Below are positions 1 through 64,000 of a stretch of DNA of 64,000 nucleotides, piece after piece (position 1 is the first letter of the stretch; every line of letters begins with the position of its first letter). The notes below the pieces were generated by a model, which saw nothing but the letters and a program-made list of their open reading frames with translations, was not told the DNA's origin and ran no database searches. This DNA comes from a bacterium (GTDB lineage: Bacteria > Patescibacteriota > Minisyncoccia > Phycocordibacterales > UBA9973), in NCBI GenBank assembly GCA_037143195.1, contig JBAWZD010000001.1:16892-80891 (forward strand), written 5' to 3'. The translations under genes and the position numbers were made by a program.

Positions 1-116
1 ATGATTTTTTGCGGTCGAGCGGAATGGTGCGGACGAGGGGAGGGCTTGTCTCCGCTGTGGTGAGGTTTTTTCATATATACGTACTATACCATTTTACATG
101 CCAAAAACACGATTTC

Positions 117-144
117 TTGCCTTTTTTCTGAATTCTGGTAGTAT
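117..144 (+). promoter_or_regulatory. Candidate sigma70 promoter for rpsP: TTGCCT-16 nt-TAGTAT
   Basis: Hexamers read directly at 117-122 and 139-144. The start codon at 156 implies a very short, near-leaderless 5' UTR. Confidence 0.3.
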
Positions 145-155
145 ACCTCTCACAT

Positions 156-461
156 ATGTTAATGATCCGAATGCAACGAATAGGTCGCAGGAACGAGGCG
201 CATTTCCGCATCGTTTTGACCGATCACAAGAACGCAGCAAAATCTGGTAAATTCCAGGAGATTCTTGGTGCCTACAACCCAAAGGCGGGCGAGGTTACTA
301 TCAAAGAAGATCGTGTAAAGCACTGGATGAGTGTTGGTGCTCAGCCATCTGACACCGTTTATAACTTCCTCGTCACAAAGGGTATCGTCGTCGGAAAGAA
401 AAAGAACGTACTCTCACGCAAGGCTCCTACAAAGAAGCGCAAAGAACTCAAAGCAGCGTAA
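156..461 (+). CDS. rpsP: 30S ribosomal protein S16
   Basis: The N-terminus MLMIRMQRIGRRNEAHFRIVLTDHKN...GKFQEILGAYNP aligns with the bS16 family N-terminus. Lys-rich C-terminal tail. Confidence 0.9.
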   Translation: MLMIRMQRIGRRNEAHFRIVLTDHKNAAKSGKFQEILGAYNPKAGEVTIKEDRVKHWMSVGAQPSDTVYNFLVTKGIVVGKKKNVLSRKAPTKKRKELKAA

Positions 462-496
462 GCGAAAAGCGGAAAAATAAAATACGCAGAAAAAAT

Positions 497-524
497 ACGG
501 TGAAATTGTTCACCGTATTTTTTT
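497..524. terminator. Intrinsic terminator hairpin (acggtgaa/ttcaccgt) followed by T8; the flanking A-run suggests it works in both directions
   Basis: Perfect 8-bp stem with a 4-nt loop and a T-run. It sits between convergent rpsP (+) and the 523..870 (-) ORF. Confidence 0.7.
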
Positions 525-870
525 AATTGTATCCTTCGTCGATTATGGCGTAACCATATGGTGGTGGTGCGCCGAGGGTGTTTACTTCAAAAGAATACGA
601 ATAGCTGTCAGTAGAGGTCTTCTTAATTTTTGCCGTTACAATATTTTGCCCTTTCATTGATTCATTCCACGTAAAAAATGTGTATTTTTTACGTGATTTT
701 CCAATTATTTTTAATTGGTTGTCAAATGCGACGATCGCATCAATTATTTCACCAAACGTGGAGAATTTCTTTAATTTTTTATCGTAAGCTTCTTTATCAA
801 GCCTTCCGTATATGAAGGTGCACGTAATTGGTTCTTGTGGCGTGGTAACCACTACCGATTCATTTTTCAT
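523..870 (-). CDS. Hypothetical protein, 115 aa, no recognisable domain
   Basis: ORF with its own upstream AT-rich region and a downstream terminator. No motif recognised. Confidence 0.45.
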   Translation of the reverse strand: MKNESVVVTTPQEPITCTFIYGRLDKEAYDKKLKKFSTFGEIIDAIVAFDNQLKIIGKSRKKYTFFTWNESMKGQNIVTAKIKKTSTDSYSYSFEVNTLGAPPPYGYAIIDEGYN

Positions 871-1184
871 GATTTATACAACGATTTTTTTTATATCGCC
901 CACTAAAAACCAATACTTCGGCATTCACTGGGCGATATATAAAATGTTGCGAACATGTTCTTTTTAAGGTGTGTCGAGGCGGAGCTGTCGTTTCCTATAC
1001 TTTACTGATTAAATTTATTTTGTCAATAACATCAATGGTATAACGATCGAGCTACAAACCTCGATCCTTTGAATTTTTTGCTTTTCAAAAACGCCGATTT
1101 GGGGTACTATGTTCTTTACGCGATAGGGTCGAAACTATTGCACAGTATATGTATTGCATTAACAGAATTTCAGTTTAGTACACC

Positions 1185-1496
1185 ATGGAACAGGATACAG
1201 CATTTCTTGAATACGTAGTAAAGGCACTCGTCGACAACCCTAATGATGTGAAGATCGAGCGTACCGTCGATGAGATGGGCGTGCTCGTCAAGCTCACCGT
1301 CAACCCCGCAGACATGGGCAAGATTATTGGTCGCCAAGGCAACACTGCCAAGGCCATTCGCACATTGCTCCGTGTTATCGGCATGAAGAACAATTCACGC
1401 GTCAATTTGAAAATCAACGAACCAGACGGCGGCACAAAGGCTGCTGGAATCGAAGAGACTTTCGATGAGGCTATGGCTGATTTGAAGAATATGTAA
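1185..1496 (+). CDS. KH-domain RNA-binding protein (KhpA/YlqC-like)
   Basis: Contains the GxxG KH motif (IIGRQGNTAKAIRTLL). It occupies the conserved position after rpsP seen in rpsP-ylqC-(rimM)-trmD operons. Confidence 0.8.
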   Translation: MEQDTAFLEYVVKALVDNPNDVKIERTVDEMGVLVKLTVNPADMGKIIGRQGNTAKAIRTLLRVIGMKNNSRVNLKINEPDGGTKAAGIEETFDEAMADLKNM

Positions 1497-1524
1497 TCAA
1501 AAGTAAGAATATCTTACAAAAAAA

Positions 1525-1556
1525 ACACACAACGGAATTTCCGTTGTGTTTTTTTG
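1525..1556 (+). terminator. Intrinsic terminator
   Basis: Perfect 10-bp stem acacaacgga/tccgttgtgt at 1527-1536 and 1540-1549, followed by T7. Confidence 0.75.
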
Positions 1557-1622
1557 TGGCAGGGTAGTTTACTTGTGTATCTAAAATGGAATGGTTACAA
1601 TTAGATTTATTACTATTATCCC

Positions 1623-2999
1623 TTGCGAACTTTAGGTAAGTCCGTAAGTCAGTATGCTATGAGTTTTTGGAATAATCCCGAAAATAACGCGTTAAAAGTT
1701 TTGTTACTTGTCGTTGTGTTAGCGGGCGCTGGTATTTTTGTAGTGAACGATGCTCATTCAGGGACAGGAAATGCAACTGGTCAGGTTATTGGCTCATCGA
1801 GTACACAAATTCCCGCAGGAATGCTTCCGCCCGGTGTCGGAGCGGTGAGTTCCATTGGAGTGCCAGTGAATGCTCCAACAACTCAGAGTGGTTCGACAAG
1901 TTCAGGAACAACAACGGGAGGCACAGGTGCGGGCACTACCGGTGGCGCGGGCGCGAGTGGGACTGGTGCGACACCACCAGCCGCAACACTTTTTCCAGCG
2001 ATTAACATCGGAGCGAATCCAACTGGATCACTCGCTTCGGCAATGAAAGTCTTGTACGTTCAAGGAACTTCAGTTTTTGCTGGGGGAATAGGTATTCGTG
2101 GACAGCTCGGCATCGCACAAAACGATGGTAGTACGATTCCAACAAGTACTCCTGGGTACAATACTATCTACGTGCAAGGTGTTCCTGTTTGTTTGAGAGA
2201 TGGTTCAAACTGTCCTCAATCAGGCGCTTCGATGGGATCAAACAATGCAGGGGCAGCAACTGTTTCCTCATCTGTTTTGCCATTTACTTCAAAGGGGCCA
2301 ATTACTTCACAAGGTGCATGGATTGGCTGGAACAATCTTACTGGAGGTACCGGAGAAACAGATTTCATCAATAGTAAAGGCGAGGGTAAGGGAGGTTTCG
2401 CATTTATGAATGGAGGTAATGGTAGCCCATCTGCATCATCTGAGAAAGTTCTCGGTACGCTCGATGACACAGGTACATTGTCTGTTCCTGGTTCAGTAAA
2501 TGCTTTGAATGAATCTCATTTTGGAGTCAACGGAAAATATATTGATCCAGTACCAGGTGTTCCTGTCGCATTGAAGGCGAATTCTATTGCCACAGGAAAA
2601 TTGCTTGTGGATGGCGAAATACCAATCATGCGTATTAATCCCGCATGTTTTGAGGGTCACCAGCAATGGGTTACAAAGTTCCCAGTTCCGATGCGTTCAT
2701 CGAATCTTGGATTGTTGGTTGCTGTAGTTGATATTCCATTTGGTATTATCGCTTCGATTGCGAATATTTCACAAAATATATTCAATGTAGTTTTTAACGG
2801 AGGAACGAATTGGAACGATGATCTGCTAAAATCTTCAGTTATACTCACAACAGATACAGGTTGTACAAACAAGTATGGAACATATTATAAAAACATCGAC
2901 TACGGAGTTTTTGGGTTCGTTATCCCAGGTATTCCTCCAAAGGATGCTGGAGCTGATGTAATTAAGGGCTATAGTGTGCTCGGTACGGATCATAAATAA
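1623..2999 (+). CDS. Secreted or membrane-anchored Gly/Ser/Thr-rich surface protein
   Basis: N-terminal hydrophobic helix (KVLLLVVVLAGAGIFVV) followed by low-complexity G/T/S-rich sequence. The start codon is uncertain; an internal Met lies at 1656. Confidence 0.6.
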   Translation: MRTLGKSVSQYAMSFWNNPENNALKVLLLVVVLAGAGIFVVNDAHSGTGNATGQVIGSSSTQIPAGMLPPGVGAVSSIGVPVNAPTTQSGSTSSGTTTGGTGAGTTGGAGASGTGATPPAATLFPAINIGANPTGSLASAMKVLYVQGTSVFAGGIGIRGQLGIAQNDGSTIPTSTPGYNTIYVQGVPVCLRDGSNCPQSGASMGSNNAGAATVSSSVLPFTSKGPITSQGAWIGWNNLTGGTGETDFINSKGEGKGGFAFMNGGNGSPSASSEKVLGTLDDTGTLSVPGSVNALNESHFGVNGKYIDPVPGVPVALKANSIATGKLLVDGEIPIMRINPACFEGHQQWVTKFPVPMRSSNLGLLVAVVDIPFGIIASIANISQNIFNVVFNGGTNWNDDLLKSSVILTTDTGCTNKYGTYYKNIDYGVFGFVIPGIPPKDAGADVIKGYSVLGTDHK

Positions 3000-3014
3000 A
3001 GAGACAGAGGCGAG

Positions 3015-3048
3015 AAAAAAGGCCGCGCGTACGCGCGGCCTTTTGTAT
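3015..3048 (+). terminator. Intrinsic terminator, GC-rich palindrome ggccgcgcgt/acgcgcggcc plus T4
   Basis: Perfect 20-nt palindrome at 3021-3040 followed by tttt. Confidence 0.7.
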
Positions 3049-3115
3049 TTGCGTATTCAAGGAAATAGTGTTACTGTTGTAGGGTAATTGGCCCCACGGG
3101 GCTCTTATTTTATAT

Positions 3116-4909
3116 ATGGACAAAAAAGACATCAGAAATATAGCTATTATCGCGCACGTTGACCACGGCAAGACCACTCTTACCGATGCTCTTTTGAAGT
3201 TTACAGGAGCTGTCGACGCAACCGCTTCAAGTATGGATTCGAACGACCTTGAAAAGGAACGTGGTATCACGATCTATTCCAAGAACTGTTCGCTCATGTA
3301 CAAGGGTACAAAAATCAACATTGTTGATACACCAGGACACGCCGACTTCGGTTCTGAAGTTGAACGTGTGCTTCGCTCGATCGACACCGTCCTCCTCATT
3401 GTCGATGCGCAAGAAGGTCCAATGCCACAGACACGATTCGTGCTCAAGAAGTCACTCGAACTCGGGCTCAAGCCAATCGTCGTCGTCAACAAAATCGACA
3501 AACCAGCTGCAAACCCAGAACAAGTTCACGAGCAAGTCCTCGAACTCTTCCTCGAACTCGGAGCAAACGATGAACAGCTCGATTTCAAAACTGTTTTTGC
3601 AATCGGCCGACAGGGCATAGCAAAACGTAATCTTACCGATGATTCAAAAGATCTCGCACCGCTCCTTGATATGGTGCTTGAGCTCGTCCCATCTGCAACT
3701 CGCGACGTGAATGCTCCTGCATGTGCACAAGTATTCAACCTTGCGTATGACTCATTCCTCGGACGTCTCGCCATCGCGCGTGTCTACGATGGAACACTCA
3801 AAGATGGATCAACAATTTTTGTAAAACACGGAGATACAACACGTCAGGCGAAAATTACAAAAATGTTTTCGTTCATTGGACAGAAACGTGAGCCAGTCTC
3901 TGAACTCGTTTCAGGAGACATTGGTATCGTTGCTGGTATCTCAGATGTTTACATCGGAGAAACAATTGCCGGAGACAATTCTGTCACTGCGCTTCCAACA
4001 ATCTCCATCGACGAACCAACAATCACACTCAGTTTCCTCGTGAACGACTCACCATTCGCAGGACGCGATGGTAAATTCGTCACTTCACGTCAGATTCGTG
4101 ATCGTCTCGAACGCGAGCTTCAGGTCAACGTTGGACTCAAAGTCGACTTCGATTCTGAAGCAACATTTCAGGTGTCCGGTCGTGGAGAACTCCACATCGC
4201 CGTTCTTCTTGAACAAATGCGCCGTGAAGGATTTGAAATGCAAGTCTCACAGCCAAAGGCAATCACCAAAGAAATTGATGGTGTAAAAAACGAACCATTC
4301 GAAGAGGCAACAATCGACGTTCCAATGGAATTCTCTGGAGCTGTTATCGAAACACTGACGAAGCGTCGCGGATTGCTCACTTCAATGACAGAAAAAGAAG
4401 GTATCGCGCGTATTCTCATCGAAATTCCAACTCGTGGATTGCTCGGTTACCGAAACCAATTCGTGATTGACACCAAGGGAGAGGGAATTCTTGCTTCACG
4501 TGTGATCGGATTCCGTCCATGGGCAGGTGAAATCAAGAAGAAGGAAGTTGGCGCCATGATCTCGATGATTTCTGGTTCAGCTGCTGGATTCTCGATTTGG
4601 AATCTTCAGGATCGTGGCACGATGTATATCGTCCACAATACGGAAGTTTACGAAGGAATGATCGTTGGAAACACCTCAAAGGGTGAAGACATGATGGTGA
4701 ACCCAATCAAAGGAAAGGCGCTCTCAAACGTTCGTGCTTCGGGAAGTGATGAGGCTATGTATCTCAACCCAGCATGGGAACTCACGATAGAACGTGGTCT
4801 TGAAGTTATGAACCACGACGAATATCTCGAAGTTACTCCGCACTTTGTACGCTTGCGTAAGAAGTTGCTCACAGAGACTGAGCGCTCACGCGGATCACGA
4901 AATCAATAA
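3116..4909 (+). CDS. typA: Translational GTPase TypA/BipA
   Basis: G-domain AHVDHGKTTL, DTPGHADF and NKID motifs. Length of 597 aa and EF-G-like domain order match BipA. Confidence 0.9.
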   Translation: MDKKDIRNIAIIAHVDHGKTTLTDALLKFTGAVDATASSMDSNDLEKERGITIYSKNCSLMYKGTKINIVDTPGHADFGSEVERVLRSIDTVLLIVDAQEGPMPQTRFVLKKSLELGLKPIVVVNKIDKPAANPEQVHEQVLELFLELGANDEQLDFKTVFAIGRQGIAKRNLTDDSKDLAPLLDMVLELVPSATRDVNAPACAQVFNLAYDSFLGRLAIARVYDGTLKDGSTIFVKHGDTTRQAKITKMFSFIGQKREPVSELVSGDIGIVAGISDVYIGETIAGDNSVTALPTISIDEPTITLSFLVNDSPFAGRDGKFVTSRQIRDRLERELQVNVGLKVDFDSEATFQVSGRGELHIAVLLEQMRREGFEMQVSQPKAITKEIDGVKNEPFEEATIDVPMEFSGAVIETLTKRRGLLTSMTEKEGIARILIEIPTRGLLGYRNQFVIDTKGEGILASRVIGFRPWAGEIKKKEVGAMISMISGSAAGFSIWNLQDRGTMYIVHNTEVYEGMIVGNTSKGEDMMVNPIKGKALSNVRASGSDEAMYLNPAWELTIERGLEVMNHDEYLEVTPHFVRLRKKLLTETERSRGSRNQ

Positions 4910-4917
4910 TTATAAGT

Positions 4918-4946
4918 GAAAAATTCCGCTTACGCGGAATTTTTTA
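4918..4946 (+). terminator. Intrinsic terminator after typA
   Basis: Stem aattccgc/gcggaatt with loop ttac, followed by T5. Confidence 0.7.
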
Positions 4947-4950
4947 TAAC

Positions 4951-4959
4951 TGGTATAAT
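4951..4959 (+). promoter_or_regulatory. Extended -10 element (TGgTATAAT) for the nitroreductase gene
   Basis: TGnTATAAT read at 4951-4959, 8 nt upstream of the ATG at 4967. Confidence 0.4.
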
Positions 4960-4966
4960 AAAAAAT

Positions 4967-5587
4967 ATGTCATTCATCAACAATCTCAACTGGCGTTACG
5001 CCACCAAACAATTTAATGGAAAAATCGTCGGTGATGTGCAACTCGACACGATTCTTGAAGCGATTCGTCTCGCTCCTTCCGCCACGGGCATGCAACCGTA
5101 CCATGTTGTTGTCGCACGTGGGGCAATGAAAGACACATTGATCGAATCGTCAGGGCAAGTCGCAAAGCTTGGCGCTTCGCATCTTCTCGTATTTTGTTCT
5201 CGTACAGATTATCCAGCGCGCGCAGAAGCGCAGATTGCGAATACCGCACAAGTACAAGGTGTTAGCGCTGAATCACTTGAAGGTTTGAAAAAAATGGTCT
5301 GGATGTCATTTGAATCGCGAACTCCTGAGAAGCTCCTTGCATGGGCAGAACGACAAGTCTATATCGCACTCGGATTTGCGCTCGCGGCCTGTGCCGAACT
5401 TGAGATTGATGCAGCTCCGATGGAAGGATTCAAACCCGATGCATTTCGTGAAATACTTGGATTACCAGAATACATTCGCCCTGTTGTCATTATGGCGATT
5501 GGTCATCGTGATCCAGAAGACTCTGCTCAGCCGAGCAAGCGCGCGAAGGTACGGTTTCCGAAAGACGACCTCTTTTCGTTTCGATAA
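4967..5587 (+). CDS. Nitroreductase-family (NAD(P)H-flavin oxidoreductase) protein
   Basis: Nitroreductase-fold signature (RYATKQF...LEAIRLAPSATGMQPYHVVV). The ORF-track GTG at 4916 was rejected because the typA terminator hairpin lies inside that extension. Confidence 0.75.
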   Translation: MSFINNLNWRYATKQFNGKIVGDVQLDTILEAIRLAPSATGMQPYHVVVARGAMKDTLIESSGQVAKLGASHLLVFCSRTDYPARAEAQIANTAQVQGVSAESLEGLKKMVWMSFESRTPEKLLAWAERQVYIALGFALAACAELEIDAAPMEGFKPDAFREILGLPEYIRPVVIMAIGHRDPEDSAQPSKRAKVRFPKDDLFSFR

Positions 5588-5630
5588 AACGCTTTATTAT
5601 TCACTATTCAATTGATATACTAACGTACAC

Positions 5631-7166
5631 ATGAAAAATATTTTTCTTTCGATTAAGACATATTATCAGTCTCACCCAAAACGATTTTGGGTACTTGGTG
5701 CGATTATCTTCGTTGCTGTTTTGTACTCGATATTCCATACAACACCAAGCACCGTTACGGTCTATCCAGTCGCAAAAGCCGACTTACAATCCACGATTCT
5801 TGCCACAGGACAAGTGACGAGTGCGACTGATTTGAGTTTGTCATTCTCTGCAAGTGGAACGATTGATACGCTTCCTGTGTCAGTCGGTGACCGAGTCTCG
5901 CAGGGTCAAATCATTGCAACACTCAACAACGCAAGTGAATTTGCTTCGCTCAAATCTGCGCAAGCGAATTATCAAAAAGTTGTTGAAGGATCATCAAACG
6001 AAGAAATCGCTGTCGCTCAAGCATCACTTGATTCAGCGCGATCAAGCCTTGAAAGCGCAAAAAAAGTACAAGACAATTTGGTTGCGAGTGCGTATTCAGC
6101 AATGTTAAACAGTGATTTGGCACCTGAAACCGTATCAGGTTCAAGCACTGTTGCACCACTTTTGTCAGGAACGTATACAGGAAGTACACAGGGAGTCTAT
6201 ACGATAACCACATATTCGACAGGGAATGGAGGATACTTTTCATATGATGGAATCGAATCTGGAACTGGTCAAATTAATTCTGGCGCTGCGACTGCACTTG
6301 GAACACGTGGACTTTTTGTTCAATTCCCCTCGAGTGATTCGTTTGGAACGAATACATCGTGGAAGGTTACAATCCCAAATACAAAATCACCAAACTATCT
6401 TACTCGCTACAACGCATATCAAGACGCACTTAAGACACAAGACAGTGTCGTGACGGCAGCACAAGCAGCTGTGGTACAAGCGCAGGCGAATCTTGATTTG
6501 AAAAAGGCAGGTGCACGCTCAGCTGATCTTGCAATCGCAAACGCGCAAGTTCTTGCGGCACAGGCGACCTATGACAAAACAATCATTCGCGCTCCTGCAA
6601 GTGGAACTGTCGTTCACGTCGATTCAAAAATTGGTGAACAGGCAAAAGCGCAACAAGAAGTCGTAACGATTCAAGATGTTGGCAATTTGTATGTAGAAGC
6701 AAACATCAACGAAACAAACATCGCGCGAGTTGCTCTTGGTCAGCCAGTCAAAATGACGCTGGATGCTTTTGGTCCTGATACGATTTTTACCGGATCAGTG
6801 ATTCATATTGATCCATCATCAACGACAGCAGATGGAGTAGTGAACTACGTTATCAAGGCATCAATTCAAAACCCAGTATGCAAGGGCACGGATGTTTGCG
6901 TTAATCTCGTCAAAGACAAAGTTCGCCCTGGTATGAACGCAAACATGACTATCACTGCATGGGACAAACCTGACGCGATTGCCGTACCGAAGGCTGCTGT
7001 TATCAAAGAGAGTGACGGAACAACAAGCGTGAATGTGATTGTTGACGACAAGACAGGCGAATACAAAAAACAAAGCATCGTAACAGGGCTCGTTGGTGAT
7101 GGTGAACTCATTGAAGTCGTGAGTGGTCTCTCTGGCGGAGAGAAGATTGCAGTTGGTGCGAAGTAA
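5631..7166 (+). CDS. Efflux periplasmic adaptor (HlyD/MacA membrane-fusion family) carrying an extra ~100-aa inserted Gly/Thr-rich module
   Basis: N-terminal transmembrane anchor, lipoyl/beta-barrel MFP motifs (GTIDTLPVSVGDRVSQGQIIATL ... ASGTVVHVDSKIGEQ) and coiled-coil segments. Sits upstream of an FtsX permease and an ABC ATPase. Confidence 0.8.
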   Translation: MKNIFLSIKTYYQSHPKRFWVLGAIIFVAVLYSIFHTTPSTVTVYPVAKADLQSTILATGQVTSATDLSLSFSASGTIDTLPVSVGDRVSQGQIIATLNNASEFASLKSAQANYQKVVEGSSNEEIAVAQASLDSARSSLESAKKVQDNLVASAYSAMLNSDLAPETVSGSSTVAPLLSGTYTGSTQGVYTITTYSTGNGGYFSYDGIESGTGQINSGAATALGTRGLFVQFPSSDSFGTNTSWKVTIPNTKSPNYLTRYNAYQDALKTQDSVVTAAQAAVVQAQANLDLKKAGARSADLAIANAQVLAAQATYDKTIIRAPASGTVVHVDSKIGEQAKAQQEVVTIQDVGNLYVEANINETNIARVALGQPVKMTLDAFGPDTIFTGSVIHIDPSSTTADGVVNYVIKASIQNPVCKGTDVCVNLVKDKVRPGMNANMTITAWDKPDAIAVPKAAVIKESDGTTSVNVIVDDKTGEYKKQSIVTGLVGDGELIEVVSGLSGGEKIAVGAK

Positions 7167-7169
7167 CTT

Positions 7170-8447
7170 ATGGCGGACCGCACACGCATCGAAAATTCAT
7201 TTTCCCAAAACATCAAAGTCGGTTGGTATCTCGCCAAGCGCGATGTTAAACGTGCCAATATTTGGACGACTGCACTTATCGTTCTTGTGATGACATTTAC
7301 ATTCCTGAACCTTGTTGTCGTTTCAGGAATCTTGATTGGATTGATCCAAGGATCAGAAGATGCTCAAAAAAAATATGCCATTGGAGATATTGTTATTTCC
7401 TCATTTCTTGACCACGCGTTTATCGAACAATCCCCAAAAGTAGCAGATATTGCGCGAACGATTCCTGGCTTTAAGGATGAGACTGTCCGATATAGTGGTT
7501 CGGCAAAAGTTGAGAGTGACTATCGCAAGACACTTGCGCCAGGGCAGATTGCCGACGGAGCAGGAGGTTCGTTTCTCGGTATCGATCCTGTCGAGGAAGA
7601 AAAATTTTCCGGTGTCTCGAAGTTTATTATCCGTGGTCAATATTTGACCCCAGAAGATCAGGATAGTGTTTTGATTGGAAAAAATTTGCTCTATGAATTT
7701 ACTCCTATTGATGCTCCAGGATTTCAGACACTCAAAAACGTTTCTATCGGATCGCGCATTCGTATTACGGTAGGAAACAACCAAAAAGAATATTATGTAA
7801 AAGGAATTGTTTCTTCGAAAGTTGATGTGTTTGATACATCGGTGATTGGTCTTGCAAGCGAAGTACGCAAGATGACAGGACGAACCGATCTCAATGCGTC
7901 ATCGATTGCAATTCAGCTCGTACCGGGGACTGACCCAATCGCAGCAAAGCAATTTTTGCTCGCAAGCGGTGTTGGATCGTATGCCCGTGTACAAACAGCA
8001 GATGAGGCGTTTCCAAAATTCTTGCAGGATATCAAGACAACATTCGCTATCCTTGGAAACGCGATTAGTGGTATTGGTTTGATTGTTGCATCGATTACCA
8101 TCTTCATCGTTATTTTCGTCAACGCAATTACTCGACGCAGATTCATTGGAATCTTGAAGGGGATTGGTATCAATCGTCGTGCAATTTTGTATTCATACAT
8201 GTTTCAGGCACTGATGTATGCACTCATCGGCGTGACGATTGGGATGCTTCTTGTGTTTGTGATTATCAAACCATATTTCACAGCGCACCCAATCAATTTT
8301 CCGTTCTCTGATGGTATTCTCGTGGCAACAGTCTCAGGTACATTCTTGCGTGCAGGTATTCTGATGGTGACGACAATCATCGCTGGATACATTCCTGCAC
8401 GTATCGTTATTAAGCAAAATACATTGAGCGCAATTCTCGGAAGATAA
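7170..8447 (+). CDS. ABC transporter permease, FtsX/MacB-like
   Basis: N-terminal transmembrane segment, a large extracytoplasmic domain and a C-terminal three-TM FtsX-type bundle. Translationally coupled to the neighbouring genes. Confidence 0.8.
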   Translation: MADRTRIENSFSQNIKVGWYLAKRDVKRANIWTTALIVLVMTFTFLNLVVVSGILIGLIQGSEDAQKKYAIGDIVISSFLDHAFIEQSPKVADIARTIPGFKDETVRYSGSAKVESDYRKTLAPGQIADGAGGSFLGIDPVEEEKFSGVSKFIIRGQYLTPEDQDSVLIGKNLLYEFTPIDAPGFQTLKNVSIGSRIRITVGNNQKEYYVKGIVSSKVDVFDTSVIGLASEVRKMTGRTDLNASSIAIQLVPGTDPIAAKQFLLASGVGSYARVQTADEAFPKFLQDIKTTFAILGNAISGIGLIVASITIFIVIFVNAITRRRFIGILKGIGINRRAILYSYMFQALMYALIGVTIGMLLVFVIIKPYFTAHPINFPFSDGILVATVSGTFLRAGILMVTTIIAGYIPARIVIKQNTLSAILGR

Positions 8448-8448
8448 T

Positions 8449-9129
8449 ATGATACAAGCAAAAAATCTCACCAAAATATTTACCTCTGGCGAACAACGAA
8501 TCGTTGCGCTTGATAACCTCACCTTTAGTGTGCCAGAAGGACAATTTCTCACAGTCACGGGAAAATCTGGTTCCGGAAAATCGACTCTGCTCTACCAGCT
8601 CGGACTTCTTGATTTGCCATCGAGCGGGGAAGTGCTCATCGATGGAGTGGACATGGTCCCTGTGTCTGAGAACGAACGCACGATGACACGCTTGAATGAC
8701 CTTGGATATATTTTTCAGGACTACGCCATTATTCCGTCGCTTACTGCGCTTGAAAATACTGTCGTGCCACTCTTGATGCAAGGATATCCGCTTCCGGAAG
8801 CAGAAGAAAAGGCAAAGAAAGCGCTCATTCGTGTCGGACTTGGTGATCGTATGAACAATCTTCCGAGTCAGCTTTCTGGCGGACAGCAACAGCGTGTCGC
8901 AATTGCTCGCGCAATCGGTCACAGTCCAAAAATTATTTTTGCCGATGAACCAACTGCCAACCTCGACTCAGAAACATCTGACCAAGTGATCCAAACGTTC
9001 ATCGACCTCAACAAAGAAGGGCAGACTATCGTCATGGTGACCCACGAGCCGGAATATGCTAAATTGGCGCACCGCACAATCACGATGGCTGACGGCAAAG
9101 TCTTGAGTGATGTTATGAACAAAAAATAA
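8449..9129 (+). CDS. ABC transporter ATP-binding protein (MacB/LolD-type)
   Basis: Walker A (GKSGSGKST), ABC signature (LSGGQQQRVAIARA) and Walker B (IIFADEPT). Confidence 0.9.
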   Translation: MIQAKNLTKIFTSGEQRIVALDNLTFSVPEGQFLTVTGKSGSGKSTLLYQLGLLDLPSSGEVLIDGVDMVPVSENERTMTRLNDLGYIFQDYAIIPSLTALENTVVPLLMQGYPLPEAEEKAKKALIRVGLGDRMNNLPSQLSGGQQQRVAIARAIGHSPKIIFADEPTANLDSETSDQVIQTFIDLNKEGQTIVMVTHEPEYAKLAHRTITMADGKVLSDVMNKK

Positions 9130-9144
9130 AAGTCCGTATCCACC

Positions 9145-9846
9145 ATGCATTTCTACGTTATTACACTCTTTCCCGAAGCATTTGATTCATACCTCAAAGA
9201 ATCGGTCATCGGTCGTGCGATCAAAGAAAAACGGATCAAAGTCACGTTTGTGAATCCGCGCATGTTCGTCTCAGGCAAGAAGTACAAGCGCGTGTGGCCC
9301 GACGGCAACGTATCGCGTATTGTTGACGATCGACCATTCGGTGGAGGCCCAGGGATGATTATTCGAGCTGAGCCAGTCCTTAAGGCTGTCGAAAGTGTTG
9401 CAAAAAAAATTGCAAAAAAAGAAAAGAGAAAAGTAAAAATCATTCACTTTAGTCCGAGTGGAACAAAATTCACGACGAGTTACGCAAAAACGACGATGAA
9501 AAAATATACCGATGTTGTGATGCTCTGTGGAAGATATGAGGGGATCGATGCGCGAGTCGCAAAGATACTGAAAGCCGAAGACGTCTCAATCGGAGATTAC
9601 GTCCTCACGGGAGGGGAGCTTCCTGCCATGGTGCTCATTGATTCGATGTCCCGACAAATCCCTGGTGTGCTCGGCACATTTGATTCGCTCGAAGAAGAGC
9701 GTGTCTCATCGAGCGAATTTTACACACGCCCAGAAGTGCTCGAATGGAAAAAGAAAAAATATGCAGTGCCACCCGTCCTCCTCTCCGGCGACCACAAGAA
9801 AATCGAAGAATGGAAAATGGAGCACAATAAAAAAGAACCACTCTAG
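9145..9846 (+). CDS. trmD: tRNA (guanine37-N1)-methyltransferase
   Basis: MHFYVITLFPEAF ... FGGGPGM ... GRYEGIDARV motifs of the SPOUT-class TrmD. Confidence 0.9.
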   Translation: MHFYVITLFPEAFDSYLKESVIGRAIKEKRIKVTFVNPRMFVSGKKYKRVWPDGNVSRIVDDRPFGGGPGMIIRAEPVLKAVESVAKKIAKKEKRKVKIIHFSPSGTKFTTSYAKTTMKKYTDVVMLCGRYEGIDARVAKILKAEDVSIGDYVLTGGELPAMVLIDSMSRQIPGVLGTFDSLEEERVSSSEFYTRPEVLEWKKKKYAVPPVLLSGDHKKIEEWKMEHNKKEPL

Positions 9847-9888
9847 CGTGTGCTAGGGTCCGTTTTTAAATTGTGTTAACGTTAGTAT

Positions 9889-11580
9889 ATGCAACAAACG
9901 CGCACGTGTCGTACCTGTTCAAACGACTTCGCAATCAGCGAGGAGGATTTTGGATTTTATGAAAAGATGTCCGTGCCGGCGCCAACACTCTGTCCCGACT
10001 GTCGCCAACAACGTCGCTATGCATGGCGCAATGAACGCACTTTGTATCGCCGAAGTTGTGACCTTTGTGGCAAAAGTACAGTGACGATTTATTCCGCGAC
10101 TAAACCATTCAAAGTCTACTGTGTTCCGTGTTGGTGGGGAGATGGCTGGGATCCGGCGAGCTTTGGACGTGAGTATGATTTCTCGCGACCATTTTTTGAA
10201 CAATTCAGCGAGCTACAGCATGAGGTTCCGCGCATGGCATTACTCACCAAGAATAGTATCAATTCTGAATACACGAACCATTCAGGTGATAACAAAAATG
10301 CATACCTTTCATACTCGTGTTTTGGTGGTGAAAATATTTCGTATTCAAGTTTCATCATGCAATCGCGCGAGTGCATGGATTCACAGTATATTTATGAAGC
10401 AGGCGAGCGTTTGTGGGAAGTGAATGATTCTCGTAAGTCATATCAGTGCGAGTGGAGTGCGCTCTTGAAGGATTGTACGAATATGAAGTATTGCTACGAT
10501 TGCCATGGATCAAGCGATTGTTTTCTTTCGAACAATCTACGCAACAAACGTTTCGTGTTCTTGAACGAGCAACTCTCAAAAGATGAATATATGGCACGCG
10601 TTGCTGAATATAATCTCGCCTCATTCCAAACGCGAGAAATACTTGCAAATGCATTTCTTGAATTGGTTCGAAATCACACGATACACAAATATGCGGTTGC
10701 AGAACGAAATGTGAATTCGACTGGAAGTATGTTGTTCAATTCGAAAGGTTCAACATTTTGTTTTGATGGAGAGAAAGTTGAGGATGTAAAATATTTGTAC
10801 TCGGGTCTCTACATTAAAACGAGTATGGACAATTACCATGTGGGGTACAACTCCGAACTGATTTATGAAAATCAAGGATGTTCTCGTACTTCAAACTGCG
10901 CATTCTGTCACCTATGTTACGACAATACGTTTTTGCAATATTGTGATTCCTGTCAGAATAGTCAGAATTTGTTTGGTTGTGTCTCGATCAAAAAAGGTGA
11001 GTACATGATACTCAACAAAAAATATTCCAAAGAAGAATACACCGATCTTCGCGCGCGAATTATTGAACACATGAAATCGACGGGTGAGTATGGTGAATTT
11101 TTCCCTCCAAGTATCGCACCTGTGTATTACAACGAGACACAGGGCGCACTCTACATGCCACTCTCGAAAGAAGAGACGCTCTCTCGTGGCTGGCAGTGGG
11201 AGGACAATCTTCCGGGCACCTATGGCCGAGAGACTGTCGCTCCAGAAAACGTACCTGATTCAATCCTCGATGTGCCGGATTCTGCAACCAAAGAAATTTA
11301 TCGTTGCATCGTATGTACGAAGAATTTCAACGTCGTACCCGATGAGCTCGCATTCTATCGTCGAGAGATTATTCCACTACCACGTCGTTGCCCTGATTGC
11401 AGATACAAGCGTCGTTTCGCACTTCGCCCGCCACGCAAACTTTGGAAAAGGACATGTATGTGTGATCGTGAGAATCACGAACATGCGGAAACATGCACGA
11501 ATGCATTTGAAACTCCCTTTGCACCTGAACGTCCCGAGCACGTGTATTGTGAGGCGTGTTACCAGCAAGAGGTGATATAA
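9889..11580 (+). CDS. Cys-rich protein with paired zinc-ribbon modules at both termini and a central CxxC-rich domain; function unknown
   Basis: N-terminal CRTCS...CPDCRQQRRYAWRNER...CDLCGK...YCVPCWW and C-terminal CIVCT...CPDCRYKRRFALRPP...CMCD...YCEACY are clearly duplicated modules. The central part carries YCYDCHG, CAFCHLCYD and CDSCQN motifs. Confidence 0.7.
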   Translation: MQQTRTCRTCSNDFAISEEDFGFYEKMSVPAPTLCPDCRQQRRYAWRNERTLYRRSCDLCGKSTVTIYSATKPFKVYCVPCWWGDGWDPASFGREYDFSRPFFEQFSELQHEVPRMALLTKNSINSEYTNHSGDNKNAYLSYSCFGGENISYSSFIMQSRECMDSQYIYEAGERLWEVNDSRKSYQCEWSALLKDCTNMKYCYDCHGSSDCFLSNNLRNKRFVFLNEQLSKDEYMARVAEYNLASFQTREILANAFLELVRNHTIHKYAVAERNVNSTGSMLFNSKGSTFCFDGEKVEDVKYLYSGLYIKTSMDNYHVGYNSELIYENQGCSRTSNCAFCHLCYDNTFLQYCDSCQNSQNLFGCVSIKKGEYMILNKKYSKEEYTDLRARIIEHMKSTGEYGEFFPPSIAPVYYNETQGALYMPLSKEETLSRGWQWEDNLPGTYGRETVAPENVPDSILDVPDSATKEIYRCIVCTKNFNVVPDELAFYRREIIPLPRRCPDCRYKRRFALRPPRKLWKRTCMCDRENHEHAETCTNAFETPFAPERPEHVYCEACYQQEVI

Positions 11581-11619
11581 TAAAAGTCTACTAGCGTGTT
11601 GTAGCAAGATATCTATTTC

Positions 11620-12984
11620 ATGAAATTACTTATTCCAAGTGCGGTCATTGTTTTCTTGGTTGCCACCGGATATTTTTTGTATAGCGGAGCATTCGCTCCA
11701 AAACTTCCAAGTGCACCAGTCGCCGAAAAGACGTCATTTTCTGTTGAGATTGCCGTACCACTCCCCGGATCATTGCTGACTGGCACTGAATCACTTGTTG
11801 CTATTGCAACGACGAATACTAAACTTAAAGATATCGTACTCTCTGTTGATGGTACTACTGTCACAACATGCACGACGTCTCCGTGCTCCTACGATTGGGA
11901 TACGACGCTCGCTACAAATGGCAATCATACGATCGTTGCGACCGCACACGATGAATCTGGAACAAAAGTACAAACTGATCCGCTCAACGTCGCTGTAAGT
12001 AATCAGCCAATGGTGCAGAGTCCGGCTTCAAAAACGCCAACGCAATCTTTGCCTGTGATTACGCATCCCATCATCGTGAAGCCGACACCAACACCGAAGC
12101 CTGCACCAGTCGCACCTACTCCAAAAGTTGTTCCAGTTTCAGCGAATACATTGCCGGTCATTACCCTGAGTCCACTCGTGAATGATTCAGCGAGCACTGA
12201 AATCATTTCATGGAAAACAAATATTCCAACTACTTCTCATATAAAATATGGTTTGGCGAGTTCTCTGAATGGTACATATTCGCTTGCGACAAACGATGAA
12301 GCTTCGGCTTTTGTCGATCACACCGCGACACTCACGCAGTTGGTTGCAGGGAAAACATACTACTATCAAATCGTTGCGACTGACGCAAATCAGCATGTGG
12401 TCACTCTCCCTGAGAAATCATTTACGATTCCAACGATGACGATCAGCTCACCAACGGCGTCCGATTTGTTTGCGACAACAGCATCGATCAAATGGACAAC
12501 GAATTTTAAAACAGAAGGACAAATACTTTGGGGCTCAGTCAGCTCTTCTGTCGGTCAGTATTCGAGTAGTACAGTTCAATCGACTGAGTATTCGACGACG
12601 CACACGGCGACGATTACACAGGGGAGCGCAGGAACGACCTATTTTTACCGAATCGTTGCTATCGACCAAGCGGGCAACAAAGTAACTTCGCCAGAATATA
12701 CGTTTACGACGTCAAAGATTTCAATTAGTTCGACAGTGTATTCTAATCAAGGTGAGATGGTTAGTTGGGTGACGACATCTCCAGTCAAGAGTGAGCTTCG
12801 ATACGGAACGCAAAGTCTCACATCGAATGCATACCCATTTAGTGTGACTGATACGAATCTTGCCACGTCACATAACACATTTCTGCCTGGAATAAGTTCA
12901 AATACAACATATTACTATCGTATTACAACGACTGATTCTTCAGGAGTCAAGGTGACGTCACCGGAGTATAGTTTCAACAGCTAG
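11620..12984 (+). CDS. Secreted protein with a Pro/Thr linker and three tandem FN3/Ig-like repeats
   Basis: Signal/anchor helix at the N-terminus and a PTPTPKPAPVAPTPK linker. Three ~85-aa repeats each end in TSPEYTFT, TLPEKSFT or TSPEYSFN. Confidence 0.7.
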   Translation: MKLLIPSAVIVFLVATGYFLYSGAFAPKLPSAPVAEKTSFSVEIAVPLPGSLLTGTESLVAIATTNTKLKDIVLSVDGTTVTTCTTSPCSYDWDTTLATNGNHTIVATAHDESGTKVQTDPLNVAVSNQPMVQSPASKTPTQSLPVITHPIIVKPTPTPKPAPVAPTPKVVPVSANTLPVITLSPLVNDSASTEIISWKTNIPTTSHIKYGLASSLNGTYSLATNDEASAFVDHTATLTQLVAGKTYYYQIVATDANQHVVTLPEKSFTIPTMTISSPTASDLFATTASIKWTTNFKTEGQILWGSVSSSVGQYSSSTVQSTEYSTTHTATITQGSAGTTYFYRIVAIDQAGNKVTSPEYTFTTSKISISSTVYSNQGEMVSWVTTSPVKSELRYGTQSLTSNAYPFSVTDTNLATSHNTFLPGISSNTTYYYRITTTDSSGVKVTSPEYSFNS

Positions 12985-13067
12985 GGGAGTAGGCTGTTTC
13001 CTCGAGGGAAATATGGTATAATAGCCGGAGAGGTATTTATTATAATCAGTAATTAAGAATCAATATC

Positions 13068-13349
13068 ATGGCTGAGAAAAAAGTAGTAGCAAAGAAAGCA
13101 GCAGGAACATCTGCATTTATGAAACCAATGAAGATCAGTGATGAGCTCGCGCTCGTCGTTGGAAAGGGCCCAATGGCTCGTTCAGAAGTTGTGAAGGCTC
13201 TCTGGGCTTACATCAAGAAGAACAAGCTTCAGGATGAGAAGAACAAGCGCAACATCAACGCTGACGACAAACTCAAGGCAGTCTTCGGAGGAAAGAAAGT
13301 TGTGAACATGTTCGAAATGACAAAGCTCGTTTCAGCACACCTTTCCTAA
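13068..13349 (+). CDS. SWIB/MDM2-domain protein
   Basis: Lys-rich N-terminus followed by a SWIB consensus stretch (ELALVVGKGPMARSEVVKALWAYIKKNKLQDEKNKRNINADDKLKAVFG...VNMFEMTKLVSAHL). Confidence 0.8.
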   Translation: MAEKKVVAKKAAGTSAFMKPMKISDELALVVGKGPMARSEVVKALWAYIKKNKLQDEKNKRNINADDKLKAVFGGKKVVNMFEMTKLVSAHLS

Positions 13350-13366
13350 CTCGGAATCGTTTGTAC

Positions 13367-13400
13367 AAAAACCACAAGAGACTTCTCTTGTGGTTTTTAG
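13367..13400 (+). terminator. Intrinsic terminator after the SWIB gene
   Basis: Stem accacaagag/ctcttgtggt with a 5-nt loop, followed by T5. Confidence 0.7.
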
Positions 13401-13433
13401 TTTTCGGTTAACTTGCAGTGATAACGTAATTGT

Positions 13434-13742
13434 ATGCATGTCGAAACAATCACGTCACGTATTGACACATTTATAGCTGAATTGAAACCAGAAATACGTG
13501 CACGAGTAATTCATACAATTGAATTATTGCAGAAATATGAAAATAATCTCGGTATGCCGTATAGCAAAAGTCTTGGCAAAGGATTATTTGAACTTCGTGT
13601 GACCGGGAGGAAACATGTTCGTTTATTGTATTGTTTTCATAATAATACGGTTTATTTGCTCGCGATTTTTCAAAAGAAGACAAATAAAATAACACAAAAT
13701 GACATAGTACTTGCACGGAGGAGAATGAAAATGCTTGTATAA
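13434..13742 (+). CDS. higB: HigB/Gp49-like (RelE/ParE superfamily) type II toxin
   Basis: LGKGLFELRV...RLLYCFHNNTVYLLAIF matches the phage Gp49/HigB addiction-module killer family. The toxin lies upstream of an HTH gene, the reverse TA order typical of higBA. Confidence 0.7.
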   Translation: MHVETITSRIDTFIAELKPEIRARVIHTIELLQKYENNLGMPYSKSLGKGLFELRVTGRKHVRLLYCFHNNTVYLLAIFQKKTNKITQNDIVLARRRMKMLV

Positions 13743-13770
13743 CGTATATGGTATATGGTACCTTGTATAT

Positions 13771-14040
13771 ATGACTCGTTTCGAAAAAATTAAAAATAGT
13801 GCGTTGAAGGATTCCAAAACGCGGAAAGCTTACCATGCTATGGAAGTAGAGTTTTCGATTATAAGCCAAATCATCGAAAAACGAATTAAACTTGGTATGT
13901 CTCAGAAGGACCTCGCGTCAAAAATCGGAACAAAACAACCCTCAATCGCTCGTTTCGAATCAGGTACTTATAACCCAACAGTTTCATTTTTACAGAAGGT
14001 TTCAAAAGCTCTTGGGGGAGAACTTAAAATAACGATATAA
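13771..14040 (+). CDS. higA: HTH XRE-family antitoxin (HigA-like)
   Basis: Helix-turn-helix LGMSQKDLASKIGTKQPSIARFESG. An internal ATG at 13771 is preferred over the ORF-track start at 13735, which would overlap higB. Confidence 0.65.
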   Translation: MTRFEKIKNSALKDSKTRKAYHAMEVEFSIISQIIEKRIKLGMSQKDLASKIGTKQPSIARFESGTYNPTVSFLQKVSKALGGELKITI

Positions 14041-14044
14041 ACCT

Positions 14045-14073
14045 CTTGACTCTGGCGCAAAAATAAGTAGTAT
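14045..14073 (+). promoter_or_regulatory. Near-consensus sigma70 promoter TTGACT-17 nt-TAGTAT for rpoBC
   Basis: Hexamers read at 14045-14050 and 14068-14073. Implies a ~165-nt 5' leader before the rpoB ATG. Confidence 0.5.
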
Positions 14074-14150
14074 ACAGATCACTACGGACAGATTGAGTTT
14101 TAGCTGCGATCCGGAGCTTTAGTAGCTAAATTGGCGCTCCACGCCAAGGT

Positions 14151-14228
14151 GAACACAAACGAATAAACTGGATGATAGAAGCCCCGACGAAGGGGGAGGT
14201 TTCTCTCGTCCCATTTTCGTTTGTGTTC
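14151..14228 (+). promoter_or_regulatory. Structured rpoB 5' leader: a 13-bp long-range stem (gaacacaaacgaa/ttcgtttgtgttc) enclosing a G/C mini-hairpin
   Basis: Perfect complementarity between 14151-14163 and 14216-14228. An internal cccc...ggggg hairpin. Ends 16 nt before the rpoB start. Confidence 0.45.
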
Positions 14229-14243
14229 GCGAAAAAATAATCT

Positions 14244-17200
14244 ATGTCGATTCACACGACTGCGCGGCCAAAAAAGTACTTCCAAAAGTACAAGGCCCCG
14301 CTCACGGAGTTTCCGAATTTGCTTGAAATGCAAATTCATTCGTTCAAAGAATTGGTCGAGAAGGGTCTCGGAGAAGTGTTCAAGGAATTTTCTCCAATTC
14401 CAGATTACTCGGGTAAGAAATTCCAACTTGAGTTCACCTCGTTTAGCCTTGGTGAACCAAAGTGTGATGAGTTCTATGCAAAAGAGAACAAGCTCTCATA
14501 CGAAGCTCCACTCAAAGTTCAGGTTCGTTTGACGAACAAACTCTCTGGCGGACAAGCAAAGGAACAAGAAATTTTCCTTTCTGATCTTCCAATGATGACA
14601 GCACACGGTACGTTCATCATCAACGGTGTTGAACGTGTCATTGTCCCACAGCTTGCACGAAGTTTCGGTATTTTCTTCACAGAAAATGAATTGAAAGGCA
14701 AGCGATTTTTCGGTGCCAAAATCATTCCTGCACGTGGTGTATGGATTGAAATTGACGCTGAAACTGACGGCGTCATCTATGTTCGTATCGACAAGAAGCG
14801 CAAATTCCCAGTCACGTCACTCTTGCGCAGTTTTGGCATGGTTTCAGATGATGAAATCAAGGCCGCTTTCGCAGATCACGAAACAGCAGCCGCTGTTGTC
14901 GCAACCTGTCTCGCAAAGGACACGGCAAAGACTCCTTCAGAAGCAAACATCGAAATGTACAAGCGTCTCCGCGATGGTGATCTTGCAACAGCAGACAACG
15001 CACGTGAATTCATCACAGCGCTCTTTTCGAAAGATCGCTACGACCTTTCACCAGTTGGACGTTTCCGTTTCAACAAGCGTTTCAACCTCTCAATGGATGA
15101 GAAGGAACTTGAGCGCCGCACAATCTCGCGTGAAGACCTCATTCAGGTCATCAAGCACATCGTGGATCTTGGAAATACACCAAATGCAAAGGCTGACGAC
15201 ATCGACCACCTTGCGCAGCGTCGCGTTCGTTACGTTGGGGAGCTCCTCGCCCAGAAAATCCGCGTTGGTATGACGCAGATCAAGCGTAATGTTCAGGACC
15301 GCATGTCGACAATCGACACTGCAGCTGCACTTCCAATTCAAATCATCAACCAGCGTCCGCTTCAGGCTCGTATCAAGGAATTCTTTACGACCAACCAGCT
15401 CTCGCAGTTCATGAACCAAGAAAACCTCCTCGCCGAGGTAGAACATCTCCGTACATTGTCTGCTCTTGGACCCGGCGGTCTCACTCGTGAGCGCGCAGGA
15501 CTCGAAGTGCGTGACGTGCACACATCGCACTATGGTCGCGTGTGTCCAATCCATACTCCAGAAGGTCCGAACATCGGTCTCATTCTTCACCTTTCGATTT
15601 ACGCACGTATCAATGATTTTGGAATCATCGAAACTCCATACGTCAAAGTGAAGGACGGAAAAGTCACGAATGAAATCGTGTACTTGAACGCACTTGAAGA
15701 AGAAAAGTACAACATTGCGCACGCCGCAGTTGCTACGAACGAACAGGGTCTCATCATGGAAGAGTTTGTAGAAGCTCGTCTTAAGACTGAGCCAGGTCTC
15801 ATCAAGCGTGATGAAATTCATTTCATCGACGTTGCTCCATATCAGGCATTCTCAATCGCAACAGCGATGGTGCCATTCCTCGAACACAACGACGCAAACC
15901 GTGCACTCATGGGAAGTAACATGCAAAAGCAGGCTACTCCATGTCTCATTCCGAACGCTCCACTCGTTGCTACTGGTATCGAAGAATTTGCAGCGCCATA
16001 CTCAGGTCGTCTCGTTCTTGCTTCTGAAGCAGGTGAGGTCACCAAAGTGGATGCTCGTCATATCGTCATCAAGGGTAAGTCTGGCGTGAAGGAATATCCT
16101 CTCGTCAACTTCTCACGTACCAACAACTTCACCGCCTTTCATCAGCGCCCAGTCGTCTCAGTTGGTCAGGAGGTCAAGAAGGGTGCATTGCTCGCCGACA
16201 TGTCGAGTTCAGATCATGGACAAATCGCACTTGGACAAAACGTTCTCGTTGCCTTCATGTCATGGGCTGGAAACAACTACGAAGACGCGATTATTCTTTC
16301 TGATCGTCTCGTAAAGGACTCAGTCTTCACTTCGATTCACGTTGAAGAATTCGTCTGTATCGTTCGCGATACAAAACTTGGACCTGAAGTTACGACACGC
16401 GACATTCCAAACGTCGGTGAAGGAAAACTCAAGGACCTCGACGAAGAAGGTATCATTCGTATTGGTGCAGAAATTCGTGAGAACGATATTCTCGTCGGTA
16501 AGATCACACCAAAGGGCGAAACAGAACTCACTCCAGAAGAGCGATTGCTCCGCAGTATCTTCGCTGAAAAGGCACGTGATGTGAAAGATACATCACTCCG
16601 TCTTGAACACGGAAAGCGCGGACGCATCATCGGCGTAAAAGTATTCTCTCGCGCAGAAGGTCATCAGCTCGAAAGTGGCATCATCAAGAAAGTTGTCATC
16701 GAAGTTGCTCAGCTTCGTAACGTGTCTGTGGGTGACAAGCTCGCAGGTCGTCACGGAAACAAGGGAGTCATCTCAACAATCCTTCCACAAGAAGAAATGC
16801 CATTCATGGCAGACGGTACACCAGTCGATGTGATCCTCACACCACTCGGAGTTCCATCACGTATGAACCTCGGACAGATTCTTGAAATGCACCTTGGTCT
16901 CGCTGCAAACTCACTCGGCTACCAAGCAATCGTGCCACCATTCTCAGGAGCACGTGATACAGAAATCAAAGCAGAACTCGTCAAAGCTGGATACCCAGAA
17001 ACAGGAACTCTTCCGCTCTACGACGGACGCACTGGCGACAAATTCGAACAGGATGTTGCTGTCGGTATTATGTACATGCTCAAGCTGCACCACATGGTGG
17101 AAGACAAGATTCACATGCGCAGTATTGGTCCGTACAGTCTCATCACGCAACAGCCGCTCGGAGGAAAAGCTCAAGGTGGAGGTCAGCGCTTTGGAGAAAT

Positions 17201-17459
17201 GGAAGTGTGGGCTCTCGAAGGTTACGGTGCAGCGCACACTCTTCGCGAAATGCTCACGGTTAAGTCAGACGATATCATGGGACGTTCACAGGCCTTCGAT
17301 GCCATCATCAAGGGTGAAGAAATTCCAATTCCGAACACACCAGCATCATTCAGTGTCATGTTGAACTACCTCCGTGGTCTTGCGCTTGATGTTGATTTGC
17401 AGAAACGCGGTACCGCTGGTCGAATCATAGAAGCAGCTTCGAAAGAGGTCGCTGAGTAA
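14244..17459 (+). CDS. rpoB: DNA-directed RNA polymerase subunit beta
   Basis: Conserved RpoB blocks throughout, for example the Rif region GPGGLTRERAGLEVRDVH, NMQKQA and GRHGNKGVIS. Confidence 0.97.
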   Translation: MSIHTTARPKKYFQKYKAPLTEFPNLLEMQIHSFKELVEKGLGEVFKEFSPIPDYSGKKFQLEFTSFSLGEPKCDEFYAKENKLSYEAPLKVQVRLTNKLSGGQAKEQEIFLSDLPMMTAHGTFIINGVERVIVPQLARSFGIFFTENELKGKRFFGAKIIPARGVWIEIDAETDGVIYVRIDKKRKFPVTSLLRSFGMVSDDEIKAAFADHETAAAVVATCLAKDTAKTPSEANIEMYKRLRDGDLATADNAREFITALFSKDRYDLSPVGRFRFNKRFNLSMDEKELERRTISREDLIQVIKHIVDLGNTPNAKADDIDHLAQRRVRYVGELLAQKIRVGMTQIKRNVQDRMSTIDTAAALPIQIINQRPLQARIKEFFTTNQLSQFMNQENLLAEVEHLRTLSALGPGGLTRERAGLEVRDVHTSHYGRVCPIHTPEGPNIGLILHLSIYARINDFGIIETPYVKVKDGKVTNEIVYLNALEEEKYNIAHAAVATNEQGLIMEEFVEARLKTEPGLIKRDEIHFIDVAPYQAFSIATAMVPFLEHNDANRALMGSNMQKQATPCLIPNAPLVATGIEEFAAPYSGRLVLASEAGEVTKVDARHIVIKGKSGVKEYPLVNFSRTNNFTAFHQRPVVSVGQEVKKGALLADMSSSDHGQIALGQNVLVAFMSWAGNNYEDAIILSDRLVKDSVFTSIHVEEFVCIVRDTKLGPEVTTRDIPNVGEGKLKDLDEEGIIRIGAEIRENDILVGKITPKGETELTPEERLLRSIFAEKARDVKDTSLRLEHGKRGRIIGVKVFSRAEGHQLESGIIKKVVIEVAQLRNVSVGDKLAGRHGNKGVISTILPQEEMPFMADGTPVDVILTPLGVPSRMNLGQILEMHLGLAANSLGYQAIVPPFSGARDTEIKAELVKAGYPETGTLPLYDGRTGDKFEQDVAVGIMYMLKLHHMVEDKIHMRSIGPYSLITQQPLGGKAQGGGQRFGEMEVWALEGYGAAHTLREMLTVKSDDIMGRSQAFDAIIKGEEIPIPNTPASFSVMLNYLRGLALDVDLQKRGTAGRIIEAASKEVAE

Positions 17460-17480
17460 TCTAACGAAGGAAACATATAT

Positions 17481-20400
17481 ATGAAAACTATTGATACAAA
17501 TTCGGATTTCGAATCGATCTCGCTCAAGCTTGCAAGTCCAGACCGCATCCGCGACTGGTCATACGGTGAAGTCACCAAGCCGGAAACAATCAACTACCGC
17601 ACGGGCCGTTCAGAACGTGGAGGTCTCTTTGATGAACGCATCTTCGGACCAGAAAAAGACTACGAATGTTACTGTGGAAAATACCGCCGTATCCGTTATA
17701 AGGATATTGTGTGTGAGAAGTGTGGCGTTGAAGTCACACGCAGTATTGTTCGTCGCGAACGCATGGGTCACATCGAACTCGCAACACCAGTTGCGCACAT
17801 TTGGTTCCTCCGTGGCGTGCCATCTCGCATGTCGACACTCCTCAACATCACCGCAACTGATCTTGAAAAGGTGATCTATTTCGCGGGTTACATCATCATG
17901 AAGGTGTACCAAGAAGAAAAAGACAAACTCCTCAAGAATCTTGAAAACGAATACAAGACAAAGGTAAAGAGTTCAGCAGATGAAGAGACCAAGACAAAGC
18001 TCAAGGAACTCCTCATGACTGCGAAGAAAGAAATCGGTGAAATTTACGAAGGTAAAGTGCTCACTGAAATCGCATACCATCGCTACAGTCTCAAGTATGG
18101 TACATGTTTCGAAGCATCGATCGGTGCTGAAGCTATTTACGCTGTGCTCAAGAATCTTGATCTCAAGAAACTTCAGGAAATCAGTGAAGCTGCACACGAA
18201 AAAGCATCAGCAGTTGAGCGCGAGAAGCTTGAAAAGCGTCTCTCACTCATTCGCTCAATGATCACGAGTGGTATTCGTCCAGAATGGATGTTCCTCACAG
18301 TCATCCCAGTTATTCCACCAGCACTTCGCCCAATGGTTGCGCTCGATGGAGGACGTCATGCAACAAGTGATATCAACGACCTCTACCGTCGTGTGATTAA
18401 CCGTAACAACCGTCTCGCAAAATTGAAGGGCATCGGTGCGCCGGATGTTATTCTCCGTAACGAAAAGCGTATTCTTCAGGAAGCAGTTGATGCACTCATC
18501 GACAACTCAATCGCTCGTCAGAACGATTCAGTCGCGATGAACCAAGCACAGCGCCGTGCATTGAAGTCTCTCTCAGACAACCTTAAATCAAAGCAGGGTC
18601 TCTTCCGTCAGAACCTCCTTGGAAAGCGCGTGGACTACTCTGGACGTTCGGTGATCGTCGTTGGACCATCACTCAAGCTTTCACAGTGTGGACTTCCAAA
18701 GCACATGGCACTTGAGCTCTTCCGCCCATTCGTCATCAGTAAGCTCATCGCTCAAGAACTCGCATACAACATTCGTGGCGCAAACCGTCTCATTGAAGAT
18801 GGTATTCCAGAAGTCTGGGCAATCCTTGAAGAAGTCATCAAAGGCAAGCGCGTGCTCCTCAACCGTGCACCAACACTTCACCGTCTTGGTATTCAGGCCT
18901 TCCAGCCTGTGCTCATTGAAGGTAACGCTATTCAGGTTCACCCGCTCGTGTGTCCAGCCTTCAACGCTGACTTCGACGGAGACCAAATGGCCGTATACGT
19001 TCCACTTTCAAAGGCTGCACAAAACGAAGCAGAGGATCGCATGGCTTCAAACAAGAACCTCCTCAAGCCACAAAACGGAGACCCAATCACAAGTCCTCGT
19101 ATGGATATGGCACTCGGTTGTTTCTGGATGACCAAAGTTGGCATCAATGAAACAGGTGAGGGAATGATGTTCAGTAGTCCAAACCAAGCAATCACCGCGT
19201 ACGATTTCAAAGCAGTTTCACTTCGTGCAAAAATCAAAGTGCTTGGAACAGACAGTCAGAAATATCAGCCATTCAACAAACAGCCATTTGAGACGACTGT
19301 TGGACGATTGCTCTTTAACTCAATTCTTCCTGAAGATTTCCCATTCTTGAACGAAACAATCAACCAAAAGCGTTTGAACGGACTCGTGGATGAATTCATC
19401 ATGCATTACGGTATTGATGAGACTCCAAAAGTGCTCGACAAGATTAAGACATTCGGATTCACGTACTCAACCAAGTCTGGTATCAGTTGGGGTATCGACA
19501 ACATTCATGTTCCTGCAGGCAAGCCTGAGGCAGTAAAGCGCGGACGTGCAAAGGAATTTGAAGTCATCAACCAATACAACGAAGGTCTTCTCTCTGAAGA
19601 AGAAAAGTACAGGAAGACAATCGAAATCTGGGAAGGTGTGAAGAAAGAAATCGAAGGTATGCTCCCTGCAACACTCGTTGAAGGAAGTTCTGCAAGTGAT
19701 ATGATCACTTCAGGAGCCCGTGGAAGTATGAGTAACCTCTCGCAGATGGCGGGAATGAAGGGTCTCATTATTTCTCCAAGTGGACGTACCATTGATTTCC
19801 CAATCGTCCCATCGTTCAAAGAAGGATTTTCTCCGATTGAATACTTCATTACGACTCACGGATCACGTAAAGGTCTCGCCGACACAGCGCTCAATACTGC
19901 GAAGGCCGGATACCTCACACGTCGTCTCGTTGACGTTGCACAAGATGTGGTCATCACCGAAGAAGATTGTGGAACAAAGGATGGAAAGATGATGATCAAG
20001 GACAATGTGCTTGGTATCGAAATTCCAATCTCCAAAACACTTCGTGGCCGTGTACTCGCCGCTGATCTCAAAGACAAAGAAGGCAACATCATCCACAAGC
20101 GCGGATTCCTCGTCAACAAAGAAGAGGCAATGCGTCTTGAAAAGATCGGTGTTACAGAAGCGTTCGTTCGTTCACCACTTACGTGTAAAACAACCTACGG
20201 AATTTGTCAGGCATGTTACGGTCTCGACCTCGGACGCAACACGCTCGTCAAAGTCGGTGAAGCAGTCGGTATCGTCGCAGCGCAAGCTATCGGTGAACCA
20301 GGAACTCAGCTCACGCTTCGTACCTTCCACGCCGGAGGAGTCGCAGGAGTGGACATCACCGCCGGTCTTCCACGTGTCGAAGAAATCTTCGAACGTCGCT

Positions 20401-21113
20401 TGCCAAAGAACCCAGCTGTCGTATGTCATGAAGATGGAACCGTTATCGAGGTTCGTCCAAATGGAGCAGAACGTGCAATCGTTGTTCTCCATGACACAAA
20501 GGTAGATGGAAAGAGTAACGAAACAACATACGAACTTCCACCACACCGTCTTCCAATCGTGCAAAAGGGTGCAGCCGTTAAGAAGGGTGAACTCATGACA
20601 GATGGATCAGCTGACATCGCCGAAATCTTCAAGTTTGGAGGTCGCGAGCGCGCAGAAGAATACATCATTCACGAAATCAACAAGGTGTACGAATTGCAGG
20701 GTGCTTCGATCGCGCGTAAGCACATCGAAATCATCATTCGTCAGATGTTCAGTCGTAAGAAGGTTAAGGACGCTGGAGAGACAGGATTCTCACCAAGTGA
20801 GATTGTCGAAACAGTTGAACTTCTCGACGAGAACGCACTCATGAAGACACAAGGACGTACAGAAGCGAAAGCAGAGTCACTCGTGCTCGGAATCTCCGAG
20901 ACAGCGCTCACAACCAAGAGTTGGCTTTCAGCGGCATCCTTCCAGAACACGAACCGTGTGCTCATCACCAACGCAATCCGTGGTGGCGTAGATACACTTC
21001 GCGGTCTCAAGGAGAATGTCATTATCGGACGTCTCATTCCAGCAGGTACTGGATATGGTGCTCATGAAGAGCGTCCTGTTGCTCCTGAGTCAGATCAGAA
21101 GCAGGCAGAATAA
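17481..21113 (+). CDS. rpoC: DNA-directed RNA polymerase subunit beta'
   Basis: Zn finger CYCGKY...CEKCGVEV, catalytic NADFDGDQMAV, and trigger-loop/bridge-helix blocks. Confidence 0.97.
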   Translation: MKTIDTNSDFESISLKLASPDRIRDWSYGEVTKPETINYRTGRSERGGLFDERIFGPEKDYECYCGKYRRIRYKDIVCEKCGVEVTRSIVRRERMGHIELATPVAHIWFLRGVPSRMSTLLNITATDLEKVIYFAGYIIMKVYQEEKDKLLKNLENEYKTKVKSSADEETKTKLKELLMTAKKEIGEIYEGKVLTEIAYHRYSLKYGTCFEASIGAEAIYAVLKNLDLKKLQEISEAAHEKASAVEREKLEKRLSLIRSMITSGIRPEWMFLTVIPVIPPALRPMVALDGGRHATSDINDLYRRVINRNNRLAKLKGIGAPDVILRNEKRILQEAVDALIDNSIARQNDSVAMNQAQRRALKSLSDNLKSKQGLFRQNLLGKRVDYSGRSVIVVGPSLKLSQCGLPKHMALELFRPFVISKLIAQELAYNIRGANRLIEDGIPEVWAILEEVIKGKRVLLNRAPTLHRLGIQAFQPVLIEGNAIQVHPLVCPAFNADFDGDQMAVYVPLSKAAQNEAEDRMASNKNLLKPQNGDPITSPRMDMALGCFWMTKVGINETGEGMMFSSPNQAITAYDFKAVSLRAKIKVLGTDSQKYQPFNKQPFETTVGRLLFNSILPEDFPFLNETINQKRLNGLVDEFIMHYGIDETPKVLDKIKTFGFTYSTKSGISWGIDNIHVPAGKPEAVKRGRAKEFEVINQYNEGLLSEEEKYRKTIEIWEGVKKEIEGMLPATLVEGSSASDMITSGARGSMSNLSQMAGMKGLIISPSGRTIDFPIVPSFKEGFSPIEYFITTHGSRKGLADTALNTAKAGYLTRRLVDVAQDVVITEEDCGTKDGKMMIKDNVLGIEIPISKTLRGRVLAADLKDKEGNIIHKRGFLVNKEEAMRLEKIGVTEAFVRSPLTCKTTYGICQACYGLDLGRNTLVKVGEAVGIVAAQAIGEPGTQLTLRTFHAGGVAGVDITAGLPRVEEIFERRLPKNPAVVCHEDGTVIEVRPNGAERAIVVLHDTKVDGKSNETTYELPPHRLPIVQKGAAVKKGELMTDGSADIAEIFKFGGRERAEEYIIHEINKVYELQGASIARKHIEIIIRQMFSRKKVKDAGETGFSPSEIVETVELLDENALMKTQGRTEAKAESLVLGISETALTTKSWLSAASFQNTNRVLITNAIRGGVDTLRGLKENVIIGRLIPAGTGYGAHEERPVAPESDQKQAE

Positions 21114-21120
21114 AAGGGGA

Positions 21121-21147
21121 GGCGCCGAGGACTTCGTCCTCGGCGCC
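21121..21147 (+). terminator. GC-rich 12-bp perfect hairpin (ggcgccgaggac/gtcctcggcgcc) after rpoC; no T-run, so it may be an attenuator or processing structure rather than a terminator
   Basis: Read directly. It lies 8 nt after the rpoC stop and 40 nt before dnaG. Confidence 0.4.
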
Positions 21148-21188
21148 GTGCGTGGGGCACATGTGTCATTGCTTTCAAAAAACAAATC

Positions 21189-22985
21189 ATGTCTTCTTCA
21201 GTTGAAAAAATTAAGGAACGACTCTCAATTGTTGATGTGATTTCTTCGTACTTAAAACTCGAAAAATCAGGAAGTAATTACAAGGCTCCGTGTCCTTTTC
21301 ACAACGAAAAAACACCGTCATTTTTTGTTTCGCCGTCACGCAATAGTTACTATTGTTTCGGCTGTGGCGCCAAAGGCGACATCTTTACGTTCGTCGAGCA
21401 GTTTGAGGGACTCGATTTCAAAGGCTCCCTCAAGCAACTCGCCGCACGTGCAGGTGTTGATCTTGAACCATATCGAGGAAGTGACCCGAAAGAAAAAAAT
21501 GAAAAAGATCGTCTCCATGAACTCATGGAAGCGGCGTGTGCGTTCTATCAATCCGAATTGAAAACATGTTCTGATGCACTCGCATATCTCACGAAGCGTG
21601 GTGTCAAAGATATGACGCTCGCACATTTTCGTATCGGGTATGCGCCAAAAGAATGGCGCGCACTTGCGAACGCACTTCGCAAACAAGGCTTCACTGATAC
21701 TGAGATTGTGCTCGCTGGTCTCGCGAAACATCCTGACGAAAATCCAAGTGGCGATATCTATGATCGCTTCCGCGATCGAGTCATGTTCCCAATCAGTGAC
21801 ACGAGTGGACGCATCATCGCCTTTAGTGGACGAATGCTTCATGATGATGGTTCTGGAATGCAGGGAAAATATATCAACTCACCAGAGACGCCGATCTTCA
21901 AAAAGGGAAGTACACTCTACGGGCTTGATAAGGCAAAGTTTGAAATCCGAAAACGTGATGCTGCTATCCTTGTCGAAGGACAAATGGATTTGGTGCTTTC
22001 GCATCAAGCAGGATTTACGAACACAGTCGCCTCAAGTGGTACAGCGCTCGGAGATTCGCTCATTGCTGATACTGACAAAGGTTTGCTCTCAGGTCTTGGC
22101 GCAGTGCATGCACTCACCAAAAATCTCATTGTTGCATTTGATGCAGACAAGGCCGGACTTCGTGCCGCCGGTCGTGCTGAGAAGATTGGATTGTCGCTTG
22201 GGATGAATGTGAAGATTGCCAAGCTTCCGTCGGGTCTTGATCCAGCAGATACAATCCTCACAAAGGGTGCAGAAGAATGGAAAAAGATTGTTGATACAGC
22301 ACAGCATATCGTCCTCTTGTATCTCTCTGTGCTCATGGAGCACCCACTCAGTGAGCTCACACGCGCACGCGCAATTCGAGACAAGATATTGCCGTATATC
22401 GCAGTGATGCCGAGTGCTGTTGAGCGAGTGCACTTCATCCGTGAGATTGCCGTAAAGACCGGTATTCCTGAGGAAGCACTAGCTGAAGATGTTGTTCGAT
22501 TGCTCGTTGCAACACCAGCATCTGCGCCTAAAAATCAGTCACCAGTGGTGCAACCAAATACGGTGAGTGCGGGAGTCGTGCGAACCACACGCATTCTTGA
22601 TCGATTGCTCGGCGTTGTGTTTTGGCAAGAGACGATTTCCGGATCTGTTATTCCGATTGATTCAGTCAAGGAACGCATCAAAAGTATCATTGGCGCCGAA
22701 TCATTTGAACGTATGATGACGATGCCGAATGACAAAAAAAATGAACGTATTTTTGAAGTCGAACTTGTGTATCAAGATTCAAAAGATTTGAAAGAAGACG
22801 TTGAAGAATTACTCGATAATTTGGAAGAAGAAACGCTCGGAAGAGCACTCGAGGCTTTGATGGCAAAGATGTCGCATGCTGAGAGAGGTGAAGACGGCGA
22901 GGTCCTTCAATCCTTGCTCGCCGAATCACAGAAGATAAGCGCACGCCTCAATACCATTAAAAGCAGTCGATTTTTACATAATTAA
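21189..22985 (+). CDS. dnaG: DNA primase
   Basis: Zinc-binding [11 protein letters not shown]...[11 protein letters not shown] and a TOPRIM region (EGQMDLV...DAD). Confidence 0.9.
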
Positions 22986-23017
22986 TTATTAGCGATCAGT
23001 TTGTTTTTAAACAATTT

Positions 23018-24319
23018 ATGGCAAAGAAAAAAGAAGTAAAAAAGAAGGTTGTTGCGAAGAAGCCTGCACCAAAACAGGCCGCTTCGAAGGCTGTCAAAAA
23101 GCCTGCAAAGAAAGTTGCTGTCAAAAAAGCTCCGGCTCCAAAAGTTGCGAAAGCGAAAAAGGTAGTCGTAAAAAAGCCTGTTCGCCAAAAGGCACAGAAG
23201 GGCAGTGGAGCAATTGCTGCAGGACGTGTTGCTGCCAAGAAACAGCAAAAAGGCAAAATGACACCGACTGATCGCGCCGATGATCTCGTGATGAAAGGGA
23301 AGAAGCGCGGATTCGTCACGTTCGACGAAATCTTGCGTTCGTTCCCAAACATTGAGACGAATATCGACTTCCTCGATGAACTCTACGAGAAACTCACGAC
23401 CGCTGGTATTGATGTACTCGAAGGAGGAAATTTGCTCGATATCGACCTCGCTGAAGGTGACCACAAAGATGAGAAGAGTGACTCAAGTTATGACTCAATC
23501 CAAATGTATCTCAAAGAGATTGGTCAGTACCCACTCATTCAAGCAGGGGAAGAAAAGGAACTTGCAAAACGAATTCAAGCAGGTGACATGGAAGCCAAAA
23601 ATCTTCTTGCCCGTGCGAACCTTCGTCTCGTGGTTTCGATTGCTAAGAAATATGTTGGACGTTCAAGTGATTTGACGCTCCTCGACCTCATTCAAGAAGG
23701 GAACCTCGGTCTCTTCAAGGCCGTTGAGAAATTCGATTGGACAAAGGGATACAAATTCTCAACATACGCAACATGGTGGATTCGTCAATCAATCACTCGA
23801 GCGCTCGCCGACCAATCACGTACGATTCGTATTCCGGTGCACATGGTTGAAACTATCTCAAAATACAAACAGGTCTACCGCCGTCTCGCACAAGACCTCG
23901 GCCGTGATCCACTTGCCGAAGAAATTGCAACTGAAATGGGTATCGATGTTGAAAAAGTTCACGTCATTGAAAATATTTCTCAGGACACCGTTTCGCTCGA
24001 ACAGCCAATCGGTGATGATGATGAAAAATCAACTCGTGGAGAATTCATTGCTGACGACAAGATTCTTCGTCCAGACCAAGAAGCATCACGACGCATTCTC
24101 ACCGATCAGATTCGTGGCGTGCTCGAAGAACTCTCACCAAAGGAGCGCAAGATTCTTGAGATGCGTTACGGTCTCTCTGATGGGGTACAACACACGCTCG
24201 AAGAAGTGGGCACAGAGTTTGGTGTGACGCGTGAACGTATTCGTCAGATTGAGGCGAAGGTACATGAGAAACTTCGCACTCACGAGCGCATTCTCCGTTT
24301 GAAGAATTATTTTGATTAA
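23018..24319 (+). CDS. rpoD: RNA polymerase sigma-70 factor with an ~80-aa Lys/Ala/Pro-rich N-terminal extension
   Basis: Regions 1.2 to 4.2 present ([29 protein letters not shown], the region 4 [23 protein letters not shown]). The N-terminus is KKxAxK repeats. Confidence 0.93.
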
Positions 24320-24330
24320 AGTCTAGCGAA

Positions 24331-24370
24331 AGCGCGAAAAAACCCTTCTGTAGAAGGGTTTTTTCGCGCT
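24331..24370. terminator. Intrinsic terminator after rpoD; a 17-bp perfect stem includes the A6/T6 tracts
   Basis: agcgcgaaaaaaccctt / aagggttttttcgcgct with a 6-nt loop. Confidence 0.7.
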
Positions 24371-24432
24371 TGTTGCGCACTTTTGTTTTGTATGGTATTA
24401 TATGCATGTATTTGTTCTCACCAAATGTCCGT

Positions 24433-25671
24433 ATGCACACAGTGAAAGAACAAGCCGAAAAGGCAAAACAAGCATCTCATATCTTGCGCAAAGCTTCGAG
24501 CACCGCAAAAAACGAGTTTCTTCGAGTGCTCGCACTTGAGCTTGAACAGAAACTTCCACTCATTCTTTCCGAAAACCAAATTGATCTCGATGAAAATCCA
24601 ACCATCACAAGCGCTATGCGAAAGCGTTTGCTTTTGAGTGAGCAGGGGCTCACCAGTATCATTGCGGGTGTCAGAGAAATGCTCGACTTTCCAGATCCTG
24701 TTGGGTCAATCGTCAAAGACACCGTTCGCCCTGACGGGCTCCGTATCAAAAAAGTCCGCGCTCCGATTGGAGTCATCGCCTGTATTTTTGAATCACGTCC
24801 AAACGTCATCATTGATGTCGCAATTTTGTGTGTCAAAAGTGGCAACGCCGTCATTGTGCGCGGTGGTAAGGAAGCAGCTCACTCAAACACAATTTTGCTC
24901 TCATGTATCGAAACGGCACTCAAAGCCTCAGGCCTTCCAACTGAATCCGTACAACAGCTCGAAGATCGTCGTCACGAAGCAGTATACGAACTCGTCGCAA
25001 TGGAAGAATACCTCGACCTTGTCATTCCCCGTGGACGCAAGGAGCTCATTGATGCAGTCTCGGCACACTCACGTGTGCCTGTTATGAAGCATTCTCGGGG
25101 ACTCTGTCATTGCTATATCGACATTGATGCAAATCCTGAAAAAGCAGTTGCGATTGCGGTGAATGCAAAGACTTCAAATCCTGCAACGTGTAACTCAATC
25201 GAAACGATTCTCGTCCACAAAGATATCGCGGACAGTGTCATGCCAGAATTGCTCAAACAATTGTTCGCCAAGAACGTTGAAGTACGTGGTGATGAGAAAA
25301 CTCGAGCATATTCACCACTCTGTAAAGTTGCGACCGAAGACGACTGGGCAGAAGAATATCTCGACCTCGTCGTTTCGATTAAAGTTGTCGATTCATATGC
25401 CGATGCGATTCACCACATCGATACATATAGCTCGCATCTCACTGATTCTATCGTGACTGAAAACAAAACGACGGCACAAACATTTGAACTTGATATTGAT
25501 AGCGCTTCAGTGCTCGTGAATGCTTCAAATCGATTGACCGACGGAGGAGTGTTCGGACTCGGTGGTGAAATCGGTATCAGTACCTGCCGTATTCACATGC
25601 GTGGGCCAATGGGTCTTGAAGACCTTACCGTAACGAAATATATCGTCGAAGGTGACGGACATATTCGTTAA
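24433..25671 (+). CDS. proA: Gamma-glutamyl phosphate reductase
   Basis: Aldehyde-dehydrogenase-fold ProA motifs (IESRPNVI, VIVRGGKEA, TCNSIETILVH). The ATG at 24433 is preferred because the upstream extension runs through the rpoD terminator. Confidence 0.85.
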   Translation: MHTVKEQAEKAKQASHILRKASSTAKNEFLRVLALELEQKLPLILSENQIDLDENPTITSAMRKRLLLSEQGLTSIIAGVREMLDFPDPVGSIVKDTVRPDGLRIKKVRAPIGVIACIFESRPNVIIDVAILCVKSGNAVIVRGGKEAAHSNTILLSCIETALKASGLPTESVQQLEDRRHEAVYELVAMEEYLDLVIPRGRKELIDAVSAHSRVPVMKHSRGLCHCYIDIDANPEKAVAIAVNAKTSNPATCNSIETILVHKDIADSVMPELLKQLFAKNVEVRGDEKTRAYSPLCKVATEDDWAEEYLDLVVSIKVVDSYADAIHHIDTYSSHLTDSIVTENKTTAQTFELDIDSASVLVNASNRLTDGGVFGLGGEIGISTCRIHMRGPMGLEDLTVTKYIVEGDGHIR

Positions 25672-25675
25672 ATCT

Positions 25676-26752
25676 ATGAACAAAGACCTTTACATCATTA
25701 AGATTGGAACGAATGCCTTGGTGAATGCCGATGGCACCATTATTGATTCGAGTGTTACTGAAATTTTACAGACAGCCAAAGAGGCTATGGCCCGTGGCAC
25801 GAACGTGCTTGTCGTCACGAGTGGCGCCGCTCGTCTTGGGAGACTTGCACTTAACGACCTCACTGCTCCAAAAAAAGTTGCCACCTGTGTCGGTCAGCCG
25901 ATTCTCTTTAGTGCTTGGCAGGAGCGTGCCAAGAAAGAACATATTATCCTCGCTGAATTTTTGATTTCACGCTCATCAATCATTCGCAAAGAATTATTCA
26001 TGTTGCTCCGTGATACGTTCAATAGTTTGTTTGAGCGCGGGATTATTCCTGTCGTGAATGAAAATGATGTAATGGTCAACGGCACCAACCTATCATTCGG
26101 AGAGGGAGGTAACGACAGTCTTGCCCAAGTCCTCGCTGTTGCTCTCAAAGCGACCAAACTCATCATCGTTTCAGATATCGAAGGCCTGTGTGATAGCGAC
26201 CCACGAGAGAACCCAAACGCAAAAGTGATTGCTGAAGTCGATGATATTACAGAGAAATTCATTAGTCTCTGTTCCAAGAGTAAATCTTCGCACAGTACCG
26301 GTGGTATGCTCTCGAAGCTTAAAGCGATTCGTATTTGTACCGCAGTCGGAGTCGAGTCATATATCGTGAGTGGATTGAAGCACGGCAATCTCACGCGTGT
26401 CATGCGCGGGGAACAAGCAGGAACCAAATTCCTGTCTCGACCACTCGGTAAAAAAGTTACAGAACGAGAACGCTGGATTTTGGCTGCAAAGAGTTCGACG
26501 GGTTCGATTGTTATCGACAAGGGAGCAGTCGAGGCTGTACAAAACGGGGCGAGCTTGCTCGCTGTTGGCGTCAAAAAAGTGTATGGGTATTTTAACGAAA
26601 AGGAGGTGATTGAAATCGTTGATCAAAAAAATCAGGGTATCGCATTTGGTATTGTCGATATGTCGTGCGTTGAGATTGACGCAATGCTTCGTACCAAAGA
26701 TATGCACCAGAAGTTGCTCGTGCATGCCAATAATTTGTTTTTGCTCAAATAA
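25676..26752 (+). CDS. proB: Glutamate 5-kinase with a C-terminal PUA domain
   Basis: Amino-acid kinase fold (IIKIGTNAL...VVTSGA) plus a PUA domain (GSIVIDKGAVEAVQNGASLLAVGV). Confidence 0.85.
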   Translation: MNKDLYIIKIGTNALVNADGTIIDSSVTEILQTAKEAMARGTNVLVVTSGAARLGRLALNDLTAPKKVATCVGQPILFSAWQERAKKEHIILAEFLISRSSIIRKELFMLLRDTFNSLFERGIIPVVNENDVMVNGTNLSFGEGGNDSLAQVLAVALKATKLIIVSDIEGLCDSDPRENPNAKVIAEVDDITEKFISLCSKSKSSHSTGGMLSKLKAIRICTAVGVESYIVSGLKHGNLTRVMRGEQAGTKFLSRPLGKKVTERERWILAAKSSTGSIVIDKGAVEAVQNGASLLAVGVKKVYGYFNEKEVIEIVDQKNQGIAFGIVDMSCVEIDAMLRTKDMHQKLLVHANNLFLLK

Positions 26753-26761
26753 TATTTTGCT

Positions 26762-27571
26762 ATGAAAAACTCACAACACATCTGTATCATTGGTGCTGGC
26801 GCAATGGGTGGAGCTATCGCGGGAGCCCTCGCAATCGGAGCAAACAAAAACGATTGGAAGATTACCGTTATTGCTCGACACATGGAAAAGCTTGAGCCAC
26901 TCAAGCGCGCACATCGTTCGATTGGCGTTACAACCTCGTACAAGGTACTTGCCGATGCTAGTGTGGTAATCGTTGCGGTCAAACCACAATCGTTTGATGA
27001 GCTTGCAGGGGAGATAGCTCCGATTGTGAATCAAGAAGCACTGCTTATCTCCGTTATGGCGGGACGATCGATTACAAGCATCGCAAAAAAAATGCCAAAC
27101 AAGCGCATTGTTCGCGCGATGCCAAACCTCGGTGCGCAATTTTTCGAATCGATGACTATCTGGACGGGAAGTGGACTCACCAAAAATGACAGTTTGTTTA
27201 CAAAAAAAATGCTCGGGTCATTCGGCGAAGAATTGTGTGTTGCGAGCGAAGATGCTGTCGATAAATCTACGGCCGTATCGGCGAGTGGAGTTGGATTTTT
27301 TGCATACATCGTGGAGGCATATATTCGCGAGACTGAGTCGCTCGGATTTTCGTATTTCGATGCGGAACGTATCGTGCTTCAAACCCTCAAAGCGACAAAT
27401 ACAATTTTGCAGAAAAAAGAAAAAACACCCGAACAGCTCCGAGTTGCAGTGACTTCAAAGGGAGGAACAACAGAGGCAGGACTCTCGGTGCTCATGGGTA
27501 AGTCGCTCGGAACACTGCTCCAAAAAACATTTAAAAAAGCATACCAGCGTGCAAAAGCGCTTGCACGATAA
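26762..27571 (+). CDS. proC: Pyrroline-5-carboxylate reductase
   Basis: Rossmann motif IGAGAMGGAI and the P5CR C-terminal dimerisation domain (SASGVGFFAY ... TSKGGTTEAGL). Confidence 0.85.
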   Translation: MKNSQHICIIGAGAMGGAIAGALAIGANKNDWKITVIARHMEKLEPLKRAHRSIGVTTSYKVLADASVVIVAVKPQSFDELAGEIAPIVNQEALLISVMAGRSITSIAKKMPNKRIVRAMPNLGAQFFESMTIWTGSGLTKNDSLFTKKMLGSFGEELCVASEDAVDKSTAVSASGVGFFAYIVEAYIRETESLGFSYFDAERIVLQTLKATNTILQKKEKTPEQLRVAVTSKGGTTEAGLSVLMGKSLGTLLQKTFKKAYQRAKALAR

Positions 27572-27626
27572 AACGAGTACCGTATAATAGAGGGGAAACA
27601 TACCCATTGTAGGGTAATTATTAGTA

Positions 27627-27899
27627 ATGTTTCGTATAAATTATATGATGAAAAAATGTATGTGTATGCCTGCAAAGGTAAGCGGTCTCCTTGTTTTTGT
27701 CGGAGGTTTGAACTGGGGTCTTGTTGGTCTTGGTATGTTCTTTGGCCACAATTGGAACCTCGTTACATTGCTCCTTGGCTCATGGCCAAAAGTTGAAGCT
27801 CTCGTCTACGTTCTCGTAGGTGTTGCAGCTGTTATGACACTCTTCGGATGCAAGTGTGCTAAGTGCAAGACTTGCATGGCAGGTGCTCAGCAGATGTAA
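27627..27899 (+). CDS. DUF378-family small membrane protein (the true start is probably the MMKK Met at 27645)
   Basis: Two hydrophobic helices with GGLNWGLVGL, the DUF378 signature. A strong terminator follows. Confidence 0.6.
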   Translation: MFRINYMMKKCMCMPAKVSGLLVFVGGLNWGLVGLGMFFGHNWNLVTLLLGSWPKVEALVYVLVGVAAVMTLFGCKCAKCKTCMAGAQQM

Positions 27900-27917
27900 T
27901 AGCTGGTTTTTGTTCAG

Positions 27918-27956
27918 AAAAGGGCGGTTTTCGCGGAGCGAAAACCGCCCTTTTTC
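27918..27956 (+). terminator. Intrinsic terminator
   Basis: Perfect 13-bp stem gggcggttttcgc/gcgaaaaccgccc with loop gga, followed by T5. Confidence 0.8.
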
Positions 27957-28001
27957 AATGGATTTCTGTGTTATTTTGTGCTATAATGCAAAAATACCGT
28001 T

Positions 28002-29249
28002 ATGGAGCAAGTGTTTAGCTTTATCTTCTATATTTTCACCTTTCTCGCCGTTTACGTCGAGGTTTTTTTTCTTGTTACGTATCTTGAACGTCGCAAGGAT
28101 ATCGTCATTCGTCTCGACGACAAACCGCATCGCGTGTATCCAAGCGTAACAGTCATTGTTCCTTGCTGGAACGAGCAGACGACAGTCCAAGGTACTGTTG
28201 AATCATTGCTCGCGCTTGATTATCCAAAAGACAAAATCAAGATTATGCTCATTGATGATGGTTCGACCGACAATACATGGAATGTGCTCCAGCAATTCGC
28301 CCATACCCCAAATATTGAAGTCATTCACAAGGAAAATGGTGGCAAACATACGGCAATGAACCTTGGTATCGAAAAGGCGACAACGGAAATGATTGGTTGT
28401 CTTGATGCTGATTCATACGTCACACCATCTGCGCTCAAGCGCATGATTCCGTACTTTGATGAGCCAACAGTCATGGCCGTTTCTCCGTCAATCATCGTCA
28501 AAGATCCCAAACGACCAATCGAGTGGGCCCAAAAAATAGAATACCAACTTTCTGTCTACATCAAGAAAATGCTCGGACTCATGAACGGTATCCATGTGAC
28601 CCCTGGGCCGTTTTCTATTTATCGCATCGAGGTATTCCAGAAGCTCGGACCATATCGTGAAGCGCACAAAACTGAAGATATGGAAATTGCATATCGCATG
28701 CACGAAGCTGGTATGCGTATCGAGCAGTGTCATGATGCGCAGGTGTTTACCAAGACCCCTCCGACGGCTGTCGCGCTCTACAAACAACGTAAGCGTTGGA
28801 TTTACGGGTTTATCAATAACACGATTGATTATCGACGTCTCATTTTCAAAGAAAAATACGGTGCGTTCGCACTCTTCACTATTCCAGCAGGTGTCATTTC
28901 TATTTTTTCTGCAATCTACCTGTTCATTTTTATGATCTATACCTTTGTAAAATTTATTTCAAATAAATTTACTGAATTTCAAGCAGTCGGTGTACATGTT
29001 GGTACCATTGTGCAACCGCAACAATTTAGTTGGTTTTACGTGAGTACACAGGCGGTATTTCTGATTACAATCCTTTTGTATGGATTCGTGTTTACGTCAC
29101 TCATGATCGGTGCAAAAATGTCGACAGGGAAGTGGAAGCCGTCGTTTGCTATGGTGTGGTACATCGCGATTTATAGTATTATTGCGCCGTTATGGATTAT
29201 ACGGGCCGTGATTAATACTGTGTTCCGACGTGAGACGGCGTGGAGATAA
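28002..29249 (+). CDS. Family-2 glycosyltransferase, membrane-embedded (processive synthase-like)
   Basis: An N-terminal transmembrane segment precedes the GT-A fold (VIVPCWNE, IDDGSTDNT, LDADS, QRKRW variant of QxxRW). The C-terminal half has multiple TM helices. Confidence 0.8.
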   Translation: MEQVFSFIFYIFTFLAVYVEVFFLVTYLERRKDIVIRLDDKPHRVYPSVTVIVPCWNEQTTVQGTVESLLALDYPKDKIKIMLIDDGSTDNTWNVLQQFAHTPNIEVIHKENGGKHTAMNLGIEKATTEMIGCLDADSYVTPSALKRMIPYFDEPTVMAVSPSIIVKDPKRPIEWAQKIEYQLSVYIKKMLGLMNGIHVTPGPFSIYRIEVFQKLGPYREAHKTEDMEIAYRMHEAGMRIEQCHDAQVFTKTPPTAVALYKQRKRWIYGFINNTIDYRRLIFKEKYGAFALFTIPAGVISIFSAIYLFIFMIYTFVKFISNKFTEFQAVGVHVGTIVQPQQFSWFYVSTQAVFLITILLYGFVFTSLMIGAKMSTGKWKPSFAMVWYIAIYSIIAPLWIIRAVINTVFRRETAWR

Positions 29250-29268
29250 AAATAATTAATATAACTAT

Positions 29269-29961
29269 ATGAATCAACATACTACAAAAAATACTGAACA
29301 CGATACTGGCTGGTCAAAATACCTCGTTGTTTTTCTTATTACTCTCGGCATTTTCATCACTGTTTTTTATGTGAGTGATGTCCTTACAAAACGAAAGCTT
29401 GCTGAATTGAACACGATTCAAAATAATATCTCTGTTGATTTACTCTCCGCCGAAACGCAGTATTCACTGCTTGGCGAATTGGATTGTTCTCAAGTGACGA
29501 GCACGGTGCTTTCAGACCAACTCAACGATCTTTCAAAAAAGATTGAGTATCTTGAGAATTCAAGTGGTAAATCAGATGAACTCACGCAGCTTGAAAAACA
29601 GTATTCATTGCTTGAGATCAAGGACTATCTTCTCATGAAAGAGATTACCAATCGTTGTGGTCAAAAGTCCGTTTTCATTTTGTACTTCTATACGACGAGC
29701 GACAATTGTAGCGAGTGTGTGAAGCAAGGATATGTGCTCACTGACCTTCGCCAAAAGTACCCAGCACTCCGCGTGTATTCTTTTGACTACGGTTTGAATC
29801 TCTCAGCCGTTGAGACACTCATCAAAATATACGGCATCAAAGACACAGAACTTCCAGCGCTCGTTTCAGACAGGCAAGTCTATACTGGTTTCCATAGTGT
29901 TAGCGACATCGAAAAACTCATTCCGAAATTGAAAGCTACACTTCCAAGTGTAAAAAATTAG
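29269..29961 (+). CDS. Membrane-anchored thioredoxin-like protein (CxxC = CSEC)
   Basis: N-terminal TM helix, a coiled segment, and a C-terminal thioredoxin-like region (ILYFYTTSDNCSECVKQ). Confidence 0.5.
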   Translation: MNQHTTKNTEHDTGWSKYLVVFLITLGIFITVFYVSDVLTKRKLAELNTIQNNISVDLLSAETQYSLLGELDCSQVTSTVLSDQLNDLSKKIEYLENSSGKSDELTQLEKQYSLLEIKDYLLMKEITNRCGQKSVFILYFYTTSDNCSECVKQGYVLTDLRQKYPALRVYSFDYGLNLSAVETLIKIYGIKDTELPALVSDRQVYTGFHSVSDIEKLIPKLKATLPSVKN

Positions 29962-29981
29962 AGTATACTATACTCGGCATT

Positions 29982-30146
29982 ATGGTTTCAGTAACAGAAC
30001 AAATTCAGGCTGTTTGTGATAAAGCCGTTGAAGAACTTCGTATTCTTGGCAAAGAGCGCCGAATGATAATCCGAGAATATATAAAGGAACTAGAGGCAAA
30101 GAAAATGCAAAATGTTCACGATGAGCTCAACGATTTATTGAAATAA
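29982..30146 (+). CDS. Possible small (54 aa) coiled-coil protein, not in the ORF track
   Basis: In-frame ATG...TAA read manually (MVSVTEQIQAVCDKAVEELRILGKERRMIIREYIKELEAKKMQNVHDELNDLLK). It is tightly packed between neighbouring genes. Confidence 0.3.
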   Translation: MVSVTEQIQAVCDKAVEELRILGKERRMIIREYIKELEAKKMQNVHDELNDLLK

Positions 30147-30155
30147 TATATTTTT

Positions 30156-31958
30156 ATGGAACAGAGCATTAAAATCAAAAAACTTGAAAAAGAAAAAGAC
30201 ATTGCTGGTCTCGAGACTCTTGCTGAGGAGGCAGACGTTGGTTATGAGCCTGGTATTGCTTCCGATGCGAGAGAAACAATCGAACGGGTGAAGCAGGAGA
30301 ACGATCGCTTGGAACAAGAAAGAATAGCTGAAATTGAGCGTGTAGAGCAAGAAAAAATTGATGCGATTAACCGCTTGGAAAAAGAAAAAAAAGATGCTCA
30401 GGAAGGTTCTGAGTATCTTGATAGTGTGTTGAGTCTTCACGGAACAACTCAAGAGGCCGAGGAGCGTACGGTGAATGTAAATTCAAAGATAGTAGAAGTT
30501 GAAAAGACAGCAGTAGAAAAAATCAAAGAATTAGCAGAAAAGAAAGACGTCGAGGGGATTAAAGCAATACGAGACATGAGCACAGCTCTGTATGATGGTG
30601 AGGCTGTTGGTGAGGCTGAAAAGAATCTTTCGACGAACACAGTGACTCAACAAGCATCATTCGAAATAAAAAAATTTAAATTTAAAAAAAAGAAGGATAC
30701 ATATGATCGTATCGGGGAAGACTTGAAAGTTTTTAGTAAAAAACATGATTCAGGTTTAAAATTCACAATCAGGAAAGACGAACTTCATTCTGAGGATTTC
30801 ATTAAGATACTCAAGCGATATGCTTCAGAGGTTGAAAACGAGGGTGAAGCCGATGAATCATATTTAATTACTCCACTTGAACAAGAAAATATTGCGAAGG
30901 CGTATAATAAGCTTAATGAGCAGAAACAAAGTGCTAAAGAGAGAACAACACAGAGCATGGGTGCCATTGAGGGGCATGAAAGTATAAATGTCATTCGGAA
31001 TATTTCGAATGAAGAGTTTGCTCAGAATTATTTACCGAAGTTTATCCAATTAGCATTTGCTGGAAACAAGAGTTTCCAAATTCCCGAAAATTCATTTACG
31101 CTATCACCAACGAATAAAATTCGCAATGGTCTTGTTGGTAATTTAAAATTTCAAGTGAAAGGCACGAGTGGTCTGGTGGACGCCGAAATTCAGAATTTAA
31201 AGATTAAGTCAGAAAACGGAAACATAAGTATCGACCCGAACTCATTTGATTTTGTTCTTCCAGAAGAAATAAAAGGAGCTCGCGAGTTTGTCAAAAATGC
31301 ATTAGGGGGTTTTGCGAACATTTTCAGCAAAGATCTTTCAAGCTATTCGCTCCCAACTATTAAGAAAGTTCATTTTGCTGGAGATAGGGTGAGAATTGAG
31401 AGTACAACTCTCGATGAGGTTCCAGATAGTGAATTTGTACAACATACGAAAGGCGATTCCGAGGATCATCATACTCCGAAACATGATGCTCACGGATCTC
31501 ATGACTCACATGGTGGGCACCACGATACTCACGGACCCGGACATGCAGAACACCATGGTGGGGAGAAAAAGGAACTGCAAGTCAGAATCCAAGAGTGGTG
31601 GGACAAAAAATTTCCTCAAAAAGATCGCGCTTCGGTCGTGAATGAACCAAATAAAAAAAGTTTTTCATTGAAAAACTTTCTTGATATCAAATCAAAAGAG
31701 GAACGGGCTCAAGGAAAATACGAGGTTGAAAAAGATCAAATCGTTACCGCACTTTATCGAGCAGAAAATAGATTTGTCGAAACAGAGAGAGTTCTCGAAA
31801 ATTCTGGTGGTGCACAAAGCGAACCACAGCTAGCATTGGCACTAGAAAAAATAATTGAAGGTGCGTTAAGTACGTATCTTCGACTTCGACCAGAAGATCG
31901 TGACCCGAGACTTTTAGGAGTACTTGCCCAATTTTTGCCTCCGCAAAATCATAGCTAG
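30156..31958 (+). CDS. Hypothetical 600-aa coiled-coil protein with a His-rich segment
   Basis: Acidic coiled-coil N-terminus (EQERIAEIERVEQEKIDAINRLEKEKK). A His-rich stretch HHTPKHDAHGSHDSHGGHHDTHGPGHAEHHGGE. No TM helix or known domain recognised. Confidence 0.6.
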   Translation: MEQSIKIKKLEKEKDIAGLETLAEEADVGYEPGIASDARETIERVKQENDRLEQERIAEIERVEQEKIDAINRLEKEKKDAQEGSEYLDSVLSLHGTTQEAEERTVNVNSKIVEVEKTAVEKIKELAEKKDVEGIKAIRDMSTALYDGEAVGEAEKNLSTNTVTQQASFEIKKFKFKKKKDTYDRIGEDLKVFSKKHDSGLKFTIRKDELHSEDFIKILKRYASEVENEGEADESYLITPLEQENIAKAYNKLNEQKQSAKERTTQSMGAIEGHESINVIRNISNEEFAQNYLPKFIQLAFAGNKSFQIPENSFTLSPTNKIRNGLVGNLKFQVKGTSGLVDAEIQNLKIKSENGNISIDPNSFDFVLPEEIKGAREFVKNALGGFANIFSKDLSSYSLPTIKKVHFAGDRVRIESTTLDEVPDSEFVQHTKGDSEDHHTPKHDAHGSHDSHGGHHDTHGPGHAEHHGGEKKELQVRIQEWWDKKFPQKDRASVVNEPNKKSFSLKNFLDIKSKEERAQGKYEVEKDQIVTALYRAENRFVETERVLENSGGAQSEPQLALALEKIIEGALSTYLRLRPEDRDPRLLGVLAQFLPPQNHS

Positions 31959-31977
31959 TGAAACGAATTAATAAATC

Positions 31978-32006
31978 AAAAACCGGCATCATATGCCGGT
32001 TTTTGA
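31978..32006. terminator. Intrinsic terminator hairpin ccggcat/atgccgg with T5 on the + strand and A5 on the - strand
   Basis: Read directly. Separates the + strand gene from the minus-strand tRNA-Thr. Confidence 0.7.
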
Positions 32007-32019
32007 TTTGGGTATTGTC

Positions 32020-32095
32020 TGGAGCCGCTTCTCGGACTTGAACCGAGGACCCACGCTTTACAAAAGCGTTGCTCTACCAACTGAGCTAAAGCGGC
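32020..32095 (-). tRNA. tRNA-Thr (anticodon TGT), CCA encoded
   Basis: The reverse complement folds as a cloverleaf: GCCGCTT acceptor, D-arm GCTCAGTTGGTAGAGC, anticodon loop TTTGTAA, T-arm CTCGGTTCAAGTCCGAG, 3' CCA. Confidence 0.85.
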
Positions 32096-32128
32096 TTGGT
32101 CGGTCGCGTGAGCGACCGAATCATCCTA

Positions 32129-32548
32129 CTATATTTCTTCTTTTTTTGCTAGTCCCATGTCGCCACTTTCTTTACGAATCGCATCGGTTACTTTGTCCTT
32201 GTGAGCACGGATGTTTTTGAGAAATCCGGACGGTCGTCCTCCTTGTGTAAGGTGACCATTCTTTGTGATGAGGCGGTTGAGGCGAGCCTTTACTTTGCCA
32301 TCAGTGTTGCGTACCCATGTTGAGATGAGAATCCAAACCTTGAGTGCCATGAGGACGAAGTGGTGCACGGCAAACTTGGCAAGGTCGACGAGACGCATAC
32401 GAATGCTCTCGATTGAGAGGTCGTGCCAATCTGCCGCTTCATATGACTCAGGAAGGATCTTACCTGTACGAAAGAGCCAAATCTTGTGCCCGATGAGCGC
32501 AAACGCGACTATGACTGAAAGGAAAAAGAGAATAATAGTGAATAGCAT
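32129..32548 (-). CDS. Hypothetical membrane-anchored protein (139 aa)
   Basis: N-terminal TM helix (FTIILFFLSVIVAFALIG), then a charged soluble part. Sits downstream of tsf on the same strand. Confidence 0.5.
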   Translation of the reverse strand: MLFTIILFFLSVIVAFALIGHKIWLFRTGKILPESYEAADWHDLSIESIRMRLVDLAKFAVHHFVLMALKVWILISTWVRNTDGKVKARLNRLITKNGHLTQGGRPSGFLKNIRAHKDKVTDAIRKESGDMGLAKKEEI

Positions 32549-32569
32549 GTGAGTATTGTACCGCGTCTC

Positions 32570-33346
32570 TTACGCAGTTGCTACACGAACGAATCCGACG
32601 AGGGTCGCACTATTCGCTGCAAGAAGCTTCTCGATAGTCTGGTCAGGATTCTTGATGAATGGCTGATCGACTAGTGTTCGCTCTTTGAAGAATGTATCGA
32701 GTTTACCGGCAAGCATCTTTTCTTGGATATCTGCTGGTTTGCCTGACTTCGCAACTTCTTCGGCGAAGAGTGCTTTGACATTTGTCTTTGCTTCTTCTGG
32801 AACATCGGCGCGAGTCTTGTACTCAGGATTCATCGCAGCAACATGCATTGCGATATCCTTTGCGACTTCTTGGTTGCCTCCCGAGAGACCAACCATTGTA
32901 CCGACGCGTCCATCGTGAACGTAGACACCGACGACAGGAGCCTCCATAACGACGATTTCTCCGAGCTGGAGGTTCTCACCGAGTTTCTGGATACCTGCTG
33001 AGATGAGCTCAGGTGCCATTGCTTCAGCAGCTGCTTTGCCCTGTTCGAGTGCTGCACTTGCGAGTGTTGTTGCGATTGCAACGAAGTCTGCGTTTTTTGC
33101 AACGAAGTCTGTCTCACAGCGGAGTGTCAAAAGGAGAGCGAAGCCATTCTTTTCTGCTTTGACGATAACGCCAGCAGTTGCTTCACGGTCAGACTTTTTG
33201 GCTGCAATTTCTGTTGATTTCTTTTTGAGGATGAGGAGCGCTTTTTCCATGTCTCCGCCTGCCTCTTCAAGTGCCTTCTTGCACTGCATAACTGAAACGC
33301 CCGTCTTGTCTCGCAATTCTTTGACCTGTTCCGTTGTGATAGCCAT
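32570..33346 (-). CDS. tsf: Elongation factor Ts
   Basis: UBA-like N-terminus (VKELRDKTGVSVMQCKKALEEAGGDMEKA) and a dimerisation core. Confidence 0.9.
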   Translation of the reverse strand: MAITTEQVKELRDKTGVSVMQCKKALEEAGGDMEKALLILKKKSTEIAAKKSDREATAGVIVKAEKNGFALLLTLRCETDFVAKNADFVAIATTLASAALEQGKAAAEAMAPELISAGIQKLGENLQLGEIVVMEAPVVGVYVHDGRVGTMVGLSGGNQEVAKDIAMHVAAMNPEYKTRADVPEEAKTNVKALFAEEVAKSGKPADIQEKMLAGKLDTFFKERTLVDQPFIKNPDQTIEKLLAANSATLVGFVRVATA

Positions 33347-33364
33347 AGATATAGTTTTTGTTAA

Positions 33365-34060
33365 TTACTGCTTGTAAGCATCGGCAAGGTGTTTGACGAT
33401 GAATTCGATTGCTGCACGTGATGCATCGTTGGCAAGGATTGGGTAGGTGATTGTTGTGAGGTCACAGTCGGTACTACCGAGTGCGATGACTGGGATACCG
33501 AGACGCTGTGCTTCAAGAACTGCGATCTCTTCTTTCTTTGGGTCGACGATGAAGAGTGCATCTGGAAGTCCTTTGAGAGAAACGATACCACTGAAGAGTT
33601 CTTCCATTTTCGCAACTTCACGCGCGATGAGGAGCTGTTCTTTCTTGGTGTATTTCTTCTGAAGGTCTCCGGAGATTTTGGCTGCGCGGAGTTCTTCGAG
33701 ACGAGTGAGACGCTTTTTGATCTCAGGGAAGTTGGTAAGGATACCTCCAACCCAGCGACTCGTAACGAATGGAAGATCGAGACTTTCTGCGGCTGTGCGA
33801 GTAGCGTCTTTTGCTTCTGGCTTTGTACCGACGAAGATAACAGTCTTGCCTTTCTGGCCGAGTGTCTTCATATACTCAGTCGCTTTCTGGAGCATGACTT
33901 CTGTCTGTTCGATATCAATGATGTCGACCTTGTTTTTTGTGCCGAACAAATGTCGGGCAACTGATGGGTGACGGCGAGTTCGGGAATATCCGAAGTGAGC
34001 GCCGACACTAAAGAGCTCCTTGAGGAGCGGGGATGCACTGGTGTTCTCTGACATATACAC
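33365..34060 (-). CDS. rpsB: 30S ribosomal protein S2
   Basis: S2 signature (LLKELFSVGAHFGYSRTRRHPS). Forms the conserved rpsB-tsf pair. Confidence 0.9.
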   Translation of the reverse strand: MYMSENTSASPLLKELFSVGAHFGYSRTRRHPSVARHLFGTKNKVDIIDIEQTEVMLQKATEYMKTLGQKGKTVIFVGTKPEAKDATRTAAESLDLPFVTSRWVGGILTNFPEIKKRLTRLEELRAAKISGDLQKKYTKKEQLLIAREVAKMEELFSGIVSLKGLPDALFIVDPKKEEIAVLEAQRLGIPVIALGSTDCDLTTITYPILANDASRAAIEFIVKHLADAYKQ

Positions 34061-34265
34061 AATAGCTTGGTTTCTCGGTCAGTGACCGGAAGACCTTAAT
34101 TATAAAGCCGAGCTACGCTCGGCGCGATCCGTTTTTAAGCATTTCAGCTTGGCATTTCTGCCGATACAGGGAAGGTGACTAGTGTCGGGACTCCCCACGG
34201 AAAGCCCGATTACTATAGCAGAAAAATTGGTTTTGGGCAAATGATTCGCGAGGGTACAAGTTCAT

Positions 34266-34294
34266 TTGTAAAAGGCACTTTTTTCCTGTAGTAT
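34266..34294 (+). promoter_or_regulatory. Candidate sigma70 promoter TTGTAA-17 nt-TAGTAT for proS
   Basis: Hexamers at 34266-34271 and 34289-34294, about 28 nt upstream of the proS ATG. Confidence 0.4.
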
Positions 34295-34321
34295 CCGTAT
34301 ATAACATAATCTAAAAACCAG

Positions 34322-35779
34322 ATGGCAAATCCTCAAAATCAATCAACTGAAGAGTCGTTCCACATCACTCCTCGCGCAGAGGATTATTCTGCTTGGTATC
34401 TCGATATCATTCGCGCAGCTGGTCTTGCCGAACATGGTCCAGCAAAAGGAACGATGGTTATCAAACCCTACGGTTACGCTATTTGGGAAAAGGTACAAAA
34501 TGTTTTGAATGCAAAATTCAAAGAATCAAATGTTGAGAATGCGTATTTCCCGATGCTCATTCCTGAAAGTTTGCTCAAGCGTGAAGCTGACCATATTGAA
34601 GGTTTCGCTCCAGAAGTTGCTGTTGTGACTCATGCTGGTGGCAAAGATTTGGAAGAACGACTTATCATCCGACCAACATCGGAAACAATTATGTATGAAG
34701 TGTTTTCAAATTGGATTCATTCATATCGTGATTTGCCACTTTTGATAAATCAATGGGCCAATGTTGTGCGTTGGGAAATGCGTCCACGACTTTTTTTGCG
34801 TACAACAGAATTCTTGTGGCAAGAAGGGCATACGGTGCATGCGAGCGAGGCGCTTGCCGACGAGCGAGCCCGCATGATGCTTGAGGTGTATCGAGATTTC
34901 GCTGAAACGTACATGGCCATCCCTGTTATTCCTGGACAGAAGTCTGATTCAGAAAAATTCGCTGGAGCACTCCGCACCTATACATGTGAAGCCATGATGC
35001 AAGATGGCAAAGCGCTTCAGTTTGCAACGTCACATAATCTTGGAGATCATTTTGCGAAAGCATTTCATATTCAATTCCTCGACGAGAACAATGAACAGCA
35101 GTTTGGTTGGCAAACGAGTTGGGGTCTTTCGACACGTTCTATTGGTGGACTTATCATGACTCACAGTGACGACAAGGGTCTCGTGCTTCCCCCAAAGATG
35201 GCTTCGATTCAAGCAGTGCTTGTGCCTATTCTCATTGGCAAAGATGTTGATGCTGATGTGCTCGCAAAAATAAAAGAACTCGATACTCAAATTCGTGCGC
35301 TTTCAATCAGTACAAAAATCGACGACCGCGCAATGCGTCCTGGAGAAAAATTCTATGAATGGGAACGTAAGGGCGTACCTGTTCGTGTTGAGTTCGGACC
35401 AAAAGATCTCACCGCGAATCATGCCGTACTTGTGCGTCGCGATACCGGCGAAAAAGAAACAGTCACGCTCAGTGACGTTCCTGAACGTATCGGTCAGCTT
35501 CTTGAAACGATTCAAAAATCTTTGTATGAACGCGCTGTGCAACTCCGAACGAGTAAAACAAAGACACTCGACAATTGGGATGAATTTAAACAAGCGATCG
35601 AAGAAGGTAATTTTGTCCTTGGACACTGGGATGGCACACGCGAAACAGAAGCACTCATCAAAGAAGAAACTGGAGCGACGATTCGCTGCATTCCGTTTGA
35701 TTCAAAGGAAGAAATTGGTATGTGTATTAAGACGGGCAAACCATCAAAGCGTCGCGTAATTTTTGCGAAGGCATATTAA
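34322..35779 (+). CDS. proS: Prolyl-tRNA synthetase (archaeal/eukaryote-like class II form without the bacterial editing insertion)
   Basis: Class II motifs and ProRS-specific blocks (RPTSETIMYEVF, FLRTTEFLWQEGHT). At 485 aa it is the short ProRS form. Confidence 0.85.
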   Translation: MANPQNQSTEESFHITPRAEDYSAWYLDIIRAAGLAEHGPAKGTMVIKPYGYAIWEKVQNVLNAKFKESNVENAYFPMLIPESLLKREADHIEGFAPEVAVVTHAGGKDLEERLIIRPTSETIMYEVFSNWIHSYRDLPLLINQWANVVRWEMRPRLFLRTTEFLWQEGHTVHASEALADERARMMLEVYRDFAETYMAIPVIPGQKSDSEKFAGALRTYTCEAMMQDGKALQFATSHNLGDHFAKAFHIQFLDENNEQQFGWQTSWGLSTRSIGGLIMTHSDDKGLVLPPKMASIQAVLVPILIGKDVDADVLAKIKELDTQIRALSISTKIDDRAMRPGEKFYEWERKGVPVRVEFGPKDLTANHAVLVRRDTGEKETVTLSDVPERIGQLLETIQKSLYERAVQLRTSKTKTLDNWDEFKQAIEEGNFVLGHWDGTRETEALIKEETGATIRCIPFDSKEEIGMCIKTGKPSKRRVIFAKAY

Positions 35780-35785
35780 AGGTAT

Positions 35786-36832
35786 ATGTTTGAACGGGTA
35801 TACAACGCATTTTCAAACGACATCGGTATCGACCTCGGTACTGCGAATACGCTCGTGTACCTCAAGGGGCATGGGATTGTGATTAATGAACCTTCTGTGG
35901 TGGCGGTGAATCAAAAGACTGGACGTATTGTGGCTGTCGGTACTGAGGCCAAGAACATGCTCGGACGAACTCCAGGGCATATTCGTGCTGTGCGACCGAT
36001 CATCGATGGCGTGATTTCTGATTTTGAAGTGACTGAGGAGATGCTTTCGTATTTGATTGCGAAGGCCGAAAAAATTTCGAAGAAATTTTTTCGGCCCCGT
36101 GTCGTCATCGGTGTTCCATCAGGAATCACCAACGTTGAAATTCGCGCCGTCTATGACGCTGCAAAATCTGCTGGGGCGCGTGAAGTATTCATCATCGAAG
36201 AACCAATGGCAGCAGCAATCGGTATTCGTCTTCCTGTCAAAGAACCAGTCGGTTCAATGATTGTCGATATCGGTGGAGGTACGACAGACATCGCCATCAT
36301 TTCTCTTGGAGGAATCGTGCGGAGCAAGAATTCAAAAGTAGCGGGCGACAGACTCAACTCAGATATTTCTTCATACCTTCGCGATGAATTCAAATTGCTC
36401 ATCGGCGAAAAGACTGCTGAAAATGTGAAGATAGCAATTGCGAGCGCAACTGAAGGCAAATTTCAAGAAGCGCAAGTGCGTGGACGTGACCTCGTTACGG
36501 GACTTCCTCGTGAGGTTATTATTACCGACAGTGATATTCGCGAAGCGATTGCGCCAGCGGTCAACGAACTTGTTGATGGAATCAAAGAAGTACTCGAAAC
36601 AACACCACCTGAAATTCTTTCTGATGTAATGAATCGCGGTATCGTCCTCTCTGGTGGCGGAGCACTTTTGACTGGTCTCGATACATTGCTCGAAGGGGTA
36701 CTCAAGATTCCTATTTTTGTGGCCGAAGATCCGCTCACGGCGGTGGCGCGTGGTGCAGGTGTCGTGCTTGATGCTGTGGATGAATATGAAGAACAGCTTG
36801 TCAGCTCGACAAACGATCTGCCTCCACGATAG
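35786..36832 (+). CDS. mreB: Rod shape-determining protein MreB
   Basis: Actin-fold phosphate motifs (IGIDLGTANT, DIGGGTTDIA, LSGGGALL). Confidence 0.9.
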   Translation: MFERVYNAFSNDIGIDLGTANTLVYLKGHGIVINEPSVVAVNQKTGRIVAVGTEAKNMLGRTPGHIRAVRPIIDGVISDFEVTEEMLSYLIAKAEKISKKFFRPRVVIGVPSGITNVEIRAVYDAAKSAGAREVFIIEEPMAAAIGIRLPVKEPVGSMIVDIGGGTTDIAIISLGGIVRSKNSKVAGDRLNSDISSYLRDEFKLLIGEKTAENVKIAIASATEGKFQEAQVRGRDLVTGLPREVIITDSDIREAIAPAVNELVDGIKEVLETTPPEILSDVMNRGIVLSGGGALLTGLDTLLEGVLKIPIFVAEDPLTAVARGAGVVLDAVDEYEEQLVSSTNDLPPR

Positions 36833-36873
36833 TCGAGTATCCGCTCGCGCACCTTTTGTGCTATTCTAGAAAA

Positions 36874-37668
36874 ATGATTCCGCGTCAGCGACAATTTGCT
36901 CCAACACATACCAAAACACGCCAATTGCGTGTCGTTGGCGCAGCTCTTTTCCTTGTTATTATTTTTGCTATTCCGACGATTCGCTCGGGCATGCGTCGAG
37001 GAGTGAGTGCTGTCGGCATTACGATTGCTCGGGGCACACACGCCGTGGGTGGTTGGCTTGTCGATATCCGCACAACTGTGGTTTCAAAAAATTCGCTCGC
37101 GACTGAAAACGCCGTACTTAAAACACAGGTTGCTGAATTGACGGCACGACTCGCAAGTAGTGATCAGGTCGCACGAGAAAATGCGAACTTGAAATCTGCG
37201 ATGGGAAGAAGTGAAGCAAATCATTTTACGCTTGCGACCGTGATTGAAAAACCACCACATTCTTTGTATGACACGCTCGTCATTGATGGAGGAAGCTCCG
37301 TTGGTCTCGCTGTAGGACAGAGTGTGTATGCCAATGGAGAAACACCAATCGGTTCGATTGCACAAGTATTACCAAGTACGGCAATCGTTAAACTCTATTC
37401 TGCTCCAGGTGAAGAAACGGAAGCACGATTGATGCCTTCAAATATAGATGTGACACTTGTTGGAAAAGGTGGTGGCAATTTTTCAACGACGATTCCGCAC
37501 GATGTTGCAGTATCTGAGGGGACGACAGTGATGACCAAAGAAACGAATGCAAGTACGATTGCGGTATTTCAAAAAGTAGTTTCAGATGCACGAGATTCAT
37601 TTCAAACGATCTTGCTTGGTGCACCGCTCAATATGTACGAATTGAATTTCGTCGAAGTACGACAATAA
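36874..37668 (+). CDS. mreC: Rod shape-determining protein MreC
   Basis: N-terminal TM helix, a coiled-coil (ENAVLKTQVAELTARL) and a beta-rich C-terminus. The ATG at 36874 is preferred over the TTG at 36856. Confidence 0.7.
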   Translation: MIPRQRQFAPTHTKTRQLRVVGAALFLVIIFAIPTIRSGMRRGVSAVGITIARGTHAVGGWLVDIRTTVVSKNSLATENAVLKTQVAELTARLASSDQVARENANLKSAMGRSEANHFTLATVIEKPPHSLYDTLVIDGGSSVGLAVGQSVYANGETPIGSIAQVLPSTAIVKLYSAPGEETEARLMPSNIDVTLVGKGGGNFSTTIPHDVAVSEGTTVMTKETNASTIAVFQKVVSDARDSFQTILLGAPLNMYELNFVEVRQ

Positions 37669-37672
37669 TTTT

Positions 37673-38902
37673 GTGAAGCCAATCAAATTTACGATTACGA
37701 AAAAAATAGACAACGCGCTTGGACGTGCGGGTGTTCTCGTGACGCCTCATGGAACAGTGCACACGCCCGCGTTTGTGTCTGTTGGAACGAAAGCAACCGT
37801 CAAAGGAATGACGCCGGAAATGCTCAAAGATATGGGTGGACAAATCACACTCTGTAATACGTATCATTTGTACTTGCAACCGGGTGATGAATTGATTGCG
37901 CGTGCGGGCGGACTCCATACATTTATGGGGTGGCATGGACCGATGATGACGGACTCGGGAGGATTTCAAGTATTTTCACTGGGTGCTGCATATGGCAAAG
38001 GAATTTCAAAAGTGCTCCATCCTGTCGAGCCATCGCAACAAATCCCTGAACGTTCAAGTGCTGATGACGGCGTACCTCGCCTCGCGACGGTCGGCAATGA
38101 CGGCGTTTCGTTTCGTTCCCACATTGATGGAAGCTTGCATTACATCACTCCTGAAAAGTCGATGGAGATCCAACACAATCTTGGGGCTGATCTTATTTTT
38201 GCATTCGATGAATGCACCTCACCAACAGAAGAACGCAGATATCAAGAAGAGGCACTGATGCGCACACACGCGTGGGCGAAACGAAGTTTGGAATATCATC
38301 ATGCGCGACCGAATGCTGAGCGACAGGCACTACTTGGTATTGTGCAGGGTGGGCGAGATGAGGAGTTGCGCCGCCGGTCGGCTCGTGAAATAGCGGCGAT
38401 GCGCTCGACCGGCGGCGCCGAATTCGACGGCTTTGGCATCGGAGGATCATTTGAAAAAGACGACCTTCACAGCGCTGTGCAGTGGGTCAACGAAGAATTG
38501 CCCGAAGACAAACCTCGTCACTTGCTCGGTATTGGTGAACCTGAAGATCTGTTTATGGGCGTTGAGAATGGTGTTGATCTCTTTGACTGTGTCGCTCCAA
38601 CACGCAATGCTCGATCGACTGGTACGCTCTATACCAAAGAAGGACGCATGCGCATCATGAACACAAAGTATCGCGAAGATTTCACTCCAATCGAAAGTGA
38701 TTGCGGATGCTACACGTGCACGCATTTCACTCGCGCGTATCTCGCACATCTTTTTCATGCCAAAGAAATGCTCGGCAGTATGCTTGCAAGCGTGCACAAT
38801 TTGTATTTCCTCACACACCTTGTCGACCAAATGCGCGAGGCAATCATTGCAGGAACTTTTTATGAACTCAAAGAATCGTTCATGAAAACATATACAAAAT
38901 AA
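37673..38902 (+). CDS. tgt: Queuine tRNA-ribosyltransferase (GTG start)
   Basis: TGT motifs (TPAFVSVGTKATVKG, LCNTYHL, DSGGFQVFSL) and a C-terminal zinc site (CGCYTCTHFTRAYLAHL). Confidence 0.9.
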   Translation: MKPIKFTITKKIDNALGRAGVLVTPHGTVHTPAFVSVGTKATVKGMTPEMLKDMGGQITLCNTYHLYLQPGDELIARAGGLHTFMGWHGPMMTDSGGFQVFSLGAAYGKGISKVLHPVEPSQQIPERSSADDGVPRLATVGNDGVSFRSHIDGSLHYITPEKSMEIQHNLGADLIFAFDECTSPTEERRYQEEALMRTHAWAKRSLEYHHARPNAERQALLGIVQGGRDEELRRRSAREIAAMRSTGGAEFDGFGIGGSFEKDDLHSAVQWVNEELPEDKPRHLLGIGEPEDLFMGVENGVDLFDCVAPTRNARSTGTLYTKEGRMRIMNTKYREDFTPIESDCGCYTCTHFTRAYLAHLFHAKEMLGSMLASVHNLYFLTHLVDQMREAIIAGTFYELKESFMKTYTK

Positions 38903-38903
38903 T

Positions 38904-39218
38904 ATGGATATCGAAAAAGGATTTTATTATCACTACAAACACGATCCGTCGGGGGAGATAAACAACTTTGCCTATGAAGTGATGGGGATTGCACATCACT
39001 CAGAAATTGCAGGTCTTGATGAAAGCGCGATGGTCATGTATCGACCCCTCTACTATGCTCCGATATATCAAGCAGGGAAGCATTGGAATGTCCGACCGCG
39101 CGCAATGTTCACCGAAATGGTGACCAAAAATGACGTGAACAAACCACGATTTCAAAAAATTACAGACAGCATGATACTCGATGAACTTGAGAAAATTCGT
39201 GATGCCATGTATAACTAA
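38904..39218 (+). CDS. DUF1653-family small protein
   Basis: YYHYKHDP...YEVMGIAHHSE...MVMYRPLY...W.RP..MF pattern typical of DUF1653. Confidence 0.6.
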   Translation: MDIEKGFYYHYKHDPSGEINNFAYEVMGIAHHSEIAGLDESAMVMYRPLYYAPIYQAGKHWNVRPRAMFTEMVTKNDVNKPRFQKITDSMILDELEKIRDAMYN

Positions 39219-39226
39219 CAGCTACG

Positions 39227-41254
39227 ATGTCAAAGAATATTTTTACTATTGAAAGTGATTGGGCGCCGTCAGGCGACCAACCAGAAGCAATCAAGGCTCT
39301 CGTCAAAGGGCTTGATTCTGGTATGCAAAAGCAGACTCTGCTTGGTGCGACTGGTACTGGAAAAACATTTTCGATTGCGAATGTTATTCAGCAACACAAC
39401 AAACCGACGCTCATTATTGCACACAACAAAACGCTCGCTGCACAGCTCGCGCAAGAATTTCGAGAATTTTTCCCAAATCACGCCGTACATTATTTCGTCT
39501 CGTACTACGACTTCTACCAGCCAGAAGCATATCTTCCGACGAGTGATACCTATATCGAAAAGGACGCACAGATCAACAAAGAAATTGATCGTCTTCGTCA
39601 CGCGACGACGCAGTCACTCCTCCTTCGCAAAGATGTCATTATCGTCGCCTCCGTCTCGTGTATTTACGGTCTCGGAAGTCCAGCTGAATATCAGAAGGTA
39701 AATATGAAATTGTCAGTCGGTGATACGATTGATCGCACTGCGCTCATGCGCCGACTTATCGAAGTGCATTTCACGCGCACGAATGCCGATCTTGAACCAG
39801 GTACGTTCCGTTCAGTCGGAAACAAAATCGATATCATGCCGATTTCAGAAACAATGATGTATCAGATTTCTGTTGGTGCTCGCGGTATTGAACGCATCAC
39901 CAAGATTGATCCTGTCTCATCGAAGTCGCTTGGTGATCAAGAGCATTTGTTTGTGTTCCCAGCGAAACATTTCATTACAAACGACGAGAGCAAGACCCGC
40001 GCAGTCAAAAGTATCAAAGCGGAGCTCGCTGCTCAGCTCAAGAAATTTGAAAAGGAAGGAAAGCTTCTCGAAGCAGAACGATTGAAGCGTCGCACGACAT
40101 ACGACCTCGCCATGATTGACGAGATGGGCTACTGTAATGGAATCGAAAACTATTCTCGACATCTTTCTGGCAAGAAGGCAGGTGAACCACCAGAAACATT
40201 GCTCTCATATTTCCCTCACAAAGCTGACGGCTCGCCTGATTTTTTGACGATCATCGACGAATCACACGTGACGCTTCCTCAGATTGGAGGTATGTACGCA
40301 GGCGATCAAGCACGCAAGAAAAATCTCGTGGAATTTGGATTTCGTTTGCCGAGTGCGTGCGACAACAGACCACTTACGTTTCCAGAATTTGAACAACGCA
40401 TCGGTCAGGTCATTTTCGTTTCGGCAACTCCAGCCGATCGCGAAAAAGAAATGAGTGAACAAATCGTTCAGCAGATTATTCGTCCGACCGGTCTCGTCGA
40501 TCCAGAAGTCATTGTTCGTCCAATTTTGGAAAAGGGGAATTACCCTGGGCAAATTCAAGATTTCATTCGTGAGACCGAGCTTACTGTGAAGAAAGGTGAT
40601 CGCGTCCTTGCCACAACACTCACCAAGAAAATGGCCGAAGACCTCGCCACGTACCTCAAGGACAAAAAAATAAAAGCAGAATATTTGCATAGTGAAATCA
40701 AGACGATTGATCGTATTCGCATTCTTACGCAATTTCGCAAAGGTGAATTCGACGTGCTTGTCGGAGTGAACTTGCTTCGAGAAGGTCTCGACCTTCCGGA
40801 AGTTTCATTTATTGGAATTCTCGACGCGGACAAAGAAGGATTCCTTCGCTCCGAAACATCACTCATTCAGACGATCGGTCGTGCAGCGCGTAACGTCGAT
40901 GGTCACGTCATACTCTATGCTGACGTGATGACTGGCTCACTTGAGAAAGCGATTGGGGAGACGAATCGTCGTCGCGCAATTCAAGTCGCATACAATACAA
41001 AACATGGCATTACGCCGATGACTATCAAGAAAGCCATTCGTGATATCGCGCAAGAGCTCGAAAGTGAACACGAAAAAGCGCTTGGCGAAGAATTGTCGAT
41101 CGATATGGCAATGATTGGTGCAAAGGGTCCAAAAGCCTACGCGAAACTCATTAAAATCAAAGAAAAAGAAATGAGTGCAGCGGTCAAAGACCTCGATTTT
41201 GAGACCGCAGCTATCTTGCGAGACGAGATTCAGGCACTCCGCTTGAGGGGCTAG
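39227..41254 (+). CDS. uvrB: Excinuclease ABC subunit B
   Basis: Helicase motifs (GATGTGKT, DESH), the beta-hairpin region, and the C-terminal UVR domain (AAILRDEIQALR). Confidence 0.95.
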   Translation: MSKNIFTIESDWAPSGDQPEAIKALVKGLDSGMQKQTLLGATGTGKTFSIANVIQQHNKPTLIIAHNKTLAAQLAQEFREFFPNHAVHYFVSYYDFYQPEAYLPTSDTYIEKDAQINKEIDRLRHATTQSLLLRKDVIIVASVSCIYGLGSPAEYQKVNMKLSVGDTIDRTALMRRLIEVHFTRTNADLEPGTFRSVGNKIDIMPISETMMYQISVGARGIERITKIDPVSSKSLGDQEHLFVFPAKHFITNDESKTRAVKSIKAELAAQLKKFEKEGKLLEAERLKRRTTYDLAMIDEMGYCNGIENYSRHLSGKKAGEPPETLLSYFPHKADGSPDFLTIIDESHVTLPQIGGMYAGDQARKKNLVEFGFRLPSACDNRPLTFPEFEQRIGQVIFVSATPADREKEMSEQIVQQIIRPTGLVDPEVIVRPILEKGNYPGQIQDFIRETELTVKKGDRVLATTLTKKMAEDLATYLKDKKIKAEYLHSEIKTIDRIRILTQFRKGEFDVLVGVNLLREGLDLPEVSFIGILDADKEGFLRSETSLIQTIGRAARNVDGHVILYADVMTGSLEKAIGETNRRRAIQVAYNTKHGITPMTIKKAIRDIAQELESEHEKALGEELSIDMAMIGAKGPKAYAKLIKIKEKEMSAAVKDLDFETAAILRDEIQALRLRG

Positions 41255-41311
41255 CGCATAATCAAAAAGTAATGTATAGTGCGAATATAATAATTAAGTC
41301 AGAAATTCAGT

Positions 41312-41806
41312 ATGAAAACAATGGATAAGAAATGGTGGTGGGTTATCGGTGGGGCGGTCGTGCTCGTCATCGTGATAATCGGCGCGCTTCGCTTGAGTCA
41401 CAAAGCAGAGGCTCCTGTCGCCGAACCGTCAACACATGACCTTGAAACATCAGTGCTTCAATCAACCGAGGATTTTAGTCGTGGCAGTGTGCACCAGGCT
41501 CCTGCTCCGACCGTACCAGCACTTACGTATACTGAAGCACTCACGAAGTATGCGGATGCTCGTCTTGAATTCGATGCTGAATGTCAGGTTCGACCCGTCA
41601 ATCAAACATGGAAGAATAACACTGAGCTCATGCTCGACAATCGTTCGAACCAGAATCGTTTGATTCACATGGATGTGCTTGGAGATGTTACTATCAAACC
41701 ATGGGGCTTTAAAATCGTGAAGTTTTCAAGTCCTACAACTCCAGATACAATAATGGTTGATTGCGGAAATTTGCAGAACGTTACATCGGTGCTCCTCCAA
41801 AAATAA
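41312..41806 (+). CDS. Hypothetical membrane-anchored protein (164 aa) between uvrB and uvrA
   Basis: N-terminal TM helix (WWWVIGGAVVLVIVIIGAL), then a soluble domain with no recognised motif. Confidence 0.5.
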   Translation: MKTMDKKWWWVIGGAVVLVIVIIGALRLSHKAEAPVAEPSTHDLETSVLQSTEDFSRGSVHQAPAPTVPALTYTEALTKYADARLEFDAECQVRPVNQTWKNNTELMLDNRSNQNRLIHMDVLGDVTIKPWGFKIVKFSSPTTPDTIMVDCGNLQNVTSVLLQK

Positions 41807-44407
41807 TTGAAAGATAAAGAACATCAAAACTGGATACGTGTGCGTGGCGCAAAAACGCACAATCTCAAAAATGTCGATGTCGATATGCCTCGAGACAAGA
41901 TGGTCGCTGTGACCGGAATGTCTGGATCAGGAAAGTCGTCGCTCGCATTTGATACGATATTTGCAGAGGGTCAACGTCGATACGTTGAGTCTCTGTCTTC
42001 GTATGCCCGACAGTTTTTGCAACAGATGCCGAAGCCTGAGGTGGAAGAAATTACCGGACTTTCTCCTGCGATTTCGATCGATCAAAAATCTCGCTCAAAC
42101 AATCCACGTTCGACTGTCGCGACGATCACGGAAATCTACGATTATCTCCGCGTGCTCTACGCACGTATCGGTCGACCATTTTCTCCAATCTCTGGACTTG
42201 AAGTAAAGAAACTTTCAAACCAAGAAATTTCTGATTTCGTTTTGAAAAAAGTAAAAGATGTTCTCAAGAATTCGAAAGGAAAAGAAAAGACGGTGATGGG
42301 TGTTTCGTGGGTTGATGCACCGATTTCAATTTACGCACCACTGGTGCGTGGACGAAAAGGTGAGTACTATCAATTGCTCTACGACATGCTTTCGAAGGGA
42401 TATGAAAAAGCACGCATCGATGGCGCTGAACACAATCTTCGTGATCGTATCGAGCTTTCAAAAAACGCAAAGCACGAGATTGATATTCTTGTGGATTCAT
42501 TTGCGGTGCACGAATTTACCGACAGACCAGCTGACATGGAAATGCGCTTGGCTGAGGCGATTGAACGCGCGATTCTTGAGAGTGACGGCCTCATTCGTAT
42601 CGTAACTCCTGAAGAAGATTCATTACTCTCGGCGAAGCTCGTGTGTCCAGAAGACGGCTACGTCTTCCCAGAAATTGAACCACGATTGTTCTCATTCAAC
42701 TCACCGTATGGAGCATGTCCTTCATGTAACGGTCTTGGAACAAAGCATTTTCTCGGTGGTGAACCATGTCCTGATTGTAAGGGAGCGCGTCTGCGCGAAG
42801 AAGCGCTCAACGTTTTTCTTGGTGGAAAGGAGCACGGAAAAAACATTGTTGATTTCACCACAATGACAGTGCGTGATGCGCACGAATTTTTGAAGACACT
42901 CAAGCTCACACCAAAAGAAAAAGAAATCGCTGCTGCAATCCTGAAAGAGATTGGAGACCGTGTGCAATTCATGCTCAACGTCGGCCTCGACTATCTCGGA
43001 CTTGATCGCCGTGCGAATACACTCAGTGGTGGAGAATCACAGCGTATTCGTCTCGCATCCCAACTCGGCTCACGCCTCGTCGGTGCCATGTACGTGCTCG
43101 ACGAACCGACCATCGGTCTGCATCAGCGCGACAACGACAAACTCATCGCAACACTTCTTGAACTTCGTGATCTTGGAAACACAATCATCGTCGTTGAACA
43201 TGATGAGGATACCATTTATGCGTCTGACTATATCGTTGATATTGGTCCAGCTGCCGGAGTTCATGGTGGAAATATTATAGAAAGTGGCTGGCTCGATACG
43301 TTGCTCACTGCAAAGACCAATCCGTCTGGCAGTCGTACACTCGCATATTTGCGCGGGGAAGCAAAAATTCCTGTACCAGAAAAACGTCGCGAAGCAGACA
43401 AAGGCAAACTCCAGATCGTTGGCGCAAAAATTCACAATATCGACAACATAAACGTAGACATTCCACTCGGTCGTCTCGTCTGTATCACTGGGGTGTCGGG
43501 AGCAGGAAAGTCGTCATTCATGGACGATGTCCTTGCGGCAAATCTTTCCGCGCAATTCGACAAAAAATATCGCTCAAACAATATTTACAATTGCTCGAAA
43601 TTCCTCGGCCGTGAATATCTCACTCGTGCAATTTTGATTGATCAGAGCCCAATCGGACGTACGCCTCGCTCAAACATTGCGACCTACACTGGCGCATGGA
43701 GTCATATCCGCGACATGTTTGCTGAGACAGAAGAAGCACGACTGCGTGGCTGGAAGGCAAATCGATTTTCATTCAATGTGAAAGGCGGACGCTGTGAAGC
43801 CTGTGAAGGTCGCGGTGTCATAGCGGTTGAAATGCATTTTTTGCCGACTGTCTACGTCACCTGTGATGTCTGTAATGGCAAACGCTTCGACAAAGAAACA
43901 CTCAAAATTAAATTTAAAAAGAAGAATGTATTCGAGGTGCTCGAAATGACTGTCGAAGAAGCGAATGTATTCTTCCGTGATATTCCAGCAATCAGTGACC
44001 GCTTGCAGACGTTGCTCGACGTTGGACTCGGCTATATCAAAATCGGACAAAACGCGACGACGCTCTCTGGCGGAGAAGCTCAGCGTGTCAAAATCGCAAG
44101 TGAACTGTATCGTCCGTTTATTCACAAGGCGATGTATTTGCTCGATGAACCAACGGTTGGATTGCATTATGACGACGTTGCGAATCTCGTTGATGTGTTG
44201 CAGAAACTCGTCGACCGAGGCAACACTGTTGTCGTTATCGAACACAACCTCGATCTTATCAAGTGTGCCGATCACCTCATCGACTTCGGACCAGAAGGAG
44301 GGGACAAAGGTGGAAAAATCGTTGCCAAAGGAACGCCAGAAGAAGTGGCGAATAACGCAAAATCACACACTGGGTACTATCTCAAAAAAGTACTGAAGAA
44401 AAAATAG
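41807..44407 (+). CDS. uvrA: Excinuclease ABC subunit A (compact, 866 aa, TTG start)
   Basis: Two ABC modules (GMSGSGKSS / GVSGAGKSS, signature LSGGESQR / LSGGEAQR) and zinc modules (CPSCNGLG...CPDCKG; CEACEGRG...CDVCNG). Confidence 0.93.
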
Positions 44408-44448
44408 AAATTGTTCCTCCTTGCGAGTGGGAGTGGTAGGATATACTT

Positions 44449-45678
44449 ATGAAAATATCTGATGTCATCAAAGCAAAATTGCCCGATACACCAGGCGTGT
44501 ATTTTTTTCGCTTGGGTGATGAAATTCTCTATATCGGCAAGGCAACATCGCTCCGTGATCGCACGAAGAGCTATTTTGCCAAGGACCTGATTGCGACCCG
44601 TGGACCGCTCATTGTGGACATGGTATTTAAGGCTGATAACATCACATTCGAAGAAACAGACTCGGTGCTCGAAGCACTCATTCTTGAAGCAAATTTAATC
44701 AAGAAATATCAACCGTACTACAATACAAAAGAAAAGGATGACAAAAGCTGGAACTATGTGTGTATCACCAAAGGTGATTGTCCGATGGTGCTTGTCGAGC
44801 GTGGAAAGAATATCAATTTTGAAACGGGTACAACACTCAACGGAGTTGCGCTGAGCGATTGGTATGGACCATTCACGAGTGGCACCCAACTCAAAGAGGC
44901 GCTCAAAATTATCCGTCGCATTTTCCCGTTCGTTGATGCGTCGAGCGCGAAGCGCGACAATTATGAATTCTATCGCCAGCTCGGACTCACGCCTGATGTA
45001 TCGGGTGAAGAAAAACTCACGGCGTACAAACGAAGTGTGCGTAACCTGAAGCTCTTTTTTGAAGGCAAGAAAAAAACAATCGTGAGCGAGCTTGAGCGAG
45101 ACATGAAACTCGCTGCAAAGGAAGAGCGATTTGAAGATGCGTCACATATCCGCAATCAACTCTTTGCCCTCGGACATATCAATGACATTGCGCTCTTGAA
45201 AGGCGACCCAAGTGTCCGAAAGGAAAAAGCTGGTTTTCGTATCGAAGCGTATGACGTTGCGCACATGAGTGGCAAGAATATGGTTGGCGTGATGACGGTG
45301 ATGGAAGATGGTGAAGTAAACAAAAAAGAATATCGCACCTTTACTGTGCGAGGATTCACGAAAGCAAACGATACCGGTGCTCTCGAAGAAATCCTCTCGC
45401 GCCGACTTCGTCATACTGAATGGGGAATGCCAGATCTCGTCGTCGCTGACGGAGGTGAAGCACAGCTTCGCGTCGCACGCCAAGTGCTCGATCGCTACCA
45501 AATGAAAGTCCCTGTTGTGTCTGTGGTGAAAGATGATCACCATAAGCCAAAGGATTTTCTGGGTGACATGGACATGGTTGCGAAGCACAAAAAAGAAATT
45601 CTCTTGATGAATTCAGAGGCGCATCGTTTTTCAATTCGTCTGCACAAAAATAAGCGAGACAAGAATTTTTTGCCATAA
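44449..45678 (+). CDS. uvrC: Excinuclease ABC subunit C, short form (409 aa) lacking the C-terminal (HhH)2 region
   Basis: GIY-YIG (GVYFFRLGDEILYIGKATSLRDR), UVR domain (ERFEDASHIRNQLFAL), and the start of the RNase H-like endonuclease domain (AYDVAHMSGKNMVGVM). Confidence 0.8.
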   Translation: MKISDVIKAKLPDTPGVYFFRLGDEILYIGKATSLRDRTKSYFAKDLIATRGPLIVDMVFKADNITFEETDSVLEALILEANLIKKYQPYYNTKEKDDKSWNYVCITKGDCPMVLVERGKNINFETGTTLNGVALSDWYGPFTSGTQLKEALKIIRRIFPFVDASSAKRDNYEFYRQLGLTPDVSGEEKLTAYKRSVRNLKLFFEGKKKTIVSELERDMKLAAKEERFEDASHIRNQLFALGHINDIALLKGDPSVRKEKAGFRIEAYDVAHMSGKNMVGVMTVMEDGEVNKKEYRTFTVRGFTKANDTGALEEILSRRLRHTEWGMPDLVVADGGEAQLRVARQVLDRYQMKVPVVSVVKDDHHKPKDFLGDMDMVAKHKKEILLMNSEAHRFSIRLHKNKRDKNFLP

Positions 45679-45695
45679 TACGATATACTGAGACT

Positions 45696-46628
45696 ATGAT
45701 TCGCGTTGGAGTACTTCGTGGGGGAGCTGGAACCGATTACGAGCAATCGCTCGCAAGTGGAGCATACGTACTCAAACATCTTCCGCATGATCGGTACGAG
45801 GTTTATGATGTGTATATTGATACTGAAGGTGTTTGGCATCTTGGGGGCACTCCTGTCTCCGAAGAAAAACTTCGTCATCGCATCGACGTTATTTGGAACA
45901 CCTTGTCGGGATACTTTGGGGCAGATGGAAAGTTGCAACAACTGCTTGAAAAACTTGGAATACAATATACGGGCAGTGACCCGCTTACTTCAGCGATCGT
46001 AGCCAATCGCAAATTGCAAAAAGATCGACTTGCAACCCTCGGCATCGTAACTCCACGTGGGCTATTTGTAGATTCATGGGGCGACGGAGTGTACGACGCA
46101 AAGGATGTTGATACAGTCGTTGCGACTGTATCAAAAAAGTTTTCTCCACCGTGGATTGTTACGCCAACATCTCGTGTTGGTGGAAGCGATTTTGTTATTG
46201 CAAAAACACGAATCGAGCTTGCGCACATACTCCAAACAATGTGTCAGAACAAAACTCCCGTCCTCATTGAGGAAGCCGTGATTGGTCAGGAAGTACGAGT
46301 CGTTGCTTCGAGTGGGTTTCGCGGACAAAAAACGTACACATTTTTGCCAGTAGAAAAAAACAGGGGCGCACACAAAAAATTGAAACGAGAAGAACGTGAT
46401 ATCGTGCAACGTGTCGCGCGAAGTGTGCATGAAGGATTGGAGCTCGGTTCGTACTCATGCATTCATGCCGTTGTCTCTCCCAAGGGACGCGTATACGTGA
46501 CTGGAGTAGATACGGTACTTGCCGTCCATCCTGAATCAGATTTTCACGAGGCACTCACCTCTGTTGGCTCATCGTTTCGTGAATTTTCTGAGCACGTACT
46601 TTCGCATGCACGTGCACGAAAAATATAA
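45696..46628 (+). CDS. ddl: D-alanine--D-alanine ligase (ATP-grasp)
   Basis: MIRVGVLRGGAGTDYEQSLASG N-terminus and ATP-grasp core. Confidence 0.8.
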   Translation: MIRVGVLRGGAGTDYEQSLASGAYVLKHLPHDRYEVYDVYIDTEGVWHLGGTPVSEEKLRHRIDVIWNTLSGYFGADGKLQQLLEKLGIQYTGSDPLTSAIVANRKLQKDRLATLGIVTPRGLFVDSWGDGVYDAKDVDTVVATVSKKFSPPWIVTPTSRVGGSDFVIAKTRIELAHILQTMCQNKTPVLIEEAVIGQEVRVVASSGFRGQKTYTFLPVEKNRGAHKKLKREERDIVQRVARSVHEGLELGSYSCIHAVVSPKGRVYVTGVDTVLAVHPESDFHEALTSVGSSFREFSEHVLSHARARKI

Positions 46629-46707
46629 GTATCTTTTCCACACACGAGTCGAGATTTTTACTGAGGAGGAGTATACTTATCGTACTAGTAGTTAATGAGC
46701 AGTATTT

Positions 46708-47175
46708 ATGAAAAACAAACAAGCTGGTTTTACCTTGATTGAACTTTTGGTCGTCATCGCGATTATCGGTATTCTTGCGACTATCGTGCTTACATCGCTT
46801 GGAAGTGCTCGTGTAAAAGCAAATGATGCGAAAGTTCAAGCACAACTTTCTTCGATGCGTGCGCAAGGAGAAATGTTTTTTGGCGATAATTCTAATTATG
46901 GTAGTTCACAATCTTCATATGGAGATTGTCATACAGGGGAGTTATTTCTTAGTGGATCGAATACACTCTTTTCGCTTATTACTGCGATTCCATCAACATA
47001 CACGGTAGCTTGTTATGAAGATCCGTATGGTTCAGGAAGTGCCAGTGTTTGGGCTGTTACGGCTTCGAATGGTCTTACCGTGGGGGGTGCTTCGTGGTGC
47101 GCAGATAGTACCGGTCAGTTTAAGAATTACTCAGGATCAACTCCTGTGACTCCAGTGCTTGCAGTTTGTCAGTAG
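46708..47175 (+). CDS. Type IV pilin / pseudopilin with a prepilin N-terminal methylation motif
   Basis: KQAGFTLIELLVVIAIIGILA class III signal peptide; a C-terminal Cys pair. Confidence 0.85.
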   Translation: MKNKQAGFTLIELLVVIAIIGILATIVLTSLGSARVKANDAKVQAQLSSMRAQGEMFFGDNSNYGSSQSSYGDCHTGELFLSGSNTLFSLITAIPSTYTVACYEDPYGSGSASVWAVTASNGLTVGGASWCADSTGQFKNYSGSTPVTPVLAVCQ

Positions 47176-47192
47176 CCAAATTTGTAAAGGTT

Positions 47193-47228
47193 GCAACAAA
47201 AAAACGCCGAATGGCGTTTTTTTGTTGC
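47193..47228. terminator. Bidirectional intrinsic terminator with a 16-bp perfect stem gcaacaaaaaaacgcc/ggcgtttttttgttgc
   Basis: Read directly. It sits between the pilin gene (+) and tRNA-Ala (-). Confidence 0.8.
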
Positions 47229-47259
47229 GTGTCTTTGTCTCGCGAGAATCGAACAGGTG

Positions 47260-47332
47260 TGGACCCTAGGAGATTCGAACTCCTGACCTCCTCTTTGCAA
47301 AAGAGGCGCTCTACCAACTAAGCTAAGGGCCC
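47260..47332 (-). tRNA. tRNA-Ala (anticodon TGC), G3:U70 and A73 present, CCA not encoded
   Basis: The reverse complement is GGGCCCTTAGCTTAGTTGGTAGAGCGCCTCTTTTGCAAAGAGGAGGTCAGGAGTTCGAATCTCCTAGGGTCCA, with a cloverleaf and anticodon loop TTTGCAA. Confidence 0.85.
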
Positions 47333-47467
47333 AAAAAAAATAACTTCGGTATTGTAGCTTAAATGTATCTTTTTCGCAAGAATGGACAATTTTAATCAGG
47401 ATATTTTAGAGCAGGAAATTCACTCATTTTCCTTTCTGTATATGAATTTTTCTGATAAAATACACCT

Positions 47468-50400
47468 ATGGACTGGCTTTCTGATTTTGCTAGCCGTATC
47501 CAAGAGAAACTCGATAAATATACGCGCGAGTTTTTTGTCGTGACTACTCATTTTTTGAATCGAATTACGAAGCGTTTAGGCAGTTCTTTTACGTTTACAA
47601 AAGAAAAAACACGCATATCGGTGATTGGACTTGTTGTAGTACTTGTCACTTCGTCTATCATTTTTGCTCCACATAGTTCTGCGACGGTTTCTGATTTTTA
47701 TCCAGGTACTTGTTCTGGTGGGTGGCTCAATCCTCAGAATGCCACTGGTTTACCGTCACTCGATGGGGTGCAGCCTGCGAATAGCTATACAGAAAAAAAT
47801 TCTGCTGTGCTTAATAATTCACATTCTGATATCGTTTGTAATAACTTTGCCGGAAATATTCCAAGTGGAACAAATCCAAAAACATTTACGGTTAAATTCC
47901 ATTGGTCGATTGACGACGGATCTGTTGCACATGATGGGGTGTCTACTCCCACACCAGCTACGACAACAGATGTTATTTCTGCACCAGCTACGACGTCTCA
48001 ATCACCAAGCGACACCACCACAGCTACACAAACTCCAACCGATACAAAAACTACAACTGACACAACAATCCCTGCATCAACAATCACGACACCAACACCA
48101 ACACCAACTTCAGACACGACAACGACTCCACCAGCTACACCAGTAATCACACCTGATGCAACTCCGGTAGTTCCAGCAACTCCGGTACTTACTGCGCCAA
48201 CTACTTCGTCCGATACTCAGCCCGCAGCAGACACGACAATTCCAACAACAACGCCTGCGGCTACTACTGCAACAACCGATCAACCAAAGACAGTAGCGTC
48301 TGCATTCAAAAAAACACTTGCAACTCTCGATGCGCTTGTAACGGACGCGTTGAGTGCTGGTGACACAACAATGTTTCATTCTCCAAGTGATATGTTTGTC
48401 GTTCGCTATTCCGTAGACGGAACTAACTGGAACGATATTGGCACAGTCAATGCTGCAAATTGGCAGACTGCTACGTTTACGATATCTGGGCCAGACATCG
48501 CAGGATGGAGTGATCTTTCAAAATTACATGTTGGACTTTTTAGTCTTTCTCCTGATGGAACACAGCCTGTTGTGTATATCGATGCTGTTGAAGTCGATGT
48601 TGATTATGCTGATGCGAGCACTTCAGTTATCGTTCCGACAGTGAAAGTCGTCGACCCGTCTATCTCAATCGTTGCTCCGCAAAAAGATAATTTTACTTTG
48701 GATGAGGCACCGGTGTTTTCTATCACTAACCCAAATCTTTCAACTGCTCAAATTTTACACCTTGTTCAAAATGACAAAGCCGTCGTTGTTGACGACCACT
48801 TGGGTGTTTTTTCTGAGACAGCACCCAAAACGATACCAACGCAACCTCCGACGAGTCAGACAGATACAGGCCCGACAAGTTCGACTTTGACAGCACCAGC
48901 GCAATCTCCAAGCGACACCACCACAGCTACACAAACTCCAACCGATACAAAAGCTACGGCTGATACAAAAGTTCCCACTGATACAAAAACTACAACTGAC
49001 ACAACAATCCCTGCATCAACAATCACGACACCAGAACCAACACCAACACCAACACCAACTTCAGACACGACAACGACTCCACCAGCTACACCAGTAATCA
49101 CACCTGATGCAACTCCGGTAGTTCCAGCAACTCCGGTACTTACTGCGCCAAGTGAAACAACATCAGCTCAAACTGTAACGCCAGCACCAGTATCGGCGCC
49201 TGTTCAACCAGTTTCAGATTTGAATAGCGCGATTTCGACGAGTACGGCAGATTCTTCAAACCTCGGCGCGTTTGCTGTTGGTGCGCTTGGATCGGATATC
49301 ACTGGCGTCCAAGCGTTTCAGAAAGTTGATTTCAAGCACCTATTTGCGAACACCGTTCTGCGCTATTACAGCATGATGCGACAGGTATTTCGTATGTCGT
49401 TTGCAAACGCATTGCTTGCGCTTGCGGGGGACACGGCATCATCACCAATCGATGCTGTGGTGCTCGATGCTTCAGGCAATCAAACGACGATTGCAGTTAC
49501 AGTACAACATGTGGTCGTGAATGGTGTTGGTCAAGATCAAGTTGTCGTCAGTAAGCCTGACAATATGTTTCGTCCTGGAAAATATACGCTTCAAGTTACA
49601 TTACATACTCCCGACGTGAATATCATTTCCGAACAAGATTTTTCATGGGGCGTACTTGCAATCAACGTTGATCGTTCCGTCTATCACGCAGGAGACACCG
49701 CGTATGTACAGATGGGTGTGATTGACGACTTTGGGCATACAATCTGTGATGCCGACATGACGCTCGTTATTACGAGTCCATTTGGTGTTGATCAGACATA
49801 CACGACGAGTGATGGGACTGTCGTACGCGAACCGCAATGTGGACCGGACAATTATATTCATGTCCCTGATTACTATGCACATCCCCATATTGGGAGCGAG
49901 GAAGGTGTGTATCATATGACACTCACGGCGAATACGCGAAATGGTATTCGTACGGTACACGATGCGTTTACGGTCAGCTCTGATATTCCATTTGATGTTG
50001 TGCGTAGTGGTCCGACTCGTGTGTATCCGGCCGATAAGTATCCGGCAGAAATGCAGATTACTTCGCCTGTCGATTGGCAGGGAACAATCGTTGATACGCT
50101 ACCGAGTTCTTTTGAGGTGAGTGCGCTCGATGGAGTGGCTCTGTATGATACTGTGACGACGACTGGTGATACAACGACGGTGACATGGAATGTTTCGCTC
50201 GTCGCAGGCAAAACAACAACTATCGGATATTCATTCTTGCCGCCACCAATCAGTCCAGAATTTTATTTGCTCGGACCGCTCACTTTTTATAATAAAGGTG
50301 ATGACAGTACGACTGCCATTCCGGTCTTTAAAGAAATGCGTCGTTGGCAAATCGCAGACGATTCTTCATGTACATATATCGGTCCAGCGATTGGATTTTG

Positions 50401-53400
50401 GAATAATGCGAGTAACTGGAGTTGTTTACGTGTGCCAACAACGGGCCCAAATAGTGATACGGTAACAATTCCGACTGGAAATACTGTTACTCTCGACACG
50501 AACACACCAGCAACTGGTGGTGCGCTTACCTTACTTACTATTGCGGGGACACTAAAGACAGGATCTGCTGGTGTTGATTACAATATAAATACTACGGCTT
50601 TAACCATAAGTAGTGGAGGTGTTTTGAATGCAACTTCGGCCGCTTCGGGTTCGACGATCATTATTAACGGGAGCGGGACGGGTGCAGGTCGCCCATTTCA
50701 GAATGCCGGAACATTTACGCCCGGAACTTCTACTTTTCAATATGTTACTTCAGGTACTGATATCGAGGCTACTACGTATTATAACCTTACCATCAATGGT
50801 GGATCTGGAAACGACACATTAAATGGCGATACTATTGTTACGAATAATCTTTTGGTGGGAAACGCGAGTAGTGGTGTTGCCTTTTCTACATCAGCAACTT
50901 CCAATTATCGCCTTACTGCAGGACACATCACATTAGGTCCTGTATCTGCGGGCAGTATGACCTTCGCTGCGAATGCCTCAACTATTACCCTTACTGGTGA
51001 TACCTCTTTGCCACTGTTTACCAATAGTGTCGCTGGGGGCAGTACTGCCTTCATTGCTGGAACTTCAACAATTTCTGTTACGAGTGATTATAGCGGTGTA
51101 ACTATTTTTGGAGGATTGGCCACTAACTTTTACAATATCACGTTACAGCCAAACTTTTCCGCTGCTACCTGTGCTTCTGGAACATGTAATTATTCAGTCG
51201 GGGTTTTGCCGACAGTAGCAGCAGCAGGTCTATTTGACGTAAAACCGAACGGATCGGGGCATACGTTAACAGTTGACGTAAATACTATTGCAACGAATTC
51301 AACTTTTGGCGCTTCAGCTACTGTTAAAATAGAAGGCACCGCGGGCGCTTCTGGCGTCCTGACAGGGTCCGGATGCGTGTATACTGCGAGTACGTTGCCA
51401 ACGTTTTATGGGGTGATAACAACTTTGAACGGAGCAAGTGGGTTAGGAACATCGTTTTTAGTTAATTCGTCTGCTGGCATTGTTCCGGGAGAGCCAATAC
51501 AGATTGACTCAGAAGAGATGCTTGTGAATACCGTTGTTGGTTCAACGCTTAATGTTACTCGTGGTTTGAATGGAACCTCGATTGTGAGTCATGCGACTTC
51601 TGCCATAGTTATTGAACCATATCAGCCAATGGGGACGCCGTGTTATACAAAAACAATTGATGTCGAGTCCGGAGGCACGTTTAGCGGATCTTCGACATTT
51701 TTTGAGGTCTCAAATATTTTGGTCGGGAACGGAGGACAATTCAATGCAGGTTCATCCTCATTTATTTATACAGATGGTCTTATTAGTTCGAATCAAATTC
51801 TGATTTCGAGCGGAGGTACATTTAATGCAGGAAGTAGTATTATAAATATAGGTGGAGATAATACGTTACAAAGTACTGGTACTACAAATACTTTTATAAC
51901 GAATAATGGTACATTCACCGCTGGAACTTCAACTGTCTATTTTAATATGGTAAATAATGGTTCGGCAGTTAATCAAATTTACAATGCTGGTTTGTGGACA
52001 GGCAGCAACAAGTTTTATAATCTTGCTCTGAATACGTATGTTCCAGGTACAAATAATTATCAATTGGGAGCTGATACTGAAGTTGCAAATATCGTATCAT
52101 ATGGTAGATGGGGGGCTCGATTAGATACAAATAATTTTAATTTAACTGTTGGGTATGTTGATTTTTGCCATTCTCTCGGACTGGGGGCATTTATTGTTAC
52201 GAATGCTTCGGGCACCAAAAGTGTAACGCTCAACGGTGCATCAGGAACATTGTTTAATAATGTGAATAGTGGTACTGGAGCCTTTGCAAAAACGTGTACT
52301 GGAGCATCTGCTATGACTACGACAACTGCGAATTTCGCAGTAACGAGCAATGCGAGTGTGACTATATTTGGGGTGTCTGCAATTTCATTTACAAATTTAA
52401 CCTTCGCTCCTCCTGCACTGCTAGCTGATGCAACATACACAATGGGTATTGTGCCGACACTCTCAGGTAGTTTAACAAGTAATCCATTGTCGCCGAGTGG
52501 CACCCCAACGCTCTTACTTTCTGGAGCATTAACAATTCCAGCAGCAAAAACGTTCACGGTTTCTGGAGATAGCCACACAAGTACAAAATTGTTGAGTAAT
52601 TATAGTGTGGGGCTCGTCTCAATTGCGTCAACTGGTATTCTTCTGGCAAATACTACAACATTGACGATAACAGGTACATCTGGAACTTTATTTGCAAACA
52701 GTGGAACATTTACGCCTGGGACTTCGACTGTGACGTTTGGTGGAGCGAGTGTAAGCGCAACTTTGGACTCGGGCAACTTTGCTATTAGTGGTACCTCAAC
52801 AAATAACTTTTACAACCTCACGATAACTGGCACAGGTACATTTACCCTTGGTGCGCCAACTGAAGTGACCGGTACTTCTGGTATTTCTCTTCCAGCGAAC
52901 GTAACACTTGATGCTTCGTCTTCGGCATGTTCAGGTTTAAGTTGTAACATTACGGCAGCAACTATTTTTATTACAAGTAATGCTGGTTCAATATTCAACG
53001 CAAGAAATGCAACTATCAAGTTGACTGGTACCGGAACTCCTGCAACACTCTTCACACGCGGTTCCGCAGGAGTGTTTACTGCGGGTACTTCGACGGTCCA
53101 AGTCATGACTCCGTCAGGAGTGGCACGTTTCCTCTCTGGTGCGGGAACGGTATTTTATAACGTGACGATCGGGGATGCCGGAGTCAGTGCCACTGTTGTA
53201 AATGCGGGAGACAACTTCACTATTGCGAGTGGAGGTACATTTTACTTGAAGAATGGCAGTTTTGATCTCGACGGTTCTACAGTTGCTGTGATTACGGCAT
53301 CGTCATCGACGACCATGCGCATGGATTCTGGTACGCTCTTTTGTATTGGAGGTACGACTGGTGCCTCGGCGCTCGCCGATTGTACCGGAGGTGTGGCTTC

Positions 53401-54169
53401 GACTGGTGCACTCGCATCTGCTCCAGCATTCACGACATTTACCTTTGCTTCAGGTTCAACAATCAAATACTTGAATGCTGCAGCCCAGACTGTTTTCACT
53501 GCATTCCCATACGTTAACCTTACGGTTGCACCGATAGTGGCAGCAGCTACGACATATGCAATGACGGCTGCATCGATGACGGTGAACGGCAATCTTACGG
53601 TCAATCCGACAGGATCTGCGTTTGCGTTTGTGTGGAATATGTCTGGTTCGATTGCGATTACCCCGCAGGATGGTACGACAAGCGCAGTAAACGAAATGCT
53701 GATTAAAAAATCAGGCTCAGTCACATCTGTTACGGTAAACACGAACAATAATACAATTACGACAGGTACGATGGATATCGAGTCGGGCGCGACACTTAGC
53801 GCTGGTTCGTCCAATATTACAGTGCCGGGCAACTGGATTTGTAACGGGACGTTCACTTCAGGTACTTCAAGCGTTCTCTTGAGTAACACGATCACCACAC
53901 TTCCATCATCAACACTCACTACCGTTGGGGGAATCAACAGTGCCGTTCTCTCATTTTCTGTCGCATCCGGGACCGGCATTGTCGCGGGGGAAACGATTCA
54001 GATTGATAACGAAATGATGCAGGTGACAGCAGTCAGTGGAACGACAGTTACCGTCGCGGCTCGTGGAGCAAACGGCACGGCAGCTATCAGTCACTCAGCC
54101 GGAGCGACGGTGCTAGTCATTGTCGGCGTTGTATCAGGAACAACGTCATTCGCAAACTTGATCATCTAA
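47468..54169 (+). CDS. Giant (2233 aa) cell-surface protein: N-terminal anchor, Thr/Pro mucin-like repeats, and a long array of predicted parallel beta-helix-like Gly/Thr/Ser/Asn-rich repeats
   Basis: A single uninterrupted ORF. Signal-anchor helix (ISVIGLVVVLVTSSIIF). The recurrent motif F.NAGTFT.GTSTV appears at least five times. A duplicated ~45-aa module GE.IQID.E.M.V...G.T..V.RG.NGT..SH..A occurs near aa 1360 and at the C-terminus. Confidence 0.8.
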   Translation: MDWLSDFASRIQEKLDKYTREFFVVTTHFLNRITKRLGSSFTFTKEKTRISVIGLVVVLVTSSIIFAPHSSATVSDFYPGTCSGGWLNPQNATGLPSLDGVQPANSYTEKNSAVLNNSHSDIVCNNFAGNIPSGTNPKTFTVKFHWSIDDGSVAHDGVSTPTPATTTDVISAPATTSQSPSDTTTATQTPTDTKTTTDTTIPASTITTPTPTPTSDTTTTPPATPVITPDATPVVPATPVLTAPTTSSDTQPAADTTIPTTTPAATTATTDQPKTVASAFKKTLATLDALVTDALSAGDTTMFHSPSDMFVVRYSVDGTNWNDIGTVNAANWQTATFTISGPDIAGWSDLSKLHVGLFSLSPDGTQPVVYIDAVEVDVDYADASTSVIVPTVKVVDPSISIVAPQKDNFTLDEAPVFSITNPNLSTAQILHLVQNDKAVVVDDHLGVFSETAPKTIPTQPPTSQTDTGPTSSTLTAPAQSPSDTTTATQTPTDTKATADTKVPTDTKTTTDTTIPASTITTPEPTPTPTPTSDTTTTPPATPVITPDATPVVPATPVLTAPSETTSAQTVTPAPVSAPVQPVSDLNSAISTSTADSSNLGAFAVGALGSDITGVQAFQKVDFKHLFANTVLRYYSMMRQVFRMSFANALLALAGDTASSPIDAVVLDASGNQTTIAVTVQHVVVNGVGQDQVVVSKPDNMFRPGKYTLQVTLHTPDVNIISEQDFSWGVLAINVDRSVYHAGDTAYVQMGVIDDFGHTICDADMTLVITSPFGVDQTYTTSDGTVVREPQCGPDNYIHVPDYYAHPHIGSEEGVYHMTLTANTRNGIRTVHDAFTVSSDIPFDVVRSGPTRVYPADKYPAEMQITSPVDWQGTIVDTLPSSFEVSALDGVALYDTVTTTGDTTTVTWNVSLVAGKTTTIGYSFLPPPISPEFYLLGPLTFYNKGDDSTTAIPVFKEMRRWQIADDSSCTYIGPAIGFWNNASNWSCLRVPTTGPNSDTVTIPTGNTVTLDTNTPATGGALTLLTIAGTLKTGSAGVDYNINTTALTISSGGVLNATSAASGSTIIINGSGTGAGRPFQNAGTFTPGTSTFQYVTSGTDIEATTYYNLTINGGSGNDTLNGDTIVTNNLLVGNASSGVAFSTSATSNYRLTAGHITLGPVSAGSMTFAANASTITLTGDTSLPLFTNSVAGGSTAFIAGTSTISVTSDYSGVTIFGGLATNFYNITLQPNFSAATCASGTCNYSVGVLPTVAAAGLFDVKPNGSGHTLTVDVNTIATNSTFGASATVKIEGTAGASGVLTGSGCVYTASTLPTFYGVITTLNGASGLGTSFLVNSSAGIVPGEPIQIDSEEMLVNTVVGSTLNVTRGLNGTSIVSHATSAIVIEPYQPMGTPCYTKTIDVESGGTFSGSSTFFEVSNILVGNGGQFNAGSSSFIYTDGLISSNQILISSGGTFNAGSSIINIGGDNTLQSTGTTNTFITNNGTFTAGTSTVYFNMVNNGSAVNQIYNAGLWTGSNKFYNLALNTYVPGTNNYQLGADTEVANIVSYGRWGARLDTNNFNLTVGYVDFCHSLGLGAFIVTNASGTKSVTLNGASGTLFNNVNSGTGAFAKTCTGASAMTTTTANFAVTSNASVTIFGVSAISFTNLTFAPPALLADATYTMGIVPTLSGSLTSNPLSPSGTPTLLLSGALTIPAAKTFTVSGDSHTSTKLLSNYSVGLVSIASTGILLANTTTLTITGTSGTLFANSGTFTPGTSTVTFGGASVSATLDSGNFAISGTSTNNFYNLTITGTGTFTLGAPTEVTGTSGISLPANVTLDASSSACSGLSCNITAATIFITSNAGSIFNARNATIKLTGTGTPATLFTRGSAGVFTAGTSTVQVMTPSGVARFLSGAGTVFYNVTIGDAGVSATVVNAGDNFTIASGGTFYLKNGSFDLDGSTVAVITASSSTTMRMDSGTLFCIGGTTGASALADCTGGVASTGALASAPAFTTFTFASGSTIKYLNAAAQTVFTAFPYVNLTVAPIVAAATTYAMTAASMTVNGNLTVNPTGSAFAFVWNMSGSIAITPQDGTTSAVNEMLIKKSGSVTSVTVNTNNNTITTGTMDIESGATLSAGSSNITVPGNWICNGTFTSGTSSVLLSNTITTLPSSTLTTVGGINSAVLSFSVASGTGIVAGETIQIDNEMMQVTAVSGTTVTVAARGANGTAAISHSAGATVLVIVGVVSGTTSFANLII
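48003..48200 (+). repeat. Copy 1 of a ~200-bp near-identical intragenic direct repeat (copy 2 at 48906-49150 carries two short in-frame insertions)
   Basis: DNA-level identity read directly: ...accaagcgacaccaccacagctacacaaactccaaccgatacaaaa... ...ccggtagttccagcaactccggtacttactgcgcca. It encodes QSPSDTTTATQTPTDTK...TPVLTAP twice. Confidence 0.85.
48906..49150 (+). repeat. Copy 2 of the intragenic direct repeat
   Basis: See copy 1. Confidence 0.85.
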
Positions 54170-54173
54170 AAGT

Positions 54174-56114
54174 ATGGTACTATTTTCACACACATCTATG
54201 TTTGGAAAAAAAATACAAAAAATTACTTTTTCAATCATCATTCTCTCCTTGTTGCTTGGGTTTTTTCCGAGTGACACATACGCGCTCGTTGCACTTTGGA
54301 CTGCGTCGCCAATTGCTACATCTACGGGAACAAAGACTGCTATTGCAACATCGGCAGATGGAACAAAACTTCTTGCGGGAGAAGGAGGTGGAACGAACGG
54401 AAAATTGTGGCTCTCGACGAACAGCGGTGTTTCGTGGACAGCACTGAGTACTGCGAGTTCGGGAATGGCGAATGGCAACTGGTTTGCGACTGCTATTTCT
54501 AACGATGGCCGAACAATGGCCGCTATTGATACAAATTCCGAAGGTACAACAATTGGACACGTTTGGACCTCTGTTGATGGAGGGACGACCATGGTAAAAC
54601 AAAATGGTACGAATGCCCCGTACGCTGCTCTGCTCGGCTTGGCTATGGCTGTAAGTGGATCCACAATCACAATAGTTGCGAGTGGAAGTAACGCTGATTA
54701 TTTATACACAGGGACTTGTTCAACCTCGTGCGGACTTACAACGAACTGGACTTGGACCAAATTAACATCTGCTGGTTCGGGAACATGGCGTGGAGTAACG
54801 ATAGATTCGACAGGGACAAAAATAGCAGGTGTTTTGAACGGTGGGTATATCTGGACAGGTACGTATAGCGGTTCGTGGACGATGACTCAACAAACCGGAG
54901 CCGGTTCACATACGTGGCTTGGAATTGCTTCGTCGCAAGATGGGAGCAGACTTGCTGCGACTATGAGTGGTGGCGATATTTGGACAGCGCAAGCACTCGG
55001 TACAGGCGCCTGTACTAGTAGTGCTACAGGGTATTGTTGGACTGACCAAACAGGATCAGGATCGAGCGCTTGGTACCAAATTGCGTCGTCAGCTGATGGT
55101 ACCAAGTTGCTTGCAGCTTCTTCGTTCTCAGGATCATCAAGTGTGTATGTCTCAAGTGATAGCGGGGTAACATGGGTTGCGCAACCTTCTGCGGGTAGTC
55201 GACCATGGCGCCAACTTGCGATGTCGTCTACTGGTCAATATATGTATGGTGCGGATTTGAACACATCAACAAACGGGATGATCGTTTCAGGGTACTCTCC
55301 GCAATTTTCTAAGCTAGTCCAATTTAGTGGAAGTGTTACTACTTCAAACTCATTTTCGGTAACTGGATACAGTGGAGGACTCATCAAACTTTATTCAACC
55401 AAGCCTGGTACTACGTGGTCGCTTACTCCCGCATTGACGGCGAATAATTCTGTTTCTTTTGCTGATGTGCAAGACAGTAGTTGCTCGGGCGCATCGAGCA
55501 CGAAAGTGATCAATGCGGCTTCGAGTACAGACGATGGACGCAATTCGTTGATTGGTACCGGCGGATGTTGGAATTTCACTCAGCCATATTTGAACTTTTC
55601 AATTTCAGCGACGGCGGTAGATTTTGGAGCTCTCCCAATCGGCACTGCTCGGTATGCAACTGGGAACGCACTTTTGGGAGGATCTCCCACCGATGTTGCC
55701 GCTCATCAGATTACAATTGCCACAAGTGGATCGGGTGGTTTCAATTTGTATGCGCAAGGACCATCGCTTACTTCTAGTACCCACACAATGCATTCGATTG
55801 GCGGAGTAAATACAAACATTTCCTCGTTTACGCCGACAACAGAAGAATTCGGAATTCGTCTTGTGAGAACGTCGGGGCCGGGTACTGTTGCAGGCGATAC
55901 ATTGCTCGTTCCGCCAACTGCGTATGATTATGGTGGAAATGGGTCAGGATATACTTATAACGGAGATGTTACAACTCCTGTTATCGCGACATATCGCGGA
56001 AGTTTGTTGACGACGACGGTATATGACGTACATTATGTTGCCTACGCGGTGGGTACGACGCCGTTGGGGAATTATTCGACCAATATTACCTATCTTGCAG
56101 TCGGAAACTTTTAG
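54174..56114 (+). CDS. Secreted BNR/Asp-box beta-propeller-like protein with a C-terminal WxL-like (Y-x-L variant) surface domain; the start is probably the Met at 54198
   Basis: Signal peptide (KITFSIIILSLLLGFF). Repeated S-x-D-G-x-T-W Asp-box motifs (STNSGVSWTAL, TSVDGGTTM, SSDSGVTWVA). The C-terminal ~180 aa are homologous to the C-terminus of the next protein and end NITYLAVGNF. Confidence 0.65.
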   Translation: MVLFSHTSMFGKKIQKITFSIIILSLLLGFFPSDTYALVALWTASPIATSTGTKTAIATSADGTKLLAGEGGGTNGKLWLSTNSGVSWTALSTASSGMANGNWFATAISNDGRTMAAIDTNSEGTTIGHVWTSVDGGTTMVKQNGTNAPYAALLGLAMAVSGSTITIVASGSNADYLYTGTCSTSCGLTTNWTWTKLTSAGSGTWRGVTIDSTGTKIAGVLNGGYIWTGTYSGSWTMTQQTGAGSHTWLGIASSQDGSRLAATMSGGDIWTAQALGTGACTSSATGYCWTDQTGSGSSAWYQIASSADGTKLLAASSFSGSSSVYVSSDSGVTWVAQPSAGSRPWRQLAMSSTGQYMYGADLNTSTNGMIVSGYSPQFSKLVQFSGSVTTSNSFSVTGYSGGLIKLYSTKPGTTWSLTPALTANNSVSFADVQDSSCSGASSTKVINAASSTDDGRNSLIGTGGCWNFTQPYLNFSISATAVDFGALPIGTARYATGNALLGGSPTDVAAHQITIATSGSGGFNLYAQGPSLTSSTHTMHSIGGVNTNISSFTPTTEEFGIRLVRTSGPGTVAGDTLLVPPTAYDYGGNGSGYTYNGDVTTPVIATYRGSLLTTTVYDVHYVAYAVGTTPLGNYSTNITYLAVGNF

Positions 56115-56177
56115 GTATGACGCACAATGTTGCATTTTTTTGGGAGAATTGTGCTATAATAACTGCGTAAAATTAAT

Positions 56178-57332
56178 ATGAAAAAAAATAGTATGATTAA
56201 GAATAAATTTTTGCGATTTTTGTCGCCACTCATGTCGTTCGTGCTTGTTCTTGCAACGGCAGGGTTGTTCAATGTCTCTATAGTGAGAGCTGCCTCTTTG
56301 ACTCTCTTGTCAGATACCCTTACGGATGAGACGACGGGGGCTCCGACAAATAATGATATTCTTTTTACGACAAGTTCTACCATTCCTACCAATGGCACAA
56401 TCACACTTTCATTTAGTGCCGGTAGCGTTACTTCAGGAATCACAACTTCGGATGTGTTTTTGTCAGTAGGTGGTGGCGCAAACGTTGCGCAAGTCGGATC
56501 TGCTACTTCATCTCTGTGGGGATTCGCTCGAACAAGTGCAACTCTCATTACGATTACAGCGCCAACAAGTGGCTCAACTTCTGCGAGTGCAATCGAAATT
56601 AAACTTTTGAACAATAAATTTACGAATGGTGCTGCTGGAACGACTTTGTTGACTATCACTACGACAAACGCAGCATTTGCAACTTTGGATACTGGGGTGA
56701 TAGCGATTCCAATTTTGTCACCAACCACAACAGGTGATCAGGTTGCAGTTACAGCTACAGTGAATCCTACGATTAGTTTTTCACTTGATTCAAACTCAGT
56801 TGATTTCGGACCTCTGACACCTGGTACGGGCAAGTGGGCAACATCACCATCAGGATCTGGAGGCTCAGGAAGTGATGTCGCGGCTACGAACATGACGATT
56901 TCGACGAATGCTGCACATGGGTACACGCTTACATATACTGCGGCCGCTCCACTTACTTCAGGATCAAATACGATTCCAGCGACAACGCTTTGTAATACAC
57001 TGACGACGACAGGAGGCACATCAACATCGCAGTTTGCGATGAGTGAGGTAGTTACTGGTTCTGGAACACCGGTAACTAGTTACAACCATGCGAATGCATC
57101 AGCCACAACTCTTTCGGGAAGTAGCGGTACGTCAGGAGCAACTTGTACCGGTACAGGAGGAACTCGTCCGAATTGGAACTTTGTTTCGGGTACAACGACG
57201 CCGATAGTCACAGCTACATCTGCTGTTGCGGGTGATACGGTAGCGATGCACTATATGGCAAACGTATCCGGCACTCAGGCCCCAGGTACCTATAACCTTA
57301 CTATCACTTATCTTTTAACGGGTAATTTTTAA
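56178..57332 (+). CDS. Secreted surface protein with a C-terminal WxL-like (Y-x-L variant) domain
   Basis: Signal peptide. The C-terminal domain ISFSLDSNSVDFGPLTPGTGKWATSP...GTYNLTITYLLTGNF is paralogous to the C-terminus of the 54174 protein. Confidence 0.65.
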   Translation: MKKNSMIKNKFLRFLSPLMSFVLVLATAGLFNVSIVRAASLTLLSDTLTDETTGAPTNNDILFTTSSTIPTNGTITLSFSAGSVTSGITTSDVFLSVGGGANVAQVGSATSSLWGFARTSATLITITAPTSGSTSASAIEIKLLNNKFTNGAAGTTLLTITTTNAAFATLDTGVIAIPILSPTTTGDQVAVTATVNPTISFSLDSNSVDFGPLTPGTGKWATSPSGSGGSGSDVAATNMTISTNAAHGYTLTYTAAAPLTSGSNTIPATTLCNTLTTTGGTSTSQFAMSEVVTGSGTPVTSYNHANASATTLSGSSGTSGATCTGTGGTRPNWNFVSGTTTPIVTATSAVAGDTVAMHYMANVSGTQAPGTYNLTITYLLTGNF

Positions 57333-57337
57333 TTCTT

Positions 57338-58399
57338 ATGAAAATAAAGACACTCCAAGGTGTGATGTTTGCTGTGTTGCTTGCGTTTGGTTTTGTATCT
57401 CCACAAATAACTCACGCGCTTACCATAACTCCTTCACGCCTTGAATTGAGTGGAGATCCGGGTACGACTGTCACTGAAAAAATGACAGTGGTCAACGATC
57501 AAAACGTTCTTGGAACATACTATTCTTCCTACGCGAACTTCGAAGCCGAGGGGGATACAGGAACCCCAGCGCTTGTTGAAGCCAAAGATGATCTTGGGAC
57601 GTGGATGAGTACTCCAGATTCTATTGTGGTAGCACCAGGTGGATCAAAGGAAGTTGTAATAAAAATTGCAATTCCTAAGAATGCTACACCGGGAGGTCAC
57701 TTCGCGGCCATTTTTTGGGGAACTCAGCCAACAAAGAATGCAAATAAAAATATAGGTATTGGTGCAAAGACTGGCATGCTCGTTTTGCTCACTGTAAATG
57801 GAAATATTCCAGAGCAGGGAGGTGTGACCGAGTTTGATACCATCGGAAGCACTCATTACTTCAACGCACTGCCGATTCCTTTTTACTACCGTTTCCAAAA
57901 TGGAGGAGGTGATCGCATCAATCCAAGTGGTGACATTCTTATGAAGGATATGCTTGGGCTTACAGGAGCAAAAGTTCCTGGTAATCCAGTTGATGGAAAT
58001 ATTCTTCCACTCAGTACTCGCAAATTTACAACAACATGGTCAGGTGGTGCAGGGGAAGAAGGTAAGCTTCCAAAAGGATTCTTTGCCGCTGCAAATTATG
58101 AGTTACACAACTTTGCACTTGGACGTTACACTGCTCACCTCAAACTCACATATGGCTCGAAGGGGGTAGTGACTGATTCAGTCGTTCATTTTGTTGTGTG
58201 GCCATGGCATCTCGTCGTGTTTGTTCTCATCCTCGCATTTGTTATCTTCCTCGTTGTTCGCTACGCAGTACTCCATGGAGAAAAATGGGTAGTCAACAAA
58301 GCTGAGAAAATGCTTGAGAAAGACGAAGAAGCAAAAATCGAAGAACGAGTTGAAGAAAAATTGAAAGAAATCGAAAAGGAGAAAGAAACAAAGCAGTAA
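57338..58399 (+). CDS. DUF916-like (CscA-like) cell-surface protein with a C-terminal TM anchor and a charged tail
   Basis: Signal peptide; an N-terminal domain (ITPSRLELSGDPGTTVTEKMTVVND..., IKIAIPKNATPGGHFAAIFWG) resembling DUF916; a C-terminal TM helix (HLVVFVLILAFVIFLVV) plus a KE-rich tail. Confidence 0.55.
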   Translation: MKIKTLQGVMFAVLLAFGFVSPQITHALTITPSRLELSGDPGTTVTEKMTVVNDQNVLGTYYSSYANFEAEGDTGTPALVEAKDDLGTWMSTPDSIVVAPGGSKEVVIKIAIPKNATPGGHFAAIFWGTQPTKNANKNIGIGAKTGMLVLLTVNGNIPEQGGVTEFDTIGSTHYFNALPIPFYYRFQNGGGDRINPSGDILMKDMLGLTGAKVPGNPVDGNILPLSTRKFTTTWSGGAGEEGKLPKGFFAAANYELHNFALGRYTAHLKLTYGSKGVVTDSVVHFVVWPWHLVVFVLILAFVIFLVVRYAVLHGEKWVVNKAEKMLEKDEEAKIEERVEEKLKEIEKEKETKQ

Positions 58400-58462
58400 A
58401 AACCAAAACCGCCACCCGATAGGGTGGCGGTTTTGGTTTGAATGCGTTAAAATATATCTGTT

Positions 58463-59698
58463 GTGAAGCACTCAATTTTCCCAAAAAAAATCAGACGAGC
58501 GTTTAGTATTCTTTTTGTCTGTACGTTTGTGCTTGGATTACTTCCTCAAACTTCTTTTGCTACTCCATCACCAATTTCAGATGGCGTTACGATTTCTGCT
58601 CAGGTCGTAAGTGTCGGTTCAGTTGTTCCTCCGACGGTCACTACAGATCATCCATTGGTGACTGTGAGCGACAACGGGGCGACGTTGCTCGGAACACTCT
58701 CCGACGGTGGAGATTCTGCTGTGACAACCGAAGGATTTGAATATGGACTCGCGTCGCCTTCATATGGAACGACAACGACTTCAACATCAGTTGGTTTTGG
58801 TAATGGACAATTCAACGCGATCATAACGGGTCTCGTATGTGGCACGACGTATCACTATCGTGCGTATGCAGAAAACGGTGCCGGTCGTGCATACGGAACA
58901 GACCAAACATTTACAACGAATGATTGTTCTGTGAATGTACTTCCAGTCACTTCCCCGGGGAATGGAGGAATACTTACTGCGTCGGCGGTAAACTTTTCTG
59001 GCTTTGCATACCCAGGAGCGACAGTGACAATCCTGCGTGACGGCGTAATTGTTTCAAATGTTCTTGCGGATTCATCCGGAGCGTTTCTGTCGCCGGTGTC
59101 GGGAATTCAAGCAGGTTCATATGTTTTTTCTATCTATGCAAAAGATCAGAATGGTGTTGTGTCAGCGTCCACGACATTTCCATTTGTCTTGAATGGAAAA
59201 TCAGTCGTGAATATTACCAACATATTGGTTGCTCCGACAATATCAGCAGACAAGACGATTGTGCAGTCAGGCGACACACTCACTGTTTCCGGTTTCGCTA
59301 CTCCGTACGCAAAAGTTGCAATCACGAGTAAACAATTGACCACCGTGTACGACGCTATCGCTGATGCTGGTGGCCGATATCAATATCAGATTGATGCATC
59401 AGCGCTCGCAACTGGTGCCTACACCATGCACGCCATTGATATTGTTGCGGGGCAGAGTAGTCCTATCAGTAAAGGTATTCTCTTTTTGATGGGCCTCTCG
59501 ACGACCAAAGTAAAAGAGACCAATCTCGGATGCGCAGGCGGTGATTTAAATGGAGATGGCAAAGTGGACATCATCGATTATTCAATCATGAAATATTGGT
59601 ACAAAAAACCAAATCCACCAGCATGTGTTGATCTCTCTGGCGATGGAGCGATCAACTTGAAAGATTTTAGTATCCTCGCTTCTGATTGGACAGGATAA
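58463..59698 (+). CDS. Secreted multi-Ig/FN3-like protein with a C-terminal dockerin-type duplicated calcium-binding module
   Basis: Signal peptide. The C-terminus carries DLNGDGKVDIIDYSIM ... DLSGDGAINLKDFSIL, two dockerin-like Ca-binding loops. Confidence 0.65.
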   Translation: MKHSIFPKKIRRAFSILFVCTFVLGLLPQTSFATPSPISDGVTISAQVVSVGSVVPPTVTTDHPLVTVSDNGATLLGTLSDGGDSAVTTEGFEYGLASPSYGTTTTSTSVGFGNGQFNAIITGLVCGTTYHYRAYAENGAGRAYGTDQTFTTNDCSVNVLPVTSPGNGGILTASAVNFSGFAYPGATVTILRDGVIVSNVLADSSGAFLSPVSGIQAGSYVFSIYAKDQNGVVSASTTFPFVLNGKSVVNITNILVAPTISADKTIVQSGDTLTVSGFATPYAKVAITSKQLTTVYDAIADAGGRYQYQIDASALATGAYTMHAIDIVAGQSSPISKGILFLMGLSTTKVKETNLGCAGGDLNGDGKVDIIDYSIMKYWYKKPNPPACVDLSGDGAINLKDFSILASDWTG

Positions 59699-59702
59699 TT
59701 GT

Positions 59703-60683
59703 ATGAGTATAGCGAAACTACAAAAAAATTCGTTTTTCTTCATCGTTCTCTTTTTTTCGATGTTCGTTTTTTCGCATCAGGCCCGAGCGGCGAGTATTAC
59801 ATTTCAAACGTCATCGACGGTCGTGCACCAAGCACAAAATATTGCGATTGATGTCTTGCTTGATCCGCAAGGTCAAAATGTGAACACCGTCTCAGCGACT
59901 GTTTCAATTCCAACAGATCTTGATTATGTTGGTGTTGATGACAGCTCCTCGATTATTAGTTTGTGGGTTGATGAACCAAAGTTTGACAAGAAAACTCGTA
60001 CCATGACACTCTCAGGAATTATCCCTGGAGGATTTGCAGGATCGATTGATCCGTTTAATCCGTCTGAATACAAGGCGGGTATCCTCATTCGATTGTTACT
60101 CCGAGGCCGTACAGCAGGTTCAGGATTGTTTTCACTTCCTGATGTCGAAGCATATTTGAATGATGGTCTCGGCACACAGACCCATGTTTCATCTGGTTCG
60201 CTCCCACTCGTCGTCGATGAATTGTTGCAACCTGGATCGCTTGATTTCTTCCCAGACAACCAAGCTCCGCTTGAATTCCAGCCAGTTGTCGAACGTGATT
60301 TGCTCCTCTATGATAATCAACGCGTACTCATTTTCAATACCAAAGACAAAGGCTCAGGTATGGATCACTATGAGGTCAAAGAAGGGAATGCTTCATGGGT
60401 AGTCGCAGTAAGTCCATACCTCTTGAAAGATCAGGAGATGAAGGGAGATATTTTGGTGAAGGCGGTGGATCGTGATGGCAACGAACGTATCGAAGCTATT
60501 CCCGCAGCGAATCCGTTCAACAAATGGCAAATCGTTGGACTGTTTGTAGTGTTCATATTGCTTGTGGTGCTCACGATGATGCACCTGTCCCACCATATGC
60601 ACCATTCAATCAAGAAGCATATTGAGAAGAAAGAAACTGAAAAGGGTGGATCAGCCAAGGAGGACGTAATTCAGAAAGTATAG
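59703..60683 (+). CDS. Membrane-anchored protein with an N-terminal cohesin-like beta-sandwich domain (candidate dockerin receptor)
   Basis: Signal peptide, a cohesin-like segment (ITFQTSSTVVHQAQNIAIDVLLDP...VSATVSIPTDLDYVGVDD), and a C-terminal TM helix (IVGLFVVFILLVVLTMM) with a His/Lys-rich tail. Confidence 0.45.
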   Translation: MSIAKLQKNSFFFIVLFFSMFVFSHQARAASITFQTSSTVVHQAQNIAIDVLLDPQGQNVNTVSATVSIPTDLDYVGVDDSSSIISLWVDEPKFDKKTRTMTLSGIIPGGFAGSIDPFNPSEYKAGILIRLLLRGRTAGSGLFSLPDVEAYLNDGLGTQTHVSSGSLPLVVDELLQPGSLDFFPDNQAPLEFQPVVERDLLLYDNQRVLIFNTKDKGSGMDHYEVKEGNASWVVAVSPYLLKDQEMKGDILVKAVDRDGNERIEAIPAANPFNKWQIVGLFVVFILLVVLTMMHLSHHMHHSIKKHIEKKETEKGGSAKEDVIQKV

Positions 60684-60684
60684 T

Positions 60685-61599
60685 ATGCATATCGTAAACG
60701 CTATTTTGATTGTTCTCGGTCTCGCGATTTTTGAAATTGTCTCAAGTATCGACAATGCCGTCATCAATGCTGAAATTCTCGACACGATGAGTGCTCGTGG
60801 ACGCAAGTGGTTTATGCTTTGGGGATTTTTGTTTGCAGTCTTTGCGGTTCGTGGACTACTTCCATGGGTCATCATCTGGGCGACGAATCCTTCACTCGGA
60901 GCTGTTGGAGCGTTGACTGCAACGTTCTCAAACGATCCTCGCATCGCGGCTTCTATTGCACAATCAGCGCCACTCTTGCTCGCGGGCGGGGGAATATTTT
61001 TGGTATTTCTTTTCTTGCATTGGCTTTTCTTGGAACCAAAACAAATCGGTTTGCATCATGAACGATTCTTTTTGCGTCAGGGTGTGTGGTTTTACGGAGT
61101 CGCTGCGGTCATTCTCTCTATTGTCGTTTGGTATGGACTCAAAACAAATCCCATCATGGCGTTTGGAGCAGTCATTGGTTCCACTGCATTTTTCATCATG
61201 CATGGATTCAAAGAAAATGCCGAGCGCGCAGAAGAGAAACTCAAGAGCGGGGAGAGCAGTCGCTCTGATCTCTCAAAAATTTTGTACCTCGAAATTATTG
61301 ACGCATCGTTTTCTATCGACGGTATTTTGGGTGCATTCGCATTCACGCTCAGCGTGCCCTATATCTTGATTGGGAACGGAATCGGCGCCTTCGTCCTCCG
61401 CGAGCTCACCGTCAAAAATATCGACACCATCAAGAAATATGTCTTCCTCAAAAACGGCGCCATGTACGCCATCGGTGCACTCTCCATAATCATGCTCCTC
61501 GGCGCCTTCGGCCACGAAATCCCAGAATGGGTCTCACCTCTCGTCATGCTAGTAATTGTAGGTTATTTCTTCCATAAATCGAAAAAGGTAATTCGATAA
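60685..61599 (+). CDS. TerC/DUF475-family integral membrane protein
   Basis: Multiple TM helices. The SIDNAVINAEIL and IDASFSIDGILGAFAF paired motifs are typical of the TerC/DUF475 superfamily. Confidence 0.6.
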   Translation: MHIVNAILIVLGLAIFEIVSSIDNAVINAEILDTMSARGRKWFMLWGFLFAVFAVRGLLPWVIIWATNPSLGAVGALTATFSNDPRIAASIAQSAPLLLAGGGIFLVFLFLHWLFLEPKQIGLHHERFFLRQGVWFYGVAAVILSIVVWYGLKTNPIMAFGAVIGSTAFFIMHGFKENAERAEEKLKSGESSRSDLSKILYLEIIDASFSIDGILGAFAFTLSVPYILIGNGIGAFVLRELTVKNIDTIKKYVFLKNGAMYAIGALSIIMLLGAFGHEIPEWVSPLVMLVIVGYFFHKSKKVIR

Positions 61600-61736
61600 A
61601 AAGTCGGGGAAAATTTTAAAAATGTACTTTGCGAAGCACCCGCGGAGCGCGACGGCGCGAGCGTGAGGCGAAATTTCTTCAGAAATTTACGCCGGTGCTT
61701 CGCAAAGTACATTTTTAAAATTTTCCCCGACTTTTT
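61598..61736. repeat. 43-bp perfect inverted repeat (arms 61598-61640 and 61694-61736) around a 53-nt spacer that has its own nested palindrome (aaatttcttcagaaattt)
   Basis: The left arm aaaaagtcggggaaaattttaaaaatgtactttgcgaagcacc is the exact reverse complement of the right arm. It overlaps the TerC-like stop codon and the guaA -35 element. Confidence 0.9.
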
Positions 61737-61763
61737 GCCAAAAATACCCTTTGTATGTATAAT
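61735..61763 (+). promoter_or_regulatory. Candidate sigma70 promoter TTGCCA-17 nt-TATAAT for guaA
   Basis: Hexamers at 61735-61740 and 61758-61763. The ATG is at 61770. Confidence 0.45.
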
Positions 61764-61769
61764 CATTTC

Positions 61770-63296
61770 ATGGATACAATTCTCATCTTGGATTTCGGAG
61801 GTCAGTCGTGCCATCTTATTTCTCGCCGTTTGCGTGATTTTGGTGTCTACGCCGAAGTGCTCCCATCAGACTATTCTGCCAAACAAATCATGGCGCGTCC
61901 TGAAGTAAAGGGCGTCATTCTCTCGGGGGGTGCTCGTTCCGTCTATGAGAAGAACGCTCCCGAATTCGACAAGGCCATTTTCAATCTCGACATGCCACTT
62001 TTTGGTATTTGTTACGGTCACCAACTCCTCGCCAAACAGCTCGGCGGTACGGTAGAAAACGGCACAGTTGGTGAATATGGTCAGCAGACACTCGCCATCA
62101 CCAAGAAGACTGGACTCTTTGCAGGACTCTCAGCAAAAGAAAAAATCTGGATGAACCACAAAGATGTCGTTACAAAAATGCCTGAAGGATTTACGGTCAT
62201 CGGCAAGACATCACACTCGGCAATCGCTGCGTACGCATCAAAGGACAACAAACGCGTCGGTGTGCAATTCCACCCAGAAGTCAGTCACACCGATCACGGC
62301 ACCGAAATGCTCAAGAATTTCGCCGTGAACATTTGTAAGATCAAACCGACCTACACATCTGCAAACTTGCTCAAAGAAACAATCAAAGAAGCTAAAGATA
62401 CGATGGGTGACGAACGTGCCGTCATTGGTCTCTCGGGTGGAGTGGATTCATCTGTTGCCGCAGCGCTCGTCGCGCGTGCCATCGGCGAGAATCTCACTGC
62501 GGTCTATGTAGACACAGGACTCATGCGTGAAGGTGAGACCGACTATCTCCGCAAAGCATTTGGAGACAAAGGCCTCAAGCTCATCATCGTCGATGCAGCC
62601 AAAGAATATTTCACCGCACTCAAAGGTGTGACTGATCCAGAAACAAAGCGCAAAATCATTGGAACACTCTTCGTTCGTATTTTTGAACGCGAAGCAAAGA
62701 AGACGAAGGCACAGTGGCTCATCCAAGGTACGATTTATTCTGATCGCATCGAAAGTGGTCTCACGAAACATTCTGCAAACATCAAGAGTCACCACAACGT
62801 CGGAGGACTGCCAAAAGATTTGGGACTCAAACTCTATGAACCACTTCGTGATCTCTACAAAGACGAAGTACGCACACTCGCGAAGACACTCAAACTTCCA
62901 AAAGAAATCACCGACAGACAGGTCTTCCCAGGCCCAGGTCTTGCGATTCGTATCATTGGTGAAGTGACTCCAGAGCGTGCCGCTATCGTCCGTAAGGCAG
63001 GGCACATCATCGAGAGCGAGCTCATGCACACGAAACATTGGAAAGATATTTGGATGAGTTTTGCGGTATTCCTTCCGGTGCAGTCTGTCGGTATCTCAGG
63101 TGACGAACGTTCGTACAAGCATCCGCTCGTCCTTCGTATCGTTGAATCGCGCGATGCCATGAGTGCAAACTTTGCCAAGCTTCCGTACGAAATTCTTGAG
63201 ACCATCTCAACTCGTCTCACAAACGAAATCAAAGAAATCAACCGTGTCGTCTACGACATCACCAACAAACCACCAGCAACAATGGAGTGGGAATAG
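61770..63296 (+). CDS. guaA: GMP synthase (glutamine-hydrolysing)
   Basis: GATase1 (ILILDFGGQS...CYGHQL), an ATP-PPase SGGVDSSV loop, and the C-terminal dimerisation domain. The 61770 start is preferred because the -10 box overlaps the 61755 ATG. Confidence 0.92.
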   Translation: MDTILILDFGGQSCHLISRRLRDFGVYAEVLPSDYSAKQIMARPEVKGVILSGGARSVYEKNAPEFDKAIFNLDMPLFGICYGHQLLAKQLGGTVENGTVGEYGQQTLAITKKTGLFAGLSAKEKIWMNHKDVVTKMPEGFTVIGKTSHSAIAAYASKDNKRVGVQFHPEVSHTDHGTEMLKNFAVNICKIKPTYTSANLLKETIKEAKDTMGDERAVIGLSGGVDSSVAAALVARAIGENLTAVYVDTGLMREGETDYLRKAFGDKGLKLIIVDAAKEYFTALKGVTDPETKRKIIGTLFVRIFEREAKKTKAQWLIQGTIYSDRIESGLTKHSANIKSHHNVGGLPKDLGLKLYEPLRDLYKDEVRTLAKTLKLPKEITDRQVFPGPGLAIRIIGEVTPERAAIVRKAGHIIESELMHTKHWKDIWMSFAVFLPVQSVGISGDERSYKHPLVLRIVESRDAMSANFAKLPYEILETISTRLTNEIKEINRVVYDITNKPPATMEWE

Positions 63297-63299
63297 AGC

Positions 63300-64000
63300 A
63301 TGAAAATCAATGACAATTATAGAGCAGTGACGAATCGAGACGTCGTCTCGACGTATTGGCACAGCCTCAAAAAACGAGCGTGGCTTTTCTATGTGTCGAT
63401 TGTCATGATTGTGCTTGCGTCGATAATGGAACTTACGTATCCAATCTTCTACAAAAAATTCTTCGACGTGCTTACGGTGAGTACACCAAACCCAATCACG
63501 GCGAATAGTCTTGTGCATATCATTGTGATTATTCTCGGAGCACATATCGTCGCATGGGTTGGGTGGCGTGTTTCGACATTCGCGACGATTCGATATCAAG
63601 TCGCAACGATGTCGGATATCAAAACGAACGCATTCGAATATATCGGAGGTCACTCACAAACATTTTTTGCCAATACCTTTATCGGATCGCTTGTTCAGCG
63701 TGTGAGTCGTGCTGCGAAGGCGTTTGAAACCATTTTTGATAATCTGAGTTGGAACCTTATTCCGCTCATTGTGCAGATCGTGGGATACACGATCGTGCTT
63801 TCGATCGAGAAGCCGTTGTTTGCGGTATTGATTGTCTCATGGGGTCTGTTGTTCATTGGATTCAATTTTTTCTTTGCGCGATATAAGATGAAATTTGATA
63901 TAAAGAAATCAGAAGCCGATTCTCGCACGACAGGCGCGCTCGCCGATGCGCTCACAAATCATACGACCATCAATCTTTTTACAGGAGATGATTTTGAAAA
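63300..64000 (+). CDS. ABC exporter transmembrane domain (MsbA-like), 5' portion only; runs off the window
   Basis: Open frame from the ATG at 63300 with no stop. TM helices and coupling-helix pattern typical of type I ABC exporters. Confidence 0.6.
   Translation, partial: MKINDNYRAVTNRDVVSTYWHSLKKRAWLFYVSIVMIVLASIMELTYPIFYKKFFDVLTVSTPNPITANSLVHIIVIILGAHIVAWVGWRVSTFATIRYQVATMSDIKTNAFEYIGGHSQTFFANTFIGSLVQRVSRAAKAFETIFDNLSWNLIPLIVQIVGYTIVLSIEKPLFAVLIVSWGLLFIGFNFFFARYKMKFDIKKSEADSRTTGALADALTNHTTINLFTGDDFE

What the first reader, a model, noticed from the sequence alone, without database searches (positions are those of the whole stretch)
47468..54169. 2233-aa giant surface protein built from beta-helix-like G/T/S/N repeats
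A single 6.7-kb ORF. The repeat unit containing NAGTFT.GTSTV recurs many times, typical of parallel beta-helix adhesin or autotransporter-passenger folds. A ~45-aa GE.IQID.E.M.V...RG.NGT..SH module is duplicated mid-protein and at the extreme C-terminus. Proteins this large are a substantial investment in a small genome and often mediate host or episymbiont attachment.
Basis: partly seen in the sequence, partly recalled or inferred. Interest (0 to 1): 0.55.

Follow-up and report, generated by a model that had tools for sequence, protein, structure and literature searches.

The report
Giant beta-helix surface fibre protein
This is a real 2,233-residue surface protein of an ultra-small (Patescibacteria) bacterium, built as flexible spacers, an antibody-like stalk and a long beta-helix rod, and it heads a conserved gene cluster that resembles the WxL surface-display clusters of Gram-positive bacteria.

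Summary
The ORF (47468..54169, +, 2233 aa) is real and intact. It is under purifying selection (Ka/Ks 0.13 against an 86%-identical orthologue that stops at the same place).

Only the C-terminal 56% (aa 984-2233) is the G/T/S/N repeat region. It has a Pfam G8 hit. An AlphaFold model is all-beta, with three short strands per ~25-residue coil. Fold matches to beta-helix proteins are not significant.

The N-terminal 44% holds a leader plus hydrophobic segment, two Thr/Pro-rich spacers and an Ig-like/MG2 stalk. The stalk module occurs in 363 loci of Patescibacteria and DPANN archaea.

The duplicated 'GE.IQID...RG.NGT..SH' module is real. It belongs to a large family with no Pfam entry and matches phage tail-protein PHROGs.

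It is not an autotransporter.

Most relatives end in a ~180-aa C-terminal domain (CTD) that this protein lacks. Here the CTD sits on the next two genes, followed by a WxLIP-like membrane protein. CTD and WxLIP-like genes are adjacent in 28 of 29 metagenome loci. The CTD shows no sequence or fold match to WxL.

Attachment to a host is plausible but untested. It is an ordinary kind of protein in an undescribed cluster variant.

The parts
47468..54169 (+). Giant gene, 2233 codons plus TAA stop
   Evidence: Identical to P0001. Ka/Ks 0.13 against the orthologue in L001.
47468..47683 (+). Leader, aa 1-72: a ~49-aa charged N-region, the hydrophobic segment ISVIGLVVVLVTSSIIF, then APHSSA|T. Either a signal anchor or a cleaved signal peptide.
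   Evidence: Read directly. Homologues have the same layout with A-x-A-like sites. Ka/Ks 0.05. No signal-peptide predictor was available.
47684..47947 (+). Conserved N-terminal domain, first part (aa 73-160)
   Evidence: Conserved in P0003-P0006 and P0009. No Pfam match.
47948..48367 (+). Thr/Pro-rich spacer 1 (aa 161-300)
   Evidence: Composition. Duplicated at aa 461-606 with 59% identity. Ka/Ks 0.18.
48368..48847 (+). Conserved N-terminal domain, second part, plus a further globular segment (aa 301-460)
   Evidence: Conserved in homologues. Ka/Ks 0.07.
48848..49285 (+). Thr/Pro-rich spacer 2 (aa 461-606). It holds an 18-nt tandem array and shares a 112-nt perfect repeat with spacer 1.
49286..50416 (+). 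Stalk module of Ig-like/MG2 domains (aa 607-983), ending in EMRRWQIADD
   Evidence: Stand-alone ~600-aa homologues exist. Pfam MG2 hits 17 of 21 members and WxLIP_HBD 4 of 21. 363 loci in GTDB genomes. Ka/Ks 0.04.
50417..50641 (+). G8 domain match (aa 984-1058), the start of the beta-solenoid
   Evidence: Pfam PF10162, E 1.2e-5, 25.6 bits against a cut-off of 22.9, profile positions 2-69 of 124.
50417..51367 (+). Beta-solenoid repeat region, first block (aa 984-1300)
   Evidence: Internal repeats and motif recurrences. This block was not modelled; it is extrapolated from aa 1620-2140.
51368..51622 (+). Module copy 1 (aa 1301-1385), 'GE.IQID.E.M.V...RG.NGT....H'
   Evidence: PHROGs virion structural / tail protein families at 3e-4 to 1e-3. 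Family of 3256 representative proteins.
51623..53866 (+). Beta-solenoid repeat region, second block (aa 1386-2133)
   Evidence: AF2 model m8501ad018d6f covers aa 1600-2233. Residues 21-540 of the model are all-beta, with block pLDDT mostly 70-90. Periodicities of 8 and 25 residues.
53867..54121 (+). Module copy 2 (aa 2134-2218)
   Evidence: PHROGs tail protein phrog_1101 5e-7 and tail fibre phrog_11439 1e-6. pLDDT below 50 in the model.
54122..54166 (+). Last 15 residues, 'VGVVSGTTSFANLII'. This is the point where homologues continue into a cap element and the CTD.
   Evidence: Compared with P0005 'ISGTTSFNNLTI...'. The orthologue in L001/L007 ends at the same place.
54174..56114 (+). 646-aa secreted protein. 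It has its own signal peptide, a new N-terminal part with three S.D.G.TW-like motifs, and the ancestral giant tail (cap element plus CTD).
   Evidence: Aa 386-646 are 59.5% identical to the last 261 aa of P0003 (E 1.5e-86), and the N-part matches no giant. CTD HMM 8e-52.
56178..57332 (+). 384-aa secreted protein with the CTD at aa ~193-384, the 'small' CTD protein
   Evidence: In the AF2 model the CTD has pLDDT ~80-86.
57338..58399 (+). 353-aa WxLIP-like protein: signal peptide, beta-rich ectodomain, C-terminal transmembrane helix, Lys/Glu-rich tail
   Evidence: Pfam WxLIP_PGBD hits 7 of 7 family members (best 1.3e-8; the window's own 0.028). The profile hits PDB EfmWxLIP1 at E 0.006.
58463..59698 (+). 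411-aa Ig-like (Big_6/Big_13) protein with a dockerin
   Evidence: Conserved in L003-L006.
59703..60683 (+). 326-aa protein with a signal peptide and a C-terminal transmembrane helix; cohesin-like by homology
   Evidence: Homologous to L005 and L006 proteins that carry weak precomputed Cohesin hits. The window protein itself has no Pfam hit.
47259..47332 (-). tRNA-Ala (TGC), between the upstream pilin-like gene and the giant gene

Best explanation
The gene encodes a fibrous cell-surface protein of a Patescibacteria (CPR) bacterium.

Shown:
- It is a real, selected gene.
- The N-terminal hydrophobic leader directs export.
- Two Thr/Pro-rich low-complexity spacers flank a conserved N-terminal domain.
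- Next comes a stalk of Ig-like/MG2 domains, a module shared with hundreds of CPR and DPANN proteins.
- Last comes a ~1,250-residue beta-solenoid that opens with a G8 motif. It carries two copies of a small domain also found in phage tail and tail-fibre protein families, one inserted mid-rod and one at the tip.
- The gene heads a conserved cluster. In most relatives the giant ends in a ~180-aa C-terminal domain (CTD). It is followed by a ~370-aa protein with the same CTD, a WxLIP-like membrane protein, an Ig/dockerin protein and a cohesin-like membrane protein.
- In this lineage the giant stops exactly at the junction. The ancestral tail is fused to a new secreted protein, encoded by the next gene.

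Inferred:
- The spacers and stalk carry the rod away from the membrane and through the wall.
- The rod and its tip domains contact a partner surface (host cell or polymer).
- By analogy with WxL clusters, the CTD docks cargo proteins onto the WxLIP-like anchor.
- Because this giant has lost the CTD, it would be held by its own N-terminal segment, or be released.
For: - Gene reality: an identical protein is on record. The 86%-identical orthologue has the same stop, with Ka/Ks 0.13 overall and 0.04-0.26 in the structured parts.
- Export: the leader and hydrophobic segment are conserved in all homologues.
- Stalk: ~600-aa stand-alone homologues exist, with Pfam MG2 in 17 of 21 members. There are 363 genome loci.
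- Beta-solenoid: G8 scores above its Pfam cut-off. The AF2 model has pTM 0.71, is all-beta, and shows 8- and 25-residue periodicity. The top fold matches are all beta-helix proteins: Ag43, Hap, tailspikes, an antifreeze protein.
- Module: PHROGs tail and tail-fibre families at 5e-7 to 1e-6, and 3256 representative proteins.
- Cluster: synteny holds in L001-L006. 16 of 27 bacterial stalk loci have a CTD protein and a WxLIP-like protein downstream. 28 of 29 CTD-seeded metagenome loci have a WxLIP-like gene directly downstream. WxLIP_PGBD hits 7 of 7 members, and the profile hits PDB EfmWxLIP1.
- Fission.
- Precedent: giant membrane proteins of CPR bacteria are proposed to mediate host attachment (PMC8080830).
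Against: - No homologue has been studied experimentally.
- Fold-search matches for the rod are not significant (best E 0.11 in PDB, 0.014 in BFVD). Handedness and cross-section could not be inspected.
- The first rod block (aa 984-1600) was not modelled, and both module copies are unmodelled or of low confidence.
- No recognised adhesive or ligand-binding domain is present.
- Whether the leader is cleaved is unknown. If it is cleaved, this CTD-less protein has no evident anchor.
- The CTD shows no sequence similarity to WxL (0 of 14 members). Its best fold matches are chaperone-usher pilins, and they are not significant. The docking step is therefore analogy only.
Confidence: 0.6

Rival explanations
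1. The rod is an enzyme. It would be a G8 plus beta-helix polysaccharide lyase or hydrolase, like tailspike depolymerases, PL6 lyases or the G8-bearing hyaluronidases CEMIP/TMEM2. It would digest host wall or capsule rather than merely bind it.
For: G8 match. The non-significant fold matches include PL6 alginate lyases, tailspikes, RbmB lyase and a GH28 enzyme. From my own knowledge, G8 precedes a catalytic beta-helix in CEMIP/TMEM2. Giant proteins of predatory bacteria have been linked to wall degradation (bioRxiv 10.1101/2023.11.21.568195).
Against: No lyase, hydrolase, PbH1 or Beta_helix family matches at E up to 1. In each 100-residue window of aa 1001-2233 there are only 1-7 Asp+Glu and 0-4 Lys+Arg, which is poor material for catalytic grooves. 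The rod varies freely in length and repeat number among relatives, as expected for a structural rod.
Confidence: 0.15
2. It is a structural envelope component, such as an S-layer-like coat, sheath or spacer that shapes the cell surface, with no specific partner.
For: High Thr/Ser/Gly/Asn content and few charges. It sits in a core chromosomal neighbourhood in conserved synteny (UvrABC, Ddl, then the giant). The S-layer protein RsaA appears among the weak fold matches.
Against: The distal parts (rod length, inserted modules, DUF2341/LamG, other cargo) change between relatives while the stalk is constant. That is the pattern of a variable outward-facing tip rather than a lattice. The module is shared with phage tail and tail-fibre protein families.
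Confidence: 0.15
3. It is an autotransporter or two-partner-secretion passenger.
For: Weak fold resemblance to Ag43, Hap, EspP, TibA and IgA1 protease passengers.
Against: No beta-barrel translocator and no TPS domain. The C-terminus is the small module plus 15 residues. No neighbouring gene has a detected Omp85/TpsB-type domain. The matches are not significant.
Confidence: 0.02
4. It is an assembly artefact or a decaying pseudogene that only looks like one long ORF.
For: Repetitive genes are prone to mis-assembly. The homologue P0004 is split into two ORFs in its MAG.
Against: The same ORF is found in independent assemblies, with the same start and stop. Ka/Ks is 0.13 with Ks 0.57. Apart from one 112-nt repeat, the DNA repeats are diverged.
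Confidence: 0.02

Closest known systems
Giant membrane/surface proteins of CPR bacteria (e.g. the ten longest proteins of Vampirococcus lugosii, 1392-4163 aa; PMC8080830)
   Same: Size range, predicted envelope location, an ultra-small symbiont or predator lineage, and a proposed role in host recognition and attachment.
   Different: No sequence relationship was tested. The Vampirococcus proteins are described with WD40, TPR and PKD domains. This protein has spacers, an MG2-type stalk, a G8/beta-solenoid and a tail-fibre-type module.
WxL surface-protein clusters of Firmicutes (small WxL, large WxL and WxLIP = DUF916-DUF3324-TM; PMC9772566, PMC10599100)
   Same: The cluster logic matches. Two secreted proteins share one C-terminal domain: one is small and one is large, with N-terminal cargo. 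Next to them is a protein with a WxLIP_PGBD-like ectodomain and a C-terminal transmembrane helix.
   Different: The shared C-terminal domain is not detectably a WxL domain (0 of 14 Pfam hits). It has (Y/F)x(L/I) where WxL has WxL. No HBD (DUF3324) is detected in the WxLIP-like protein. The cluster also holds a dockerin and a cohesin-like protein. The host phylum is Patescibacteria, whereas more than 91% of WxL sequences are in Firmicutes. The giant in this window has lost the CTD.
Fibrillar adhesins (anchor, then stalk repeats, then distal binding region) and beta-helical adhesins such as Ag43, Hap and TibA
   Same: An elongated modular layout, with an Ig-like stalk and then a beta-solenoid. 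Weak fold matches to these passengers.
   Different: No LPXTG, barrel or other known anchor. No recognised adhesive domain. The matches are not significant.
G8-domain proteins (Pfam PF10162)
   Same: The G8 match lies at the point where the solenoid starts, and the same family is precomputed for P0003 and P0005.
   Different: Only profile positions 2-69 of 124 are matched. No PbH1 repeats are detected after it.
Phage tail-fibre, tail and virion structural proteins (PHROGs 1101, 11439, 7578 and others)
   Same: They share the ~60-85-aa 'I.ID.E.M.V....G..L.V.RG..GT.A..H..G..V' module.
   Different: Only the small module is shared. tblastn of the module against 50,697 phage genomes gave no match. 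The gene lies in a core chromosomal region, not a prophage.

Membership tests
Autotransporter (type Va) passenger | C-terminal beta-barrel translocator domain | tested here: not met
   No Autotransporter family at E up to 1. The protein ends in the small module plus 15 residues.
Autotransporter (type Va) passenger | Right-handed beta-helical passenger | tested here: inconclusive
   The AF2 model is an all-beta solenoid with a 25-residue period. Ag43, Hap and EspP are among the matches, but at E of 0.4 or more and TM of 0.30 or less. Handedness was not inspected.
Pectate-lyase-like parallel beta-helix (PbH1 / Beta_helix) | Sequence match to PbH1, Beta_helix or Pectate_lyase families | tested here: not met
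   None at E up to 1 in Pfam or NCBIfam. The A3 profile finds no PDB sequence.
Pectate-lyase-like parallel beta-helix (PbH1 / Beta_helix) | Three-stranded coils of ~22-25 residues | tested here: met
   Strand spacing of 8 residues and autocorrelation peaks at 8 and 25 in the DSSP string of the model. This rests on a model with mean pLDDT 69.6.
G8 domain (PF10162) | Match above Pfam's gathering score | tested here: met
   25.6 bits against 22.9, E 1.2e-5, aa 984-1058. Coverage is partial, positions 2-69 of 124.
WxL cluster (Hassan & Williamson definition) | At least one WxLIP protein (PGBD + HBD + C-terminal TM helix) | tested here: inconclusive
   PGBD hits 7 of 7 family members, best 1.3e-8, but the window's own protein scores only E 0.028, below the cut-off. 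PDB EfmWxLIP1 is hit at E 0.006. A transmembrane helix is present. HBD (PF11797) is not detected in these proteins.
WxL cluster (Hassan & Williamson definition) | Two adjacent proteins with a C-terminal WxL domain (dual Trp-x-Leu motifs) | tested here: not met
   Two adjacent proteins share a C-terminal domain. None of 14 CTDs hits Pfam WxL at E up to 10, and there is no PDB sequence match. The fold matches are chaperone-usher pilins and are not significant.
WxL cluster (Hassan & Williamson definition) | Tight genomic linkage of the tag-bearing proteins with the WxLIP gene | tested here: met
   28 of 29 CTD-seeded loci have a WxLIP-like gene directly downstream. 16 of 27 stalk-seeded bacterial loci have both.
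Fibrillar adhesin | Stalk of repeated Ig-like domains plus a cell-envelope anchor | tested here: inconclusive
   An Ig-like/MG2 stalk is present. The anchor is uncertain: the N-terminal segment may be cleaved, the CTD is absent, and there is no LPXTG.
Fibrillar adhesin | Recognised adhesive or ligand-binding domain, or shown binding | not testable with these tools
   No known binding domain was found. Binding needs an experiment.
Phage tail fibre | Encoded in a phage or prophage with other virion genes | tested here: not met
   The neighbours are RpoB/C, DnaG, RpoD, UvrABC, Ddl and GuaA. Only the 85-aa module matches PHROGs.

The most novel reading that the evidence does not exclude
Patescibacteria carry their own counterpart of the Gram-positive WxL surface-display system. 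An undescribed ~180-aa C-terminal domain, ending in ...TY(I/L)xTG(T/N)F, would act as an address tag. It would dock interchangeable cargo (giant beta-solenoid fibres, a propeller-like protein, a small subunit) onto a WxLIP-like membrane protein, beside a cohesin-dockerin pair. The giant protein is the ancestral large cargo. In this genome a gene fission has uncoupled it from the tag and handed the tag to a new cargo. The stalk module shared with DPANN archaea would then mark a common fibre scaffold of ultra-small episymbionts.
Probability: 0.35. Interest if true: 0.6.

Novelty: new variant of a known kind. Interest (0 to 1): 0.42.

Why it matters
How ultra-small CPR bacteria hold on to their hosts is largely unknown, and giant surface proteins are the usual suspects. 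This analysis turns one anonymous giant ORF into a defined architecture.

It also shows that the gene belongs to a conserved five-gene surface cluster. The core pair of that cluster, a tag domain plus a WxLIP-like anchor, is tightly linked across many metagenomes. No paper in the searched library links WxL or DUF916 with Patescibacteria.

This yields concrete, testable candidates for attachment machinery: the CTD-anchor interaction and the variable tips. It also flags two widespread domain families with no Pfam match: the CTD, and the tail-fibre-type module with 3256 representative proteins. The giant protein on its own is an ordinary member of a known class.

Tried and rejected
- Whole-protein searches of Pfam, NCBIfam, PHROGs and PDB sequences gave only G8 and a weak MG2 hit.
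- A third homologue search, with aa 985-1400, returned nothing, not even the query's own database entry.
- I first read the downstream 646-aa gene as a possible continuation of the giant. It has its own signal peptide and a 4-nt gap after a TAA stop.
- An uncorrected BLAST suggested that its N-part matched P0003's rod. With composition correction that match vanished.
- CTD = WxL was tested three ways: Pfam on 14 members, a PDB profile search and Foldseek. None supported it.
- A WxL-like probe sequence written from memory found nothing in PDB and is not counted as evidence.
- Stalk and WxLIP-like profiles are unrelated (hhalign probability 0.6%).
- The upstream pilin-like gene is not a conserved partner. 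It is absent in L003 and L004, and a tRNA on the other strand separates it from the giant.
- tblastn of the module against phage genomes gave no match.
- Source names for module-family hits were all empty.

Full report
**Observation**

The ORF at 47468..54169 (+) is exactly as reported: ATG to TAA, 2233 codons. An identical protein is on record from an NCBI metagenome-assembled genome, on a 451-kb contig (P0001).

The closest orthologue (P0002; loci L001 and L007; 86% identity, 2258 aa) starts and stops at the same residues. Ka/Ks against it is 0.13 overall, with Ks 0.57. By region it is 0.04 in the stalk, 0.10-0.26 in the repeat region, 0.08-0.24 in the two modules and 0.18-0.33 in the Thr/Pro spacers. 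The gene is real and under purifying selection along its whole length.

Looser forms occur 7-8 times, against 0.01-0.02 expected by chance. The duplicated module is confirmed and is longer than stated: aa 1301-1385 and 2134-2218, at 45% identity.

**Anatomy**

- Aa 1-72: a ~49-residue charged N-region, a hydrophobic segment, then APHSSA|T.
- Aa 73-160 and 301-460: conserved N-terminal domain segments.
- Aa 161-300 and 461-606: Thr/Pro-rich spacers, duplicated at 59% identity. They share a 112-nt perfect DNA repeat.
- Aa 607-983: a conserved stalk ending in 'WQIADD'.
- Aa 984-2233: the G/T/S/N-rich repeat region, with very few charged residues.

So 'built from beta-helix-like repeats' describes 56% of the protein.

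**The repeat region**

Pfam finds one family above its cut-off: G8, at aa 984-1058 (E 1.2e-5), exactly where the repeats begin.

I modelled aa 1600-2233 with an alignment of 14 repeat blocks from homologues (A3). The model has mean pLDDT 69.6 and pTM 0.71. Residues 21-540 are all-beta with no helix. Its 65 strands average 3.8 residues, start every 8 residues, and autocorrelate at 8 and 25 residues. That is three short strands per ~25-residue coil, the signature of a beta-helix.

I take the beta-solenoid reading as well supported. Membership of any particular beta-helix family is not shown. There is no autotransporter barrel, and no lyase or PbH1 family is detected.

**The module**

A profile of the four copies (two in the window, two in P0002) finds 3256 cluster representatives at E up to 1e-3 among 1.84 billion proteins. 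Some carry up to 28 tandem copies, at a period of about 60-90 aa. The consensus is 'TtitVasaagf..G..IqIDsEqMlVTavsGtTlTV.tRG.nGTTAAaHa.GA.V'.

No Pfam family reaches its gathering cut-off in the window protein or in the ten top hits scanned, except one SH3_15 match (29.9 bits against a cut-off of 24) in P0057. PHROGs places the module in tail, tail-fibre and virion structural protein families (5e-7 to 1e-6 for copy 2).

Among the eleven giant homologues, only the window protein and P0002 have it. Among 80 genome loci, only L007 does, and L007 carries the same gene as L001. It is therefore a lineage-specific insertion of a widespread mobile domain, once inside the rod and once at its end. Its structure was not resolved (pLDDT below 50).

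**The stalk and the family**

Aa 607-983 has stand-alone ~600-aa homologues in Pacebacteria, Shapirobacteria and Roizmanbacteria. These have a signal or transmembrane segment, Ig-like domains, MG2 and a variable C-terminal payload. MG2 is detected in 17 of 21 members and WxLIP_HBD in 4 of 21.

A pattern scan of one genome per GTDB species finds 363 loci. They lie in many Patescibacteria lineages and in DPANN archaea (Woesearchaeota, Nanoarchaeota). Complete stalk-bearing ORFs range from 904 to 3971 aa, with a median of 2139.

**The surroundings**

The window is core chromosome: RpoB, RpoC, DnaG, RpoD, ProRS, UvrB, UvrA, UvrC, Ddl, then the giant, and GuaA after the cluster. The order UvrABC, Ddl, giant is kept in L001, L003 and L004.

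Downstream of the giant, related genomes (L003-L006) keep a cluster:
- a ~370-aa secreted protein;
- a ~350-aa protein with a signal peptide and a C-terminal transmembrane helix;
- an Ig/dockerin protein;
- one or more cohesin-like membrane proteins.

Eight of the eleven giants end in a ~180-aa domain that closes with ...TY(I/L)xTG(T/N)F. For P0004 this holds only if the adjacent ORF is counted as its continuation. The same domain ends the ~370-aa neighbours.

The window giant and P0002 lack it. They stop at '...VSGTTSFANLII*', where P0005 reads on with 'ISGTTSFNNLTI...' into a cap element and the CTD.

In the window the missing tail is found on the next gene (54174..56114). Its aa 386-646 are 59.5% identical to the last 261 residues of P0003 (E 1.5e-86). 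Its N-terminal 385 residues are a signal peptide plus a segment with S.D.G.TW-like motifs, and they match no giant. L003 has no such gene. This is a gene fission or cargo swap, conserved in two related genomes (species-level relatives at 86% identity).

**The WxL parallel**

All seven ~350-aa neighbours match Pfam WxLIP_PGBD (best 1.3e-8; the window's own 0.028). Their profile hits the solved structure EfmWxLIP1 (E 0.006).

Published WxL clusters are defined as at least one WxLIP plus two proteins with a C-terminal WxL domain. [quoted passage not shown] More than 91% of known WxL sequences are in Firmicutes (PMC9772566, PMC10599100).

The window has the same logic: a large CTD protein (646 aa), a small one (384 aa) and a WxLIP-like protein. 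In L003 the giant itself is the large one.

The linkage is strong in both directions. 16 of 27 bacterial stalk loci with enough flank carry both genes downstream; in 3 archaeal loci, none do. 28 of 29 CTD-seeded metagenome loci have a WxLIP-like gene directly downstream.

But the CTD is not detectably a WxL domain. 0 of 14 members hit Pfam WxL, and there is no PDB sequence match. An AF2 model with CTD pLDDT ~80-86 gives only non-significant matches, mostly chaperone-usher pilins such as CsuA/B. I therefore file the cluster as working like a WxL cluster, not as a member.

**Mechanism**

- Shown: export signal, modular layout, solenoid rod, tail-fibre-type modules, conserved cluster, fission.
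- Inferred: the spacers and stalk lift the rod off the membrane; the rod and tip contact a partner surface; the CTD docks cargo to the WxLIP-like anchor; this CTD-less giant is held by its own N-terminal segment or released.

The leader is highly conserved (Ka/Ks 0.05). Homologues P0007 and P0009 carry a helix-turn-helix domain before the hydrophobic segment. Both facts hint that the N-region is retained in the cytoplasm. The A-x-A-like site after the segment would, however, allow cleavage.

**Rivals**

An enzymatic rod and a structural coat each get about 0.15. Autotransporter and artefact each get about 0.02.

**Novelty**

Giant surface proteins of CPR bacteria are known and are already suspected of mediating attachment (PMC8080830). 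The protein alone is a new member of that kind.

The conserved CTD plus WxLIP-like cluster in Patescibacteria is the less expected result, together with the stalk shared with DPANN and the two domain families with no Pfam match. I found no paper in the library that mentions WxL or DUF916 together with Patescibacteria. Overall: a new variant of a known kind, of moderate interest.

Noticed in passing
window 30156..31958 (+): A 600-aa ORF with no Pfam match. It has a Glu/Lys-rich N-part and a His/Gly/Asp-rich stretch (HHTPKHDAHGSHDSHGGHHDTHGPGHAEHHGG). It lies in a 2-kb block of low GC (0.39) and strong skew, just before tRNA-Thr 32020-32095 (-).
   Followed up: partly
P0007 and P0009 (homologues), N-termini: These giant homologues start with an excisionase-type helix-turn-helix (precomputed PF12728 for P0007) ahead of the hydrophobic segment. 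A cytoplasmic DNA-binding-like domain is thus fused to a giant extracellular protein.
   Followed up: no
window 58463..59698 and 59703..60683: An Ig/dockerin protein and a cohesin-like membrane protein sit side by side. The pair is conserved next to the WxLIP-like gene in L003-L006, which suggests a cohesin-dockerin pair within the same surface cluster.
   Followed up: partly
L033, L042-L047, L054 and others (genome loci): The stalk module (WGVLAxNxxK motif) also occurs in giant ORFs of DPANN archaea (Woesearchaeota, Nanoarchaeota). There it comes without CTD or WxLIP-like neighbours.
   Followed up: partly
window 48089-48200 and 49040-49151: A 112-nt perfect direct repeat lies inside the two Thr/Pro-rich spacers, which are otherwise 59% identical at the protein level. 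This points to recent gene conversion or duplication.
   Followed up: no
L004 10001..19922 and 20023..22776: The 'partial' 3307-aa homologue P0004 continues in the next ORF (917 aa), which begins mid-repeat and ends in the CTD. The true length is about 4200 aa, or the MAG has a frameshift or stop there.
   Followed up: no
window 46708..47175 (+) and 47259..47332 (-): A type IV pilin-like gene (KQAG|FTLIELLVV) lies upstream of the giant, separated from it by a tRNA-Ala on the other strand. It is present in L001 but absent in L003 and L004, so it is not a conserved partner.
   Followed up: yes
window 54174..56114, aa 39-385: The new N-terminal cargo of the 646-aa CTD protein has three S.D.G.TW-like (Asp-box/BNR-like) motifs and repeated 'S.DG..L' motifs, but no Pfam match. 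It may be a divergent beta-propeller.
   Followed up: partly

Follow-up and report, generated by a model that had tools for sequence, protein, structure and literature searches.

A candidate Pam-type pilus operon with a putative dockerin-cohesin anchor in a Paceibacteria/Nomurabacteria-like genome

CPR/Patescibacteria need to attach to host cells, and most of their surface machinery is unannotated. One gene cluster raises the question in concrete form: what do its products build, when public records label every gene 'hypothetical' and the neighbours are housekeeping genes? The cluster lies in a 64,000-nt stretch of contig JBAWZD010000001.1 (the window), and an earlier note read part of it as a Csc/WxL-like surface complex. 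That reading is partly supported, in the cluster layout and in an anchor partner that resembles WxLIP, the WxL-interacting protein of Gram-positive bacteria; the C-terminal domains are of the Pam pilin type, not WxL. The most likely product is a slender surface fibre for adhesion, of the Pam type recently described in ultra-small CPR bacteria. We give a probability of roughly 70% to reading the locus as a compact operon for a Pam-type pilus in a Paceibacteria/Nomurabacteria-like CPR bacterium; a dockerin-cohesin pair, previously undescribed, appears to fix the fibre to the membrane.

The tightly packed gene string opens with a giant surface protein (2233 aa, 47468..54169, + strand) that has a G8 domain and beta-helix-like repeats and is secreted or membrane-tethered. 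After a 4-nt gap comes P1, the candidate tip adhesin (646 aa, 54174..56114). On the same strand follow P2, the candidate shaft pilin (384 aa, 56178..57332); P3, the candidate membrane-anchored pilin chaperone, with a PapD/FimC-like fold (353 aa, 57338..58399); P4, a candidate pilus terminator or adaptor with a donor-strand-like segment and a dockerin (58463..59698); and P5, a candidate membrane anchor with a cohesin-like domain and a TM helix (59703..60683). The ORFs starting at 54174, 56178 and 57338, noticed earlier as consecutive, are confirmed on the + strand, with gaps of 63 nt (P1-P2) and 5 nt (P2-P3). Synteny of P4 and P5 with the pilin genes is seen in about 75 of 80 genomes. The equivalent of the giant ends in a Pam C-terminal domain in most related loci, not in the window or in the related locus L001; whether the giant is part of the pilus in the window is uncertain. 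Named homologues come from CPR metagenome-assembled genomes (Nomurabacteria, Paceibacterota, Minisyncoccia), which bears out the CPR-like origin guessed from the letters.

P1 and P2 do share a C-terminal domain, as had been claimed: residues 470-646 of P1 and 196-384 of P2 align over ~200 residues with 32% identity (BLASTP E 1e-11). Both proteins finish in ...TITYLxxGNF-COOH, and [GAS][NTS][FY]-COOH is the exact end of all 131 complete homologous domains from 80 related loci. The 'Y-x-L' motif picked out earlier is no conserved feature of the family, whose C-terminal consensus is instead T-Y-x-A-T-x-N-F. Profile matches place the domain in the Pam pilin C family: the NCBIfam model CPR_Pam_pilin_C (NF058581) matches P1 at E 9e-11 (42 bits) and P2 at E 2.5e-9 (37 bits), both below the curated cutoff of 55 bits, so that the window pilins fall under NCBI's new Pam threshold. 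The same model matches 44 of 48 P2 homologues (best E 3.4e-53). Of four sister tip proteins tested, three pass its cutoff, as do the C-termini of two giants and one shaft pilin (57-76 bits).

The proposed WxL identity is not borne out. Pfam WxL (PF13731), the domain marked by two W-x-L motifs, finds nothing at E <= 10 in P1, P2 or 48 homologues, and a PDB profile search with the domain has no WxL chain among its matches. The hhalign value against 13 genuine WxL domains is 1.6%, and a global alignment does not succeed; hhalign, local and global, was rejected as evidence of homology. Pfam WxL, PapD and fimbrial models match none of P1, P2 and P3. Searches of PDB sequences with these three proteins and the shared domain, as single sequences and as profiles, returned nothing relevant; PamA and PamB are apparently absent there.

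The Pam pilus of Candidatus Mycosynbacter amalyticus comprises PamA/PamB pilins, a PamT tip, PamC/PamD chaperones (WP_260763277.1, WP_260763284.1) and a PamR anchor (WP_260763282.1), and cryo-EM has shown donor-strand exchange for PamA/PamB (Troman et al., bioRxiv 10.64898/2026.03.03.709456). P2 follows a two-domain pilin plan: an N-terminal signal peptide; an N-terminal beta-sandwich (residues 38-186, nt 56289-56735); a conserved linker or donor strand, DQVAVTATVNPT (residues 187-198, nt 56736-56771); and the Pam pilin C-terminal domain (NCBIfam; residues 199-384, nt 56772-57329), predicted to be an open Ig-like fold. The linker motif D-x-V-x-V-T-A-T-V occurs in all 71 pilins that have both domains, and in the AF2 model of the P2 monomer (pLDDT 84) the linker has no strand structure. 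Fold searches with P2 return mostly generic Ig-like matches (Gram-positive pilins, MSCRAMMs, cohesins), with neither chaperone-usher nor Pam pilins among the top ones. P2 would be the repeating shaft subunit: the linker of the next P2 would fill the groove of its incomplete Ig-like C-terminal domain, and donor-strand exchange would thus join the subunits into a head-to-tail polymer.

The donor strand is absent from P1, where the domain HMM match begins at profile position 10, past that strand, and from the large fusions (0/17). With an acceptor domain and no donor strand, P1 could thus be placed only at the distal tip, where its BNR/Sortilin-type propeller would be displayed for binding; giant adhesins would take this position in sister genomes. 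Behind its N-terminal signal peptide P1 has the propeller-type module with BNR/Asp-box repeats, identified via homologues (about residues 39-430, nt 54288-55463), a Cys-containing junction ending 'GGCW' (nt 55560-55577) and the Pam pilin domain (NCBIfam; residues 470-646, nt 55581-56111). The propeller named in the earlier note is upheld by homology: all ten tested relatives, each with E <= 1e-46 to the P1 N-terminal region, match BNR_6 Asp-box repeats, five above cutoff, and relatives also match Sortilin-Vps10/YCF48 propeller families. Direct Pfam search of the P1 region itself gives no match, and its ~43-residue periodicity is only modest. Because no tested protein reaches the 240-bit cutoff of the PamT equivalog NF058579, window-type tip proteins are, by this profile, PamT analogues rather than PamT orthologues.

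P3 would be the chaperone. Its AF2 model (pLDDT 88) has a signal-like N-terminal helix, two beta-sandwich domains (33-128 and 145-287) in an ectodomain of residues 27-288, and a TM helix (residues 290-312, nt 58205-58273) followed by a long charged helix, the cytoplasmic tail. In fold and TM helix P3 would suit a PapD/FimC-like chaperone of the PamC/PamD kind; Pfam PapD matches neither P3 nor 54 homologues, the PapD/FimC likeness being at fold level only, and no NCBIfam Pam-chaperone model matches the family. Its C-terminal helix would fix P3 in the membrane. As pilins emerge from export, P3 would cover their open groove with a beta-strand of its own, probably TGMLVLLTV after K144 (nt 57761-57796), while conserved basic residues would clamp the strictly conserved free pilin C-terminus (...GNF-COOH); a clamp by R34 and K144 is proposed by analogy from sequence position. 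Capped pilins would then be passed on for strand exchange. Sec would export all operon products, and as there is no outer membrane an usher would not be needed; the gene string has no usher-like ORF.

The suggestion that P3 is a DUF916/CscA protein holds in part. The signal peptide, beta domains, TM helix and charged tail are present, domain 1 is probably a remote homologue of DUF916/WxLIP_PGBD, and the best two-domain structural match is WxLIP. DUF3324 is missing: PF11797 has no match in the P3 family, domain 2 scores 0.3% against WxLIP, and the P3 N-terminus, ALTITPSRLE, lacks the NQIDKxxxYFDLK motif. (A 60% hhalign match of A5 to WxLIP was dismissed because it aligned the TM-helix region.) The Pam-type membrane-anchored chaperone may thus have WxLIP as a distant relative. 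At sequence level no earlier bridge joins a CPR pilus chaperone to WxLIP, a protein of Gram-positive pathogens and probiotics with a mechanism that remains debated; the likeness would be the first.

How would such a fibre be held to the cell? No RbmA-like PamR, a single protein combining an N-terminal strand with a TM helix, was found in the cluster; its role seems to be split between P4, which has a donor-like strand and a dockerin, and P5, which has a cohesin-like domain and a TM helix. P4 consists of a signal peptide, the donor-strand-like VTISAQV (residues 42-48, nt 58586-58606), fn3/Ig (Big_6) domains and a C-terminal dockerin (residues 360-411, nt 59540-59695; Pfam Dockerin_1, 34 bits, cutoff 22.9), whose duplicated D-x-N-x-D segment is kept in the family consensus; neither the Pam domain nor a TM segment is present. 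The donor-like motif occurs in 61 of 73 P4 homologues versus 13 of 354 background ORFs (Fisher p 2e-48), and the homologue in locus L004 joins a pilin N-terminal domain to DNDQVTISATV, polyGly, Ig and dockerin segments. P5 has a signal peptide, the cohesin-like N-terminal domain (about residues 30-170, nt 59790-60212), a second beta domain, and a TM helix (residues 275-295, nt 60525-60587) before a charged tail; a C-terminal TM helix is found in all 73 family members. Pfam Cohesin is matched by 10 of 33 P5/P5b members (best 1e-10), the window P5 not directly among them, and the top three PDB matches of the family profile are cohesins (5g5d at E 4.6e-4). With its donor-like strand at the mature N-terminus and no acceptor domain, P4 would therefore end polymerisation; its dockerin would bind the cohesin of membrane-anchored P5 and so tether the fibre.

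The literature searched contained neither a dockerin combined with donor-strand pili nor a cohesin-dockerin pilus anchor. Southlakia, of the Saccharimonadia, does have an essential dockerin protein, SEML1_0315. The split anchor taken jointly with shared ancestry of the Pam-type chaperone and the Firmicutes WxLIP is a tentative reading, to which we give somewhat less than even odds. If it is true, a cohesin-dockerin pair serves as a pilus anchor, new in the literature searched, and monoderm donor-strand (chaperone-subunit) systems have kin in lactic acid bacteria and enterococci, whose WxL/Csc clusters are then not a separate invention.

The resemblance of P3 to WxLIP also speaks for a reading that we consider unlikely, in which P1 and P2 are monomers held noncovalently on peptidoglycan by the C-domain and stabilised by P3, with no polymer. 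WxL/Csc clusters of Lactobacillales contain a small WxL protein, a large one and a WxLIP with DUF916, DUF3324 and a TM helix (Siezen 2006, PMC1534035; Hassan & Williamson, PMC9772566, PMC10599100; PDB 9i1y and 9i25). The locus repeats this layout of large, small and anchor (PMC10599100), with a membrane-anchored partner of two Ig-like domains, the first like DUF916; AlphaFold in PMC10599100 predicts that a WxLIP strand completes the WxL sandwich, as is predicted for the partner here; both have a similar motif in the C-terminal strand, G-x-Y-x-x-T-I-T-[WY], with Tyr variants occurring in genuine L. plantarum cluster proteins. Yet the client domain fails every WxL test and matches no WxL profile, and Pam pilin C members form filaments by cryo-EM. 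The linker strand, strict in shaft-type and missing in tip-type proteins, would have no role under monomeric display. The DUF3324 signal and the NQIDKxxxYFDLK motif are lacking, the gene string has no LPXTG-type (CscD-like) ORF, and phylum and envelope are different.

A little more doubtful is an arrangement in which P3 itself anchors or terminates the fibre, as a PamR/RbmA-like protein, P4 and P5 being an unrelated cohesin-dockerin module next door. P3 lacks a donor-like N-terminal strand, the motif occurring in 2 of 81 cases, and it superposes on chaperone-usher chaperones and WxLIP over both domains, on RbmA over one (105 residues); it is P4 that has the donor-like strand, once behind a pilin N-terminal domain, and P4/P5 keep their synteny with the pilin genes. 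Quite improbable is a set of independent adhesins or S-layer-like proteins sharing an Ig-like 'stalk' whose motifs serve folding only: the dominance of generic Ig-like folds in P2 searches and the low-complexity, Thr/Ser-rich sequences would suit it, but it does not account for the tip/shaft donor-strand dichotomy, for a C-terminus that always ends at the same point, for a dedicated two-domain partner with a TM anchor, or for membership in the Pam pilin family. Sortase-dependent Gram-positive pili were rejected, sortase, LPXTG and isopeptide signals being absent; so were type IV pili, as the N_methyl pilin gene upstream is a separate one without sequence relation to the cluster.

Read as a Pam-type pilus, the locus shares with the described one the pilin C-terminal sequence family, two-domain pilins with a conserved linker strand between domains, a tip-type subunit without linker, a chaperone-like protein with two beta domains and a C-terminal TM helix, the lack of an usher and a CPR host. 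It differs in its tips, which are adhesin-module fusions (a BNR-type propeller here, giants of 1,300-2,200 aa elsewhere); in having one chaperone-like gene instead of two, with sequence affinity to DUF916/WxLIP; in that dockerin protein P4 and the cohesin-like anchors P5/P5b seem to replace an RbmA-like PamR; in pilin scores under the curated cutoff; and in its surroundings, which lack the ATP-synthase genes reported next to pam operons. Unlike chaperone-usher pili (Pap, Fim, Csu, CFA/I), it has no usher or outer membrane, its chaperone is TM-anchored, its pilins are two-domain, and its donor strand is an internal linker instead of an N-terminal extension. Cellulosomal and non-cellulosomal cohesin-dockerin anchoring shares with the locus the Pfam-significant dockerin with a duplicated Ca-binding segment and a P5/P5b profile matching cohesins in Pfam and PDB; the locus differs in having no glycoside hydrolases or scaffoldins, in placing the cohesin-like domain on a single-pass membrane protein, and in a dockerin protein that bears a putative pilin donor-strand mimic.

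A large, strongly syntenic Paceibacteria/Nomurabacteria cluster can thus be assigned, at the strength given above, to the newly described Pam pilus class, with a proposed anchoring mechanism of donor-strand mimic plus dockerin-cohesin. The candidate tip-restricted subunits, propeller and giant adhesins included, are likely elements of host or substrate recognition. In promoter and terminator scans of the locus, where signals did not rise above shuffles, the only features that stood out were a hairpin at 47192-47229 and a site before guaA.

The three ORFs picked out in the earlier note lie on the plus strand: P1, the candidate tip adhesin (54174-56114, 646 aa); P2, the candidate shaft pilin (56178-57332, 384 aa); and P3, a candidate membrane-anchored pilin chaperone (57338-58399, 353 aa). 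They belong to a longer run of same-strand genes, with spacers of only 1-63 nt, that extends from a 2233-aa giant surface protein with a G8 domain (47468-54169) through to a TerC/PRK14013-like membrane protein (60685-61599). The latter begins 1 nt past P5, a candidate cohesin-like membrane anchor (59703-60683, plus strand), and is followed by guaA (61755-63296). The chromosomal position of the operon is conserved, because the TerC-guaA pair also follows the pilus cluster in related loci L002 and L007.

The C-terminal domain (CTD) that the earlier note saw in both P1 and P2 is indeed shared: residues 470-646 of P1 and 196-384 of P2 align by BLASTP with E 1e-11 and 32% identity. Pfam, WxL included, returned no match for either protein, nor for the isolated domains at a threshold as loose as E <= 10. 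NCBIfam NF058581 (CPR_Pam_pilin_C, 'Pam pilus system pilin subunit') matches both; P1 scores 42 bits (E 9e-11) and P2 37 bits (E 2.5e-9), each below the curated 55-bit cutoff. Sequence and profile searches collected 48 P2 homologues, of which 44 match this model (best E 3.4e-53). Of four tip-type proteins tested from sister genomes, three exceed the cutoff, as do the C-termini of two giant adhesins and one shaft pilin from such genomes. The tie to the Pam pilin family is solid at the family level, though P1 and P2 are themselves sub-threshold; by sequence, the pilin domain belongs there. Every one of the 131 complete CTDs has [GAS][NTS][FY]-COOH as its exact end. Pfam DUF2808 is weakly matched by five of the 48 P2-family pilins (alignment A4; best E 1.1e-4).

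The NF058581 model stems from Troman et al. (bioRxiv 10.64898/2026.03.03.709456), where cryo-EM structures are given for two pilins from Ca. Mycosynbacter amalyticus, a Saccharimonadia parasite. In both, one linker strand joins a β-sandwich N-terminal domain (NTD) to an Ig-like CTD that is open and is completed by the linker strand of a neighbour. AlphaFold-based proposals in the same preprint add PapD/FimC-like chaperones anchored by a transmembrane (TM) segment (PamC and PamD), a linker-less tip (PamT) and a membrane-anchored terminator (PamR). The predicted structure of P2 (pLDDT 84) has the same plan: an NTD sandwich (42-180), then DQVAVTATVNPT (187-198), a conserved segment without strand structure in the monomer model, and lastly the CTD.

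Searching GTDB species genomes with the P3 profile yielded 80 loci, and annotating their ORFs with HMMs gave the gene order. The MAGs that carry homologues are of Nomurabacteria, Paceibacterota and Minisyncoccia, and an exact copy of P3 lies on a Logan contig (run SRR12676973). Gene order is strongly conserved, and the module is larger than the three genes of the earlier note: a giant or large adhesin, a CTD protein of ~335 aa, one to three NTD+CTD pilins, P3, homologues of P4 (the candidate terminator/adaptor) and P5, and often P5b, a P5 paralogue. In most related loci the giant that occupies this place terminates in a CTD (...TYxxTGNF); only the window and L001, its close relative, have a CTD-less giant accompanied by a separate propeller-CTD protein, P1, which in the window starts 4 nt downstream. 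The donor strand separates the CTD proteins cleanly. D-x-V-x-V-T-A-T-V is present in 71/71 NTD+CTD pilins, with alignment from CTD profile position 1-3, and in none of 17 large fusions, P1 among them; in 16 of these a junction with a Cys, 'GNNxxCW', comes first and the match begins at position 6-12. The strand is likewise missing from about 25 small proteins.

The propeller ascribed to P1 finds support through relatives. Its N-terminal region has no direct Pfam match and only a modest ~43-residue periodicity, but an exhaustive HMMER search found 5,761 relatives, mostly repeated modules of very large proteins; BNR_6 Asp-box repeats were matched in all ten scanned (five above cutoff), several of which also match Sortilin-Vps10 or YCF48 propeller families.

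A different perspective, that of the earlier note, takes the CTD for a WxL domain with Tyr in place of Trp and the locus for a Csc/WxL-like complex. The likeness of the last strand is real (G-x-Y-x-x-T-I-T-Y in the CTD, Y-x-x-T-I-T-W-x-L in WxL), and Tyr variants occur in genuine L. plantarum WxL-cluster proteins. Homology is not borne out: when genuine clusters from Enterococcus, Lactiplantibacillus, Lactococcus and other plasmids were used for profile-profile comparison, hhalign of the CTD against 13 WxL domains gave a probability of 1.6% (reversed controls, 0.1-0.3%) with the last strand alone aligning, global alignment failed, and Pfam WxL matched 0/48 P2-family members. The CTD is rejected as a WxL domain, and the locus as a WxL cluster. 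Two L. plantarum plasmids (L085, 4207-4794; L091, 4207-4788) encode small Csc/WxL proteins with Tyr for Trp in both motif positions (GYTIT, TIDYNIS); the only annotation they bear is 'cell surface protein' or 'hypothetical protein'.

The sequence affinity with WxL systems lies instead in P3. In its high-confidence AlphaFold2 model (pLDDT 88) a signal-like helix precedes two β-sandwich domains, after which come a TM helix (290-312) and a further helix, long and charged; Pfam WxLIP_PGBD (DUF916) is matched by 46/54 family members (best E 3.9e-6), PapD by 0/54. Domain 2 gave no DUF3324 signal by hhalign. Against WxL-interacting proteins (WxLIP), hhalign gave 62% for the ectodomain, 75% for domain 1 and 87% at full length (reversed and cross-family controls, 0.0-0.6%). 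With the domain-1 profile, only two PDB matches came up at E <= 10; both are EfmWxLIP1, and their E of about 0.8 is not significant. Of the proteins found outside Firmicutes, P3 is the closest sequence relative of WxLIP. In PapD, Arg8 and Lys112 form a clamp on the pilin's carboxylate at the base of the donor G1 strand; P3 position 34 in the first strand (R/K in 54/54) and position 144 (K/R in 54/54), immediately before the invariant strand TGxLVLLxV, recall this clamp by analogy. A WxLIP strand is predicted to complete the WxL β-sandwich in parallel orientation (Hassan & Williamson, PMC10599100); as modelled, this is chaperone-like donor-strand complementation. The Pam preprint (bioRxiv 10.64898/2026.03.03.709456) nowhere mentions WxL, WxLIP or DUF916. 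Structures of E. faecium WxLIP1 have been solved (PDB 9i25 and 9i1y, the latter released January 2026); 9i25 may be a complex with WxL proteins, because EfmWxLIP1 is its chain C.

P4 (58463-59698, plus strand) belongs to a family with a signal peptide, V-x-[IV]-[ST]-A-x-V, usually a poly-Gly linker, Ig (Big_6) domains and a C-terminal dockerin, without a TM segment; its own Dockerin_1 score is 34 bits (cutoff 22.9). The donor-like motif occurs in 61/73 P4 proteins versus 13/354 background ORFs (Fisher p 2e-48), in 0/73 P5, 0/60 P5b and 2/81 P3 proteins, and its logo closely matches the pilin linker logo. The L004 homologue is an outright chimera, in which a pilin NTD and DNDQVTISATV are followed by poly-Gly, Ig domains and a dockerin. 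Compared with most homologues, the P4 of the window has about 100 aa more and carries an fn3/purple-acid-phosphatase-N-like domain where poly-Gly usually follows the donor-like strand. In P5 proteins the signal peptide and N-terminal domain are followed by a second β domain, and 73/73 have a TM helix at the C-terminus. Pfam Cohesin matches 10/33 P5/P5b members (best 1e-10), and the top three PDB matches of the family profile are cellulosomal cohesins (5g5d first, E 4.6e-4); the window's own P5 is tied to cohesins through family homology only. Downstream of P5, most related loci (L002-L080) encode P5b, a second cohesin-type membrane protein; it is longer (about 300-690 aa) and bears additional Ig domains as well as a long charged tail, and both the window and L001 lack it.

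Beyond the ground of family membership, folds, synteny and motif distribution, we infer a mechanism. P2 subunits would polymerise via donor-strand exchange, with P3 as membrane-tethered chaperone. P1 would accept a strand and could not donate one, and so would cap the distal end and present its BNR-type propeller, making it comparable to FimH and PapG, the two-domain adhesins of chaperone-usher pili. P4 would donate a strand; growth would end there because it has no acceptor domain. The fibre would be anchored by P5, since the P4 dockerin would bind its cohesin; together the two would do what PamR is proposed to do in M. amalyticus. By architecture, the operon would work like a Pam or chaperone-usher system minus the usher.

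The Pam class was described very recently, and the locus departs from the published operon in four ways: tip subunits are fused to adhesins; only one chaperone is encoded, and its affinity is to DUF916; a dockerin-cohesin pair, P4/P5, stands in place of PamR; and the ATP-synthase neighbourhood is lacking. The literature searched yielded no paper joining dockerin with donor-strand pili; an essential dockerin-domain protein in a Saccharibacterium is reported by Wang et al. (PMC10633639), who draw no connection with pili. From pilin-family membership, these differences and that literature, the locus is therefore read as a variant of the Pam class.

Just upstream of the cluster lies a type IV pilin-like gene (46708-47175, plus strand; Pfam N_methyl E 4e-11), followed by a terminator-like hairpin with a 17-bp stem (47192-47229) and tRNA-Ala (47259-47332, minus strand); this filament system bears no sequence relation to the pilus cluster.

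Follow-up and report, generated by a model that had tools for sequence, protein, structure and literature searches.

A paired dockerin protein and membrane-anchored cohesin as the proposed anchor of a Pam-type pilus in CPR bacteria

The window analysed here, the whole stretch of 64,000 nucleotides (64 kb), carries two adjacent genes that encode a secreted protein with a C-terminal dockerin (gene A) and a membrane protein with a cohesin-like domain (gene B). Upstream of these lie genes for a giant surface protein, two pilin-like proteins and a chaperone-like protein. The features are as follows, with window positions first and the basis of each assignment in parentheses.

47468..54169, forward strand: giant surface protein, 2233 aa, with a G8 domain (Pfam G8, 1.2e-5)
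54174..56114, forward strand: large pilin-like protein, 646 aa, with a repeat-rich N-terminal region and a Pam pilin C-domain (NCBIfam)
56178..57332, forward strand: Pam-type pilin, 384 aa, whose C-domain is preceded by the linker strand GDQVAVTATVNPT (aa 186-198) (NCBIfam, PWM)
57338..58399, forward strand: chaperone-like protein, 353 aa, with a signal peptide, two beta domains and a C-terminal TM helix (profile, Pfam)
58463..59698, forward strand: gene A, secreted adaptor protein, 411 aa (ORF with a GTG start, Pfam, AF2)
58577..58615, forward strand: putative donor strand of A (SDGVTISAQVVSV, aa 39-51), which comes immediately behind the signal peptide (AF2, PWM)
59528..59695, forward strand: dockerin module of A, aa 356-411, two units of Ca-loop plus helix, with WTG at the C-terminus (Pfam, AF2)
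59703..60683, forward strand: gene B, type I membrane protein, 326 aa (ORF, AF2 pLDDT 92.5)
59790..60218, forward strand: nine-strand beta-sandwich forming the cohesin domain of B, aa 30-172 (AF2, Foldseek, profile)
60285..60500, forward strand: domain D2 of B, a small Ig-like beta domain, aa 195-266 (AF2 strands, invariant columns)
60522..60680, forward strand: TM helix of B (about aa 274-296) and Lys-rich cytoplasmic tail (hydropathy scan, sequence)

The product of gene A consists, from the N-terminus, of a signal peptide, a donor-like strand, an FN3-like domain, a flexible linker, two Ig domains and the dockerin; an identical 411-aa protein is already on record. The AF2 model (pLDDT 80) resolves the domain boundaries, and Pfam recognizes Big_6 (6.6e-13), Big_13 (8.2e-7) and Dockerin_1 (PF00404), the last across residues 360-405 with 34.0 bits against a gathering cut-off of 22.9 (E 3.4e-8). 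In each dockerin repeat, a Ca2+ loop of 12 residues that resembles an EF-hand leads into a helix (residues 370-378 and 399-407, modelled with pLDDT of about 90). The first repeat reads D361-LNGDGKVDIID-YSIMKYW (loop D361-D372, nt 59543) and the second D390-LSGDGAINLKD-FSILASDW (loop D390-D401, nt 59630), the latter deviating by S in place of N at loop position 3 and by a Trp shifted one residue on. A six-frame scan of the entire 64 kb found no dockerin loops other than these two, so they are not a chance occurrence. There is no TM helix in A and no sortase/LPXTG signal. When the Ig stalk was compared with the PDB using Foldseek, in a search for likeness to RbmA or PamR, the matches were generic tandem FnIII arrays only, which is not diagnostic.

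Gene B encodes a signal peptide, the cohesin domain, the Ig-like domain D2, a TM helix and a basic cytoplasmic tail; in the AF2 model, a helix spans residues 274-325. More than 40 of the top 50 PDB matches of the N-domain in the Foldseek search are cohesins (probability 1.00), with 2xdh as the best structural match (TM 0.78, rmsd 2.9 A) and 2w1n matched at E 1e-10, and the profile of the B family matches the Ruminococcus flavefaciens cohesins 5aoz and 5m2o at E about 1e-3. The window copy falls below the gathering threshold of Pfam Cohesin (PF00963) and thus has no match to it. Of 130 homologous domains taken from related loci, however, 62 do match (best E 8.5e-13); by this route, therefore, B belongs to the cohesin superfamily through its family members only. 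D2 carries the motifs DKGSG-DHYEV and VKAVDR-GN and weakly matches an OmpL47-type barrel in NCBIfam (E 0.009). Beyond the cohesin, 65 of the 70 short members of the B family have a TM segment, as do 67 of the 68 long ones. The original prediction, made from the sequence alone, had two dockerin loops at the end of A and, in B, a signal peptide, a cohesin-like beta-sandwich and a C-terminal TM anchor. All these elements are present, the dockerin passing the Pfam check, although the second beta domain of B (195-266) had been missed and the cohesin HMM identifies homologues rather than the window copy itself. With nine predicted strands, a pLDDT of 92.5 and the similarity to 2xdh, the N-domain has the cohesin-like fold on which that prediction depended.

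The two genes also travel together. Iterative HMM searches, cross-checked with Pfam, identified the same C-terminal dockerin module as in A in 74 related loci, and Pfam confirmed Dockerin_1 in 58 of 65 dockerin proteins from such loci. The module is always located at the extreme C-terminus and is conserved far better than the remainder of the protein, and the paired proteins have the architecture Ig-Ig-dockerin. In 80 related CPR loci, each locus whose upstream sequence is available carries a single Ig-Ig-dockerin gene beside the cohesin gene. Among 81 loci with a cohesin gene, 72 contain exactly one dockerin gene, and the other 9, which have none, all end at a contig edge. The dockerin gene lies at most three ORF calls upstream of the cohesin gene in 69 loci and is directly adjacent to it in 53. 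The cohesin gene is present in L001 and L002, and the complete pair is found in the cultured Ca. Microsyncoccus archaeolyticus PMX.50 (L006), whose locus encodes the chaperone, the Ig-Ig-dockerin protein and two cohesin proteins. The B family as a whole includes 3,585 representatives of 50%-identity clusters at E<=1e-30, and among 75 B homologs none had a Pfam annotation. The co-occurrence across related genomes that was originally suggested as a check is borne out: dockerin and cohesin genes are neighbours in every informative related locus. In the window, a gap of only 4 nt separates A from B, with AGGA upstream of the ATG of B, and the two genes are probably translationally coupled through this short gap. 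A cohesin-dockerin tether of A to B is well supported by these findings, and the two modules presumably contact each other physically.

The genes upstream of the pair point to a pilus. All junctions in this operon are between 1 and 63 nt, and the strong terminator (47192-47229) is found only before the giant gene, which is probably the first gene of the operon; a giant gene also precedes the pilins in L001 and L003. The 646-aa protein and the 384-aa pilin match CPR_Pam_pilin_C (NCBIfam NF058581) with E 9.1e-11 and 2.5e-9, respectively, both scores (42.1 and 37.4 bits) being below the 55-bit cut-off. The larger of the two is conserved in L003 and is a candidate tip or adhesin subunit. In a profile search against the PDB, the 353-aa protein matches EfmWxLIP1 (9i25/9i1y) across residues 30-265 with E 3e-4, and Pfam detects WxLIP_PGBD in 16 of 31 members of its family (best 2.3e-8). 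In most class I loci, the gene for this chaperone-like protein is located directly upstream of the dockerin gene. On the other side, a TerC/DUF475 gene begins 1 nt downstream of B; we considered it as a possible metal supplier for the dockerin but rejected it as part of the system, since no more than 3 of 57 loci have it in this position. The A-B pair appears to close a Pam-type pilus operon rather than to be a free-standing surface-display module.

The N-terminus of mature A provides a possible physical link to the filament. Residues 28-53 are unpaired in the monomer model (pLDDT <50), and the Ig domains of A are complete. Against a PWM derived from other loci, the donor-like strand reaches a score of 17.6. 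The same PWM falls on the pilin linker strand, 11-22 aa before the Pam C-domain, in 8 of 9 pilin matches; in the 384-aa pilin of the window, the linker is also the best match, with a score of 10.0 that is unexceptional by itself.

We favour the reading that A and B form a one-to-one cohesin-dockerin tether that serves as the membrane anchor of a Pam-type, donor-strand-exchange pilus, and assign it a probability of roughly 0.55. Both proteins are exported by Sec. B is held in the membrane by its C-terminal TM helix and displays the cohesin atop the small Ig-like domain. A is fully secreted and would be captured through its dockerin, probably on the conserved 8-3-6-5 sheet of the cohesin. Folding of dockerins requires Ca2+. 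The N-terminus of mature A, a free beta strand resembling the linker (donor) strand of the pilins, would slot into the last pilin at its open Ig fold, aided by the membrane-anchored chaperone-like protein. This insertion would end elongation and join the filament to the cell, with the FN3-like domain, the flexible linker and the two Ig domains of A forming the stalk in between. The link of the pair to the pilus, the insertion of the strand and the role of A as a terminator are inferences, put forward as a model. The original idea, in which a minimal cohesin-dockerin pair holds an Ig/FN3 protein on the cell, remains valid at its core, with the Pfam dockerin, the cohesin fold and the gene pairing all in its favour, but was incomplete in lacking the pilus operon. 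Because the pair ends a Pam-type pilus operon and A seems to be an adaptor with a pilin-like donor strand, the tethered cargo is probably a filament and not just the Ig/FN3 protein.

The alternative that fares best is that the pair merely holds A on the surface as an adhesin or spacer, its location next to pilus genes reflecting shared regulation of surface structures. The pairing itself is well supported, and other heads occur within the family: about one-third of the dockerin proteins carry a different head (a class II module, FN3 or Cys-rich repeats) on the same Ig-Ig-dockerin tail, with no chaperone or pilin gene nearby. Given these loci, the anchor apparently works independently of pili, and the cohesin-dockerin module is to be regarded as a general anchor rather than a pilus-specific one. 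The association between the type of head and the gene neighbourhood, however, is tight. Chaperone genes are present in 21 of 23 loci with the strand-type head and in none of 12 with the alternative head (Fisher p=1e-7, uncorrected for shared ancestry), and pilin genes in 19 of 23 and 0 of 12, respectively. Moreover, the mature N-terminus in the class represented by the window is a conserved, unpaired strand resembling a pilin donor, and gene A is sandwiched between the chaperone and anchor genes of a tightly spaced operon. We consider mere display of A less likely than the pilus anchor, if still a serious contender.

A second alternative calls the pairing itself into question: the cohesin-fold domain of B might not be the partner of A, B being instead a PamR-like or chaperone-like protein that binds pilins or cell-wall material, and the dockerin might be a Ca2+-binding module for some other partner, such as the longer cohesin-type protein present in other genomes or a host surface. 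The divergence of the B domain beyond the reach of Pfam Cohesin is compatible with this possibility, as is the fact that D2, not the cohesin, is the best-conserved part of the B family (mean 2.68 bits vs 1.97 for the cohesin). Furthermore, most related loci contain a second, longer cohesin gene, which makes the assignment of partners ambiguous there. The window lacks this second gene: B is the only cohesin-type gene in the 64 kb, as the loops of A are the only dockerin loops. Across very divergent genomes, there is one dockerin gene per locus beside a short cohesin gene. Within the cohesin, conservation is enriched on strands 3, 5, 6 and 8 (2.37 vs 1.80 bits, p=0.016), which account for 16 of the 22 top positions; these canonical dockerin-binding strands were assigned to the 8-3-6-5 sheet from the canonical cohesin topology, not from coordinates. 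We know of no other established function for cohesin folds with neighbouring dockerins, and consider a B that does not bind A improbable.

Still less probable is adhesion to other cells, whereby the dockerin of A, still on one cell or shed from it, would engage cohesins of another CPR cell or the pair would form a bridge to the host. CPR bacteria do live attached to hosts, and giant proteins rich in dockerins have been proposed as adhesins in other ultra-small bacteria (PMC10066038). The strict pairing of one dockerin gene with one neighbouring cohesin gene and the probable coupling of their translation, however, are in keeping with a self-contained anchor made of two parts, and unrelated hosts would not carry a matching cohesin. 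A miniature cellulosome-like enzyme scaffold, although it would use both module types that define cellulosomes, is rejected on the domain content of the operon: a single cohesin with no multi-cohesin scaffoldin, no CBM, GH or catalytic domain on A or in the operon, and an Ig/FN3 protein as the carrier of the only dockerin in the window.

The anchor that we propose is best compared with PamR, the predicted terminator and anchor of the Pam pilus of Ca. Mycosynbacter amalyticus (Troman et al. 2026 preprint, doi 10.64898/2026.03.03.709456). An additional beta strand at the N-terminus of PamR is predicted to enter the last pilin, and the protein continues with tandem FnIII domains and a TM helix of its own that keeps it in the cytoplasmic membrane; its gene lies beside those for TM-anchored chaperones and Pam pilins. 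Neither cohesin nor dockerin is mentioned in that preprint. Compared by this published description, A and B together match the part list of PamR, the difference being that PamR is a single polypeptide with its own TM helix, whereas in the window the stalk terminates with a dockerin and a separate cohesin protein supplies the TM helix. No single gene in the operon of the window combines an N-terminal donor strand, tandem FnIII domains and its own TM helix. With the strand and stalk on A and the TM helix on B, the two proteins would do in two pieces what PamR does in one. The chaperones of the Pam system have two PapD-like domains and a C-terminal TM helix; the 353-aa protein, in turn, has the architecture of PamC and PamD, with two beta domains between its signal peptide and its TM helix, and its gene is placed accordingly. 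Chaperone-usher (Pap/Fim) and sortase pili offer a broader parallel, in that the proposed donor-strand subunit ends polymerization and fixes the fibre to the cell; PapH is the donor-strand terminator and anchor of Pap pili. In contrast to those systems, there is no usher, no outer membrane and no sortase/LPXTG motif on A, and anchoring would be non-covalent and Ca2+-dependent, via the cohesin-dockerin plug.

Among cohesins, the best structural matches of B are single modules from outside the cellulosome, namely 2xdh, a cohesin of Archaeoglobus fulgidus, and 2w1n, the cohesin-FN3 module of Clostridium perfringens GH84C, in which the cohesin precedes an FN3-like domain as in B. Non-cellulosomal cohesins and dockerins were reportedly surveyed by Peer et al. 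in 2009 (cited in PMC10066038). Those examples belong to enzymes or to soluble proteins with no known role, and none is TM-anchored and paired one-to-one with a neighbouring gene in a pilus operon; the CPR cohesin family is also much larger and strictly syntenic. The anchoring scaffoldins of cellulosomes (the C. thermocellum OlpC/SdbA type, 4dh2, and R. flavefaciens ScaE/ScaB, 5m2o and 5aoz) share with B the fold and the principle that an assembly outside the cell is held there through the capture of a dockerin partner by a cell-bound cohesin. Unlike these scaffoldins, which attach to the wall by SLH or sortase and hold enzyme-loaded multi-cohesin scaffoldins, B has a TM helix, one cohesin and a non-enzymatic Ig/FN3 stalk as cargo. 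A further parallel is with the WxL clusters of Firmicutes (WxLIP DUF916/DUF3324; PMC10599100; PDB 9i25): the 353-aa protein is homologous in sequence to WxLIP and shares its layout, and surface proteins are attached non-covalently in both systems. Pfam detects no WxL domain in the window proteins neighbouring the WxLIP-like gene. To our knowledge, neither cohesins nor dockerins have been described in WxL clusters.

Catalogues of cohesin-dockerin pairs from outside the cellulosome go back years, and most of the entries have no assigned function. Throughout the CPR radiation, a very large unannotated family of cohesins is paired, gene for gene, with a dockerin protein, and the A-B pair would add a new orthogonal cohesin-dockerin specificity group for protein engineering. 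In the class to which the window belongs, the pair lies within the pilus operon, and the Pam pilus was described only in 2026 (doi 10.64898/2026.03.03.709456). If our model is correct, the pair would serve as the so far missing anchor of Pam-like pili in lineages without a one-piece PamR and give a concrete role to non-cellulosomal cohesin-dockerin modules; anchoring could then be Ca2+-sensitive, which would bear on the ease with which Pam pili are reported to be shed. It is tempting to go further and regard the Ca2+-dependent cohesin-dockerin plug as the standard means by which Pam-type pili and surface assemblies with interchangeable heads are fixed to the single membrane of the cell in thousands of CPR lineages, a tentative extension to which we would give somewhat less than even odds. 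Were it to hold, the plug would constitute a third mode of pilus anchoring, non-covalent and potentially releasable, alongside ushers and sortases, and the first defined cellular function of a non-cellulosomal cohesin-dockerin pair.

Two adjoining genes of the window are found on the forward strand as originally predicted, one (A) encoding a dockerin-bearing secreted Ig/FN3 protein and the other (B) a membrane-anchored protein of the cohesin type:

58463-59698, + strand, gene A, ORF of 411 aa
59703-60683, + strand, gene B, ORF of 326 aa

We predict, with a probability of roughly 0.85, that the two products pair one-to-one as a cohesin-dockerin tether, by which A is held at the cytoplasmic membrane. 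The C-terminus of A consists of two Ca-loop/helix repeats, DLNGDGKVDIIDYSIMKYW followed by DLSGDGAINLKDFSILASDW, and the dockerin proposed from these loops is recognized by Pfam (Dockerin_1, 34.0 bits against a cut-off of 22.9, E 3.4e-8), with Big_6 and Big_13 Ig domains on its N-terminal side. A six-frame scan of all 64 kb detects dockerin-type loops at A only. In the AF2 model of A (pLDDT 80), the N-terminal signal-peptide helix is followed by a disordered segment (residues 28-53), an FN3-like domain (60-152), two complete, very confidently modeled Ig domains (174-343) and a C-terminal two-helix dockerin. Structural comparison of the A stalk with the PDB yields generic FnIII arrays only.

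The gap between A and B is 4 nt, and AGGA is present 5' of the B ATG. B has the predicted signal peptide and C-terminal TM anchor (about residues 274-296), along with a beta-rich ectodomain and a Lys-rich tail. B and its relatives, ~300-aa proteins from CPR/Paceibacterota metagenomes, make up one coherent family, which has 3,585 50%-identity representatives at E<=1e-30. The AF2 model of B, built on an alignment of 69 homologs (mean pLDDT 92.5), consists of nine main strands (residues 30-172), a second small beta domain (195-266) and a long helix at the C-terminus. Foldseek searches of the PDB with this model return cohesins almost exclusively, in agreement with the nine-strand cohesin-like beta-sandwich that had been anticipated. 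The top match (E 1e-10) is 2w1n, a cohesin+FN3 double module of C. perfringens GH84C, and the best single-domain superposition (TM 0.78, rmsd 2.9 Å) is with 2xdh, a non-cellulosomal cohesin from Archaeoglobus fulgidus; the next matches, at probability 1.00, are dozens of cohesins of types I, II and III.

In sequence searches, the best PDB matches of the B family profile are the R. flavefaciens ScaB cohesins (E about 1e-3). The Pfam cohesin model, proposed as a check, does not match B, nor does any other Pfam family, and Pfam annotation is absent from every ~300-aa relative in the family. Pfam Cohesin matches weakly 10 of the 69 full-length family members and matches 62 of 130 homologous domains from related loci (best E 8.5e-13). 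On this sequence evidence, the window copy is a divergent member of the cohesin superfamily. The best sequence match of the cohesin-domain profile is 7urp_A (E 5.6e-4), a 160-residue PDB chain named 'Ribonucleases G and E'; the alignment covers the same N-terminal strands as those with cohesins. The uninformative name of this chain may hide a cohesin-like domain.

Scanning a single genome of each GTDB species identified 249 relatives of B, and 80 loci were retrieved and examined. These come from Paceibacterota and from Komeili-, Lipton-, Nomura-, Magasanik-, Kaiser-, Falkow-, Wolfe-, Zambryski-, Harrison- and Peregrinibacteria, and include the cultured Ca. Microsyncoccus archaeolyticus. Domain-wise iterative HMM searches detected 74 dockerin proteins in 74 loci, one each. 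The expected co-occurrence is observed: a dockerin gene is present in 72 of 81 loci with a cohesin gene, no more than three ORF calls upstream of it in 69 of the 72 and directly adjacent in 53. The remaining nine loci all start less than 1 kb from the cohesin gene, so that their sequence does not include the upstream region. Pfam Dockerin_1 was found independently in 58 of 65 upstream proteins, and precomputed annotation gives the same order of genes around a B relative of only 51% identity. The dockerin module always occupies the extreme C-terminus, with a WTG ending, and is far better conserved than the remainder of the protein.

Most of the related loci (L004-L082, e.g. L006 10885-12600, L010, L053) encode, directly 3' of the short cohesin gene, a second, longer TM-anchored cohesin protein (about 400-700 aa) whose cohesin belongs to a separate subtype (FEGI-LNPGF...LANDGxGTNI) and which also has D2 (the second, Ig-like domain of B) and extra Ig domains; this form is absent from the window and its close relatives. 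Some loci carry up to five cohesin genes, yet one dockerin gene. TM anchoring is a family trait of the cohesin proteins (65 of 70 short and 67 of 68 long forms). D2-type domains (DKGSG-DHYEV / VKAVDR-GN) are also repeated 10-38 times in tandem in giant proteins (1,600-5,300 aa) among metagenome matches outside the window (P0196, P0197, P0213).

The pair is located at the end of an apparent Pam-type pilus operon, listed here with its flanking features:

46708-47175, small type IV pilin-like gene, N-terminal methylation motif (E 3.9e-11), just before the terminator hairpin
47192-47229, terminator-like hairpin, 17-bp stem
47468-54169, giant surface protein, 2233 aa, G8 domain
54174-56114, Pam pilin C-domain protein, 646 aa (NCBIfam E 9e-11, below the curated cut-off)
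56178-57332, Pam pilin C-domain protein, 384 aa (NCBIfam E 2.5e-9, below the curated cut-off)
57338-58399, chaperone-like protein, 353 aa, signal peptide, two beta domains, C-terminal TM
60685-61599, DUF475/TerC-family membrane protein, starting 1 nt past the B stop

Junctions between the genes from 47468 to 61599 span 1-63 nt. The hairpin immediately upstream is the sole strong terminator and the strongest intrinsic-terminator-like hairpin of the region; housekeeping genes (UvrABC, Ddl) lie upstream of the operon, and there is a good promoter match at 61735. The order pilin(s), chaperone, Ig-Ig-dockerin, cohesin recurs in many loci. The TerC-like gene is probably not part of the system because it adjoins the cohesin gene in only 3 of 57 loci, being kept in the closest relatives, L001 and L003.

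The Pam pilus was described in Ca. Mycosynbacter amalyticus, where pilins polymerize by donor-strand exchange via a linker strand, PamC/D are PapD-like chaperones with a C-terminal TM helix, and PamR, which combines tandem FnIII domains with an additional strand at the N-terminus and a TM helix of its own, is predicted both to insert into the final pilin and to anchor the filament (Troman et al. 2026, doi 10.64898/2026.03.03.709456). This preprint mentions neither cohesin nor dockerin, and our literature search found no link of cohesin/dockerin modules to CPR bacteria. The 353-aa protein shares the PamC/D architecture and is homologous in sequence, over nearly its full length, to EfmWxLIP1, a WxL-interacting protein of Firmicutes (PDB 9i25/9i1y, E 3e-4); Pfam WxLIP_PGBD is found in 16 of 31 members of its family. 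This homology suggests that CPR Pam-pilus chaperones are connected in evolution with the WxL surface-protein clusters of Gram-positive bacteria, a point absent from the preprint.

Across the loci, the Ig-Ig-dockerin tail is constant and the head is variable. In most members, the two are joined by pure poly-glycine linkers of up to about 20 G (L010, L017, L018, L040, L051, L080 and others); the flexible linker in the AF2 model of A (residues 157-168) is shorter and non-Gly. Class I heads, including that of A, have, as their first element directly past the signal peptide, a short strand of alternating pattern, SVxIxAxV (VTISAQVVSVG in A), optionally followed by a Cys-rich repeat or FN3 domain. 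In class II, about a third of the dockerin proteins, the place of this donor-like strand is taken by an uncharacterized ~60-aa module (DFSSTNF..DPV..three S-x-S-F repeats..GFLYFP), 18 of whose 20 occurrences are on dockerin proteins (L011, L023, L026, L027, L030, L031, L038, L043, L045, L047, L051, L056, L058, L067, L070, L078); chaperone and pilin genes are absent from these loci, and proteins of 1,000-2,100 aa often come before them. Matches to a position-weight matrix (PWM) of the class I strand are 8 times denser in pilins than in unrelated proteins, and 8 of the 9 in pilins lie 11-22 residues before the Pam C-domain, the site of the donor/linker strand. A PWM that excludes the window and its closest relative gives the A strand a score of 17.6; the best match in the 384-aa pilin (10.0) is its linker, GDQVAVTATVNPT.

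The 646-aa pilin-like protein combines the Pam pilin C-domain with a long N-terminal region of repeated S-x-D-G-x-T/S-W-like (Asp-box/BNR-like) motifs, possibly a beta-propeller, and is a candidate tip adhesin; it has no Pfam match. In the giant protein, a Thr/Pro-rich segment of ~90 aa occurs twice in nearly identical form (around residues 180-270 and 490-580), and the C-terminus (SAGATVLVIVGVV...) bears a weak resemblance to the donor-strand motif. The L003 homolog of this protein has a PWM score of 17.7, and its L001 counterpart has a Pam pilin C-domain.

Head type predicts neighborhood (Fisher p=1e-7, a statistic that ignores phylogeny): the chaperone gene is upstream in 21 of 23 class I loci and pilins in 19 of 23, versus 0 of 12 class II loci for each. 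It seems somewhat likely that the tether also makes A the base adaptor or terminator of a Pam-type filament, a role that we infer. With the TM-anchored chaperone as helper, the last pilin would receive the N-terminal strand of A, and the FN3/Ig stalk with the dockerin-cohesin plug would link that pilin to the cell. Whereas PamR is a single protein with its own TM helix, strand and stalk here reside on A and the TM helix on B, and the two together would be a two-piece analogue. That A is instead a stand-alone displayed Ig/FN3 protein appears doubtful for this class I head.

A non-dockerin partner for the cohesin-fold domain of B is improbable. Strands 3, 5, 6 and 8 form the canonical dockerin-binding sheet of cohesins; in the B family, with sheets assigned by canonical topology and not by coordinates, their conservation exceeds that of the sheet on the other side (2.37 vs 1.80 bits, p=0.016), and together with the beta8-beta9 loop they hold 16 of the 22 best-conserved positions. 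Bridging between cells by the pair is very improbable, and a mini-cellulosome is excluded by domain content.

Non-cellulosomal cohesin-dockerin pairs are a known phenomenon, and dockerins in Paceibacterota are already annotated automatically. What is new is that a huge, unannotated family of TM-anchored cohesins is recognized, that across CPR its genes are strictly paired, one for one, with the gene of an Ig-Ig-dockerin protein, and that it is placed in operons of Pam-type pili, for which it offers a plausible mechanism of anchoring. Other heads exist, which shows that the cohesin-dockerin module serves as a general anchor, with surface assemblies of more than one kind making use of it.
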